A stretch of DNA of 64,000 nucleotides from Macrostomum hystrix (lineage: Eukaryota > Animalia > Platyhelminthes): the NCBI GenBank assembly GCA_950097015.1, contig CATNEN010000007.1:3100001-3164000 (forward strand), written 5' to 3'. This document shows positions 1-64,000 of this stretch, one piece after another. The position numbers were made by a program, and so were the translations under genes. Below the pieces are notes generated by a model, which did not search any database, had not been told where the DNA came from, and saw nothing but the letters and a program-made list of their open reading frames with translations. The first letter of the stretch is position 1, and each line of letters opens with the position of its first letter.

Positions 1-3000
1 AGTTGAAAATGATCCCCCAGTTGACAATGATCCCCCAGATGACAATGATCCCCCAGTTGACAATGATACCCCAGTTGACAATGATCCCCCAGTTGGCCAT
101 GATCCCCTAGTTGACAATGATCCCCCAGTTGACAATGATCCCCCAGTTGACAATGATCACCCAGTTGACAATGATACCCCAGTTGACAATGATCCCCCAG
201 TTGACAATGATCACCCAGTTGACGATGATCCCCCAGTTGACAATGATCCCCCAGTTGACAATGATCCGCCAGTTGACAATGTTCCCAAAGTTGACAATGA
301 TCCCCCAGTTGACATGATCCCGCAGTTCACAATGATCACCCAGTTGACAATGATCCCCCAGTTCATGATGATCACCCAGTTGACAATGATCCCACAGTTG
401 ACAATGATACCCCAGTTGACAATGATCCCTCAGTTGACAATGATCCCCCAGTTGACAATGATCACCCAGTTGACAATGATCCCCCAGTTGACAATTTTCC
501 CCCAGTTGACAACGATCCCCCAGATGACAATGATCCCCCAGTTGACAATGATACCCCAGTTGACAATGATCCCCCAGTTGGCCATGATCCCCTAGTTGAC
601 AATGATCCCCCAGTTGACAATGATCCCCCAGTTGAAAATGATCACCCAGTTGATAACGATACGCCAGTTGACAATGATCCCCCAGTTGACAATGATCACC
701 CAGTTGACGATGATCCCCCAGTTGACAATGATCCCCCAGTTGACAATGATCCGCCAGTTGACAATGTTCCCAAAGTTGACAATGATCCCCCAGTTGACAT
801 GATCCCGCAGTTCACAATGATCACCCAGTTGACAATGATCCCCCAGTTCATGATGATCACCCAGTTGACAATGATCCCACAGTTGACAATGATCCCCCAG
901 TTGACAATGATCCCTCAGTTGACAATGATCCCCCAGTTGACAATTTTCCACCAGTTGAAAATGGTCCCCCAGTTGACCATGATCCGCCAGTTGACAATGA
1001 TCACCCATTTGACGATGATCCACCAGTTGACAATGATCCCCCAGTTGACAATGATCCGCCAGTTGGCCATGATCCCCTAGTTGACAATGATCCACCAGTT
1101 GACAATGATCCCCCAGTTGACAATGATCACCCAGTTGACGATGATCCCCCAGTTGACAATGATCCACCAGTCGACAATAATTCCCCAGTTGACAATGATC
1201 CCCCAGTTGATGATGACTCCCCCTAGTTAATAATGATCACCCAGTTGACAATCATCCGCCAGTTGACAATGATCCCCTAGTTCAAATTGATCCCCCAGTT
1301 GACAATTATCCCCCAGTAGACAATTATCCCCCAGTTGACAATGATCCCCCAGTTGACAATGAACCCCCAGTTGACAATGATCCCCCAGTTGACGATTATC
1401 CCCCAGTTTAACATGATCCCCTATTTGATGATGATTCCCCAGTTGACAATTATCCCCCAGTTGACAAATATCCCCCAGTTGACAATGATCCTCCAGTTGA
1501 CAATGATCCTCCAGTTGACAATAATCCCCCAGTTAACCATGATCCCCCAGTTGACAATGATCCCCCAGTTGACAATGATCACCCAGTTAACGATGATCCA
1601 CCAGTTGACAATGATCCCCCAGTTGACAATGATCCGCCAGTTCACAATAATCCCCCAGTTGACAATGATCCCCCAGTTGAAAATGATCCCCCAGTTGACA
1701 ATGATCCCCCAGATGACAATGATCCCCCAGTTGACAATGATACCCCAGTTGACAATGATCCCCCAGTTGGCCATGATCCCCTAGTTGACAATGATCCCCC
1801 AGTTGACAATGATCCCCCAGTTGACAATGATCACCCAGTTGACAATGATACCCCAGTTGACAATGATCCCCCAGTTGACAATGATCACCCAGTTGACGAT
1901 GATCCCCCAGTTGACAATGATCCCCCAGTTGACAATGATCCGCCAGTTGACAATGTTCCCAAAGTTGACAATGATCCCCCAGTTGACATGATCCCGCAGT
2001 TCACAATGATCACCCAGTTGACAATGATCCCCCAGTTCATGATGATCACCCAGTTGACAATGATCCCACAGTTGACAATGATACCCCAGTTGACAATGAT
2101 CCCTCAGTTGACAATGATCCCCCAGTTGACAATGATCACCCAGTTGACAATGATCCCCCAGTTGACAATTTTCCCCCAGTTGACAACGATCCCCCAGATG
2201 ACAATGATCCCCCAGTTGACAATGATACCCCAGTTGACAATGATCCCCCAGTTGGCCATGATCCCCTAGTTGACAATGATCCCCCAGTTGACAATGATCC
2301 CCCAGTTGAAAATGATCACCCAGTTGATAACGATACGCCAGTTGACAATGATCCCCCAGTTGACAATGATCACCCAGTTGACGATGATCCCCCAGTTGAC
2401 AATGATCCCCCAGTTGACAATGATCCGCCAGTTGACAATGTTCCCAAAGTTGACAATGATCCCCCAGTTGACATGATCCCGCAGTTCACAATGATCACCC
2501 AGTTGACAATGATCCCCCAGTTCATGATGATCACCCAGTTGACAATGATCCCACAGTTGACAATGATCCCCCAGTTGACAATGATCCCTCAGTTGACAAT
2601 GATCCCCCAGTTGACAATTTTCCACCAGTTGAAAATGGTCCCCCAGTTGACCATGATCCGCCAGTTGACAATGATCACCCATTTGACGATGATCCACCAG
2701 TTGACAATGATCCCCCAGTTGACAATGATCCGCCAGTTGGCCATGATCCCCTAGTTGACAATGATCCACCAGTTGACAATGATCCCCCAGTTGACAATGA
2801 TCACCCAGTTGACAATGATCCCCCAGTTGACAATTTTCCCCCAGTTGACAACGATCCCCCAGATGACAATGATCCCCCAGTTGACAATGATACCCCAGTT
2901 GACAATGATCCCCCAGTTGGCCATGATCCCCGAGTTGACAATGATCCCCCCAGTTGACAATTAATACCCAGTTGACAATGATCCCCTAGTTGACAATGTT

Positions 3001-3579
3001 CCCGCAGTTGACAATGATCCCCCCGTTGACAATGATCCCCCATTTGATGATGACTCCCGATTGATGATGATCCCAGTTGACAATGATCTCAAGTTGAACA
3101 TGATCCCCCATTTGATGATGATTCCCCAGTTGACAATTATCCCCCAGTTGACAATGATCCCCCAGTTGACAATGATCCCCCAGTTGACAATGTTCCCCCA
3201 GTTGACAATGATCCCCCCGTTGACAATGATCCTCCATTTGATGATGACTCCCAATCAATGATGATCCCCAGTTGACAATGATCCCCAGTTGACCATGAAC
3301 CCCTATTTGATGATGATTCCCCAGTTGACAATTATCCCCCAGTTCACCATGATCCCCCAGTTTAAAATGGTCCCCCAGTTTACAATGATCCCCCAGTTGA
3401 CAAAGATCCCCCAGTTCACAATGAACCCCCAGTTGACAATGATCCCCCAGTTGACAATGATCCCCCAGTTGACAATGATCCCCCAGTTGACAATGATCCC
3501 CCAGTTGACAATGATCCCCCAGTTGACAATGAACCCCCAGTTGACAATGATACCCCAGTTGACAATGATCCCCCAGTTG
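1..3579. repeat. 18-bp minisatellite array, copy A (consensus GTTGACAATGATCCCCCA), runs off the window start
   Basis: Directly visible tandem unit. Higher-order periods of 485 bp (111 vs 596) and 1674 bp (111 vs 1785) show up as identical ORF-track translations. Confidence 0.98.
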
Positions 3580-4149
3580 CCAATATTTTCTCATGTACTC
3601 ACTGCATTCTTGTTTGCATCGGTATTTACTCTTGTAATTAGGCTCATGACTTTTGTAATAAGATCCTGGAGAGACGATTGGGAGCATTTTTAATGAGAAT
3701 ATAATTTTTTTTCGGAGGATGAGCACCCTAGGTTTGGGGTCTTGAGTTTGGGGAATGGGATTTTAGTGCTAATTTGATTGTCTTGGCACGCTTTTTGCAG
3801 CTTCGCTATTTTGTGCATGATCTCTTAGGGAGTGGCTGCGATAATTTGTTTTGTCCAAGTTCACAAACTGGAAAGTATTTTTTTTGGCGGGGGAACCTTG
3901 TTCCTTCAGGAAAGGTAATGGTTTGTGCAATAAGGAGGCTGCGATAATTTTTTGTCCTAGATATTCAACTTACAAACTGATGTGGAATATTAAAAGTAGA
4001 GAATTTAGAATATGGAGACGGAGTTTTTTAGAGAGAGGCGGGGACCCTTTTTTTCCTGATCTCTTCGGGAATAATAAAAGTAATGGTTTGTGGATAATGG
4101 AGGCTGCGATTATTTTTGTCCTAGAAGGCCCCTCTTGCATACTACTCGA

Positions 4150-4687
4150 TTCTGAGCCTAGATAACTATCGATGCTGAGCCTAGATAACTATCAATGCTG
4201 AGCCTAGGTAACTATCAATGCTGAGCCTAGATAACTATCAATGCTGAGCCTAGGTAACTATCGATGCTGAGCCTAGATAACTATCAATGCTGAGCCTAGA
4301 TAACTATCAATGCTGAGCCTAGATAACTATCAATGCTGAGCCTAGATAACTATCAATGCTGAGCCTAGATAACTATCAATGCTGAGCCTAGATAACTATC
4401 AATGCTGAGCCTAGATAACTATCAATGCTGAGCCTAGATAACTATCAATGCTGAGCCTAGATAGCTATCAATGCTGAGCCTAGATAACTATCAATGCTGA
4501 GCCTGGATAGCTATCAATCCTGTGCCTAGATATCTATAAAAATGTTGAGCCTAGAAATCTATAAGAATGTTGAGCCTAGATATGGATCGATTCTGAGCCT
4601 AGGAATCTATTAATTCTAAGCCTAGATATCTATCAATGCTGAGCATAGATATCTATCAATGCTGAGCCTAGATATCTATCAATGCTT
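4150..4687. repeat. 23-bp minisatellite (AATGCTGAGCCTAGATAACTATC), copy A
   Basis: Tandem unit visible, degenerating toward the 3' end. Confidence 0.95.
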
Positions 4688-4690
4688 TTG

Positions 4691-4759
4691 CAAGTAAGTA
4701 AGCAAGTAAGCAAGTAAGTAAGCAAGTAAGTAAGTAAGTAAGCAAGTAAGTAAGCAAGT
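4691..4759. repeat. (AAGT/AAGC)n microsatellite, copy A
   Basis: Direct reading. Confidence 0.9.
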
Positions 4760-5040
4760 ATAATCAAGAAATGTTACTTTCTGCCAAGAAAGGCCGATCA
4801 CTTGAATCAATGCAGTTCTCAGCTGTTGCCTTTGGAGTATGCTGTGATGTGAATTTTGAATCTGCTATAATTGAAATCTGCTATATCTGCTAAATGAGTT
4901 TGAATAAAACTCAATCAAAAAAATAAAAAAATATCTCAGTGCCGAACAGATAACAGAAGCCAGCTCAGCCTGTACACATTGGGCAGTAATTATCTCGCCA
5001 GTGGGGTTGACACAGCTATGCACATTTGGGTGAGAAATTC

Positions 5041-8000
5041 CTTATCAGTACGCTCGCCTAACAAAACTGGCTCTGATGCAATCATTAAAATTGGCACAGG
5101 AGCCTCACTGTGCACAAGCTGAAAACAAGAATGCATTAGAAAAGCCTATTTAAAACTGTTTTTCGAATATTTAATCCCCTTGCCAATGGAATTAAGCTTA
5201 ATAAAATTACGTGTACCGATTCCGGCCCATTTGTGATCTTTTGGCGAAGGAATTTTGAAAATCGGTTGAGCCGTTCGGGAGCTAGTCGATTGCAAACAAG
5301 CAAGCAAGATTTTCATTTTTAGTATATAAGACTAGCTGCCTTCGCTACCCTCTGGGTAGCCTCCCTGTGAGTTCTTATCAGTACGCGCGTGCGTTATCAA
5401 AACTGGCTCTGATGCAATCATTAAAATTGGCACTGGAGGCCTCACTGTGCACAAGCTGAAAACAAGAATGCATTAGAAAAGCCTATTTAAAACTGTTTTT
5501 CGAATATTTAATCCCCTTGCCAATGGAATTAAGCTTAATAAAATTACGTGTACCGATTCCGGCCCATTTGTGATCTTTTGGCGAAGGAATTTTGAAAATC
5601 GGTTGAGCCGTTCGGGAGCTAGTCGATTGCAAACAAACATACAAGATTTTCATTTTTAGTATATTACTAGCTGCCTTCGCTACCCTCTGGGTAGCCTCAC
5701 TGGAGTTCTTATCAGTTCGTTATCAAAACTGGCTCTGATGCAATCATAAAAATTGGCACTGGAGCCTCACTGTGCACAAGCTGAAAACAAGAATGCATTA
5801 GAAAAGCCTATTTAAAACTGTTTTTCGAATATTTAATCCCCTTGGCAATGGAATTAAGCTTAAAAAAAATACGTGTACCGATTCGGGCCCATTTGTGATC
5901 TTTTGGCGAAGGAATTGTGAAAATCGGTTGAGCCGTTCGGGAGCTAGTCGATTGCAAACATACAAACATACAAACATACATACAAGATTTTCATTTTTAG
6001 TATATTAGACTAGCTGCCCTTCGCTACCCTCTGGGTAGCCTACCTTGAGTTCTTATCAGTGCGTTATCAAAATTGGCTCTGATGCAATCATTAAAATTGG
6101 CACTGGAGGCCTCACTGTGCACAAGCTGAAAACAAGAATGCATTAGAAAAGCCTATTTAAAACGGTTTTTCGAATATTTAATCCCCTTGGCAATGGAATT
6201 AAGCTTAATAAAAATACGTGTACCGATTCCGGCCCATTTGTGATCTTTTGGCGAAGGAATTGTGAAAATCGGTTGAGCCGTTCGGGAGCTAGTCGATTGC
6301 AAGCAAGCAAGATTTTCATTTTTAGTATATTAGAAGACTAGCTGCCTTCGCTACCCTCTGGGTAGCCTCCCTGTGAGTTCTTATCAGTACGCGCGTGCGT
6401 TATCAAAACTGGCTCTGATGCAATCATTAAATTTGGCACTGGAGGCCTCACTGTGCACAAGCTGAAAACAAGAATGCATTAGAAAAGCCTATTTAAAACA
6501 GTTTTTCGAATATTTAATCCCCTTAGCAATGAAATTAAGCTTAATAAAAATACGTGTACCGATTCGGGACCAATTGTGATCTTTTGGCGAAGGAATTGCG
6601 AAAATCGGTTGAGCCGTTCGGGAGCTAGTCGATTGCAAACAAGCAAGCAAGATTTTCATTTTTAGTATATTAGACTAGCTGCCTTCGCTACCCTCTGGGT
6701 AGCCTCACTGGAGTTCTTATCAGTTCGTTATCAAAACTGGCTCTGATGCAATCATTAAAATTGGCACTGGAGGCCTCACTGTGCACAAGCTGAAAACAAG
6801 AATGCATTAGAAAAGCCTATTTAAAACTGTTTTTCGAATATTTAATCCCCTTGCCAATGGAATTAAGCTTAATAAAATTACGTGTACCGATTCGGGACCA
6901 ATTGTGATCTTTTGGCGAAGGAATTTTGAAAATCGGTTGAGCCGTTCGGGAGCTAGTCGATTGCAAACAAACATACAAGATTTTCATTTTTAGTATATTA
7001 TATAAGACTAGCTGCCTTCGCTACCCTCTGGGTAGCCTCCCTGTGAGTTCTTATCAGTACGCGCGTGCGTTATCAAAACTGGCTCTGATGCAATCATTAA
7101 ATTTGGCACTGGAGGCCTCACTGTGCACAAGCTGAAAACAAGAATGCATTAGAAAAGCCTATTTAAAACAGTTTTTCGAATATTTAATCCCCTTAGCAAT
7201 GAAATTAAGCTTAATAAAAATACGTGTACCGATTCGGGACCAATTGTGATCTTTTGGCGAAGGAATTGCGAAAATCGGTTGAGCCGTTCGGGAGCTAGTC
7301 GATTGCAAACAAGCAAGCAAGATTTTCATTTTTAGTATATTAGACTAGCTGCCTTCGCTACCCTCTGGGTAGCCTCACTGGAGTTCTTATCAGTTCGTTA
7401 TCAAAACTGGCTCTGATGCAATCATTAAAGTTGGCACTGGAGCCTCACTGTGCACAAGCTGAAAACAAGAATGCATTAGAAAAGCCTATTTAAATCTGTT
7501 TTTCGAATATTTAATCCCCTTGGCAATGGAATTAAGCTTAATAAAAATACGTGTACCGATTCCGGCCCATTTGTGATCTTTTGGCGAAGGAATTGCGAAA
7601 ATCGGTTGAGCCGTTCGGGAGCTAGTCGATTGCAAACATACAAGCAAGCAAGCAAGCAAGCAAGATTTTCATTTTTAGTATATTAGACTAGCTGCCTTCG
7701 CTACCCTCTGGGTAGCCTCACTGGAGTTCTTATCAGTTCGTTATCAAAACTGGCTCTGATGCAATCATTAAAATTGGCACTGGAGCCTCACTGTGCACAA
7801 GCTGAAAACAAGAATGCATTAGAAAAGCCTATTTAAAACTGTTTTTCGAATATTTAATCCCCTTTGCAATGAAATTAAGCTTAATAAAATTACGTGTACC
7901 GATTCCGGCCCAATTGCGATCTTTTAGTGAAAGAATTTTGAAAATCGGTTGAGCCGTTCGGGAGCTAGTCGATTGCAAACAAGCAAGCAAGCAAGCAAGA

Positions 8001-9041
8001 TTTTCATTTTTAGTATATTAGACTAGCTGCCTTCGCTACCCTCTGGGTAGCCTCCCTGTGAGTTCTTATCAGTACGCGCGTGCGTTATCAAAACTGGCTC
8101 TGATGCAATCATTAAATTTGGCACTGGAGGCCTAACTGTGCACAAGCTGAAAACAAGAATGCATTAGAAAAGCCTATTTAAAACTGTTTTTCGAATATTT
8201 AATCCCCTTGGCAATGGAATTAAGCTTAATAAAAATACGTGTATAGTTGTCCCCATATTTGGCATCTTTTGGTGAAGAAATGGTGAAAATTGGTTGAGCC
8301 GTTCGGGAGAAAATCAATTACGAACAAGCAAGCAAGATTTTCATTTTTAGTATATTAGACTAGCTGCCCTTCGCTACCCTCTGGGTAGCCTCCCTGTGAG
8401 TTCTTATCAGTTCGTTATCAAAACTGGCTCTGATGCAATCATTAAAATTGGCACTGGAGCCTCACTGTGCACAAGCTGAAAACAAGAATGCATTAGAAAA
8501 GCCTATTTAAAACTGTTTTTCGAATATTTAATCCCCTTGGCAATGAAATTAAGCTTAATAAAAATACGTGTACCGATTCCGGCCCATTTGTGATCTTTTG
8601 GCGAAGGAATTGTGAAAATCGGTTGAGCCGTTCGGGAGCTAGTCGATTGCAAACATACAAACATACAAACAAGATTTTCATTTTTAGTATATTAGATAGA
8701 CTAGCTGCCTTCGCTACCCTCTGGGTAGCCTCACTGGAGTTCTTATCAGTTCGTTATCAAAACTGGCTCTGATGCAATCATTAAAGTTGGCACTGGAGCC
8801 TCACTGTGCACAAGCTGAAAAGAAGAATGCATTAGAAAAGCCTATTTAAAACAGTTTTTCGAATATTTAATCCCCTTGGCAATGGAATTAAGCTTAATAA
8901 AAATACGTGTACCGATTCCGGCCCAATTGCGATCTTTTAGTGAAAGAATTTTGAAAATCGGTTGAGCCGTTCGGGAGCTAGTCGATTGCAAACATACAAA
9001 CATACAAACATACAAACAAGATTTTCATTTTTAGTATATTA
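5041..9041 (-). mobile_element. Head-to-tail array of 12 non-autonomous mini-Helitrons (~328-343 bp each)
   Basis: On the minus strand each unit begins TC(TAATATACTAAAAATG...) and ends with the perfect hairpin GCTACCC-AGA-GGGTAGC, 8 nt, then CTAG. Terminal CTAGs are at 5332, 5667, 6010, 6338, 6675, 7008, 7345, 7688, 8023, 8360 and 8701. Units carry an internal (CAAG/CAAA/CATA)n microsatellite and an AAAATCGGTTGAGCCGTTC core. The 5'-TC, hairpin and CTRR-3' pattern is the canonical Helitron signature. Confidence 0.85.
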
Positions 9042-9135
9042 CTAGCATGTTTTGCCCCCCTTCGGGGAGCAGAAATATTTTTAATTCGTCTTGTATATAC
9101 TTTTTAGCAGCTGTATTTTCAGCTTTTTAATCCTA

Positions 9136-12100
9136 CAATGATCCCCCAGTTGACAATGATCCCCCAGTTGAAAATGATCCCCCAGTCAACAATGATTCCC
9201 CAGTTGACAATGATCCCCCAGTTGATGATGACTCCCCATTGATGATGACCCCCCAGTTGACAATGTTCCCCCAGTTGACAATAATCCTCCAGTTGACAAT
9301 GATCCCCAGTTGACAATGTTCCGCAAGTTGACAATGATCCCCCAGTTGACAATGATCCCCCAGTTTACAATAATCCCCCAGTTGACAATAATCCTCCAGT
9401 TGACAATGATCCCCAGTTGACAATGTTCCCCAAGTTGACATTGATCCCCCAGTTAACAATGATCCCCCAGTTAACAATGATCCACCAGTTGGTGATGATC
9501 CCCCAGTTGACAATGATCCCCAAGTTTAAAATGATCCCCCAGTTGACAATGATCCACCAGTTGATTATGATCCCCCAGTTGACAATGATCCCCAGTTTAA
9601 AATGATCCCACTGTTGAGAAAGATCCACCAGTTGATGATGATCCCCCAGTTGACGATGATCCCCCAGTTGACAATGATCCACCAGTCGACAATAATTCCC
9701 CAGTTGACAATGATCCCCCAGTTGATGATGACTCCCCATTGATGATGATCCCCCAGTTGACAATGATCGACCAGTCGACAATGATTCCCCAGTTGAGATT
9801 GATCCCCCGATTGATGATGATCACCCAGTTGACAATGATCCCCCAGTTGATGATGACTCCCCATTGATGAGGATCCCCAGTTGAGAATGTTCCCCCAGTT
9901 GACAATGATCCCCCAGTTGACAATAATTCCCCAGTTTACAATGATTCCCCTAGTTAATAATGATCACCCAGTTGACAATCATCCGCCAGTTGACAATGAT
10001 CCCCTAGTTCAAATTGATCCCCCAGTTGACAATTATCCCCCAGTAGACAATTATCCCCCAGTTGACAATGATCCCCCAGTTGACAATGAACCCCCAGTTG
10101 ACAATGATCCCCCAGTTGACGATTATCCCCCAGTTTAACATGATCCCCTATTTGATGATGATTCCCCAGTTGACAATTATCCCCCAGTTGACAAATATCC
10201 CCCAGTTGACAATGATCCTCCAGTTGACAATGATCCTCCAGTTGACAATAATCCCCCAGTTAACCATGATCCCCCAGTTGACAATGATCCCCCAGTTGAC
10301 AATGATCACCCAGTTAACGATGATCCACCAGTTGACAATGATCCCCCAGTTGACAATGATCCGCCAGTTCACAATAATCCCCCAGTTGACAATGATCCCC
10401 CAGTTGAAAATGATCCCCCAGTTGACAATGATCCCCCAGATGACAATGATCCCCCAGTTGACAATGATACCCCAGTTGACAATGATCCCCCAGTTGGCCA
10501 TGATCCCCTAGTTGACAATGATCCCCCAGTTGACAATGATCCCCCAGTTGACAATGATCACCCAGTTGACAATGATACCCCAGTTGACAATGATCCCCCA
10601 GTTGACAATGATCACCCAGTTGACGATGATCCCCCAGTTGACAATGATCCCCCAGTTGACAATGATCCGCCAGTTGACAATGTTCCCAAAGTTGACAATG
10701 ATCCCCCAGTTGACATGATCCCGCAGTTCACAATGATCACCCAGTTGACAATGATCCCCCAGTTCATGATGATCACCCAGTTGACAATGATCCCACAGTT
10801 GACAATGATACCCCAGTTGACAATGATCCCTCAGTTGACAATGATCCCCCAGTTGACAATGATCACCCAGTTGACAATGATCCCCCAGTTGACAATTTTC
10901 CCCCAGTTGACAACGATCCCCCAGATGACAATGATCCCCCAGTTGACAATGATACCCCAGTTGACAATGATCCCCCAGTTGGCCATGATCCCCTAGTTGA
11001 CAATGATCCCCCAGTTGACAATGATCCCCCAGTTGAAAATGATCACCCAGTTGATAACGATACGCCAGTTGACAATGATCCCCCAGTTGACAATGATCAC
11101 CCAGTTGACGATGATCCCCCAGTTGACAATGATCCCCCAGTTGACAATGATCCGCCAGTTGACAATGTTCCCAAAGTTGACAATGATCCCCCAGTTGACA
11201 TGATCCCGCAGTTCACAATGATCACCCAGTTGACAATGATCCCCCAGTTCATGATGATCACCCAGTTGACAATGATCCCACAGTTGACAATGATCCCCCA
11301 GTTGACAATGATCCCTCAGTTGACAATGATCCCCCAGTTGACAATTTTCCACCAGTTGAAAATGGTCCCCCAGTTGACCATGATCCGCCAGTTGACAATG
11401 ATCACCCATTTGACGATGATCCACCAGTTGACAATGATCCCCCAGTTGACAATGATCCGCCAGTTGGCCATGATCCCCTAGTTGACAATGATCCACCAGT
11501 TGACAATGATCCCCCAGTTGACAATGATCACCCAGTTGACGATGATCCCCCAGTTGACAATGATCCACCAGTCGACAATAATTCCCCAGTTGACAATGAT
11601 CCCCCAGTTGATGATGACTCCCCCTAGTTAATAATGATCACCCAGTTGACAATCATCCGCCAGTTGACAATGATCCCCTAGTTCAAATTGATCCCCCAGT
11701 TGACAATTATCCCCCAGTAGACAATTATCCCCCAGTTGACAATGATCCCCCAGTTGACAATGAACCCCCAGTTGACAATGATCCCCCAGTTGACGATTAT
11801 CCCCCAGTTTAACATGATCCCCTATTTGATGATGATTCCCCAGTTGACAATTATCCCCCAGTTGACAAATATCCCCCAGTTGACAATGATCCTCCAGTTG
11901 ACAATGATCCTCCAGTTGACAATAATCCCCCAGTTAACCATGATCCCCCAGTTGACAATGATCCCCCAGTTGACAATGATCACCCAGTTAACGATGATCC
12001 ACCAGTTGACAATGATCCCCCAGTTGACAATGATCCGCCAGTTCACAATAATCCCCCAGTTGACAATGATCCCCCAGTTGAAAATGATCCCCCAGTTGAC

Positions 12101-13981
12101 AATGATCCCCCAGATGACAATGATCCCCCAGTTGACAATGATACCCCAGTTGACAATGATCCCCCAGTTGGCCATGATCCCCTAGTTGACAATGATCCCC
12201 CAGTTGACAATGATCCCCCAGTTGACAATGATCACCCAGTTGACAATGATACCCCAGTTGACAATGATCCCCCAGTTGACAATGATCACCCAGTTGACGA
12301 TGATCCCCCAGTTGACAATGATCCCCCAGTTGACAATGATCCGCCAGTTGACAATGTTCCCAAAGTTGACAATGATCCCCCAGTTGACATGATCCCGCAG
12401 TTCACAATGATCACCCAGTTGACAATGATCCCCCAGTTCATGATGATCACCCAGTTGACAATGATCCCACAGTTGACAATGATACCCCAGTTGACAATGA
12501 TCCCTCAGTTGACAATGATCCCCCAGTTGACAATGATCACCCAGTTGACAATGATCCCCCAGTTGACAATTTTCCCCCAGTTGACAACGATCCCCCAGAT
12601 GACAATGATCCCCCAGTTGACAATGATACCCCAGTTGACAATGATCCCCCAGTTGGCCATGATCCCCTAGTTGACAATGATCCCCCAGTTGACAATGATC
12701 CCCCAGTTGAAAATGATCACCCAGTTGATAACGATACGCCAGTTGACAATGATCCCCCAGTTGACAATGATCACCCAGTTGACGATGATCCCCCAGTTGA
12801 CAATGATCCCCCAGTTGACAATGATCCGCCAGTTGACAATGTTCCCAAAGTTGACAATGATCCCCCAGTTGACATGATCCCGCAGTTCACAATGATCACC
12901 CAGTTGACAATGATCCCCCAGTTCATGATGATCACCCAGTTGACAATGATCCCACAGTTGACAATGATCCCCCAGTTGACAATGATCCCTCAGTTGACAA
13001 TGATCCCCCAGTTGACAATTTTCCACCAGTTGAAAATGGTCCCCCAGTTGACCATGATCCGCCAGTTGACAATGATCACCCATTTGACGATGATCCACCA
13101 GTTGACAATGATCCCCCAGTTGACAATGATCCGCCAGTTGGCCATGATCCCCTAGTTGACAATGATCCACCAGTTGACAATGATCCCCCAGTTGACAATG
13201 ATCACCCAGTTGACAATGATCCCCCAGTTGACAATTTTCCCCCAGTTGACAACGATCCCCCAGATGACAATGATCCCCCAGTTGACAATGATACCCCAGT
13301 TGACAATGATCCCCCAGTTGGCCATGATCCCCGAGTTGACAATGATCCCCCCAGTTGACAATTAATACCCAGTTGACAATGATCCCCTAGTTGACAATGT
13401 TCCCGCAGTTGACAATGATCCCCCCGTTGACAATGATCCCCCATTTGATGATGACTCCCGATTGATGATGATCCCAGTTGACAATGATCTCAAGTTGAAC
13501 ATGATCCCCCATTTGATGATGATTCCCCAGTTGACAATTATCCCCCAGTTGACAATGATCCCCCAGTTGACAATGATCCCCCAGTTGACAATGTTCCCCC
13601 AGTTGACAATGATCCCCCCGTTGACAATGATCCTCCATTTGATGATGACTCCCAATCAATGATGATCCCCAGTTGACAATGATCCCCAGTTGACCATGAA
13701 CCCCTATTTGATGATGATTCCCCAGTTGACAATTATCCCCCAGTTCACCATGATCCCCCCAGTTTAAAATGGTCCCCCAGTTTACAATGATCCCCCAGTT
13801 GACAAAGATCCCCCAGTTCACAATGAACCCCCAGTTGACAATGATCCCCCAGTTGACAATGATCCCCCAGTTGACAATGATCCCCCAGTTGACAATGATC
13901 CCCCAGTTGACAATGATCCCCCAGTTGACAATGAACCCCCAGTTGACAATGATACCCCAGTTGACAATGATCCCCCAGTTG
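9136..13981. repeat. 18-bp minisatellite array, copy B
   Basis: Same unit as copy A. 10402-13981 appears identical to 1-3579 except for one extra C near 13750. Confidence 0.98.
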
Positions 13982-14551
13982 CCAATATTTTCTCATGTAC
14001 TCACTGCATTCTTGTTTGCATCGGTATTTACTCTTGTAATTAGGCTCATGACTTTTGTAATAAGATCCTGGAGAGACGATTGGGAGCATTTTTAATGAGA
14101 ATATAATTTTTTTTCGGAGGATGAGCACCCTAGGTTTGGGGTCTTGAGTTTGGGGAATGGGATTTTAGTGCTAATTTGATTGTCTTGGCACGCTTTTTGC
14201 AGCTTCGCTATTTTGTGCATGATCTCTTAGGGAGTGGCTGCGATAATTTGTTTTGTCCAAGTTCACAAACTGGAAAGTATTTTTTTTGGCGGGGGAACCT
14301 TGTTCCTTCAGGAAAGGTAATGGTTTGTGCAATAAGGAGGCTGCGATAATTTTTTGTCCTAGATATTCAACTTACAAACTGATGTGGAATATTAAAAGTA
14401 GAGAATTTAGAATATGGAGACGGAGTTTTTTAGAGAGAGGCGGGGACCCTTTTTTTCCTGATCTCTTCGGGAATAATAAAAGTAATGGTTTGTGGATAAT
14501 GGAGGCTGCGATTATTTTTGTCCTAGAAGGCCCCTCTTGCATACTACTCGA

Positions 14552-15161
14552 TTCTGAGCCTAGATAACTATCGATGCTGAGCCTAGATAACTATCAATGC
14601 TGAGCCTAGGTAACTATCAATGCTGAGCCTAGATAACTATCAATGCTGAGCCTAGGTAACTATCGATGCTGAGCCTAGATAACTATCAATGCTGAGCCTA
14701 GATAACTATCAATGCTGAGCCTAGATAACTATCAATGCTGAGCCTAGATAACTATCAATGCTGAGCCTAGATAACTATCAATGCTGAGCCTAGATAACTA
14801 TCAATGCTGAGCCTAGATAACTATCAATGCTGAGCCTAGATAACTATCAATGCTGAGCCTAGATAGCTATCAATGCTGAGCCTAGATAACTATCAATGCT
14901 GAGCCTGGATAGCTATCAATCCTGTGCCTAGATATCTATAAAAATGTTGAGCCTAGAAATCTATAAGAATGTTGAGCCTAGATATGGATCGATTCTGAGC
15001 CTAGGAATCTATTAATTCTAAGCCTAGATATCTATCAATGCTGAGCATAGATATCTATCAATGCTGAGCCTAGATATCTATCAATGCTTTTGCAAGTAAG
15101 TAAGCAAGTAAGCAAGTAAGTAAGCAAGTAAGTAAGTAAGTAAGCAAGTAAGTAAGCAAGT
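14552..15161. repeat. 23-bp minisatellite plus (AAGT/AAGC)n, copy B
   Basis: Matches 4150-4759 at a +10402 offset. Confidence 0.95.
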
Positions 15162-15442
15162 ATAATCAAGAAATGTTACTTTCTGCCAAGAAAGGCCGAT
15201 CACTTGAATCAATGCAGTTCTCAGCTGTTGCCTTTGGAGTATGCTGTGATGTGAATTTTGAATCTGCTATAATTGAAATCTGCTATATCTGCTAAATGAG
15301 TTTGAATAAAACTCAATCAAAAAAATAAAAAAATATCTCAGTGCCGAACAGATAACAGAAGCCAGCTCAGCCTGTACACATTGGGCAGTAATTATCTCGC
15401 CAGTGGGGTTGACACAGCTATGCACATTTGGGTGAGAAATTC

Positions 15443-16068
15443 CTTATCAGTACGCTCGCCTAACAAAACTGGCTCTGATGCAATCATTAAAATTGGCACA
15501 GGAGCCTCACTGTGCACAAGCTGAAAACAAGAATGCATTAGAAAAGCCTATTTAAAACTGTTTTTCGAATATTTAATCCCCTTGCCAATGGAATTAAGCT
15601 TAATAAAATTACGTGTACCGATTCCGGCCCATTTGTGATCTTTTGGCGAAGGAATTTTGAAAATCGGTTGAGCCGTTCGGGAGCTAGTCGATTGCAAACA
15701 AACATACAAGATTTTCATTTTTAGTATATTAGATAAGACTAGCTGCCTTCGCTACCCTCTGGGTAGCCTCACTGGAGTTCTTATCAGTTCGTTATCAAAA
15801 CTGGCTCTGATGCAATCATTAAAGTTGGCACTGGAGCCTCACTGTGCACAAGCTGAAAACAAGAATGCATTAGAAAAGCCTATTTAAAACAGTTTTTCGA
15901 ATATTTAATCCCCTTGGCAATGAAATTAAGCTTAATAAAAATACGTGTACCGATTCCGGCCCATTTGTGATCTTTTGGCGAAGGAATTTTGAAAATCGGT
16001 TGAGCCGTTCGGGAGCTAGTCGATTGCAAACAAACATACAAGATTTTCATTTTTAGTATATTAGAAGA
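15443..16068 (-). mobile_element. Two mini-Helitron units (copy B of the array)
   Basis: Same unit as 5041-9041, with one internal terminator CTAG at 15739. Confidence 0.85.
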
Positions 16069-17568
16069 TAAAGCCTTGTCAAACAAGCAATAATTTCATG
16101 CAAATACATGAATTTTTTTCTGGTGGGGCGAGCCCCCATAAATACTCTTAATTAATGTAAATTGCGATAAGTTTCATGCGTGTCAAGTTGTAGTGAATGT
16201 GAAGTTGTACAGTTCATTGTATGCATGATGCAATATGACAACCTCACAATAACAATCAGTCTGAACCGGTCTACATAGTTATGTGATAGCTAGCCGAAAA
16301 TTCCGTGCCTTTATCGCAGGTAAAACTGTGAAGGAAACTGCCGGTGTAGCTCACTACATGTAGCTTTGTCATGAATTTAGAATTGGGCCTGCAATCGTAG
16401 GATTTTAGAATAACGTTTGCAATTAGTCGAACCTATTGCCTAAAGTCAGTTTTGGCTGCTAATGCATTGTATACTTTTAATGCAAATTGTCATCCAATAC
16501 AATTAGGTGGACATTTAGAAGTACATTAGAAGTAATTTAGGTGGACATTTATCTCTGGACAAATAAACCAACTTCATCAGTAGAATGTATAACGCAATTT
16601 ATATTTGAAATTCATTTTTCTCAGTCCCATGATGTTTACTTTACACTCTCTCGTAGCTACAGCTGGCGTGTTTGCGATTGGACACTGTTTATTGTATAAA
16701 TCATCTATTGATATACCTTACCTATTTACCCTGTTATGTGCTACTCAAGCAGGTTTCATTTGTTTGTTCTGCTCAGGGGAGGGCCATTTTTGTTTAACTG
16801 CATGTTCGTTTCATATCCGGCTACCAAGCTTCCATCGCGCATTAGTCAATAGCTTCGGCAGTACACTCATTGTGAGAAGTTAGAAAAGGTCTAAGTAATG
16901 CAGTTTTTTGTTCACAGAGATACGATGCTTTACAGTTAAAAGACATGCGTGCAGGGTATTAAGCCTACTTTTTCTGCTCTTAAAATATGATGGAATCATT
17001 TCGGCAGCAAAAACTAATCGCAGAGACCTTTAATCTCAGCATCACTTTCCCGTTAATTTCATCCACCGATTATGTCTTTTACTGACTGAAGAGTGCGTGC
17101 GGAAGACTTCAATTTATTCAGTTTCAGCTTTGGGATTGTAGCCATCTTTGAGATGCTTTTGTTGAAGGTGTGTGTATAACCCTATAGCCAGTCAGTATCT
17201 CGAGGTCCGTCAGGCCAAGAAAACGCGCCGCGGCCAGAGGTCGGGTCCAGAGGTCTTGTAATGACAGAAATGTGGGTAACCCGGTCGTGTTAGGAACTTA
17301 GGGCACGAGGCATTTTCATATAATTTTGTTATATTTGCGTCGAACTCTGAGTATGAGACATAGAATAAGCATTGATTTGCTGGGTTACCAGTGTTGGAAT
17401 TCTGGTTTCCAGGGGTTCAGAAAAGCAACAAATCGACCATTCTCAGGTATTAAGTCTCTGAAGTCTCCTTTTCACTACATGTACGCTCGTAAGTTGATCG
17501 TACTTAACTAGCTATGCAGGTTTGGATGCCTGGTCAGAAGTCTTTTTATCAGCTAGATCAATCGCTGA

Positions 17569-19164
17569 TTATATTTTTTTCTCTGAGGACCCGGGCATTT
17601 CCGACAGCCGGTAACAGCTGAGAGTCTTGCGATCAGCCGAGGCTGCCCCGCAGCAGCGTCTGCAGGCCCGGAAGCAGACCATCGCGCCAACTGCACGTCG
17701 AAATTCGGCGCTTCGCTTCAGCAGAACGAAGACGTTGGTGGTCTGGTTGAGTAGCGCCAGAGCCTTGCTGGCGTAGACAATGTTGGCCAGCAGCAGCAGA
17801 TAGTCGATGTGGTCGGCTACCTTGAGTGTCTCCATGGCTGCGTCCAGCATCGGGTGGAATATCAGCACTGGTAGGTAGAGAACCAGGTAGATAATGGCCA
17901 GAATAACCACGAGGATCGTTCCGTTGAGATCATCAACAGTAGCTCTCTGCGTTCTGTTGAGTTCTCCTTGAAGCGATCGCCGATTGCGCATCGCTGCCAG
18001 GACCCGTTTGACTAGGAAAACATTCAGAAGCAGCATGACCAGAATGGGCAGAGTTGGCGGATTCGATACCAAGCTGGAGTAGAACAGCATGGTCCAGCGA
18101 GCGAACGGTTCGTCCATCCTGTAGCAGTAGATCATAGCGGCCCTTTCAGACACCATCACTTGCATGTGACGCACCAGTGCACCAGTCGGCAATGTGGCAA
18201 CAAGCGATACTAAGAACGTGGCAACAAGGGCCCGAATGGCGCTCTGGCGCCGAGACTGCATAGAGGCCAGCGGACGGTAGATGGCCCAGGCGCGGTCGGC
18301 TACCAGAAGGAGCAGCCAGAGGCAGGCGAGCAGCTGGCAGAAATTGACGGAGTATCTAGAACCGACGAGATTCGTGGAATGATTTCGAGGCAATAGTCTG
18401 CGAGAGTGTGACGCATGTTCTTTACACTGACCCTGAGCACACACACGACACAAATACGTGCACACAGAAACACACACAAACACACAGGTATGCACATCTC
18501 CCCTGACTTATCATCATCATCAGCAGTGGGCACGACCACTGAGTCTTGTGGGGGTGGCCTTCTTGGTGGTAAATTGCACGACAGTCCCCGAGCCCAGTCT
18601 CTTTCGAGTCTCTGCGCGCCTTTTGCGCCCAAAATCGAGTTCGAAACTATGAAACTCGGGAGATACTCAAATGGATTTCTATTGGAAATTTTAAGCATCA
18701 ACATACAAATTAAGTTGTGGTTTGCCATATATTTTTCGTACTATTAATCGCTACTGAGCAATAAAAATTGTCCTCTCACACCTGCAAAATTTGCACCACA
18801 CTTCGCTCAGGTTGTAGAGGTAGAAGCCGTAGTGACCTCGGGTCAGCCAGGACAAGCCCTTGCTAAGGAATCCGTGGAGAATTCCGGTGATGAGTAGATT
18901 TAGACAATCGGCCATTGCGATGCATCCCAGGTACAGATTCTGCCTACTGCTTCGCATGTCAGTCAGCATGACCTTGGCTACGATGACGTTTCCAACTAGG
19001 CCAATGAGCACTACAGCCGGCATCAGGATGCCTGACATCGAGCCGATGAAGTGGGACATGCCGCAGTAGAACTTTCTCGCCGGATCGATACTCAGACAAT
19101 CGCGCACTAGGCTCATGGGGCTCTCTATGAAGCCCACAATGCGTATTGCTTCAGTGCTGTTCAT
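17569..19164 (-). CDS. Orphan class A (rhodopsin-like) peptide-type GPCR, 2 exons, ~389 aa
   Basis: Exons 19164-18782 and 18355-17569, joined by a GT-AG phase-2 intron to give WCKFCR|YSVNFCQLL; total 1170 nt. Seven hydrophobic segments, GN in TM1, LxxAD in TM2, DRA for DRY, and a degenerate TM7 (NQTTNVFVL). Confidence 0.88.
18425..18600 (-). mobile_element. SINE family B, internal fragment (in the GPCR intron)
   Basis: Similar by eye to 40735-40900 (CACACAGGT(A/G)TG(C/T)ACATCT...CCTGACTT; GTAAATTGCACGAC). Confidence 0.6.
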
Positions 19165-19859
19165 TCTCTGCTGGAGGTGTCATTCCTACACGCGTAGATG
19201 CTGTAGCTCTCTAACCCAAGCTGATTTATGAATGCAGCTTTTTTATTTCCACCAATAAAAATCCGTATCCATTAGTTTGCGGCTTGACTGAGGCATTTGT
19301 GTCATCACATTTGGTTCTTGCATCTGGTTGGTTAAAGCAATTTCAGCTTTCATTCTCTAGCGCCCATTGCATGGATTTTATACTCATTCTATATTTTTTA
19401 GGCAAATCGAATCAGCTCATGCATACAGGGACTGAATGGTCACACTTTTTCCTCTAATTTGATGTTGATGTCGCGTTGCGACTTGTTGTAGCTTGTTGTT
19501 GTTAAGGCTACTTTAGCAGTTTGTGATGGGGATTCAGGGATAACTGCTTAGACTAGGCGCCAAATCGATTATCGTCACATTCTTCTTGTGTGACAATGGA
19601 AGGAATGACAGAAAGTGTCTGAAGTGGAGACGCGTGTCAATTCTCCCTTGCGCTTGTTAACCAAATCGAAACAGTCCCATAAACAACACTGTCCACCAGC
19701 TCTGCCGATAACACGCCAATAGAAAAGACACACAAGGGACAGTTATGTAAACGACTGAGTAAAACTGAAATTCTCATTTATTGATCCGAGATGTATACTT
19801 TTTTTCAGACAATGACTTCGGACTTAAGCAAAATTTTCGCTTAGTTAATCAGATGATTA

Positions 19860-20055
19860 ATAATTTATAACACCTGCCCCAATCAGGCCAGTTGTGCAGC
19901 CGACACCACAGCCGCAGCTATTGCGCGGCGCATCTGAAGGCTGCGTACAGGTGTTCGGTCCATGGACTGGGGGACGCCACACACGTCCTCAATTGCCCTA
20001 GCTAATGCTGGTACCCATTTATCAGATGGGTGAACTGAAGCAGTGCAGATTAAAG
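19860..20055 (-). mobile_element. SINE family A, 5'-truncated copy
   Basis: Near-identical to 24440-24610 (GTGCAGCCGACA...GTCCATGGACTGGGGGACGCCAC...GCTGGTACCCATTT). Confidence 0.8.
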
Positions 20056-20149
20056 TTCAAAGTTAATAACAAAGTTCAGCAATTTGACCGTACATAGCTC
20101 GTATCTACGTTCAAACGTACAGAAGACCACGCTATTTCTGCCCATGGAG

Positions 20150-20620
20150 AAACACCACAGAAGGATTTCAAATACCCACTGCCTATACTTCACGACAGCT
20201 CCCAAACCGAATGACCGATTTTCGTGAAAGTCCACCATGGATCAACATTTTCCGCCCTTTACGGTGCACTAACGTTCAAAGCCGTCCGACGTCAGAATCG
20301 TCGAGATATTCAGCAATTGTTGTCGAAGATCCTGACAAGGACAACTAGCATATTGGTCTGTATAAATTTCTATGTCGTCGAATCCGCACATGGTTCAGTA
20401 ATTAAAAAAACTACCAATATAATTAAAATATAATTAATAGCATATCACTAATAGCCTATATTTTCCATGATGAATTTTTGTAAGCCAAAAAAGTATGCCT
20501 GACTTGGTGCCTTTGTAATTCTGAAAGCTGCTTCATCGGATAGTGCTGACATTTTTTGCCATTGTTCTGGATTTCATGGCGATCGGTTTAATATTTTGGG
20601 AGACAGAGAAAAATAAAAAT
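20150..20620. mobile_element. Dispersed repeat family C (unclassified, internal inverted repeat)
   Basis: Similar to 38225-38620 and 41510-41900 (AAATACCCACT...AGCTCCCAAAC...GTCGAGATATTCAGC...TTGTCGAAGATCCTG). Confidence 0.7.
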
Positions 20621-21656
20621 GTGTATTTGAAATGCCCCGGTAGTCTTTCATCTGTTAATTAATAGACTACTATTATTCAGCACGCATTCTAACCTTTCCA
20701 CACTTTTGTTGACGACAAAACGACCTTTTGATGCAGCCCCTCTTGAAGTGATGATTTGCCTCGTGTGCCTCCCTGGGCTAGATCCACCGGCGCGTGAAAC
20801 TCTCGCCGACAAACACTAAGTCACGATAACGATCTTTTTACGATGCTCGTTACGAGCTCGTTAGATGCTCGTACGCAGAATTCTCAAACCGGAAAAAAGC
20901 AGAGTGGGAATGTCCAAGTCTGTGACAACATCACAAATCGGGCTAGTTTTTTATAAATTAAGTTTATTTATTTCTGACAGCGAATTTCAGTGGAAAAAAA
21001 TGATAGTGATGGCATGCTCGCTACAGGAAAAGCTCTAGCTAGTTAATCCTTGCTTAGTGCATCCTTATGCAGCAAATCTGATGCGGTAAAGACAGAATAG
21101 AAAAGTGATCAAGACAAAACGTTATTGTGAGTTAAAATTTTACAGCTGGTTGTGGACAAAACTTTTACAAATGGCAATCTCCAATGAGAATAAAGTAAAA
21201 CAACGAAGCAAAGTTTCACCTATTTGTTTCATATTGCAGACAGCTAAAAGTGCATGCACTTTAACAACAAATTGACTGTAAGACAAAACTAAATTTTCAA
21301 TCAGGCAATATTAGTTTTATTGTGGGTCGAATTATCAGAGATCGTTGACGTCTATCGTAGCTCCTGTAGCCACGTACAAGATTTTCGTCGACAAAAATAG
21401 ACAAAGACCATATTTTAACATATTTATTCAACTGAAATTAAACATCAAATACAACAAAGAAAAATCCCAATGAATGATGGTTTTAGCTTATATTCTTGTG
21501 ATAAAAGTATTAAAGACACAATAATATATCATAATAAGTCATGCTATCTTCTGTTTAAGATATAAATTGAATTTTCAAAGCAAAGTTAGCCTTCTGAATT
21601 TACGTCTTCTTTAAGACGGGTTTCATTTGTAATTAAAAACATAAAATTCTTCAACA

Positions 21657-21829
21657 GGCCAATCAGCCAATCAGCAATCAGCAATCAGCCAATCAGCAAT
21701 CAGCAATCAGCCAATCAGCAATCAGCCAATCAGCAATCAGCCAATCAGCAATCAGCCAATCAGCAATCAGCCAATCAGCAATCAGCCAATCAGCAATCAG
21801 CCAATCAGCCAATCAGCCAATCAGCAATC
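21657..21829. repeat. (AATCAGC/AATCAGCC)n microsatellite containing 12 CCAAT boxes
   Basis: Direct reading. Confidence 0.9.
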
Positions 21830-21860
21830 AATGAATCAAATAATCAGTTCATACTTTCGT

Positions 21861-24800
21861 TCAGACACTGCCAACCGGTTCGGCCGCGTTGCCCTGCCTC
21901 CGAGACGTCAGGTTCGTCATCTGGACGCTGCTGCTAGTCTGTCTGCGGCACTGGCGCCGGTTCTGGTCGCGGGCTCCCGTTGCGCCCGCAGGTCCACTCG
22001 CAAGAGCAGCAGCTGCTTCAGCCGCAGTCGGTGGCTGCCTTCGTCGGGATCCCAGCAGAGCGGCCTCGACGTCTTCCTCGCGCCCAGCATCTCCACCGCG
22101 CCGAAGGTTGTAATTGTTGTTGTTGATATTATTGAGGTTGAAGTTGTTATTGCTCCGACGGTTTTGGCTGTGATTGCCGGCTGGACGCCTGCCGCAGGTC
22201 ACCACCTGTTTGTAATCGGTGATATTTCTCAGAGTTGTTTAGTTTTTAATCAAAGAGCAGTGCAGGTATTATTACAGAAATTCGAGTAGAAAGAGCATGA
22301 AAACACGGCACAGCCAATCACGCAAACCCATCCACCCAACCACCTGCCCTGTGCAAGAGGGCTGAGGGAAATTGCACATCATTTTGGTGCCAGTAGACCT
22401 GCAGCCAGCGGGTGGCAATTCTGCGACTGACTAGGAGTGTACATTTGACTCGACTTTCTCATTCTCGAGTTTTTCTCTGCAGCCCGACCCCTCCCCTTAC
22501 CTCGATGAAGTGAGCTCGGAATCGGCAGCTGATGATGCACAGCGTGATGGGGTTGCTGGCCGAATAAGCGGATGGCAGCAGCTTGGCAACCGTCTTGAGC
22601 CACACGAACAGCACGGGCACCCGGCTGGCGGTGAAGTAGTGCAGCATGAGGATGTAGTCCAGGCCCCAGGCGGCGAAGAACACAGCGGAGAGGCACAGGG
22701 CCAGCTTGGCCAGTTTCCGCCGGCCTTCGATCTGGCTGGCAGCCGAGCTGTTGGCGGCCCTCTCGGTGGCTGCGGCGGCGCGCTCGTGCGCCCTGGCGGT
22801 GCGCATCAGCTTGCAAGCCATGAGGCCATAGAACACGGCGATCAGGGAGCCGGGGATCAGGTAGTACAGCAGCAGCTTGGCCACCAGCATACTTGTGCGG
22901 TAGCCATGGCCCCAGCTCTCAGGGAATGGGTAGCAATGTGGCACCAGCAGGCAGTTGTGCAGCTTCTGCTCAATGTGGCTGCTCAGAGCGTAGGGTGTCG
23001 CCAGGAGCACTGCGATTTCGTGGGCATCATTTTTGGGAGATAACTGAGGATTTGCTGATGCCAATTTCCTATTTGACAGTGGATTTCTGTTATTTTAAGT
23101 TAGATTCTCCATGTCAGTGGGGTGAGATCTCCATGTCAATGGGGTGAGATTCTCCATGTCAGTGGGGTGAGATTCTCCATGTCAATGGGGTGAGATTCTC
23201 CATGTCAGTGGGGTGAGATTCGCCATGTCAGTGGGGTGAGATTATCGATGCCAGTGGGTGAGATTCTCTATGTCAATGGGGTGAGATTCTCTAATGCCAG
23301 TGGGTGAGATTCTCCATGCCAGTGGGTGAGATTCTCCATGCCAGTGGGTGAGATTATCGATGCCAGTGGGTGAGATTCTCCATGCCAGTGGGTTAGATTC
23401 TCTATGCCAGTGGGTGAGATTCTCCATGCCAGTGGGTGAGATTCTCCATTTCAGTGGGGTAGCTCAAGTACTGAAATATAATGTAGCTAGATTTAGTTCT
23501 CGTTAAGGAAAATAATTAATAATAATCAATTAAAAAATAATTAATCGAGATTGAAATATGTAGGCTACGTAAAGTACTTTAAGTTGTTGCACAGTTGCAC
23601 AGTTTAAAATGAAAAAAAATTAAAATTAAATTGATACACAACTTTTAATACAATTTGATTGTTGGATACAGTCACCAACAGTGCTTTAATAGTTTTTAAA
23701 AAAAAATTTTTTTCTCTGTGAAAGCGTAGCTCGGCAGTACGCGGCCTACAAGAAAAGATTCGAGAGAAAAAAACTGCTGTTTTGAATAATGCTACTAATA
23801 GTAGTGCAAAAGAATCTCACCGCACAGCAACTCACCTGCAGCCGCCCAGATGATGCCCAAACCGAGCTTTGGCAACAGACTTCTCGAGTGCTTCAGGTTG
23901 GACATTGGTCTAGTGATGGCGAGACAGCTGAGGGAGGTTTGTGCCGGCTTTGATTTCCAACAATTCCAAGAATAGGCGGATCTACTTTGCAAACCGAAAA
24001 ACAATGATAAATTATGCATCGGAATGTGCTAAAAAATGAATTTCACACTTTGTCAAGACAAATTTGGCCTGAAAATCAATCAATCAAGAATAAATGGATT
24101 GGTAGCCATGGCGGCTCATATGGCTTGATCAACATTCGGGCCGGCTCAGTCAGCCACGGCCGCCAGTTTGCAGAGTCATCGGCTTATTAATTTATCATTC
24201 TGGGTCATGGGAACTGACCATGCAAAACTGGGGAACACTGAGTCCCCATTGAGTAATTGAGTAAAGCAAAGCTCAGCTTTGTGTTCTAAATTTATAGAAA
24301 AATGTTTTGAAATAGCAAGAAACGTCACTCAAACGTCACATTTTGAACTCAAAACTTTACATTTCTTGGGCTCGCTGTGTGCAAATATGGCATTGAAATT
24401 AGTGTCAATAATAATTGATTATTAATAATTGATTACACCTGCCCCTATAGGGCCAGATGTGCAGCCGACAGCACAGCCGCAGCTATTGCGCGGCGCATCT
24501 GAAGACTGCGTACAGCTGTTCAGTCCATGGACTGGGGGACGCCACACCCACCTTCAATTATCCCAGCTGATGCTGGTACCCATTTAACAGCGGGGTGAAC
24601 TGAAGCAATGCAGAGTTAAGTGTCTTGCTAAAGGACACAAATTGTTTCAGTGGAGTCGGGAATCGAACTCCCGACCTTCAAGTCGTAAGTCCGACGCCCT
24701 AACCACTAGGCTACAACCCGAGTGTCAATACAAATATATATACCCATTGCTATCAGCAATAGGACTACCAAGCCATGTTGCCGATCGTTTATATACCCAT

Positions 24801-27800
24801 GCAAGTGCCTGAATGCTAACAGAGTTGGGTCACGACTGACTATCGTGCCTAATATTTAGGCTTGATCAGTGAAATTGGAGAAATTCGCGTCAGGGTGCCC
24901 GTTGTGGCCTAGCTCCACCTGTTGTAGACCTTGAAGGTCCAGCAGTCCGTCCAGATAACGGTAGGTGACCACCGAAGACGGAGATGATGCAGGCACATTC
25001 GGGTGACATGCTGATCAATTTTGAAGGCCTGGCAAGGCCGCACTGAGGCGCAGTGCAAATTCGTGTATAGGGGTGTATGAAATACATTAGCGCTTATGGG
25101 AAAAATCTGACCTTCGGCCAGAACCATTGAATATCTCGACGGTCTGAAGAGCTGACGAAGCTCGATTCTTGTTTCAGAAGATGCTCAATAAAAAGTTGGC
25201 CCGTGTTCTTGAGTTTCGTGTGCTTGCGTTGCTCCGTTCGGGTGCAGCAAAAATTGTCAGGGCTACAATTCCCACCTTGGTAGTCCCATCTACCGCTAAC
25301 ATATCGCCTTTTGGCAAACCAGAATGTCGGTCGCATGAACTTATCCGTAAAAGTACACGAGCCCATCATTGCAGTTCTGTCTGAATCAAAATATCCATCT
25401 GTGATAAATGGCTTCATCCCATAAAGGTTTTGATTAAAAGCGACTATTTAGTGAAATGTTTAGAAATTTCGCGCCTTCGATGACATTAGGTAATGTGTCA
25501 GGAAAATCCTCGTCAGTCACCAACTCGCCGATTCTTGAAAATCATAATTTATGGATATCCAAAGTAGTAAATGCCCCAATTTCTGATATTTCCTTCATAC
25601 GAAAAGCCCGATTCTACGAACCGCTTTGATGAAATCCCAGATTCTACGAAATCCCAGATTCTACGAAATCCCAGATTCTACGAAATCCCAGATTTTTTCG
25701 AAATCCCAGATTCTATAATATGAAATCCCAGATTCTACGAAATCCCAGATTTTTTCGAAATCCCAGATTTTATCGAAATCCCAGATTCTATAATATGAAA
25801 TCCCAGATTCTACGAAATCCCAGATTCTACGAAATCCCAGATTCTACGAAATCCCAGATTCTACGAAATCCCAGATTCTACGAAATCCCAGATTCTACGA
25901 AATCCCAGATTCTAAGAAATCCCAGATTTTAAGAAATCCCAGATTTTAAGAAAACCCAGATTCTACGAAATCCCAGATTTTAAGAAATCCCAGATTTTAA
26001 GAAATCCCAGATTTTAAGAAATCCCAGATTTTAAGAAAACCCAGATTTCAAGAAATCCCAGATTTTAAGAAATCCCAGATTTTAAGAAATCCCAGATTTT
26101 AAGAAATCCCAGATTTTAAGAAATCCCAGATTTTTTCGAAATCCCAGATTCTATAATATGAAATCCCAGATTCTACGAAATCCCAGATTCTACGAAATCC
26201 CAGATTCTACGAAATCCCAGATTCTACAAAATCCCAGATTCTACGAAATCCCAGATTTTAAGAAATCCCAGATTTTAAGAAAACCCAGATTCTACGAAAT
26301 CCCAGATTTTAAGAAATCCCAGATTTTAAGAAATCACAGATTTTAAGAAATCCCAGATTTTAAGAAATCCCAGATTTTAAGAAATCACAGATTTTAAGAA
26401 ATCCTAGATTCTGAAAATTTCCGATTCAACATAATATCAGATTCTAAAATACGAAATTCCAGGTTTAAAGTCCCAGACTTTAGGAAATCTCTTTTTTCAA
26501 GAAATCCCAGATTTTACGAAATCCCAGGTTTTAAAAATTTTAGATTTCAAGAAATCCCAGATTTTAAGAAAACCCAAGCGTTTTAGAAAGATTTTAGGAA
26601 ATCCCAGGCTCTACAAAATCGAATAGGTTAATAATTCCAATTCATTCAAAATCCCAGCTCTTCTAAGCCAATTTTTCTTCGACATCCCCTGATTTCGTAC
26701 TGCGTATTTCGGCAACACGGGACACACTCCACAATACAAGACTAGTCGCTACTCAGTCAAGCCAGGCTCTGTGACTGACCCTGGTCCAGATGTACTGTCA
26801 GTGGGTTGACCGGAAGTACCAGATCCACTCCAGCTGTAATCAGCCAGAGATAATAGGTACTCACCGGAGGCGCTCTGGAGCGTGCAATCTCGGCACCTCC
26901 CACGCGTGCAATCGCTGACTGGGCCGCCCTCGGAACAAATTATCCTTCGCCCATGCACTTCCTTTAATTATTATCCCCCATTCGGCAGCAGAAGACAAGC
27001 CTTGGCCAATTATCATTATAAAAAACTGTTGATTTGTGCGACACGAAAGCAGAACTGTGCAATGTCAAACCCAAGTATGTGCGTGACTTTGAAAAATTAT
27101 CCCTAACCATTTGAATCTTTTAGCTTTGAGCATACGAGCTAGAACAGTTCGAGCCATGATATGTCATGCAAGAGAACCGAACAGGGCACTCCATTGGCAT
27201 CAGCGCTGCAATATTGATTAATTAATTAGCTTCCCAACAATTTAGTGTCAATACTGTAGTTATCAGACACCATATCTGACGAAACCTTCAGCGCCTTCAA
27301 CCGAATGACTCACCGGTCAATGGCCAAGCCGAGCAAGGTGTACACGGACACGCCCACAGTCAGGATCCGGCAGAAGTAGATGGCCTTGCAAAAGAACAGC
27401 GGAAGCTGGACTCCGAAGCTGCTGACTATGTCGCAGGGCACGAACAGCATCAGGTAGATGCAGTCTGCCGCGGCCAGATTGGCAATGAACAGGTTCGGTA
27501 TCGACCTGAGTCGCCTGTGACTGGCTATGATGTAGATGAGGATGAAATTGCCAGTCAGTCCGACCAGAAACACCAGACTCTGCAGGGAGATGTGAGCCAG
27601 GTGTAGGGCTCCGATCTCCCCCGTGTACACGCTGATGTTCTGGCAGACCGTCGAGTTTGCGCGGTTCACAAACGAAGGCCGCGGCGTGGTTACCCAGGTG
27701 TCCACGGACTCCGTGTTGAATACGTCATGCGACAATACGGCTTCGAACCTGCGGGGGAGGTTTGGGCCATAGACCGTAGAAAGTATCAGACCTGCCTAAC

Positions 27801-27847
27801 AAAAGACTTTCAGCTAATGACATGAGCAAGACTTACTCGCCCGTCAT
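21861..27847 (-). CDS. Neuropeptide GPCR, bombesin/CCHamide/endothelin-receptor-like, 5 exons, ~463 aa
   Basis: Exons 27847-27837, 27748-27314, 23927-23836, 23009-22501 and 22205-21861; all GT-AG, phases consistent, total 1392 nt. Motifs: RSIPNLFIANLAAAD, VSVYTLLGLAIDRC, CYPFP, RRKLAK, SASNPITL. The 11-nt first exon is less certain. Confidence 0.88.
22340..22475 (-). mobile_element. SINE family B, 3' fragment (in the last GPCR intron)
   Basis: GGGCTG-GGG-AA-TGCACATCATTT...CAGTAGACCTGCAGCCAGCG matches 40660-40735. Confidence 0.6.
23110..23455. repeat. 22-23-bp intronic minisatellite (GCCAGTGGGTGAGATTCTCCAT)
   Basis: Direct reading. Confidence 0.92.
24411..24719 (-). mobile_element. SINE family A, full-length tRNA-derived SINE with a CORE-like body
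   Basis: Minus strand shows an A box TAGCCTAGTGG and a B box GTTCGATTCC, then GTGTCCTTTAGCAAGACACTTAAC...AAATGGGTACC (resembles the CORE domain) and an AATCAATTATT tail repeat. Other copies lie at ~19860, ~37265 and ~45315. Confidence 0.8.
24762..25286. mobile_element. Repeat family D: ~525-bp element bounded by 11-bp inverted repeats
   Basis: GGACTACCAAG (24762-24772) and CTTGGTAGTCC (25276-25286). A homologous copy lies at 59217-59776. Confidence 0.7.
25620..26570. repeat. 17-bp minisatellite (GAAATCCCAGATTCTAC / GAAATCCCAGATTTTAA)
   Basis: Direct reading. Confidence 0.95.
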
Positions 27848-28387
27848 TGGGTCCTTCGTCGTCCAGAAGAAGCTAAAATGCGCTCACGATTTGGAAGCCT
27901 CGGATATTTAATTTGTAAATCTAATTTGTAAATGCGCGACAATTCACGCCCAGAATAAGCGATTAGGGATCTAACTATGCCTGTGGCAGTGCACAAGTGG
28001 GTGCGGAGGCCCTATCGAGTGTCTGTCAGGCGCTGACAAGGATCTTATATCAGCTGCTGAACGCCTGGCAGTGGTTGGCGCTGGTTGGAGAAAATTAATT
28101 CCTGACTGGCAACTGGCTCGCAAATTTTGAGGATCGAATTCAACCTGAGAAGAGTCTGCGCCCGAACCAATGGGGATTAGAGAGAGAGAGAGAGGAGCCA
28201 GTCTAGCAGTCGTGCTCTTGCTCCTTTTTTATCCGAAATCTACTTTCCTAGAAATCTGAGCCCGATTCAAAGCTGATGCCGTCTGCTTGGGTGTGAAATG
28301 TGTGCTCACTGGAATTGCAAAAAGGAGCAGACAGAGATCGGGGTGGAAATTGTGCCCATTTAGCTCCATGTTAGCTCAATTGCAACC

Positions 28388-28473
28388 ATGTTGTCATCGC
28401 GCCTGTTGTCATCGCGCCTGTTGTCATCGCGCCTGTTGTCATCGCGCCTGTTGTCATCGCGCCTGTTGTCATC
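28388..28473. repeat. 15-bp tandem repeat (TGTTGTCATCGCGCC)
   Basis: Direct reading, about 6 copies. Confidence 0.9.
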
Positions 28474-28526
28474 GATAAGTGTTGCCATTCAGCATGCGAG
28501 TGCTTCCATTTTTTAGCGAAAAAAAT

Positions 28527-29060
28527 GTCTGACAAGTTATGCTATTGTCTGACACAGTTAGGCTATTGTCTGACACAGTTATGCTATTGTCTGACACAGT
28601 TATGCTATTGTCTGACACAGTTAGGCTATTGTCTGACACAGTTATGCTATTGTCTGACACAGTTATGCTGTTGTCTGACACAGTTGAGCAATTGTCTGAC
28701 ACAGTTATGCTATTGTCTGACACAGTTATGCAATTGTCTGACACAGTTATGCAATTGTCTGACACAGTTATGCGATTGTCTGACACAGTTATGCAATTGT
28801 CTGACACAGTTATGCAATTGTCTGACACAGTTATGCTATTGTCTGACACAGCTATGCTATTGTCTGACACAGTTATGTAACTGTCTGATACAGTTATGTA
28901 ACTGTCTTACACAGTTGTGCAATTGTCTGACACAGTTATGCTATTGTCTGACACAGCTATGCAATTGTCTGACACAGTTATGTAACTGTCTTACACAGTT
29001 GTGCAATTTTCTGACGCAGTTATGCAATTGTCTGACACAGAAATGCAGGTTTCTGACAGA
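28527..29060. repeat. 21-bp minisatellite (TTGTCTGACACAGTTATGC[TA/AA])
   Basis: Direct reading. Confidence 0.95.
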
Positions 29061-29649
29061 CATGCAATAAATTAACTAACGATTTTGATATGGTTAAAAC
29101 AAATTTTAGGGCATGAAGCTGGATTTTATGCAATTTTAATCACCATCTGAACTCTATGCTTTCTAATTCCACAGAATGGCATCGGCCCGAGTCACATGAC
29201 GCGCCTGCTGTCATCGATAAGTGTTGCCATGCAGCATGCGAGTGTTTTCATAATGAAAATCCTTTTTCATTAAAACAGAAAGGCTGCTAAAATTCACCAG
29301 TCAGCTTGCCTCTATTGTTTGCTGTGCTTTTTTATTGCTTTAGAAATCCACTTAGAGTTACACGTTTCTGTGAAAAAATGTATTTAAAATACGAGCGTAT
29401 TTATTTATTTAGAAACCCATGCACAGCATTCAAGAATTTAGCAAAGGCCCGGTACATTTTCTAAGCAATTACGAAGAAGTTTGAACAAATTCAAAGATTT
29501 CTGTTTTTTTCCTTAAAGAGAATGTAAAGCAAATCAGATAAAAAGATTCAATTCTTTGATGCACTACTTTAAGTGGTAAAAATATAACTAACTTCACGTA
29601 AATAACAACAAAAAATATGAAAATAAACTTGCATTCAATATGTTCACTG

Positions 29650-30270
29650 CCGACCTCATCGAACCAAACTTGTCCCCTCGAGTGTGCATTGCTGACTTAT
29701 CTAACCTAGCTCGTCCCCTCGAATGTGCATTGCTACTCATCGAACCCAAAATCTTCCCCTCGAGTGTACATTGCTGACTCATCGAACCCAGCTCGTCCCC
29801 TCGATTTTACATTGTTGACTCATCGAACCCAATTTCTTCCCCTCTAGTGTACATTGCTACTCATCGAACCCAACATCTTTCCCTCGAGTGTACATTGCTA
29901 CTCATCGAATTCAACTTCTTCCCCTCGAGTGTACATTGCTACTCATCGAACCCAACATCTTTCCCTCGAGTGTACATTGCTACTCATCGAATTCAACTTC
30001 TTCCCCTCGAGTGTACATTGCTACTCATCGAACCCAATTTCTTCCCCTCGAGTGTACATTGCTGACTTATCGAACCCAACTTCTTCCCCTCGAGTGTACA
30101 TTGCTGACTTATCGAACCCAACTTCTTCCCCTCGAGTGTACATTGCTGACTTATCGAACCCAACTTCTTCCCCTCAAGTGTACATTGCTACTCATCGAAT
30201 TCAACTTCTTCCCCTCGAGTGTACATTGCTACTCATCGAACCCAACTTGTCCCCTTGAATGTAGATTGCT
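29650..30270. repeat. ~40-bp degenerate minisatellite (CCCCTCGAGTGTACATTGCTACTCATCGAACCCAACTTCTT)
   Basis: Direct reading. Confidence 0.9.
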
Positions 30271-31585
30271 TACAGATAGATGTTTTTACTTATTCAATTA
30301 ATTGCTCTGAATCTTATATGCATAATATATTTATATATACCTATAAATTTTAAATTTCGTTTCGCCAACGAGCAAAACGATACCTTAAGCGACGATAAGG
30401 TCCAGCAATTTTCTAACCCTACTTCAGTTGCTATACGCAATGCCATCAGCAATGGCGCTTTCGTTCGCTATGACTTTGGCTGATTGACTGCGTCAACAAG
30501 CTGCAGATTTTTTTAAATAAGCAACTTCGCAGTCTGCAGAGGTCCTGCGCAAAAAATCGCAGATCGCGCAAAAAGCTTAATCAACACCTTTCATTCTACT
30601 CAGTAAACACATCAGCAAGAAAAATAGTTTCACTTCAAGACTAGTTCTGATAGGATAAATAGCAGACCTGTTTCAACACCACAGACCGGGGCGTGTTGGA
30701 TTTCGCATGCTAATTCTATTCCAAATTATTCTAACTTCAAATTAGTGAGATATAAAATTCTAATTAGCTATGAGCAGCTCAATTAGCAATCAGTTTGACC
30801 CGCCCAATGCTGCAGGTAAGGTTCAGCTCACATGCATATTTATTTCAATAAATATTAACTGCTTCTGTTGTCCTGAAGACAAAGTGCTCCCTGTTGCATA
30901 CTTGAATCTGTTCTTTTTTAGGTCCGCAGGGACTTTCGGTGAAGTTTGACAACTCGGCGGAGCATTCTGTAAGTCTCTTTTTGCTTTGTACCATTGCTTC
31001 AAGAGAGTCGCATTGTGCACGTCTGTTCCAACATTTACGAGTAAAACGAAGTGTAAAAATCTAACAAAAGCCTTATTTGTCCAGCTCGCCATGCTTGTTC
31101 CCCCAGTAACTGAGTGGGAAATTCGCTGCGTGGGATTCCGCGCACTCTTGGGTAGTGAGAGGAACACTATTGGGGAGGCCCGAATGTGCAGTTCTCTTCT
31201 TTTGTTCCTTCTAGAGGACATGGATTGGTCGTTGTTCGTACGGACACGGAAGTGCGGGCATGGCAAGCCAGCTGTTTTAAATGGATTGTAGTTTTTCAAA
31301 TTCAACTGTCTCAAAGTCTCCCCCCACGAGCTGACTCACTGGGTTGGTTGAAACAGGCTGATCTCAGTGAGATTTCGCACAAGTGTAATCCACGCGGTTG
31401 AACAGAAGGCGTCTCTGTTTGGAAAAGAACGCATTTCGCAGTCAAAGACAGAATCTCGAGATCGCGACCAAAAAACCCACACTGATTTCATCTTCTCACA
31501 AACGGATAAGCGAGCGCCTACTTCACTGAAACGCCCGAGTTGAAAAATTACTTTTCAGAATCGTCTCAGCGGCGCCGACACGGAG

Positions 31586-34500
31586 ATGAGCGGCAAGAGG
31601 GTGGATTACACGGCTCTGATGGGTGAGGCATTGTGGATGTTGATAAGATACACGGCTCTGATGGGTGAGGCATTGTGGATGTTGATAAGATACACGGCTC
31701 TGATGAGTGAGGCATTGTGGATGTTGATAGGATACACGGCTCTGATGGGTGAGGCATTGTGAATGTTGATAGGATACACGGCTCTGATGGGTGAGGCATT
31801 GTGAATGTTGATAAGATACACGGCTCTGATGGGTGAGGCATTGTGGATGTTGATAAGATACACGGCTCTGATGGGTGAGGCATTGTGAATGTTGATAGGA
31901 TACACGGCTCTGATGGGTGAGGCATTGTGAATGTTGATAAGATACACGGCTCTGATGGGTGAGGCATTGTGAATGTTGATAAGATACACGGCTCTGATGG
32001 GTGAGGCATTGTGGATGTTGATAGTCTCTGCTCACGTACCGGAGATCCATCGAGTTACCTTCCCACAGAATGTGAGTCGCTAATATTATCAAAATCCAAC
32101 AGGAGCCGCCGAGCCCCCTTCGATGTCAAACGCCGAGTCCGATACGACGGCCGCGGCTCCAGCGTTGCTGCTGGCATCGCCGCCGCACCACCAGCACCAT
32201 CACCAGCACGAGCACCAGCACCAGCGCCTGGCGGACCTGGTTCAAGCTGGCGAGGCCGGCGCTGTCATGGAGGGTGACGACGCCGAGCTGTTCGGCGGAG
32301 GCAGCGACGATGACAGCCAAGCGGCCAGCGACGCTGAAACCGAGCGAAGCGTGCGCGTCCTCCGGCCGGTGTCCACACAGCAGCAGTTCGACGACAGGCA
32401 CGGAGGTCGCCTGGTGCGCCGGCCGCTGCTTCATCGGCTGCGCGATGGCCTGCGCTCGTCCAAGTCGGCCTGCCCGCCTGACAGGAGCCGACTGACAGCC
32501 GCGCTGATGCAGCTGCTGCCCTGCCTGGCCATCATGAAGGAGTACAACCTCAGGGAGTGGCTGCTGCCGGACCTCATCTCCGGTGAGACCGCCGGGTCGA
32601 TTGTACAGTACTGAGTCAGAGGGTCGATAGTCCGATCGTTGAGTTTTGCTATTTCGAATTGGAGTGTTTTTGGTCGTTTTGTCCGGTTAAGGTTAGATTT
32701 TTTTATTTTGTGTTTTGAGTTTGGTTTCAGAATTTGTTTGTTTGTTCTTGAGTAATCTTGAGTAGCGGCTCCGATCAAGGGATAATAGTTCATAGCGTGC
32801 GTTTGTAAAATGCCATTAATAATGCAATATTTGATATCAGATTGCAAGGCAAAGAGATCCTTTACAATGTTCCCAATTCGCAGGCCTCACGGTGGGCATC
32901 ATGCACATTCCGCAGGGCATGGCCTACGCCTTCCTGGCCGAGCTGCCGCCCTACCTGGGCCTGTACACCTCATTCTTTCCTCCGCTGATCTACTTCTTCT
33001 TTGGCACCTCGCGTCAGGTGTCAATCGGCACCCTGGCCATTGTATCCCTGCTCACTGGCGGACTCATCCGGAAAAATTTCCCCGCGGTTGAAGCGCCACT
33101 GGCTGCGGCCAATGAGACTTTTGAGCTGGCAAGCAATGGCACTGGACTGGCCGCGGATGACTTCTGGGGATCTGATCCCCTGATTAGGAGTAGGGTTTCG
33201 CTGGCCTGCGCCACCTGCCTGTGCGTGGGACTCATACAGGTGAGAGCTTGTAGCTCAGTGATTAGGGACTTGGACTTCTGACATACAGGTCTGGAGTTCG
33301 AATCTTAGTCTCACCTAAGATTGGGTTGGGGAGTCAATGCCGCGTAAAATCACTGACTGGGTTGAGGGTAAGTGCCGTACTGGGTTGGGGGTAAGTGCCG
33401 TACTGGGTTGAGGGTAAGTGCCGTACTGGGTTGAGGGTAAGTGCCGTACTGGGTTGAGGGAAAGTGCCGTACTGGGTTGGGGGTAAGTGCCGTACTGGGT
33501 TGGGGGTAAGTGCCGTACTGGGTTGATGGTAAGTGCCGTACTGGGTTGGGGGTAATTGCTGTACTGAGTTGGGGCGCACGAATTCCCGCAGCTTCTCATG
33601 GGATTGCTGCGGCTGGGCTTCCTGACCCGCTACCTGAGCGACCCGCTGATCTCAGGCTTCACAATGGGCGTGGCGGTGCACGTGTTCTCAAGCCAGATCA
33701 AATACGTGCTGGGTATCAATGTTCCCGGCAGGAATGGAGTCGCCAGTCTGCCTTTGGTGAGTTGGCTGAGTCTGTAAGGCAAGCGTCTAGCTGGAGGACG
33801 ATTGAGGATAAAGCAACGGTCTTTATTATTATGTAGTCTTTGTAAAAGTGATCGCTACTCAATTTCCAGCACTACTACGACCTGGCCTGCAACATCAACC
33901 AGACAAACTTTGTCACCCTGGGCATCGCTGGCGTCTCTATTGTGATCCTGTACGTCACCAAGGAGTTCGTGAATCCGCGAGTGCGCAAGAAGATTAAGGC
34001 TCCACTGCCCACCGAGCTGCTCATTGTGAGAGACCGGGAGGGTGGGAGAGACGGAGAGGGGAAGTGGGTCGAGTCGGAGTTAAGGGAGAGGGGGGTGGGG
34101 ATTCGGATAGGGGGAGTGGGGATTCGGATAGGGAGAGAGAGGATTCGGATAGGGGGAGAGAGGATTCGGATAGGGGGAGAGAGGATTCGGATAGGGGGAG
34201 AGAGGATTCGGATAGGGGGGAGAGGATTCGGATAGGGGGAGAGAGGATTCGGATAGGGGGGAGAGAGGATTCGGATAGTGAGAGTGGGGGTTTGCAGATA
34301 AATAATGAGGAGCCGGAGAGTCTTGGGAAATCAGAGAGGTTTTGGGTGGCCCAGTCGAACGTCTCATGGCGACACTTCCTGAAATGACAATAAATGGAGC
34401 TAACTAGTGTGCCTACAACCTTGCAGGTTACACTGGGCACTGTAATTTCCTACGCTTTCGACTTAAAGAAGAAGTACAATGTGAAAATTGTGGGCACAAT

Positions 34501-37063
34501 TCCCACAGGGTAAGAACTAGGATATATAAAAAACTTGATTTCAAAATCTAGAAAGTTTTTTTCATGAAGAAATGAATCCATTTGTTGCCAGAATCCCTCC
34601 GCCCGAGTTCCCAGACATGAGCGTGCTGCAGCCCTCCATGGCAGTGGAGATTGTCACTGTGGCGATCATCGCCTTCTCCGTCTGCGTCTCGTTGGCCAAA
34701 ATCTTTGGCAAAAAGTACAACTACGAGGTGGCACCAAGTCAGGTAAAATACCAGCCACCCCAAACCCTCAGGAGCCGATAGCCTATGGCATTTGCAACAC
34801 TAGAGTACACACGCACTTGAAGCCAACCACTCCGAACCCTCAGGAGCTGATAGTCTATGGCATCTGCAATACTAGAGTACACATGCACTTAAAGCCAGCC
34901 ACCCCAAACCCTCAGGAGCCGATAGCCTATGGCATTTGCAACACTAGAGTACACACGCACTTGAAGCCAACCACTCCGAACCCTCAGGAGCTGATAGTCT
35001 ATGGCATCTGCAACACTAGAGTACACATGCACTTAAAGCCAGCCACCCCAAACCCTCAGGAGCCGATAGCCTATGGCATTTGCAACACTAGAGTACACAC
35101 GCACTTGAAGCCAACCACTCCGAACCCTCAGGAGCTGATAGCCTATGGCATCTGCAACACAGTGGGCGCGTTCTTCCACTGCTGGCCGGCCGGTTCCTCA
35201 CTCTCGCGCTCAGCGGTGCAGGATAGCATGGGCGGTAAGACTCAGGTAGCCGCTCTGGTGTCTTCAACGCTGCTACTCCTGGTGCTGCTGTTTGTCGGCA
35301 AATACTTCGAGACCGTGCCAAACTGCTGCCTGTCAGCGATCATTCTAGTGGCCATCAAGGGCATGCTGGAGCAGGTCAAGGAGGCCCCCATACTGTGGCG
35401 CTTGTCACCCTACGACTTTTGGACTTGGGTCGTCACCTGCCTCGGTGTGGTTCTCCTGTCTGTGGACTACGGCCTGGTCATCGGCCTGGCCTTTTCAGTC
35501 TTCACCATCATCGTGCGAACTCAGTCGCCAACGTCGTCAATTCTGGGTCGAATCAGGGACACGGATTTGTACAAGAATATGCTGGCTTACGACGACGTGA
35601 GTAGCCGCTACCTACCTCAAAACGTCTCACTCATTGGCTTCTCAATTCATCCTTAAGATTTTTATTTCCATTTTTAACTTACTCTTATGCTACTCACGCA
35701 CCAAGGTTCCTGAGCTCGAAGCCGCGTTGATTTCGCATTAATTTGGGGCGCAGCCGCGGAGAGAAGGCCTGACAGCTTGTCAAACTGTTTACGCCCATGA
35801 GGGCGAACCCCAAGTTAATTTGACAGTGTAAACCACACTAAACATAAAAAGTCACGCCAGATGTACACACCTATATGTACTGTGGGTCCCTGTATACCGA
35901 TCGATGTGCATATTGTGAGGATAGCTGCAAATATAGGAATTAACTAATTCTGTCAATCTCACCCCAGATCCAAGAGGTGCCGGGCATCAAGATATTCCGC
36001 TACGAAGGCTCCCTGTACTTCGCCTGCGCTGAGAACTTTCGCGAGAGTCTTTACCGCAAGACGGGCGTCAATCCGCGTCAGATTGTGCAGCAGCGCCGTC
36101 GGGTTGGCGAGAAGTACGCCCGCTTCACGGCGGCGGCGGCCGCGACGTCGGGCACGTCGTCGGCAGCGGTCAAGCGCGGATTCGCCCGAATGAACGACTC
36201 GGAGAAGGCGGAGGCGGTCAGGGCTGTCGGCCTGGACTGGCCTCGGGTACCTGTGCAGCACGTGATTCTGGACGCTTCCACCTGGGGCTACATCGACTAT
36301 GTCGGTGTAAGAGCGCTGAGCCAAGCCATTCTGGAGTTCCGCGAGATCGGAGTGGCTGTCTACATTGCCAATCCCAAGTGTAAGTTGCTAACTGCTTTTG
36401 CACTGGGGGTTCAAGCACATGATTTGCAAAATTAAGCCCCTATCCAACGTGTTGTCAGCTTAATTAAAAAACGAAGCCCGACAGCCCGAAACGAACCTTG
36501 CGGGATATATTGATGGTGGGACAAGGGATCAGGAAATTCAAGATCCCAAGAGGCTTAGTGTGGGTTCCCATGGCAACGGGTTAATCCTGAGTATAAAATC
36601 AAAACATATTTTCGGGTCCGACTCTCGCACCAAGGTCCCTGAGCTCGAATCCGCCAACCCCTAACGCACAATGAGAGTGTTCACTGGCAGAAGCAGTTGC
36701 CTTCTCGCGGGTTGACTGTCGCCAAATGATACCCACACAAAACACACCTGATCAGGTGGCATCCGTGCATGCCTGGAGCGCTCGGACTTCTACGAGAAGA
36801 ACCGGCACGACATCATCTACGTGTCGGTGCACGACGCAGTCCTCGCCGCCCAGTTCGACCAGCGCGCCGCCCTGAGGAACTCCGAGAAGCAGCTGATGGC
36901 TGCTTCCTCGTACGCCATAAAAGCATCCCCAACTGGTGGCGGCAAGATCAAAGACGACAGCGAGTTTAAAACCAGCGCAGCCCAGCTCAGAAAGCGATCG
37001 GAGTCGAACGGCGCCGAGCATCAGCTGGCTGAGAACTCGGGCAAAACTGTCAGCAAAGTGTAA
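31586..37063 (+). CDS. SLC26: SLC26/SulP anion transporter (prestin/pendrin-like) with STAS domain, 10 exons, ~870 aa
   Basis: Exons 31586-31622, 32103-32582, 32884-33239, 33592-33756, 33870-34025, 34427-34509, 34592-34742, 35132-35596, 35968-36379 and 36756-37063; all GT-AG, phases consistent, total 2613 nt. Motifs: DLISGLTVGIMHIPQGMAYA, GLYTSFFP, GTSRQVSIG, QELIAYG, SLSRSAVQ, and STAS IFRYEGSLYFA...VILDAS...YIDYVG. Confidence 0.93.
31607..32022 (+). repeat. 42-bp tandem repeat spanning the first SLC26 exon end and donor (10 copies)
   Basis: Unit ACACGGCTCTGATGG|GTGAGGCATTGTG(G/A)ATGTTGATA(A/G)GAT, with GT at 31623+42n. Confidence 0.92.
33356..33570. repeat. 23-bp intronic minisatellite containing GTAAGT
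   Basis: Unit GGGTAAGTGCCGTACTGGGTTG(A/G). Confidence 0.92.
34098..34280. repeat. ~21-bp purine-rich intronic repeat (GAGGATTCGGATAGGGGGAGA)
   Basis: Direct reading. Confidence 0.9.
34753..35160 (+). repeat. 72-bp tandem repeat spanning an SLC26 intron end and exon start (6 acceptors)
   Basis: CCCTCAG|GAGC(T/C)GATAG at exon starts 34772, 34844, 34916, 34988, 35060 and 35132. Confidence 0.93.
35690..35885 (+). mobile_element. SINE family B, 5' portion (SLC26 intron)
   Basis: GCACCAAGGTTCCTGAGCTCGAAGCC...TTTGGGGCGCAGCCGCGGAGAGAAGGC...TTTACGCCCATGAGGGC...AGATGTACACACCT matches the reverse complement of 40790-40960. A head-only fragment also lies at 36620-36660. Confidence 0.7.
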
Positions 37064-38224
37064 CCTATTTAAGAAAGAAAATCACTTTGGTGTTTGGAAC
37101 TGAAAATTTTTATTTAGGCAAGCAGTTTTTTAATCAATAAGCACACCGAAAATCACCGGCTGCACAATAGGATTTTTTCGCTCCACTCATGTTAACGCAA
37201 TTGATTATTTTTCGCTGGTCGATTCTTCACTTTACCGATGTTGATTACACAATCGGCGCTTTGAAACACTGCGTACAACTGTTCAGTCCATGGACTGGGG
37301 AGAATGCCACACCAACATATTAAACTAATCAAGTGTCAAGAAAACTGAGAGAGACCGGCTGAATTGTCAAGCTGGCCTGCAGGTAGCTTATGGAGAGTAG
37401 CGAAGTCAAGTGAAGTGTGAGAGGGCGTTGTGCCCTGGACTATATATTTAAACATGGTTAAGTTGGACAGACTGGAGGAGGTTGGCGGTACGATAACAAG
37501 AGTGCGCGACTGAGGGTAGGAGAGGAGGCTAGAACGTGAGCGGCGGACCAATCAGAAAGGAGGAAAGAAAGAAAGGATAGAGAATGAGAGATCAGCCGCA
37601 GAGATAACGAGAGAGAAAGAACTAGATTGAACTGGACGATGTAAACAAGAAAAGTGCAGAGAACGAAAGAGTGAATAGAGGACAGAAGGCAGAGACGAAA
37701 GTCGCGACATCAAGTTAATTTAATTAGCACAAAATCCCTATGCTTCCAGTTATTTAACACCTGTGCATAATTTAATGGTGGTCGTTTCCTCTCCATCGCT
37801 CATAGGATCAGAAAGTGTGACGCATCCCAACTTTTCCAGACTTGCACACAAGAAAAGCAAAGATTAATTTGTCTTTTTCAAACTTCACAATGGTTCCAAG
37901 TTTGCCCACTGTTTTATTGTTAGACAGAGATAAAATATAGAAGAATTACACTCGCACCTGAACGGGTTTAGAAGAACTTTTTGATGAGCGATAAACCATA
38001 ATTGTATTTTCGATATATTAATAATTTACTTCGTAGTATAATTATACTTTGAAAGTTTTAAATATGCATAGGATTAACTCCATAATCGAACGAATGAGAC
38101 AATTCGCACCCACAATGGGTTGGCAAACATTAATGAAGAGCCCTAAGAGGAATTTTTTAATTGGGGTCGACCAGAATTACAATTAAATTAGCAGCAACTC
38201 GATTTAACCGTAGAAAGACGACAC

Positions 38225-38620
38225 TTTTCCCAATGGGAAAAGACACCGCGCTATTTCAAATACCCACTTCCTATTTCATAATAGCTCCCAAACTGAATGA
38301 CCGATTTCCTGAATCAAAATTTTCTGCTTTTTACGATGAACTCACTTTCAAAGCCGTCCGACGTCAGCATGGTCGAGATATTCAGCGATTCTTGTCGAAG
38401 ATCCTGGTCACAAGGCAAACAACTCGTAACATTGCTCTGTATAGGCCTCTATGGTGACATGATGAGATTTTTTAACAGAAAATTTATGCCTCTATGGGTA
38501 GTTTTTCCTAGCTGACACCTCGACGAGAATCGTTGAATATCTCGACGATACCGATGCTTTGTAATTCTAGAAGTTGTTTGATCGGATAGAGCGGAAAATT
38601 TTAGCGCACATGATGACTCA
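38225..38620. mobile_element. Dispersed repeat family C copy
   Basis: Contains a 26-bp imperfect inverted repeat, 38373-38398 and 38520-38545. Confidence 0.7.
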
Positions 38621-38766
38621 TCAAATAAATTAACGACGCCAGTCACTAACGAAGCACAGCAAAGACAACCAGCAAGAATTTAAATAATGGGTTTTATTAT
38701 GTGAATTTTGTGAGCCGGGCTGTTAGAATGGGCAACTCAGTGAAGAGGGAGGCACTCCCAAAGGCA

Positions 38767-40252
38767 TCATCCGTGCAGCATGCCCGGCTGCCAGCCCTCG
38801 GGGTTCTTCTCGAACGCGTCGGTGTGCTGATTGTGATTGACAATGGGCCATTTGCGCATCCAGGGTCCGGAAATCACCGTGCTGAACTCGTCGCTGGCCA
38901 TCTCCTGGCGCGCCATGGACTCAAGCTGAGCTCGGTTCCGGTCCACCGAGTCGAAGGCATCGAAATCCGGTCGATACTCCGGGTCGTTCTCGCGCCGCAC
39001 CTCGCAGGTGTTCTTGAGGCCGAACAGGCCAGCCGGTGTGCCGGTCTTCTGCCAGCGGAAGTCGATGGACCAGCGGACAACGTCGGAGCGGTTATTGAGA
39101 CTTCGGTGCGGGGTGAAGTTGTTGAACAGTAGGAAGGAACCGTAGGGAACATCGAGCGTCTCCACGTCCTTGGCCATGTCGACTTTGAACTCGCTCTCAA
39201 TGGTGTCCTCCTCCAGGGTGATGTACCAGGTGGGTCCGGCGCAGCAGGTGTGCGGGGCGATGTAGCCATCGGAGTGGCAGCGGGGCACCATCTGCAGGGT
39301 CCCATTCTGTGCGTTGGTATCCAGCAGTGGTACCCAGGCGGTCACAATCAGCGCCTTGTAGGACTCAACATCGAAGTAGCCGCTGTCCTGGTGCCAGGGC
39401 ACGGTGCTGGCCGCGTTGTTCGGCGTCTTGGTTCGCAGATTCCACACCGGATTAAATGAGATGTTTGGCCCGACAATGTCCTCCAGGAGGTTCAGCATTC
39501 GCTCGTGACTGGCGATGGCGCGGAACGACTGCGGCAGGTTGGACATCTTGTGCAACACAATGTTAGCGCCCGGGTACTCGCGTTCGATGGCGCTGAGCCG
39601 ATGGTAGAAGTCGAGTCCCTCGTACTTGTCTGCGAGATTCGGGTGTTGATCTCTTAAAATGACAAAAACTGAATACTGGATCACAGAGCCATCGTCCCTG
39701 GAGGATTCTTCAGATCAGTCCCCGGGGAGCTGTATCATCTGCCAGTGAAAATGTGGAAAGTCTCGGACACTGCCCAGTCTTTACGACGGCGTGGTTGGAA
39801 CATCTCAGGGCAAACCCAATGCTCTCTGACGCTTTCAGGCACGAGGGCACCCCGCTGCTTGCCAGGTAGCTGCCTCAGAGACACCGGATCCACCTTATCG
39901 ACATCAACTCATCGAATGTCGTCTGGTTGTCATGGGCTAGCTGAATATGCGGTCAAGAGCCACCCCATTCTGATCTTAGACGATCAGCGGCCTCAAACAA
40001 ACCTTTGATCTTTCCTGCATCGAAGAGTTTGTCGGCCAGCTCCGTCACCTTGGCCGCGATGTCAGCCTTCACAGCGTCCAGCTCCTCCTTGGCGAAGAAG
40101 TCTCGCACCAGAGTGAAGCCCTTGGTGTAAAACTCGTTCAGCTGGGCCTGGCTGAGCTGACCGGGCTTGCAGGCGCCCTTTGCTGGCCGCTCGGAGAACA
40201 GCTCCGGGTGCCGCTCACCGGTGTAACCTGGGCTCCCTGTGTGACTAGTCAT
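38767..40252 (-). CDS. Phytanoyl-CoA dioxygenase (PhyH) family Fe(II)/2-oxoglutarate dioxygenase, 2 exons, ~370 aa
   Basis: Exons 40252-40003 and 39629-38767 (GKIK|DKYEGLDFYHRL), total 1113 nt. Motifs: FYTKGFTLVRDFF, PWHQD (HxD), AWVPL, and PHRS with the distal His. Confidence 0.92.
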
Positions 40253-40649
40253 GCCTCGCAACTTGCAGTTTAACAAGCCAGAAGCTATCGCTGAAATCGC
40301 TGAAATATTAATAAAACAGAAAAACCGCTTTAAATGCTTGGAATCAGACAGCCTGTTGACTGTACATACACTTGACAAGACAGTCATTTCCGATAAGGTT
40401 GGGACTGGGAATGAGGGGCACTGCAACAGCTGCGCAACCACTAAAATGGCTTGAATCGATAACAACACTTGGGTCACTTCCTGCGGTGCAGCAGTTATCA
40501 GTGAGACACAACTGCCATAGGAAGCACTGCGGCTGTGTCTGTGCCCAATGGCTTTGCCAGCAAGTTCCTGTGTCTGGTGTGTCCAAATTCGAGTAGATTG
40601 GGCTGAATCACATTAAATAAACAAATTATTAATCTTAAAAAAACAATAA

Positions 40650-40990
40650 TAATTGCAGGAGGGCTGCGGGCAATGGCACATCATTTGAGGCACTAGACCC
40701 GCAGCCAGCGAGGAGGCAATCCCGCCCATTTCGCTGACTACTGAGCACACACTCACACATACACTGTACGCAGGCACACGTTCACACAGGTGTGTACATC
40801 TGCCCTGACTTTCTCATCATCAGGCAGTGTACACTTCACTGTGCCTTGGAGGTTGGCCCTCAAGGGCGTAAATTGCACGACAAGCCCTCAAGCCTTCTCT
40901 CCGCGGCTGCGACCCAAATGAATGTGGCCTAGCCGTGGAATCGAACTTAGGGACCTTGTGCGAGGGGCAACGGCGTTGAGCATTCAGCCC
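40650..40990 (-). mobile_element. SINE family B, apparently full-length tRNA-derived SINE
   Basis: B box GTTCGATTCC (plus strand 40937-40946), body shared with the 18425, 22340, 35690 and 41180 copies, and an ATT-rich tail. Confidence 0.7.
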
Positions 40991-41179
40991 TATGTTAAAA
41001 TTTAAGATAGTTATATTATAATATATGCAGAACCACCTAAAATAAATAAACAAATAAATAAGCTTCTTATAAGCACACTTGAATAGCATAATAATTACAA
41101 AATAGCTCTACTATTGACCTTAAAATAGCAAAAATAACTGCACCAAGTTAGAATTATGAGAGATATGCTCATTTTTCTG

Positions 41180-41295
41180 ACTCCTGAGCACACAAACACA
41201 CAGGTGTGTACATCTGCCCTGACTTTCTCGACCTCAGACTGGGTACACCCTCACTGTGATTTCGGGCTGGCCTTCATGGGCGTACATTGTTTGTG
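41180..41295 (-). mobile_element. SINE family B fragment
   Basis: CACAGGTGTGTACATCTGCCCTGACTTTCTC is identical to ~40785-40815. Confidence 0.7.
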
Positions 41296-41509
41296 ATCGC
41301 CGCGGATTTGAAGCGCATGTAAATGACTCATTTGTTTGGTGCAAATAGTGACTTTTATTACATGCTCATAAAAATAGTGTACGATCATATGTTTGAGTTC
41401 GTTTAATGCCAGTTTGAACGAGCCTTTGCTGCAACGCCACTGTTACCGGTTTAAAAATAAATTGAAAAAATGCGAATTGAAAACGGAATTGAGATATCAG
41501 CTGAAAATC

Positions 41510-41900
41510 ACGGGGGGTATTTCAAATGCTCACTTCCTATTTCACAATAGCTCCCAAACCGAATGATTTTCGCGAAAGTCCACGATATGGTTCAACATTT
41601 TCCGCCCTTTACGATCAACTAACTTTTTTAAGTCATCCGAGCCAGCATCGTCCAGATATTCAGCTATTCTTGTCGAAGACCCTGGTGACAAGGGCAGCTA
41701 TCATCGCTCGGTACTAGTTATTAATTCAATTAATACAATTTAATAAACATATTATAGCCAACATGATGAATTTTTGTGAGAAATTATCCTATTTGCCACC
41801 AGACCCTGCGATGAGTATCGCTGAAATATCTCGACGATGCCGATGTCTTGTGATTCCGGAAGTTGTTTCATCGGATAGAGTGGAAAGTTTAGCGAGTGTT
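41510..41900. mobile_element. Dispersed repeat family C copy
   Basis: Similar to 38225-38620, including the internal inverted repeat. Confidence 0.7.
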
Positions 41901-43015
41901 CTGAATTACGAGTGCTCTGCTCCGGGTGGTAGCTGATGACCACATCCGCTGCCGATGACTCTGACGGCTGGTCCGATGGCGTCGCAGCTGCCACCACCGT
42001 AGCCGCTTCCGCCGAAACAGGTCTCTTTTGCTTGAATCTTCAGAATTGTCAATGGTCCCAAACATCCGGCTGCTGGGCCCCAGCACCTTCATGGTGAACT
42101 TCTCGCCCATGTTGAACAGCAGGCTCTGCAGCGTCTGCGACATCTCCCAGTCCTTGGCGGCGGCCAGGCGCTTGAGGCTGTCGCAGATCTCAGCTCCCAT
42201 GGCCAGCTTGAGCTGACGGTCCTTTTCAAACGACAGCGTGAACGCTAACTCAAGCCCCGCGCCAACGTCCTGCGACTAGGTGGCCTCCAGCATCGCCTTG
42301 ACGGCGGGCAGCACGCCGAGCTTCATTAACAGGCCCTTGTTGACGTCGTTGAGAGCGAGCCGCTGGGTGCACCTGGCCAGCTCGGGAAGGCTGTACACCA
42401 TGTTGCCTGTCTCGAAGCTGCGCTCGCTGGAGCTCAGCGAAGCCTTGAGCCCGCCGACCAGGAGCCCGATGATGTCACTCTCCCCCAAGAACAGGTCGGC
42501 CTTGCTCTCGTCCAATGCGAAGGCCACAAGCAGCAGGGCCTGCAGCGAGCGCGCCGACTCCAGGGACTTCAACAGAGGCTGAGTCGGTCCAACGAGGTCA
42601 AAGTTGGCCAGGTTGGAGTTCACGAAGCTGTCGTTCTTGAACAGGCAGTTAAACACGATAGTAATCATCTGGAACATCAGGTCTGCGCATTGGTCACCCA
42701 GCTTTCCGGCCAAGTAGTCCGGGCTCCAGCAGTTCAACATGTCGCAGAACACGCCGCTGATGAAGCTGTCGGACGTGGCCAGCAACTGGCAGAACCAAAC
42801 CAACTCGTCGCTGCAGTCCTGCACGCGGCTCAACAGCGACGCCAGCATCGGCGCTGGTGGCCCGTCGACGGCTCCGCGAACTTCGAATACTTCGAATCCC
42901 TTGTACAGGTGCTCGATCAGCCCCAGGGCCGTCGGGGTCGCCTCGCGCACCAGAACTCGCTGAGCGACTCGAAATCCTCCTCGCTGTGTGAGCTGTGGTA
43001 CATCTCGTGCATTAA
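41889..43015 (-). pseudogene. Armadillo/HEAT-like helical-repeat ORF interrupted by an in-frame TAG (42278-42276)
   Basis: ORFs 42950-42276 and 42200-41889 share a frame and coding-like sequence continues across the TAG (LALNDVNKGLLMKLGVLPAVKAMLEAT*SQDVGAGLELAFTLSF). The ARM-like call is from pattern recall only. The nearest upstream ATG (~43012) is in a different frame. Confidence 0.55.
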
Positions 43016-43395
43016 CTAAACTCGTTCTCAGTAAATTTGGTCATCCGCAGGGCTGGCCTTTGAAGGCCCCAGCCTTTAATAAGGCAAGCGGACTATTGTA
43101 CGGTGGCCCCTGTGGAAATTAAAGACCTTTAAATCTAGGCTTTACAAAAGCTTTTTAGAGGCATGAATGAGTACAAAGCACTGTACGCAAAGGACTGCTC
43201 TCCAACGTACTCGGGAGTCTATACAAACACACTGTCCTCCACTTAAAACAGTTTAACAGTTAACAAACAAAGTTCGTGTATTTTTGTGCTAGACCAAATG
43301 GTTTGATAACTCGAGCAGTAAGATGAGCGAATCGCACGCATCTCTGATTGGTCTCATGATAGCAGATGCTTTGCTTTCAATTCGGATTCTGGCTC

Positions 43396-44989
43396 CTACG
43401 GTCGGAATTTGACAGTCTGGAATCTCTCGTAGAACTCCATGCACTCATTGATGCATTGCTCAGCGCTGTCTGGAAGCTGCTCTCCCGAATCCTCTGCCTC
43501 CTTCTCGGCCTCGGAGACAAAGCTATCGTTGGCCAGGACATTGTTAAACCAGCCGGAGGTCCAGTAGGTCTCGGTGGACACTGCGGAATCGGCAGCCGGA
43601 CGCCAGTGCAGTAGAGAGTCGCTGAACGGTATGCCCAAGTGGCTGCAGTAGGCCGTCAGGTAGGCTTCTGCGGGCACCGGAAAGGCACCTGGGATTCTAC
43701 CAAATGTTCTCAAAGCCACCCAAGGCGCCTGGGATTCTACCCAATGTTCTCAAATCCACTAAGGCACCTGGTATTCACCCAAGGCACCTATGATTCACTC
43801 AAGGCACCTGGTATTCACCCAAGGCACCTGGTATTCACCCAAGGCACCTGGTATTCACCCAAGGCACCTGGTATTCACCCAAGGCACCTGGTATTCACCC
43901 AAGGCACCTGGTATTCACCCAAGGCACCTATGATTCACTCAAGGCACATGGTATTCACCCAAGGCACCTGGTATTCACCCAAGGCACCTATGATTCATCC
44001 AAGGCACCTATGACTCACCCAAGGCACCTGGTATTCATCCAAGGCACCTGGTATTCACCCAAGGCACCTGATATTCTCACAAGGCACCTGAGTTTCACTC
44101 AAAGCTCCCAGAACCTGGTCGCCCACCTGGTTTCCGGAGCAAGTCGTCCGCATCGATCACTAGCAGCGGTGAGTCGCTGTCTCGCTGAAGCGTCTCGTAA
44201 AGCTGCCACAGCTGCTCAAAGCCGGCCTCGCGCTTGTCGAAATGATCCCAGCCTGTCCAATAGGTTGTTTGAGTTGCATTGTGCTCTGATTCCGATTTGT
44301 CAAAAAATGAAACTACTACCACAGTAGGTAGACCTACTCATAGCACTCACCTACAAGCTGATGACCAACAGACAGCCGGTAGAGTGACTCAACTGATTTT
44401 CTCGGATGCCTGAACAGAAAGGAGTGCTCGAAGCCTGCAGGCAGAAGATCCCGCGGCGGGTAACCGCTGTCAACAATGTGATAGGCCATGTCCTTCACAA
44501 ACAACAGGTTGCCAGTGCAGTTGGTGTTTGATGCATTATAAAGCTCGTGCTCCAAGTGCTGCTTCACCCCCGAGTAGGTGTGGCCCGGTACCGGCGGCTG
44601 ATCACTGTACCTGTGACATTGAAAATAGACAACTCACACTGGGATTGCAGCTGAGCAGTCTGACTGGGATCACAGGTGAACAGTCACACGGGGATCACAG
44701 GTGAGCAGTCACACTGGGATCACAGCTGAGCAGTCACTGGGATCACAGCTGAGCAGTCTCACTGAGGTCATCACAGATGAGCAGTCTCACTGGGATCACA
44801 TCTGAGCAGTCACTGGGATTGCACTTACCTCAGACTCACTCGTTCCTCTCCAAAGTAGAAGGCCTTCGAGAAGGGCTCCAGCAGGGCAGCTCTGGTGCAC
44901 GGATGGCTCTCGACTGAGCGGAAGAAGGCGGTGCTGCAGCTGCGGGGCACAGTCCACAGGAAGCTGCCAAGTGGACGCAGTTCTGACAT
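43396..44989 (-). CDS. P-loop sulfotransferase-like protein (often annotated 'branched-chain aminotransferase-like'), 4 exons, ~272 aa
   Basis: Exons 44989-44829, 44610-44351, 44252-44127 and 43667-43396, total 819 nt. Motifs: LWTVPRSCSTAFFRS, EPFSKAFYFG, FVKDMAY, HSFLFRHP, VIDADDLLRKPE and LGIPF...LHW. Confidence 0.88.
43686..44095. repeat. 20-bp intronic minisatellite (AAGGCACCTGGTATTCACCC)
   Basis: Direct reading; fills most of intron 3. Confidence 0.92.
44635..44820. repeat. ~24-bp degenerate intronic repeat (CACTGGGATCACAGCTGAGCAGT)
   Basis: Direct reading. Confidence 0.8.
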
Positions 44990-45314
44990 CGCGGTGATTT
45001 TCCGTGAAGATGTGAGTGCGCTTCGATGAGTTGTTGACTCCCAGTATTTATCCTAAAAGTGACCATCAACTCGCAAGGTTGAGGAAGACCTTGCTTTTCA
45101 GTGCTGTCAATTCTAGCTTTAAATTCATTAAATGAACCCTTTGAAATGAGCTTCGACAAAGCAGAAAAAAAAATTCTGCGCATGAAGAAATATTAAGGGT
45201 TGTCTAGGAAAAATCTCTGGAAAAATCCCTATGAAATATCCTGTAGAATCATTGAAATCTCGATAATATATTTTCTAGAGTCATTGAAGTCTTAGTGGGA
45301 TGCCTCGTAATAGG

Positions 45315-45592
45315 CCCCAAATAGGCCAGATGTGCATCCGACAGCACAGCCGCAGCTATTGCACGGCGCAACTGAAGGCTGCGTACGGCTGTTCAGTCCA
45401 TGGACTGGGGGCCCCATGCTCACCATATTCACTCCCTGTGAACTACCCCAGCTGATGCTGACACCCATTTAACAGCTGGGTTAACTGAAACTGAGCAGTC
45501 TCACTGTCTTGCTTATGGACACAAATTTTTCTAGTGGAGTCGGGAATCGAATCCCCGACCTTCAAGACGTGATTCTGACGCCCTAACCATTA
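45315..45592 (-). mobile_element. SINE family A copy
   Basis: Homologous to 24440-24715, including GGAGTCGGGAATCGAA (B box on the minus strand). Confidence 0.8.
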
Positions 45593-46159
45593 AATCATTG
45601 TAATCCCAATGGGATGTCTATTAAACTGGTGACAGGGCCTCGAAAAAACTCAGTTTTTCTTCAACGAAAATATCTAAAATGTCCCAACTTAACTACTAAG
45701 TGAGTAGGCGCCATCACTTCTCGTTGGAATAGGTAACAAAGTACTAAAGTGTGATAGGACTTATCTAAGTTGTAATTCTCAAGGGCCCGCTAATTTTTCG
45801 GTCAAGAGCGAATCCCACCTGCCTCTAATTATCATGCTAAATCCCTAAACAATTGTGAAATTCCGCATTGCGGTGACCCATCTAATCATCTTCGTGACAA
45901 TAAGAATGGGAACGTTAATGAAGTACGAATTAGGTCCGCCCCCATTGAAGTGACTAGTGATTCGATCCTTTAATTAGAAATCAGTTACTCATTCTACGTA
46001 TTCATCGGAGAATCTTGGGATTATGAAAATTGCACATTATCAACATACCTGGATTCTTGTTTGCTAGTTGTTTGAAGCGAAAAGCACTAGGTGCACTTTC
46101 GATAGGGAAATTCGATACAGCGAAGGTGGAAATCTCAAGTGAGCGTGAAATTCCAAACA

Positions 46160-46996
46160 CTTAAATCCAAAACTCTGAAATCCCAAACTGTGAAATCCCA
46201 AACTCTGAAATCCCAAACGGGGAAATCCCAAACTGTGAAATCCCAAACTGTGAAATCCCAAACGGTGAAATCCCAAACTATGAAATCCTTAACTGTGAAA
46301 TCCCAAACTGTGAAATCCCTAACTGTGGAATCCCTAACTGTGAAATTCCAAACTATGAAATCCCAAACTGTGAAATCCCAAACTGTGAAATCCCAAACTG
46401 TGAAATCCCAAACTGTGAAATCCCAAACTCTGAAATCCCAAACGGGGAAATCCAAAACTCTGAAATCCCAAACTGTGAAATCCCAAACTGTGATATCCAA
46501 AACTGTGAAATCCCAAACTGTGAAATCCCAAACTCTGAAATCCCAAACTGTGAAATGCCAAACCGTGAAATCCCAAACTATGAAAATCTAAACTGTGAAA
46601 TCCCAAACTGTGAAATCCCAAACTGTGAAATCCCAAACTGTGAAATCCCAAACTGTGAAATCCCAAACTGTGAAATCCCTAACTGTGAAATCCCAAACTG
46701 TGAAATCCCAAACTGTGAAATCCCAAACTGTGAAATCCCAAACTGTGAAATCTCAAACTATGAAATCCTAAACTGTGAAATCCCAAACTCTGAAATCCCA
46801 AACTCTGAAATCCCAAACGGGGAAATCCCAAACTCTGAAATCCCAAACGGGGAAATCCAAAACTCTGAAATCCCAAACTGTGAAATCCCAAACTGTGAAA
46901 TCCCAAACTGTGAAATTCCAAACTGTGAAATCCCAAACTGTGAAATCCCAAACTGTGAAATCCCAAACGGGGAAATCCCAAACTCTGAAATCCCAT
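46160..46996. repeat. 15-bp minisatellite (GAAATCCCAAACTGT)
   Basis: Direct reading. Confidence 0.96.
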
Positions 46997-47919
46997 GATC
47001 CATGAACATTCAACTGAATCGAACTCGAGTTTTTATACCTCAAACTCTATCTGTTGATGTTGCAGTTCTGAGCAAACCGAGCTGAAACTATCGACCATGC
47101 AGCTAAGTGCTGCAAACTTTCGCTAGTAAATCTATTTCGTGTTCAAACTCGGCAGCAAACACACTGCCTATGCTGTGCAGGGCGGGCCCACAGACAGGCT
47201 CTGCGGTGCATAAATATTTAATAGCCCAAACTCAGTTAGGGCCAAGCAGATATCTCTAGGCATGAAGCCAACAGGAACTGTTTGGGGTCAGCCCCTTTCA
47301 GCCCCAGCCACCAGCCTCTCGCTGCAGCTGCGTATGTGAAATCTTTGCCAGCTTTATTATAAAAGGCATCAAACACCGGCCTGTGTGCAACTTGCCTATC
47401 TGTAGCTCGTACTCTCAGATTCTGATTTTTAGCTTTTCAGCTTGTCAGATTCAGTGCCAGGCATGGGATCTGAGATTGCTGACAAATCAACTCGCATAGG
47501 TAAGCTTTGCTTGTCTGGCTTACTCTGCCGTTAGTTGTGTTTTTTTGGTTGCTATGGAAACTCGCAGACAGATGCTGTATAGCAAAAACTCATGAGTACT
47601 CACTTCCGCCATCTTGCCCGCCTGCCATTCTCTACTCCTCATCACTTTTGACTGGACGACAGGGGGCTGTACAAAGTCTGCTGCCTGATTCTGCTGCCTT
47701 CTAAAAGCCTAGACAATGAGCCAATAGCACAGTTCCTCCCAGCTATTGCCGCACCTTCCTTGCCTCTCTGGCTTTGACAATGCTTCTTCAAACTAGTCTG
47801 ACACAAATTTACTTCCCCTGGGCCGCAGTTTTCAAGACAAAGTACAACTGCTGACTCAGCGGCTGCAACTGAAGGGCGTCTGAAATGTAAGTTTGGACTG
47901 CTGCTCGCTCAGCTGCTCA

Positions 47920-49133
47920 CAATCCTACACACCTCAGCCTCACAATCCAACTCACCTCAGCCTCACAATCCTACACACCTCAGCCTCACAATCCTACACA
48001 CCTCAGCCTCACAATCCAACTCACCTCAGCCTCACAATCCTATACACCTCAGCCTCACAATCCAACTCACCTCAGCCTCACAATCCTACACACCTCAGCC
48101 TCACAATCCTACACACCTCAGCCTCACAATCCAACTCACCTCAGCCTCACAATCCAACTCACCTCAGCCTCACAATCCTACACACCTCAGCCTCACAATC
48201 CTACACACCTCAGCCTCACAATCCAACACACCTCAGCCTCACAATCCAACACACCTCAGCCTCACAATCCAACTCACCTCAGCCTCACAATCCTACACAC
48301 CTCAGCCTCACAATCCTACACACCTCAGCCTCACAATCCTACACACCTCAGCCTCACAATCCTACACACTTCAGCCTCACAATCCTATACACCTCAGCCT
48401 CACAATCCTACACACCTCAGCCTCACAATCCAGCACACCTCAGCCTCACAATCCTACACACCTCAGCCTCACAATCCTACACACTTCAGCCTCACAATCC
48501 AGCACACCTCAGCCTCACAATCCAACTCACCTCAGCCTCACAATCCAACACACCTCAGCCTCACAATCCAGCACACCTCAGCCTCACAATCCTACACACC
48601 TCAGCCTCACAATCCTACACACCTCAGCCTCACAATCCTACACACCTCAGCCTCACAATCCAACTCACCTCAGCCTCACAATCCTACACACCTCAGCCTC
48701 ACAATCCAACACACCTCAGCCTCACAATCCAACTCACCTCAGCCTCACAATCCTACACACCTCAGCCTCACAATCCAGCACACCTCAGCCTCACAATCCT
48801 ACACACCTCAGCCTCACAATCCTACACACTTCAGCCTCACAATCCTATACACCTCAGCCTCACAATCCTACACACCTCAGCCTCACAATCCAGCACACCT
48901 CAGCCTCACAATCCAACACACCTCAGCCTCACAATCCAACTCACCTCAGCCTCACAATTCAACACTCCTCAGCCTCACAATCCAACTCACCTCAGCCTCA
49001 CAATCCAACTCACCTCAGCCTCACAATCCAACACACCTCAGCCTCACAATCCAACTCACCTCAGCCTCACAATTCAACACTCCTCAGCCTCACAATCCAA
49101 CTCACCTCAGCCTCACAATCCAACTCACCTCAG
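47920..49133. repeat. 23-bp C/A-rich minisatellite (CACACCTCAGCCTCACAATCC[TA/AA]), ~52 copies
   Basis: Direct reading; ends 8 nt before the glycosyltransferase ATG. Confidence 0.96.
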
Positions 49134-49141
49134 AGCAGACA

Positions 49142-52100
49142 ATGCGCTGCCTTCCGCTTCGGCTGGCGAAGCGCTGCTTCGCTCACCTGCTGGTTGCGGT
49201 TGCGGTGTCGCTCTGTCTGCTGTACATTGCCAGCCTTCCCGGGGCCCCAGCCGCACAGCAGCAGCGCCGGCAGTTCAGTTCGTTTAGGCGCGGCGCCCCG
49301 AAGCAACGCCAGTCGCCAGCGACAAAAACGCCGCCCCGACCTCCTGTGGTGGCCATTCTGCACCAGTCGTGGCGGGACTCAAATCTGCCTCCGCTGTTCT
49401 CAAACTGGTCGGCCAGCTTCAGCGCCTGCCTACCAAACTTTCGTCGAGTCCAATGGACGGACGCCACCAATCGGGAGCTGGTGCAGCGGTATTATCCCTG
49501 GTTCCTGGCGCGCTACGACTCCCTGGCGCCTGGGGTGCAGCGCGCCGATGTTGCGCGCCTGTTCTACATGCACAAATTCGGCGGCGTGTACTGCGACCTG
49601 GACTGCGACTGTCTGCGCGACTTCCAGCACCTGCTGGCCAACACCAGCCTGGCTCTGGGCGCCATGGAAGGCTCCCTGATTCGCCAGCGAGAAGATCCCG
49701 CCTTTGTGGCTGAGGGCCAGGTGGAAAACTCCTTAATGTACAGCAGGCCGGGACACCCGTTCTTCTGGGACCTCATCGTCCGGCTTAACGCCACGAAGGG
49801 CGAGCTGCCTATCATGACTACAGGTGAGCTGCGGCTGACTGACTGACTGACTGACTGACTGACTGACTGACTCATTCACTCACTCACTCAAAGTGCTCAA
49901 AGATTGAGATCTCAAAGTACTTAGACATTGCATCTAAACAACTGCGAACATAAAAGTGCACACGCAGGTGGCACTTGTGTCTCGAGCTGCTTAGATTGAA
50001 AACTGAGACTGGAAAACGTCAGGGATGAGACGGGGCGGATGCCCTGCCCTGTGTTTGATGTTCCCATTAGAGGGACTTGTTTAGTCACGCAATTTGTTAA
50101 TAGCAATAGGTGTTGATAATCTGTTTGCTTTGATGCTCCCGGTACAGCAGGAAATCCCATTGAGAGCAATCCCACGATTACGTGAGCTTGAGCTTTGTCT
50201 TTGAGTTCGATAAGCATTTGCATTCGTGCTATTTATTATGCCGTCATCAAAGTCTCCGGGTTTGACTTTTCGAAGCTCAGAAAATGTCTAAATAATTGAG
50301 AAAGACAAAACCACAACAATTTTTTTTTATTAAAAAAACATTCCATAAAATGAAATTTTTCGAATTAAATTCCAGAAAACTCAATTGTTCTTTAACTCGG
50401 CTTATTCCAAAATTCCTAGAAAAAACCCTGCTTTTCGTGAAAAAGCGCCAATTTCTGGAAGTTGCATTTCCTGTAAAATTCAAATACTTCGTAAATTTCG
50501 ATATGCACTCAGCAACAGTCAAAAGTTGCACCCCTATCGCGCCTAGTCAGAGATAACTTCTCGCTCACAATTCAACCCGCGAGTTACGCAACTACGCCGC
50601 GAGGAGGGAGGGGTGATTGAATCAATAAAAATCACAAGTTTATTTTTTATGCAATATGCAGTTAGAATCGCAATGCTTAATACCGCGTGTGGGATTCCCT
50701 CGCACGCAGAAGAGCGGCAACTGCGGGGCATCCCCAAGATGAGGCGGCGCAGAAAGTCCTGGGGAAGTTGCTGCCAAGCGTTTGCAATGGCGTGACGCAG
50801 CTCCGCAACATTCTGTGGTGCACTCTCTTTTCGAATGCTGCGCTTTAGAAAGTCCCAGACATGCTCGATTGGATTCATGTCTGGGGACCGGGAAGGCCAG
50901 CGCAGAGTGCAGATCTGTAGCTGCTCTTTCACTTGACCAACAGCATCGGCTCGGTGTGGCGGCGCGTTATCATCCTGGAGAATGCAGGTGCCAACTCCTC
51001 CGAAAGCAGCGTCGGCAAACGGTAGGAATCGAGTCTGCAGAAGATCTGCGTAGCTATTAGCGCTCACGTTGGCATCCAGGAAGACGATGTCCGTCCATGA
51101 ATGTGGCGAGATGCCGGCCCAAACGTGCACTGAGGAAGCCTGGCTCTCTGCCACTGTACATGCTGCTGCTGCATCTCCTGCCGCGGTTCTCGCCAAACGC
51201 GGGTGCGACCATCTGCTTGGAAAAGTCGAAACCGGCTCTCGTCAGCTGCCTCCAGTGGACGCGCTGCATCGCCCACTGCTCTCGGCTGGCGATGTGGGCA
51301 GGACTGAGTCGAGGCCGCTTGCGCATCTTGCGAGAGCGGAGGCCGGCCTCCCGAATTCGACGTCGAATTGTCTGGGCGCTCAGGATGTTTCCTGCTCTGC
51401 TTCTCTCACCCCACATCAGACGGAGCAGGGTGGCTGGCAGGGTGGCTGGCAGGGTGGCTGGCAGGGTGGCTGGCAGGGTGGCTGGCAGGGTGGCTGGCAG
51501 GGTGGCTGGCAGGGTGGCTGGCAGGGTGGGAGTTCGCCTGACTATTCGCAGCTGACGGCGATTTGCTCTGGCTGTTGAGCCACGGAGATCAAGGCGCTGA
51601 CTGACTTTCGCAGTGTGCTCCACGCTGCCAGTCTCACGGGACTTTGTCAGCAGTTTTCGAATTGCCGCTCGCGATCTTCCAAATCTGCGAGCAACTTCGC
51701 TGATGGACACACCGACTTCGAGCATTCCAACAGCACGCCATCGTTTAGCATTAGTCATTTGCCGGACCATTTTTTAAATCGTGTGTGTGTGGATTAGACA
51801 GAAAATGTTGACTCAAAGTTCGCAGTTTTGTACCATTACACCAGGGGTAGGCAAACTTATTTGCGAGCGGGCCAAAGAGAGAACCTAAAAGACGACAGCG
51901 GGCCGCATTGACTGTAGAAATATGAGACACGGGAGAGATGAGACACGGGAGAGATGAGACACAGGAAAGATGAGACACGAGAGAGATGAGACACGGGAGA
52001 GATTAGACATGGGAGAGATTAGACACGGGAGAAATTAGATACGAGAGCGATAAGACAGAGGAGAGATTAGACACGAGAGAGATTAAACAGGACACTGTAG

Positions 52101-52747
52101 ATGTCAGAAGGGGCGACGGGCCGGATTTGGGAGCTTCGAGGGCCGCATCTGGCCCGCGGGCCGGAGTTTGCCGACCCCTGCATTACACAGACCCAAGGCC
52201 CCCAAGTGACAATAAGCTTCGCTGCGTGCCGCAAGTTGCGTCACTCACAATAAGTGAGAAAAATTCCATCTCGCTTGGAGGGAGGAACTTTTGACTGTTG
52301 CTGAGTATAATTCCAGGAAACTTTAAGCAATATAGAAAAGGTAAAAAAAGGAAATGTGCTCGTACTGCAATTTTTATTATAAATCCGTTAAACTTAGATT
52401 TAATTCAGGAAACGCGTGAAGAATGTTGATCCAAACTGATATCCTCAGGCACGTATCTGCTCATGTCGGGCATCAAGTCGGCCAGGCAGGCCGGTTTGGA
52501 CCGGTCAAAATTCGACGGCCTGCCCTTCCTGACGGTGTACCCGCCACAGATGTTCAATCCGTACAGTTGGATTGTGCCAGTAGGGAATCGAGCCCCCGAC
52601 TGCCGACTGTTTGGCGAGTTCGCGCCGGGAGGAGTGCGGCGCTGCCGGGACAGGTTTTTGAACAGCAGCTACGTACTGCAGTACCACACCCAAGTCTGGG
52701 ACAAGGGCCGCAGGACTGTGCTGCAAGCTACTGCGACGCCATTGTGA
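49142..52747 (+). CDS. DXD-motif glycosyltransferase (GT32 / OCH1-SUR1-like), type II membrane protein, 2 exons, ~326 aa
   Basis: Exons 49142-49823 and 52449-52747 (IMTTG|TYLL), total 981 nt. N-terminal TM segment, then ILHQSW, WTD, QRADVARLFYMHKFGGVYCDLD, and HPFFW. Confidence 0.9.
49833..49888. repeat. (CTGA)n/(CTCA)n microsatellite at the intron start
   Basis: Direct reading. Confidence 0.85.
50543..51770 (-). pseudogene. Tc1 transposase, frameshifted
   Basis: HTH region (SISEVARRFGRSRAAI), then DESRF, VHVWAGIS, ILQDDNAPPH and WPSRSPDMNPIEHVW (34 residues D to E), spread over three frames. Confidence 0.9.
51842..52180. mobile_element. hAT-family MITE nested in the Tc1 element
   Basis: TIRs CAGGGGTAGGCAAAC and GTTTGCCGACCCCTG (1 mismatch); perfect 8-bp TSD CATTACAC at 51834-51841 and 52181-52188; internal 17-bp GAGACACGGGAGAGAT(G/T) repeats. 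Confidence 0.92.
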
Positions 52748-52782
52748 AATTCCAGCGGCTGCATCCTTGAATTTTCATGAAA

Positions 52783-53175
52783 TTTGTTGGTTGCTAACTG
52801 GTAAAGTTTAAGAATTTGTTGGCTGCTAACTGGTAAAGTTTAAGAATTTGTTGGTTGCTAACTGGTAAAGTTTAAGAATTTGTTGGCTGCTAACTGGTAA
52901 AGTTTAAGAATTTGTTGGTTGCTAACTGGTAAAGTTTAAGAATTTGTTGGTTGCTAACTGGTAAAGTTTAAGAATTTGTTGGTTGCTAACTGGTAAAGTT
53001 TAAGAATTTGTTGGCTGCTAACTGGTAAAGTTTAAGAATTTGTTGGTTGCTAACTGGTAAAGTTTAAGAATTTGTTGGTTGCTAACTGGTAAAGTTTAAG
53101 AATTTGTTGGTTGCTAACTGGTAAAGTTTAAGAATTTGTTGGTTGCTAACTGGTAAAGTTTAAGAATTTGTTGGT
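52783..53175. repeat. 32-bp minisatellite (TTTGTTGGTTGCTAACTGGTAAAGTTTAAGAA), ~12 copies
   Basis: Direct reading. Confidence 0.95.
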
Positions 53176-54652
53176 TGCAATCTGGCACAGTCTATTGGAA
53201 TGTGTTGGCTTCAATCTGGGACAGTCTATTGGAATGTGTTGGCTGCAATCTGGCACAGTCTATTGGAATGTGTTGGCTGCAATCTGGCACAGTCTATTGG
53301 AATGTGTTGGGTGCAATCTGGCACAGTCTATTGGAATGTGTTGGCTGCAATCTGGGACAGTCTATTGGAATGTGTTGGGTGCAATCTGGCACAGTCTATT
53401 GGAATGTGTTGGCTGCAATCTGGGACAGTCTATTGGAATGTTTTGGCTGCAATCTGGCACAGTCTATTGGAATGTGTTGGCTGCAATCTGGCACAGTCTA
53501 TTGGAATGTGTTGGGTGCAATCTGGCACAGTCTATTGGAATGTGTTGGCTGCAATCTGGGACAGTCTATTGGAATGTGTTGGCTTCAATCTGGCACAGTC
53601 TATTGGAATGTGTTGGCTTCAATCTGGCACAGTCTATTGGAATGTGTTGGCTTCAATCTGGCACAGTCTATTGGAATGTGTTGGCTTCAATCTGGCACAG
53701 TCTATTGGAATGTGTTGGGTGCAATCTGGCACAGTCTATTGGAATGTGTTGGCTGCAATCTGGGACAGTCTATTGGAATGTGTTGGGTGCAATCTGGCAC
53801 AGTCTATTGGAATGTGTTGGCTGCAATCTGGGACAGTCTATTGGAATGTGTTGGGTGCAATCTGGCACAGTCTATTGGAATGTGTTGGCTGCAATCTGGC
53901 ACAGTCTATTGGAATGTGTTGGGTGCAATCTGGCACAGTCTATTGGAATGTGTTGGCTGCAATCTGGCACAGTCTATTGGAATGTGTTGGCTGCAATCTG
54001 GCACAGTCTATTGGAATGTGTTGGCTGCAATCTGGCACAGTCTATTGGAATGTGTTGGCTGCAATCTGGGACAGTCTATTGGAATGTGTTGGGTGCAATC
54101 TGGCACAGTCTATTGGAATGTGTTGGGTGCAATCTGGCACAGTCTATTGGAATGTGTTGGGTGCAATCTGGCACAGTCTATTGGAATGTGTTGGCTGCAA
54201 TCTGGCACAGTCTATTGGAATGTGTTGGCTGCAATCTGGCACAGTCTATTGGAATGTGTTGGCTGCAATCTGGGACAGTCTATTGGAATGTGTTGGGTGC
54301 AATCTGCCACAGTCTATTGGAATGTGTTGGCTGCAATCTGGCACAGTCTATTGGAATGTGTTGGGTGCAATCTGGGACAGTCTATTGGAATGTGTTGGGT
54401 GCAATCTGGCACAGTCTATTGGAATGTGTTGGGTGCAATCTGGCACAGTCTATTGGAATGTGTTGGGTGCAATCTGGCACAGTCTATTGGAATGTGTTGG
54501 GTGCAATCTGGCACAGTCTATTGGAATGTGTTGGCTGCAATCTGGCACAGTCTATTGGAATGTGTTGGGTGCAATCTGGCACAGTCTATTGGAATGTGTT
54601 GGCTGCAATCTGGCACAGTCTATTGGAATGTGTTGGCTGCAATCTGGCACAG
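53176..54652. repeat. 34-bp minisatellite (GCAATCTGGCACAGTCTATTGGAATGTGTTGGCT), ~43 copies
   Basis: Direct reading. Confidence 0.96.
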
Positions 54653-55044
54653 AAATCTTAATCGCTGTTCCACTGCGGACTTTCAGGACAGCTGAAAGAC
54701 TAAATATTTCAGACATACTTCGAATGAGTTTAATGCTCTCTGGAGAAACCGTTTTTCGCCCAACTGGCCAAATTTCGTTCTCTTGATTGCTTGTGAATTT
54801 TTCTTACGAATCGATCACTGTTTTACCGAAGCGAGTGTATTGCAAAAGCGCGCTGTTATTCTACGAGCTAGTTTGGTTTCTTACACTGGAATAACTTGCA
54901 TACCAAATAATAATCTGTATTGCGGTTACTTCATATTGTCATATCTTCAGTGTGGACACACTTTTTAATGACACATGTTTTACTAGGCTTTCTCTTTGGA
55001 TTGAAATATTATGACATGATTCGCTGCAACTTGGAGTTAGGAGA

Positions 55045-55255
55045 GAGACGGGACAGAGGGACAGAGGGACAGAGGACAGAGGACAGAGGGACAGAGGACA
55101 GAGGGACAGAGGACAGAGGGACAGAGGACAGAGGACAGAGGGACAGAGGGACAGAGGACAAAGGACAGAGGGACAGAGGGACAGAGGGACAGAGGACAGA
55201 GGGACAGAGGACAGAGGGACAGAGGGACAGAGGGACAGAGGACAGAGGGACAGAG
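55045..55255. repeat. (GGACAGA/GGGACAGA)n microsatellite
   Basis: Direct reading. Confidence 0.9.
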
Positions 55256-55892
55256 GTGACAGATGGGTGACAGTGATTGGAATTAGGATAGAGAAGACAG
55301 ATAGAGTAGAAAGGGAAGTTATGGGGTGAGGGTGTGAGGGTGGAGGGGTAGAGAGGGAAGAGGGAAAGCACAGAGGGGGGAGGAGACAGATGGGTGAGAG
55401 GCATGTTGAAAGGGTAACGATGTCTAAGATGTCTAAGAGATATTTTATTCGGGATTCTGGAATTATTCAGGATAAATGAGCGACGCCAGCAAGAGATCAA
55501 TGATCTCTGAATTAGCATTCAATGAGTGCCAAGTTACCGCATGTAGTTCGCAGATGAGGCAATAATTTATTGTTGACAACTGGAGGCGTCAATACTTTGT
55601 TTAAGCAGGTGAGAATTACTGTGCGAAATAAGCCATTTATGTTAGAAGGTAATTGTAACGAAGGAGAAAACCTCTAAGAGTGTAAAACCTCTAAAATATT
55701 GAGTTGGTGCTCCATTGTGTGACATCTTAAAGGGAGCGGAGGGGTGAGACCGTAAGCCAAGTCGCCATACAGAATAATGTTGAACAATTTACTAATTTAC
55801 TAAAAATTTAAAAGGCTTGGTGCGTCGATTTTTTGCTTTTCATAATTCTAAAATTTTCTGGCACAAAAAAAACTAAGCAATAGTATACTAAA

Positions 55893-56412
55893 ACTCTCAT
55901 CCTCACATCCTCAATCTCAGATTCTCATCCTCACATCCTCATTCTCAGATTCTCATCCTCACATCCTCATTATCAGATTCTCATCCTCCCATCCGCATTC
56001 TCAGATTCTCATCCTCACATCCTCAATCTCAGATTCTCATCCTCCCATCCGCATTCTCAGATTCTCATCCTCATATCCTCATTCTCAGATTCTCATCCTC
56101 ACATCCTCATTATCAGATTCTCATCCTCCCATCCGCATTCTCAGATTCTCATCCTCCTATCCGCATTCTCAGATTCTCATCCTCCCATCCGCATTCTCAG
56201 ATTCTCATCATCATATCCTCATTCTCAGATTCTCATCCTCACATCCTCATTATCAGATTCTCATCCTCCCATCCGCATTCTCAGATTCTCATCATCATAT
56301 CCTCATTCTCAGATTCTCATCCTCACATCCTCATTATCAGATTCCCATCCTCACATCCTCATTCTCAGATTCCCATCCTCACATCCTTATTCTTACAATC
56401 CTCATCCTCACA
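55893..56412. repeat. 28-bp minisatellite (CTCATCCTCACATCCTCATTCTCAGATT)
   Basis: Direct reading. Confidence 0.93.
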
Positions 56413-56515
56413 TTCTCTCCCTAAGCAGTTAGCATTAGTTTAATTTCCATTCAGATCTGGCAAACTCTCTGGCCAGTTGCAGCCTGCGGTCTCCGCTGCT
56501 GCCGAGGCCATCGTG

Positions 56516-59500
56516 TCAGTTGCTCATGACCTGTGCGCCTTCCGGGATCGCGAACTCCTCCGGTATCTCGAGGGCCGCCACAGCCTCGGCCACGCCGTTC
56601 GCATCCAGCTGTTCGTCGTCTTCAGCGTCAGCCGCTGCGCTGCCGCTAGCCGATGACTGCAGCGACGCGGCCGACGCCGAGTTGGCCAGCGTTGGCGTCG
56701 AAGAGCCAGCGGCGGGCAGTTGCAGCCGGCCCTCTCTGTAGGCCACAATGTTCGGGTGCGGCAGGTGGCCGCTTGGGTGCTTGGCCTCGACGTACTTGGC
56801 CACGTACTCGGCGCAGCCACGCGGATCGTGCTCGTCGGGCTCTTCGCCGGGCGCTGAGCCACGCCAGAACTGTCGCTGTCTGGCCAGATGCTTCCGGCTG
56901 CGGTTGCGGCGCATCTCCTCCAGCAGCCAGGCGGCCAGGTCGGCCGGGAACCAGGCGTCGAAGGCGTCGCGAATTTTCGACTTTCCACGGAGCATCTTCA
57001 TCTTGGCGGCCGTGGCGGGGTGCAGGAACCGCTGAATGGCGCACCAGACGCCGTGGAAGAGGCCACTGTGGTTCACGCAGAACACCTTGCCCAGGCGCTC
57101 CGGATAGAAGTTGCTGAACACCTGCGTCACCGAGTAGCCGAGGCGCGGGTTGCATGCGGGCAGGCTGATGCCTGGGAGCCAGGACAATGGGCAGATGGGA
57201 GGACTTTCACAATGTCTTATCGGGTTCCCCAGATTATTGATTTTATGCGATAATTTTCTAGTTTTTGCTTACACGATCTGCTAATCATCCCATCTAATTT
57301 GGCCATTTGTGGCAACATACTACCTCTAAATGCATAAAAATTTCATCTTTCTGCACAGACATTCCATCTCTCTGCACCGATACTTTCAAACTTTTCCTGA
57401 CAATAACTTTTCCCTGGCAGGCATACGCTACTTGCAGTAGGACGATCCAAAGTGTACCTGTGCAATCGATGACAAAAATCCAGGTGGTCACTCCAGGCCG
57501 CATAGTCCTCTTGGCATTCTCAATCAGGTAGGCGCAGTGGGCTATGGATTCCTCGACCCCGTTGCTATTGGCGTTGGCCTGTGCGAAGCAGGAGTAGATC
57601 ACTGGGCGACCGGACTCATCGAAGCCGACCTGGCGCTGAAGTACATGATATTTTGTCGATATTAGAGGCAAAACTCCAGAGGTAGTCATTTGAAAGCGAG
57701 ATTTTTTTAGTTCGTACGCAGCAATTTTGTTACATGTAGCTTGTTGATTTCAAAGCACTATAGGCATAGAAAATTGTAGCTTTGGTTGAGTTACACCTGC
57801 ATGTGAGTTTGGTTGAGTTACACCTGTGAGTTTGGTTGAGTTACACCTGTGAGTTTGGTTGAGTTACACCTGTGAGTTTGGATGAGTTACACCTGTGAGT
57901 TTGGTTGAGTTACACCTGTGAGTTTGGTTGAGTTACACCTGTGAGTTTGGTTGAGTTACACCTGTGAGTTTGGTTGAGTTACACCTGTGAGTTTGGTTGA
58001 GTTACACCTGTGAGTTTGGTTGAGTTACACCTGTGAGTTTGGTTGAGTTACACCTGTGAGTTTGGTTGAGTTACACCTGTGAGTTTGGTTGAGTTACACC
58101 TGTGAGTTTGGTTGAGTTACACCTGTGAGTTTGGTTGAGTTACACCTGTGAGTTTGGATGAGTTACACCTGTGAGTTTAGTTGAGTTACACCTGTGAGTT
58201 TGGTTGAGTTACACCTGTGAGTTTAGTTGAGTTACACCTGTGAGTTTGGTTGAGTTACACCTGTGAGTTTGTTTCAGTTACACCTGTGAGTTTGGTTGAG
58301 TTACACCTGTGAGTTTGGTTGAGTTACACCTGTGAGTTTGTTTCAGTTACCCTTGTGTGTCAGGACACGCTTCCTAAGAAATCAGGTTCAAACTGGACTG
58401 GGCAATTGTCATTTTGCTTTCTTACGCCTCCTGTCTCTCTCTAAAGCTTTGCTTTAATTTTCCATACTATGGGCAGTGGAACAGTTAGGGGATTAGGGAT
58501 TTTATTTTTCAGTTCTTTCCGGTGCAACTCAAGCTCGCCGCAATACGCTCGCTCTGACATTTTCTTTCACTGCAGTGATTTCCTGTCTCTTAGCTCTTAC
58601 CGCATTTTCTTGCCTTGCTTTCGACCTACTCAAGTGGAATGCACGGGAGTTGGTCGCTGGTGTGTGGGCGGGTCTCACGATTGTGCAAAATTCGGGACAG
58701 TTCTGCTTTACTCACATTTTTAGATCACTGGCCTAACTTGACTAGCTTTTTGACTGGAACAGCTACAGCTGCTGCTGTTGTTGTGTGCGTGTGTGTGTGA
58801 GAGAGCAGAGAATTCGAGAACCAAACCTAAGTTGCATGATTGTGCAACTCCCAAGACGATCACACAGCTGGGATTAAAGTATATTTCTGAGAGCAAACTT
58901 CACAAGGACAAGAAGGGCAATGAATAGCGGCGGTGGAGGTGGGGAGAGAGTCCATTTTGTTTCTCTTCCCTTCTGTTTCTGGGAGAATTCGCACTGATCC
59001 GCTAAGCAACAGGCCTCTAAAACTTTTTTCCTGTCTTGCCACGACCGTTTTCAAATCGAACCATATTTGCTTGACCCGATTCAAGTGTTGCGAAGCCAAC
59101 TGACAATTGCAAGGGCTACTGATAAGCTACTCATGGGATAATATATTAACAGCGCCATAAATCATTCAATAGCATCGGGATGACATTTCAATTGAAGGGA
59201 TAACAATCGTACAGTAGGACTACCAAGCCATTTTGCCGCCCGTTTTTATACCAAGGGGGAGAGAAATTTTTTGGCAGCGCCTGAATGCTAACAGATTTGG
59301 GTGGTGACCGATTGGTTGACAGACTAGGCTGTGGTTGAGCTGCGCCTAATATTTTAACTTGAAATTTGAGAAATTCGCGTCTGGGTGTCCATTGTGGCCT
59401 AGTTCCACCACCTAATGTAGCCCTTGAAGGTCGAGCAAATCCGTCTAGATAAAGGTAGGTGACCACCGAAGACGGAGATGGTACAGGCATATTCGGGTGA

Positions 59501-60237
59501 CATGCTGATAAAATTTGAAGGCCTGGGAAGGTCGCACTGAGGCACAGTGCTAATTAGTGTATAGGGGTGTATGAAATACATTAGCGCTTATGAGGAAAAT
59601 CTGACCTTCGGCCAGAATCATTGAATATCTCGACGGTCTAAAGAGCTGGCGGCTTGATTATTGTTTCAGAAGATGCGCAAAAAAAGTTGGCCCGCATTCT
59701 TGAGTTTCGTGTGCTTGCGTTATTCCGTTCAGATGCAGCAAAAAATTGTTCGGGGGGATTCCCCCCCTGGTAGTTCTACTGTTAACTTAAGGCATAACAT
59801 CTAGCGATTGCCTGTGCATGACTAGTTTGACTCACCATGCTGTGACAGCCGGGCTGCTGATGGCACCAGCGGCAGTCGGCAGTCAGCGGCTGATACGAGC
59901 GTCGCCAAGCGATGGCCTCCCGAAGCTGTTTCTCGGCGGCCTCCAGATTCCATTCGCGAGCTTTGAGGAAGCGCAGCAGCCTGAAAGAAGATCGCAATAG
60001 AACAAGATTGCTAGGAACCCGGACCGATCCGCAATCAGTCGTCCCGCGGCGAGCTATTACCATTCCGATCACCCCTGAGCACACTCACAATAAACAAACC
60101 GATACGTTCTCAGCCAACACTCGCACCCTGCCCTTCCCTTACGTTTCATCCTCCTGGAAATAGTTCTCTCCCGGCAGCGGCTCCTCGTTGGCAATCCGAT
60201 CGCGAAGCTCCTTCAGCAGCTGGTCATGGTTGCTCAT
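56516..60237 (-). CDS. CRAL-TRIO / Sec14-like lipid-binding protein, 4 exons, ~357 aa
   Basis: Exons 60237-60143, 59980-59836, 57635-57458 and 57171-56516, total 1074 nt. Motifs: DETLLRFLKAREWNLEAAEKQL, GFDESGRPVIY, WIFVIDCTG, NFYPERLG and LHPATAAKM. Confidence 0.92.
57783..58350. repeat. 23-bp intronic minisatellite (GAGTTTGGTTGAGTTACACCTGT)
   Basis: Direct reading. Confidence 0.95.
59217..59776. mobile_element. Repeat family D, second copy
   Basis: Homologous to 24762-25286. Ends GGACTACCAAG and CCTGGTAGTTC; hairpin GGGGGG-ATT-CCCCCC next to the right end. Confidence 0.7.
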
Positions 60238-62615
60238 AATTGCTTTTTTGCCTGTGTGATTTTGCAGCCTCTAGCCGAGCGGTGCCTTCAAGAAATGGTA
60301 ATTCGTCTGGAAAAAGAACTCAACAGGGACGGTTGGTAAACCCGCTAGCGGCTACGGTTAAGCCTTTTCTCTACAGCTCGTGTTTTGGCTAGTAGGTAGG
60401 CCAATGGGTAATCTCGATTCCCCCTTAATCTTCTCTGTGGGTCCCGGTAAGAAAAAATAATCGATAGGGGAACAGTGAGGAGGTCGGCAGTAAAGAAGGT
60501 GAGAAATGTTGACCGTTCAGTCGACGTTCCGTATTACTTCCATTTTATCGCTTCGTGCGCAGTCCCGCAGAAGACTGTGTGCACCCCTCTGCGCTAAACT
60601 TTTTCGAATCCAGGAAAATAATATTGAGTAGATTACGAGCAATGTTGACTTATTTTAAATATGCGTCATCAATACAAAAACTACTACTTTGTGCAGCAAA
60701 GGTGCAAGAGAAATCTAGCTAGTTTCATATATATATGCAAATTCGAAACAAAAATATGACCGTTTTGCATACATAAAAAACGAAATTACGCCACATACTT
60801 AGTATATGGCGTTTACGCATTTTTTGCGCATTATTGTCTGTTATATTGTAGGTCTGCTCATCAGCTTCAAAAGCAACAAAAACATGCTGAATTATAGCAT
60901 AAATGTTTAATTTACGGAACTTATTCGAGGAACGATACTTGAACTATCTGCTTAACTACCAAAGGATATATACCTTAGTTAAAAGTACAAAGTACAAAGT
61001 ACAATGGATATAAAGGTAGTAAAAGTTTAAGGTAGTAAAAGTCCCAGGAATAGACTTCACTGCAACTGCTCTAAAAACTTTAGCGACGCTAATACAGAAA
61101 GTTTTTTCTGAGCATCTCTGTCACTTTCTAACCCCTTCCTTAGTTTTCGCCCATGCATTTATGCTCCTCAAGCCGATAAAATAGAGCATGGTGTGAACAT
61201 GCACACAAAACACTACAGTAGCAATTCGTTAGCTTCGTATGGTCTAGAAGTTCTTGCCTGCACATAAATATTTTTCAATTGCTACCTCAAATGGCTAAAC
61301 TGAAAGCTAAATGTGCTGACAAAAAAGAAAATAGCATGACATATGTACAAATGCTACCACTAGTAAGTAGACTTTGACGGACCTTTTTAATCGCGCTCGG
61401 CGCTCGATGCTAACGAAGCAGTAATAACGACATTACTTTTACGTGCTTAACTGTTTAAACAAGTTAAACTGCATAGCCTCAAAGATTCATCGTATCAGTA
61501 TACTAAATATAAGCCTTTATAATATAAAAAACATCATTAAATTATTTTAGCATTCTATTTTTGCACCGATAATACACTGTACAAAGTAAGGTACCGATTT
61601 GAGTTTTAATCTCCCTGAGACTATATTTCGATTAACGAGATTGCCATTCGCGGAATTTTTGTGTTGGTATTTATAGCACAGGTAAGTAATATGAACTATG
61701 TGTTATTTTCATGATGTTTTAAATCGTGTAATTTATAACACTATCTATTCTAATCGCATAGCTAAACACCATGGATAGTTCTCAGGAACCTGGGTAGCAT
61801 TAGTGAACTCCATTTGTGGCAAAAAGTTCTCTTTGGAATGTAATTAAGAGGGTGAAGTCTGATTTTAGTAAATATAAATTGTTCTCTTTGCAATTTAATA
61901 TACGTATATACAAAAATGCACTTTTTGCAATTGAAACTTAAATATGTGCAGCAAAACTAGATTTAAAAAAATCATGCAAGAAACTTACATGAATAAAAAA
62001 ATAATTGGAAACTGTCCACACAAATTATTTAAACATTAAGTGCTCATATATTGTCAAATTCTAATTAAGAAATAAATAATAGCAGCTTTAGACGCACATT
62101 TGAGGCTTGCTAACTAACCTAACTTCAGTATGAATATATAAATATTGGTTTGCTTTTGGTCCTGTAGTGATCAAATACCAATTTGGTTATATTGGTATTT
62201 GATGTAATTTAATGCTGTAACTAAGTATCGAATTATTTTAATCTGCCAAGAATCTTAACTGTAAAAAATATAACCTACTCTGCCCTTGTTTAACATGCAT
62301 TGCAACAATATACATAAAACTCTGTTTATTTTTCAGATTTTATTAAGTGAAATGCTGAATGATGTTAGCACTATTTTTGCTTCTATTCTGTACTTCAATT
62401 TTTGTACTTCAAAACTATCTCTAGTTTACAGAAATATTTATCTGACAATTTGGAATTGCAAGACATTCTTATGCAATAAATTTTTGTTACTATGCATGCT
62501 AAAGCACAGACAGATTAAGTTAGAATTATAAATTAGATTAACTTAAATGACAATTGTAACCATTTAATGCATGCTATTCTGCTTTCTATTAGAGATCAAA
62601 ACAAAAATTTTCAGA

Positions 62616-64000
62616 ATGAGCAGCGTCAGTCATCAGCAGAAGGACTCCCAAAGCAGCAGCAGCAGCACCCAACCATCGATGTCGAGCGCAGCCTCTGGAA
62701 GCAACAACTGCTCCCAGTCGGAGGACAATGCCAGCCAAGCCAGGAAGCCGCGCGGTCCTCGTCCCGCAGCGAAGCGACGGTCGCAAGATGTCGGCCAGAA
62801 GCAGCCACATCAGCGCCAGCTGATTCGCTACGACCGCGACGCGCTACTGCAGATGCGCGATTCGCGCCTGTCATCCGCCTGGCCCAGAGCTCTAGACAAA
62901 GCCTACGTGGGCGACGGCGGTCTGTGGGACCCAGTGAAGCTGTTCGAAGGAGAGCGCAAGATCAGCGTGTTCGAGGGAAAGACCAAGATTGAGAGAGTCA
63001 GGAACGGTGAGTCTAATGAAATATATAGTATTAATAATGAAGGAAATGTATTTTATTGCTTTAATCTTGTTTTGTTTCAGTTCGAGGAAGCACCATCCAG
63101 CCCTACAGTAGTGGGCAGAGCAATGAGGACAGCAGTTCTTTTGGAAGGTCATCTAGAAGGCGAAGTGAGTTAGATTTTGACTGCAGGTGGAACTAATGCG
63201 ACTGCCGTCGGGTGCAGTGGCTTTTTTAGTGCATTCGAACGTTTACTGTATTGGCCAAGTTGACACCGCCTAAGCCGGTTGGGCTGAGTTTGGAGGTGTG
63301 AAATTTCTGACGTTTGAACACCCATCCCCCTCCTGACCCAGCCTTGCGCTTGCGGCTGTAAGATGTACATCAAGAATGTACACTAAGGGGTCCCATTTTT
63401 TCTTTTGGTGAGGGTATAGGAATGAGGTCCGTATTTTGCAGACATGTTTATTTATTATCGCATTATTTCAACTGTGCCAACTCGCGTAGGAACTCCATCT
63501 CAAGCACCGCCTACGCCTAGACACGTTTCATCTCAGTTTTTCATAATTTAATATTTCGGTGAAATCTTTCTTGCTCCGTTCCGTTATATAAAGAACAATT
63601 TACACGATTCAGTACTGATCTCTCAGCAATAAGTAAGAAAATTTGTATCGCTTTGTATTTAAAAGTATTCATATAAGTTAGGAGTAATGAAGCGATGCAT
63701 ATAATCATTTGACATTTGAATCATTTCAATGTTGTATCCCTTATTTATATCCCTTTAAAGAGTTTAAAAAACTTTACTAAAACGAATCCCAGTTGTAAAT
63801 AATACTATTTCTAAGTAGTCTACATAGGCCTTCTGCGTTTCTAACAGAGCGCACGAAAGAAGAGGCCGCGTCCCCCGCCACTTCGTCCATGTCGAGGCAG
63901 CGCGGCTGGCCGTCAGCGGAGGTCGCAGAGCATCCGACGAGGCCGGAGTCGGAGAAGGAGAACAACAAGAAGGAGCTGCTGCCGCCTCCGCGATTCGGCG
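62616..64000 (+). CDS. EIF4ENIF1: eIF4E transporter (4E-T)-like protein, 5' part, runs off the window
   Basis: Exons 62616-63006, 63081-63164 and 63848 to beyond 64000, phases consistent. RYDRDALL is a YXXXXL-phi eIF4E-binding motif, followed by ...P..L...Y...GLWDP, the arrangement of the 4E-T N-terminus. Confidence 0.72.

Follow-up and report, generated by a model that had tools for sequence, protein, structure and literature searches.

How did 6.7 kb of minisatellite-rich DNA come to lie between Helitron ends in Macrostomum hystrix, and why does it stand there twice, separated by a row of much smaller Helitrons? The window, meaning the whole 64,000-nt stretch of contig CATNEN010000007.1 analyzed here, allows both questions to be approached at base resolution.

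Layout of the train and its mini units

On the minus strand, positions 1-16068 make up the 5' part of a one-directional, head-to-tail Helitron train. The train contains two element types, a 337-bp mini Helitron and a 6.7-kb element, E, which have a 5' head of about 290 nt in common. Read on the minus strand, a mini unit runs from 5' TC..AATATAC to a 7-bp hairpin, an 8-nt spacer, and CTAG-3', and units are joined end to start. The features are as follows.

9042-15738, minus strand: E, copy B, a composite non-autonomous Helitron of 6,697 bp, comprising head, uniq2, AAGY, 23-mer array, uniq1, 18-mer array, and T2 tail
15443-15738, minus strand: head of E, from alignment to mini units; junction CTAG/TCTTATCTAATATAC at 15739
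15163-15442, minus strand: uniq2, the cargo adjoining the head, from public-contig comparison
15092-15162, minus strand: AAGY (AAGT/AAGC) microsatellite, from Tandem Repeats Finder
14554-15088, minus strand: 23-mer minisatellite, 23 copies, from Tandem Repeats Finder; summed contig depth very high
13987-14553, minus strand: uniq1, AT-rich with a degenerate internal repeat, from public-contig comparison
9135-13986, minus strand: 18-mer minisatellite, about 270 copies, from Tandem Repeats Finder
9042-9135, minus strand: T2 tail, with hairpin 9053-9071 and CTAG 9042-9045; the 3' end of E abuts TAATATAC of the next unit
15739-16068, minus strand: 5'-most unit of the train, a complete mini Helitron flanked as A/TCTTCTAATATAC
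5332-9041, minus strand: 11 complete mini Helitrons of 327-343 bp, head to tail, 88-100% mutual identity
1-5331, minus strand: E-prime, copy A of the composite, truncated where the window begins; positions 1-5299 are identical to 10402-15701

Tandem Repeats Finder called the 18-mer arrays at 1-3584 and 9135-13986, the 23-mer arrays at 4152-4686 and 14554-15088, an array of the roughly 337-bp unit at 5062-9041, and the AAGY microsatellites. A 3,895-nt public contig corresponds to 16041-19935 with zero differences and starts 28 nt inside the mini unit at 15739-16068; its break at 16041 places the boundary between repeat and unique DNA at about 16068. This contig backs the right boundary drawn at 16068 by the first-pass annotation, which also gave the flank as A; the plus strand indeed has T at 16069. 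The same annotation had taken 9042-16068 as one composite. The composite proper holds for 9042-15738, but 15739-16068 is a separate complete mini unit. No copy of the mini unit, T2, uniq1, uniq2, or either minisatellite occurs in 16069-64000, and no RepHel gene lies within the window.

The mini terminator, T1 (hairpin plus CTAG, minus strand), is found at 5332, 5667, 6010, 6338, 6675, 7008, 7345, 7688, 8023, 8360, 8701, and 15739, and in all 12 units it consists of a 7-bp stem, a 3-nt loop, an 8-nt spacer, and CTAG. The first array holds 11 complete units followed by a terminator-less head (5041-5331), and the second holds one complete unit and a terminator-less head (15443-15738). TC(T..)AATATAC opens 11 of the 13 unit starts. 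The junctions between units come in seven different spellings, two of them (at 5667 and 9042) lacking the TC, which indicates that more than recombination went into building at least the mini train. Neither the mini unit nor E has terminal inverted repeats, as aligning the 5' 40 nt with the 3' 80-100 nt in inverted orientation gives a best match no better than shuffled sequences do.

The composite element and its relatives in the genome

The heads of E align to the mini units at 92-97% identity (87-88% to the most divergent unit) as far as ACTGATAAG. Past this point, about 40 nt before the mini 3' end, they diverge, and both hairpin and CTAG are absent; the stretch standing in place of T1 is unfolded (-0.6 kcal/mol). 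Alignment thus confirms that the leftmost mini of each array (5041 and 15443) has no terminator, as first proposed. Also reproduced was the description of about 6.4 kb of unrelated DNA leading to a different hairpin-CTAG (9042-9075) that abuts the next 5' end. This second terminator, T2, is the first hairpin-CTAG downstream of the terminator-less head. Read along the minus strand, T2 consists of an 8-bp (7 + 1) stem closed by a GAA loop; a 7-8-nt spacer separates this hairpin from CTAG at 9045-9042, and TAATATAC of the next unit follows directly, exactly at the unit junction. The geometry of T2 is that of T1 (3-nt loop, 7-8-nt spacer, CTAG), and both strands of the other 48 kb of the window are free of sites with this hairpin-CTAG geometry. 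The T2 tail and the cargo have no sequence similarity to mini units.

E has a single 5' head and, in T2, a single hairpin-CTAG site; two fused complete elements are ruled out, since no further head or terminator was found inside it. A Helentron or Helitron2 type is likewise excluded by the lack of subterminal inverted repeats and by a 5' flank of A instead of a T/T target. The parent head is kept, the parent terminator is missing, and a new CTRR end lies downstream, as expected of a read-through chimera. That this non-coding block of 6.7 kb is built like a chimeric non-autonomous Helitron is a supported reading, and E may move through T2, a terminator seen once in the sequences compared. A coding role for the 18-mer array was rejected, since the largest ORFs in it measure 100-246 aa and no long frame is open. 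Its translation matches bacterial hexapeptide-repeat proteins by periodicity alone, and the contig of the best such match, L001, carries an unrelated 18-mer. Searches of public data gave no exact-protein match for two cargo ORFs and no word match for a mini-unit ORF, and neither T2 nor a conserved core of the mini unit turned up when metagenome contigs were scanned for the exact patterns.

Public contigs of the same organism were compared with 13987-19986, and 4,614 of them could be placed, mostly 85-99% alike. The comparison used contigs and not raw reads, and summed contig depth differs from true copy number; it reaches 8,400-19,000 for uniq1, 2,316 for uniq2, and 72,000-115,000 for the mini units, against 85.5 for the single-copy flank. 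By this measure the genome would hold about 55-220 single-copy equivalents of uniq1, about 9-27 of uniq2, and about 1,000 of the mini units; mini units and cargo alike are spread over many diverged contigs. The AT-rich block, uniq1, had been described as unique, which is true within the window but not in the genome, where public contigs reveal it as multi-copy. At position 14027, copy B of E has T, and most other uniq1 copies have C.

The junction between head and cargo also recurs. A diverged 770-nt contig bridges head and uniq2 (15379-15504, 85% identity), and a second contig joint, at 15430, shows the junction letters in diverged form. This junction is therefore present in at least two diverged copies elsewhere, indicating that the composite is a family and not an accident at this locus. 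Some other copies skip segments, passing from 15077 to 15462 or from 15373 to 16032. Judged from these sequences, E appears to belong to a non-autonomous, multi-copy Helitron family with satellite cargo, one whose head/cargo junction would be older than the locus. Dispersal of minisatellite cargo by Helitrons is plausible because parts of E are multi-copy in the genome.

Duplication of the 10.4-kb block and its possible history

Copies A and B of E are identical over 1-3358 at an offset of 10401 and over 3359-5299 at an offset of 10402, and their sole difference in 5,299 bp is a run of five versus six C at 3359. The offsets reported in the first pass are therefore correct, but block identity does not continue past 5299/15701. 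That point lies about 40 nt into the head and does not coincide with a Helitron end. Over these last roughly 40 nt the two heads differ by three substitutions and a 5-nt indel, and each spelling is present in other mini units; in copy A, the final 32 nt or so (5300-5331) have a mini-type haplotype (TGCTTGCTTG, TCTTATATAC) unlike copy B. The upstream units, at 5332 and 15739, are 98% identical, with many differences scattered throughout. Perfect duplications are nested nearby: within the 18-mer array, 9947-11540 equals 11621-13214 (1,594 nt, offset 1,674), further exact repeats lie at offsets of 485 and 1,189, and the mini units at 6338 and 7008 are identical at an offset of 670. A duplication boundary within homologous repeats and perfect nested duplications close by are both signs of unequal exchange.

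We consider it slightly better than an even bet that the train holds mini and E types, with E drawn from a multi-copy family and its second copy produced by unequal exchange or template switching. A Helitron can gain a new 3' end when its hairpin is lost and read-through follows, or by lying directly against another Helitron (PMC4778049), and tandem repeats carried by Helitrons then spread through unequal crossover (PMC10048060). The family may well have originated once and elsewhere, when T1 was lost and a downstream terminator was used, possibly one from a neighboring Helitron in a train. Very recently, homology-driven unequal exchange or a replication template switch could have created the second E copy, which is separated from the first by 11 mini units; in that event the head of E would have exchanged with a mini unit from the array next after E. 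Perfect duplications of 485, 670, and 1,674 bp within the arrays may stem from the same process. Both the chimeric origin and the exchange mechanism are what we infer from the pattern of identities, and for the second E copy unequal recombination is more likely than transposition.

It is unlikely that a single genomic E was written twice during assembly, by looping through mini units or by placing 2- and 12-unit length alleles in tandem. The two copies do match except for one homopolymer length, a typical consensus error, and the region is built of repeats abundant genome-wide. Nevertheless, the T2/mini junction at 9041/9042 is a precise Helitron-type joint of a kind that an assembler would not make up, the data must contain both contexts given that the head 5' ends and upstream units are not the same, and assembly programs tend to merge such repeats, not to multiply them.

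The first-pass annotation held that a mini Helitron lost its terminator at this locus, that the transposase then ran on across 6.4 kb of neighboring host DNA as far as a chance hairpin-CTAG, and that the resulting 7-kb element was copied head to tail by rolling circle, either in a concatemer or by inserting again at the end of a Helitron. Such a history is improbable. In its favor, the head lacks T1 and T2 is the next hairpin-CTAG; the joint between T2 and the following 5' end is base-precise and spelled like CTAG/TAATATAC at 5667, and read-through after hairpin loss has been shown experimentally (PMC4778049). Formation at the locus is contradicted by a cargo present at about 10-220 single-copy equivalents and by a head/cargo junction common to diverged contigs from elsewhere, and the exact repetition of T1 geometry in T2 would be unlikely for a fortuitous site. 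Its second part fares no better: identity stops at a haplotype switch inside the head and the upstream units differ, contrary to a concatemer or simple re-insertion. A rolling-circle concatemer with a 10.4-kb period is ruled out, since the upstream unit and the first 40 nt or so of the head are not the same in both copies.

No more probable than local read-through is the idea that E transposed whole, from its own 5' end to T2, onto the 3' end of a resident mini, after which gene conversion from a neighbor rewrote its first 40 nt or so. Transposition followed by such a short 5'-end conversion would leave the same picture, and the exactness of the joints, their differing spellings, and the two that lack TC suggest that units were joined many times over in separate events. 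It needs two events without any substitution in 5.3 kb, however, one of them a hypothetical end-directed integration. A broader proposal is quite improbable: Helitron trains would grow by transposase-mediated joining to resident ends, through end-directed integration or multi-unit circles, with the TC-less joint between T2 and TAATATAC and the varied 5' stubs (TCT-, TCTA-, TCTTA-, TCTTATA-) as footprints and the 10.4-kb block as a multi-element transposition unit. An ordinary macrosatellite or higher-order repeat with coincidental hairpin-CTAG motifs would fit the perfect nested duplications at several scales, yet is very hard to credit given TC..hairpin-8 nt-CTAG ends in 12 units, an unrelated T2 of the same geometry at a junction, none in a 2 x 48 kb control, and about 1,000 single-copy equivalents of the mini units in many diverged contigs.

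Significance and comparison with known systems

Under the favored reading of family origin and unequal exchange, the locus offers a base-resolved view of two-step minisatellite spread, in which packaging between Helitron ends is followed by local growth through unequal exchange in a train. A common head with interchangeable terminators can yield new element types. Repeat annotation will misread such blocks as satellites or unique DNA, and perfect kb-scale duplicates need long-read confirmation before a mechanism is inferred from them.

The locus is a clear example of a known phenomenon, all of whose components have been described in bats, flies, frogs, and bivalves. Helitrons with novel 3' ends, namely Helibat subfamilies and Helraiser hairpin deletions (Grabundzija et al. 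2016, PMC4778049), resemble E in keeping the parental 5' part, losing the parent hairpin and CTAG, and carrying transposon-type DNA on to a different CTAG-type end; their new ends, too, often lie where one Helitron abuts another. Unlike these cases, the new end of E is a full terminator with the same stem, loop, and spacer geometry, and the 6.4 kb between consists of repeat-family DNA, not single-copy host sequence.

Oyster Cg_HINE, Drosophila DINE-TR1, and Xenopus Heli2Xen, with 166-bp minisatellites, are, like E, non-autonomous rolling-circle elements with a central tandem array, and their arrays are similarly length-variable and amplified further by unequal crossover (PMC10048060, PMC12001565). 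E differs from these tandem-repeat Helitrons and Helentrons in its canonical Helitron ends and lack of subterminal inverted repeats. Its monomers are also very short (18 and 23 bp) and reach about 270 copies, whereas the cited review gives usually up to 10 and at most about 90. The head-to-tail Helitron arrays of bats, maize, flies, and frogs (cited in PMC12001565) run in one direction, 3' end to 5' end, as this train does, and in satellite birth from tandem transposable element insertions (McGurk and Barbash 2018, listed in PMC10048060) copy number likewise grows by unequal exchange. What sets the train apart from known head-to-tail arrays is its mixture of two element types that begin with a common head but end in different terminators, together with a latest duplication unit that is a 10.4-kb multi-element block.

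Structure of the Helitron train

The window is DNA of an animal. Its positions 1-16068 are repeats throughout and form a head-to-tail chain of Helitron-type elements on the minus strand. The satellite-carrying train is real in structure, and its parts, in order from the right boundary, are:

16068 to 15739, minus strand: first, a complete mini unit, 330 bp
15738 to 9042, minus strand: second, element E (copy B), a composite non-autonomous Helitron, 6,697 bp
9041 to 5332, minus strand: third, eleven complete mini units
5331 to 1, minus strand: fourth, a second copy of E (copy A), cut by the window start

The base preceding the outermost 5' TC of the train is A. One public run of the source organism yielded a 3,895-nt contig equal to 16041-19935 with zero differences. 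It starts 28 nt inside the mini unit, as expected when a k-mer assembly is interrupted at the edge of a repeat; a boundary near 16068, where the first-pass annotation had placed it, is therefore real.

Each mini unit starts with TC(T)AATATACTAAAAATG, apart from two joints that lack TC, and ends in the terminator T1, a GC-rich hairpin (7-bp stem, 3-nt loop) separated from CTAG by an 8-nt spacer; the next unit begins immediately after CTAG. Between the 5' 40 nt and the 3' 80-100 nt, inverted matches were no better than those in shuffled sequence; the ends are therefore of the canonical Helitron type, and Helentron-type ends are ruled out. Seven spellings fill the space between CTAG and AATATAC at the unit junctions 5332-9042 and 15739 (none+TA, TCT, TCTTCT, TCTATCT, TCTTATCT, TCTTATATA and TCTTAT), a pattern resembling short stubs of interrupted 5' ends. 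These spellings, together with the two joints without TC (one of them the T2 joint behind E), indicate that the mini train was built by several independent joining events, compatible with Helitron activity.

The first ~290 nt of E, its head, match most mini units at 92-97% identity, and the most divergent one at 87-88%, up to ACTGATAAG. The similarity stops ~40 nt short of the expected hairpin and CTAG, and no fold was found in the stretch of E that follows. The cargo after the head comprises, in order on the minus strand:

uniq2 (15163-15442), 280 bp
AAGY microsatellite
23-mer array, 23 copies
uniq1 (13987-14553), 567 bp, AT-rich
18-mer array, about 270 copies
tail, 94 nt

No likeness of cargo or tail to the mini units was found, and a scan of the cargo revealed no additional head motif and no additional hairpin-CTRR site. 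E ends in a different terminator, T2, with a stem of 7-8 bp closed by the loop GAA and, beyond a spacer of 7-8 nt, CTAG at 9045-9042; its geometry equals that of T1 position for position, the sequences being unrelated, and TAATATAC of the next mini unit follows its CTAG directly. Because no site of T2 geometry occurs on either strand in the other 48 kb of the window, the position of T2 exactly at a unit junction is not chance. What had first been read from the sequence is confirmed, including the head without hairpin and CTAG, the cargo order and the joining of T2 to the next unit.

The 18-mer array was rejected as an open reading frame. Its translation has a hexapeptide periodicity and drew matches to bacterial left-handed beta-helix proteins (hexapeptide transferases; P0001-P0006 and L001, an ENA metagenome contig, 5981-6213), a false lead when arrays of this type are used in protein searches.

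Duplication of the 10.4-kb block

Copy A at 1-5299 is exactly copy B at 10402-15701, bar one C5/C6 run at 3359. The identity of the 10.4-kb repeat described in the first-pass annotation is thereby confirmed, but the repeat ends inside the head, at 5299/5300, ~40 nt in. Beyond this point lie three substitutions (TGCTTGCTTG vs TGTATGTTTG) and a 5-nt indel (TCTTATATAC vs TCTTATCTAATATAC). Each microsatellite spelling is also found in other mini units, and the indel is common among family contigs; the change at 5299/5300 is a recombination boundary, not mutation.

The simplest account is an unequal exchange or template switch with the head of E as one partner and a mini unit from the array after E as the other; the precise T2/unit joint would then have existed before the duplication. 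The two E copies could instead be an assembly error, in keeping with perfect copies whose sole difference is one homopolymer, although two features speak against it: the T2 joint is precise, and the heads lie in two distinct contexts. Transposition of E followed by a short conversion tract is also conceivable. The mini unit upstream of copy A, m5332, and the one upstream of copy B, m15739 (named by terminator position), show many scattered differences. These exclude the proposed rolling-circle concatemer with a 10.4-kb period, and they would not be expected either if E had simply re-inserted from its own 5' end.

Within the 18-mer array, an exact 1,594-nt repeat at an offset of 1,674 (93 x 18) occupies 9947-11540 and 11621-13214; it is present in both E copies and is therefore older than the 10.4-kb event. 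More exact repeats occur at offsets of 485 and 1,189, and a pair of mini units at a distance of 670 bp shows no difference. The 18-mer array grows through large-block duplication.

The family in the genome and the neighbouring sequence

Contigs of four public runs (X1-X4) were aligned to 13987-19986 at ≥85% identity, yielding 4,614 contigs, mostly 85-99% alike. Against a word depth of 85.5 for the single-copy flank in X1, summed contig depth, which is not copy number, reached 8,400-19,000 for uniq1, 2,316 for uniq2, up to 189,000 for the 23-mer and 72,000-115,000 for the mini units. Numerous contigs are nevertheless separate, have roughly single-copy depth and differ by 10-15%, which shows many diverged copies, and the so-called unique blocks uniq1 and uniq2 are family DNA. 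A search for repeats of the source organism in other collections returned no matches.

The head/cargo junction is bridged by a 770-nt contig at single-copy depth (15379-15504, 85% identity), and in a second contig uniq2 passes at 15430 into the head, with the same junction letters in a diverged spelling. Structural variants among the contigs join 15077 to 15462, without AAGY and uniq2, and 15373 to 16032. Since diverged contigs carry the junction, it is older than this locus; this age and the multi-copy blocks argue against the local read-through into host DNA initially proposed. That interpretation is supported in part: the contig data favour its broader claim, the carriage of minisatellite arrays around this genome by Helitron ends.

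The following features lie right of the train:

17569-19164, minus strand: two-exon rhodopsin-family GPCR gene (Pfam 7tm_1 / Srw), GT..AG intron 18356-18781
19852-20056, 24417-24621, 45314-45498: ~205-bp interspersed repeat, copies 78-88% identical
20165-20364, 38253-38443, 41519-41704: second interspersed repeat
21660-21830, 23102-23458, 25631-26576, 28389-29058, 29655-30000: five further unrelated minisatellites

The GPCR gene has the same orientation as the train and lies 1.5 kb from its 5' end. Runs X2-X4, labelled 'DNA?', contain contigs with exactly the intron 18356-18781 removed and therefore behave as RNA. In these runs, parts of 13987-16068 (uniq1, uniq2, the 23-mer and the mini units) also occur in near-identical form, at depths above the neighbouring gene, and the Helitron family is probably transcribed. 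Summed contig depth over the ~205-bp repeat is ~6,500 times single copy. The repeat is probably SINE-like; tRNA T-arm-like hairpins adjoin two of its copies, and ARAGORN made no tRNA call there. The five minisatellites, with periods of 15/22, 22, 17, 15 and 21, and 41/82, lie within 14 kb of the train, in a region with unusually many short-period arrays.

Origin of the chimera and known systems

Published Helitron behaviour (PMC4778049) suggests two routes by which E could have arisen: T1 may have been lost and read through, or a deletion may have joined a mini unit to a T2-type Helitron next to it. In bats and in cell culture, new 3' ends are documented both after loss of the hairpin and at places where Helitrons abut (PMC4778049). 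Helitron tandem arrays and minisatellite-bearing Helitrons have been described in Xenopus (PMC12001565), and in oysters and Drosophila tandem repeats are central in Helitron/Helentron elements and were later expanded by unequal crossover, as reviewed (PMC10048060).
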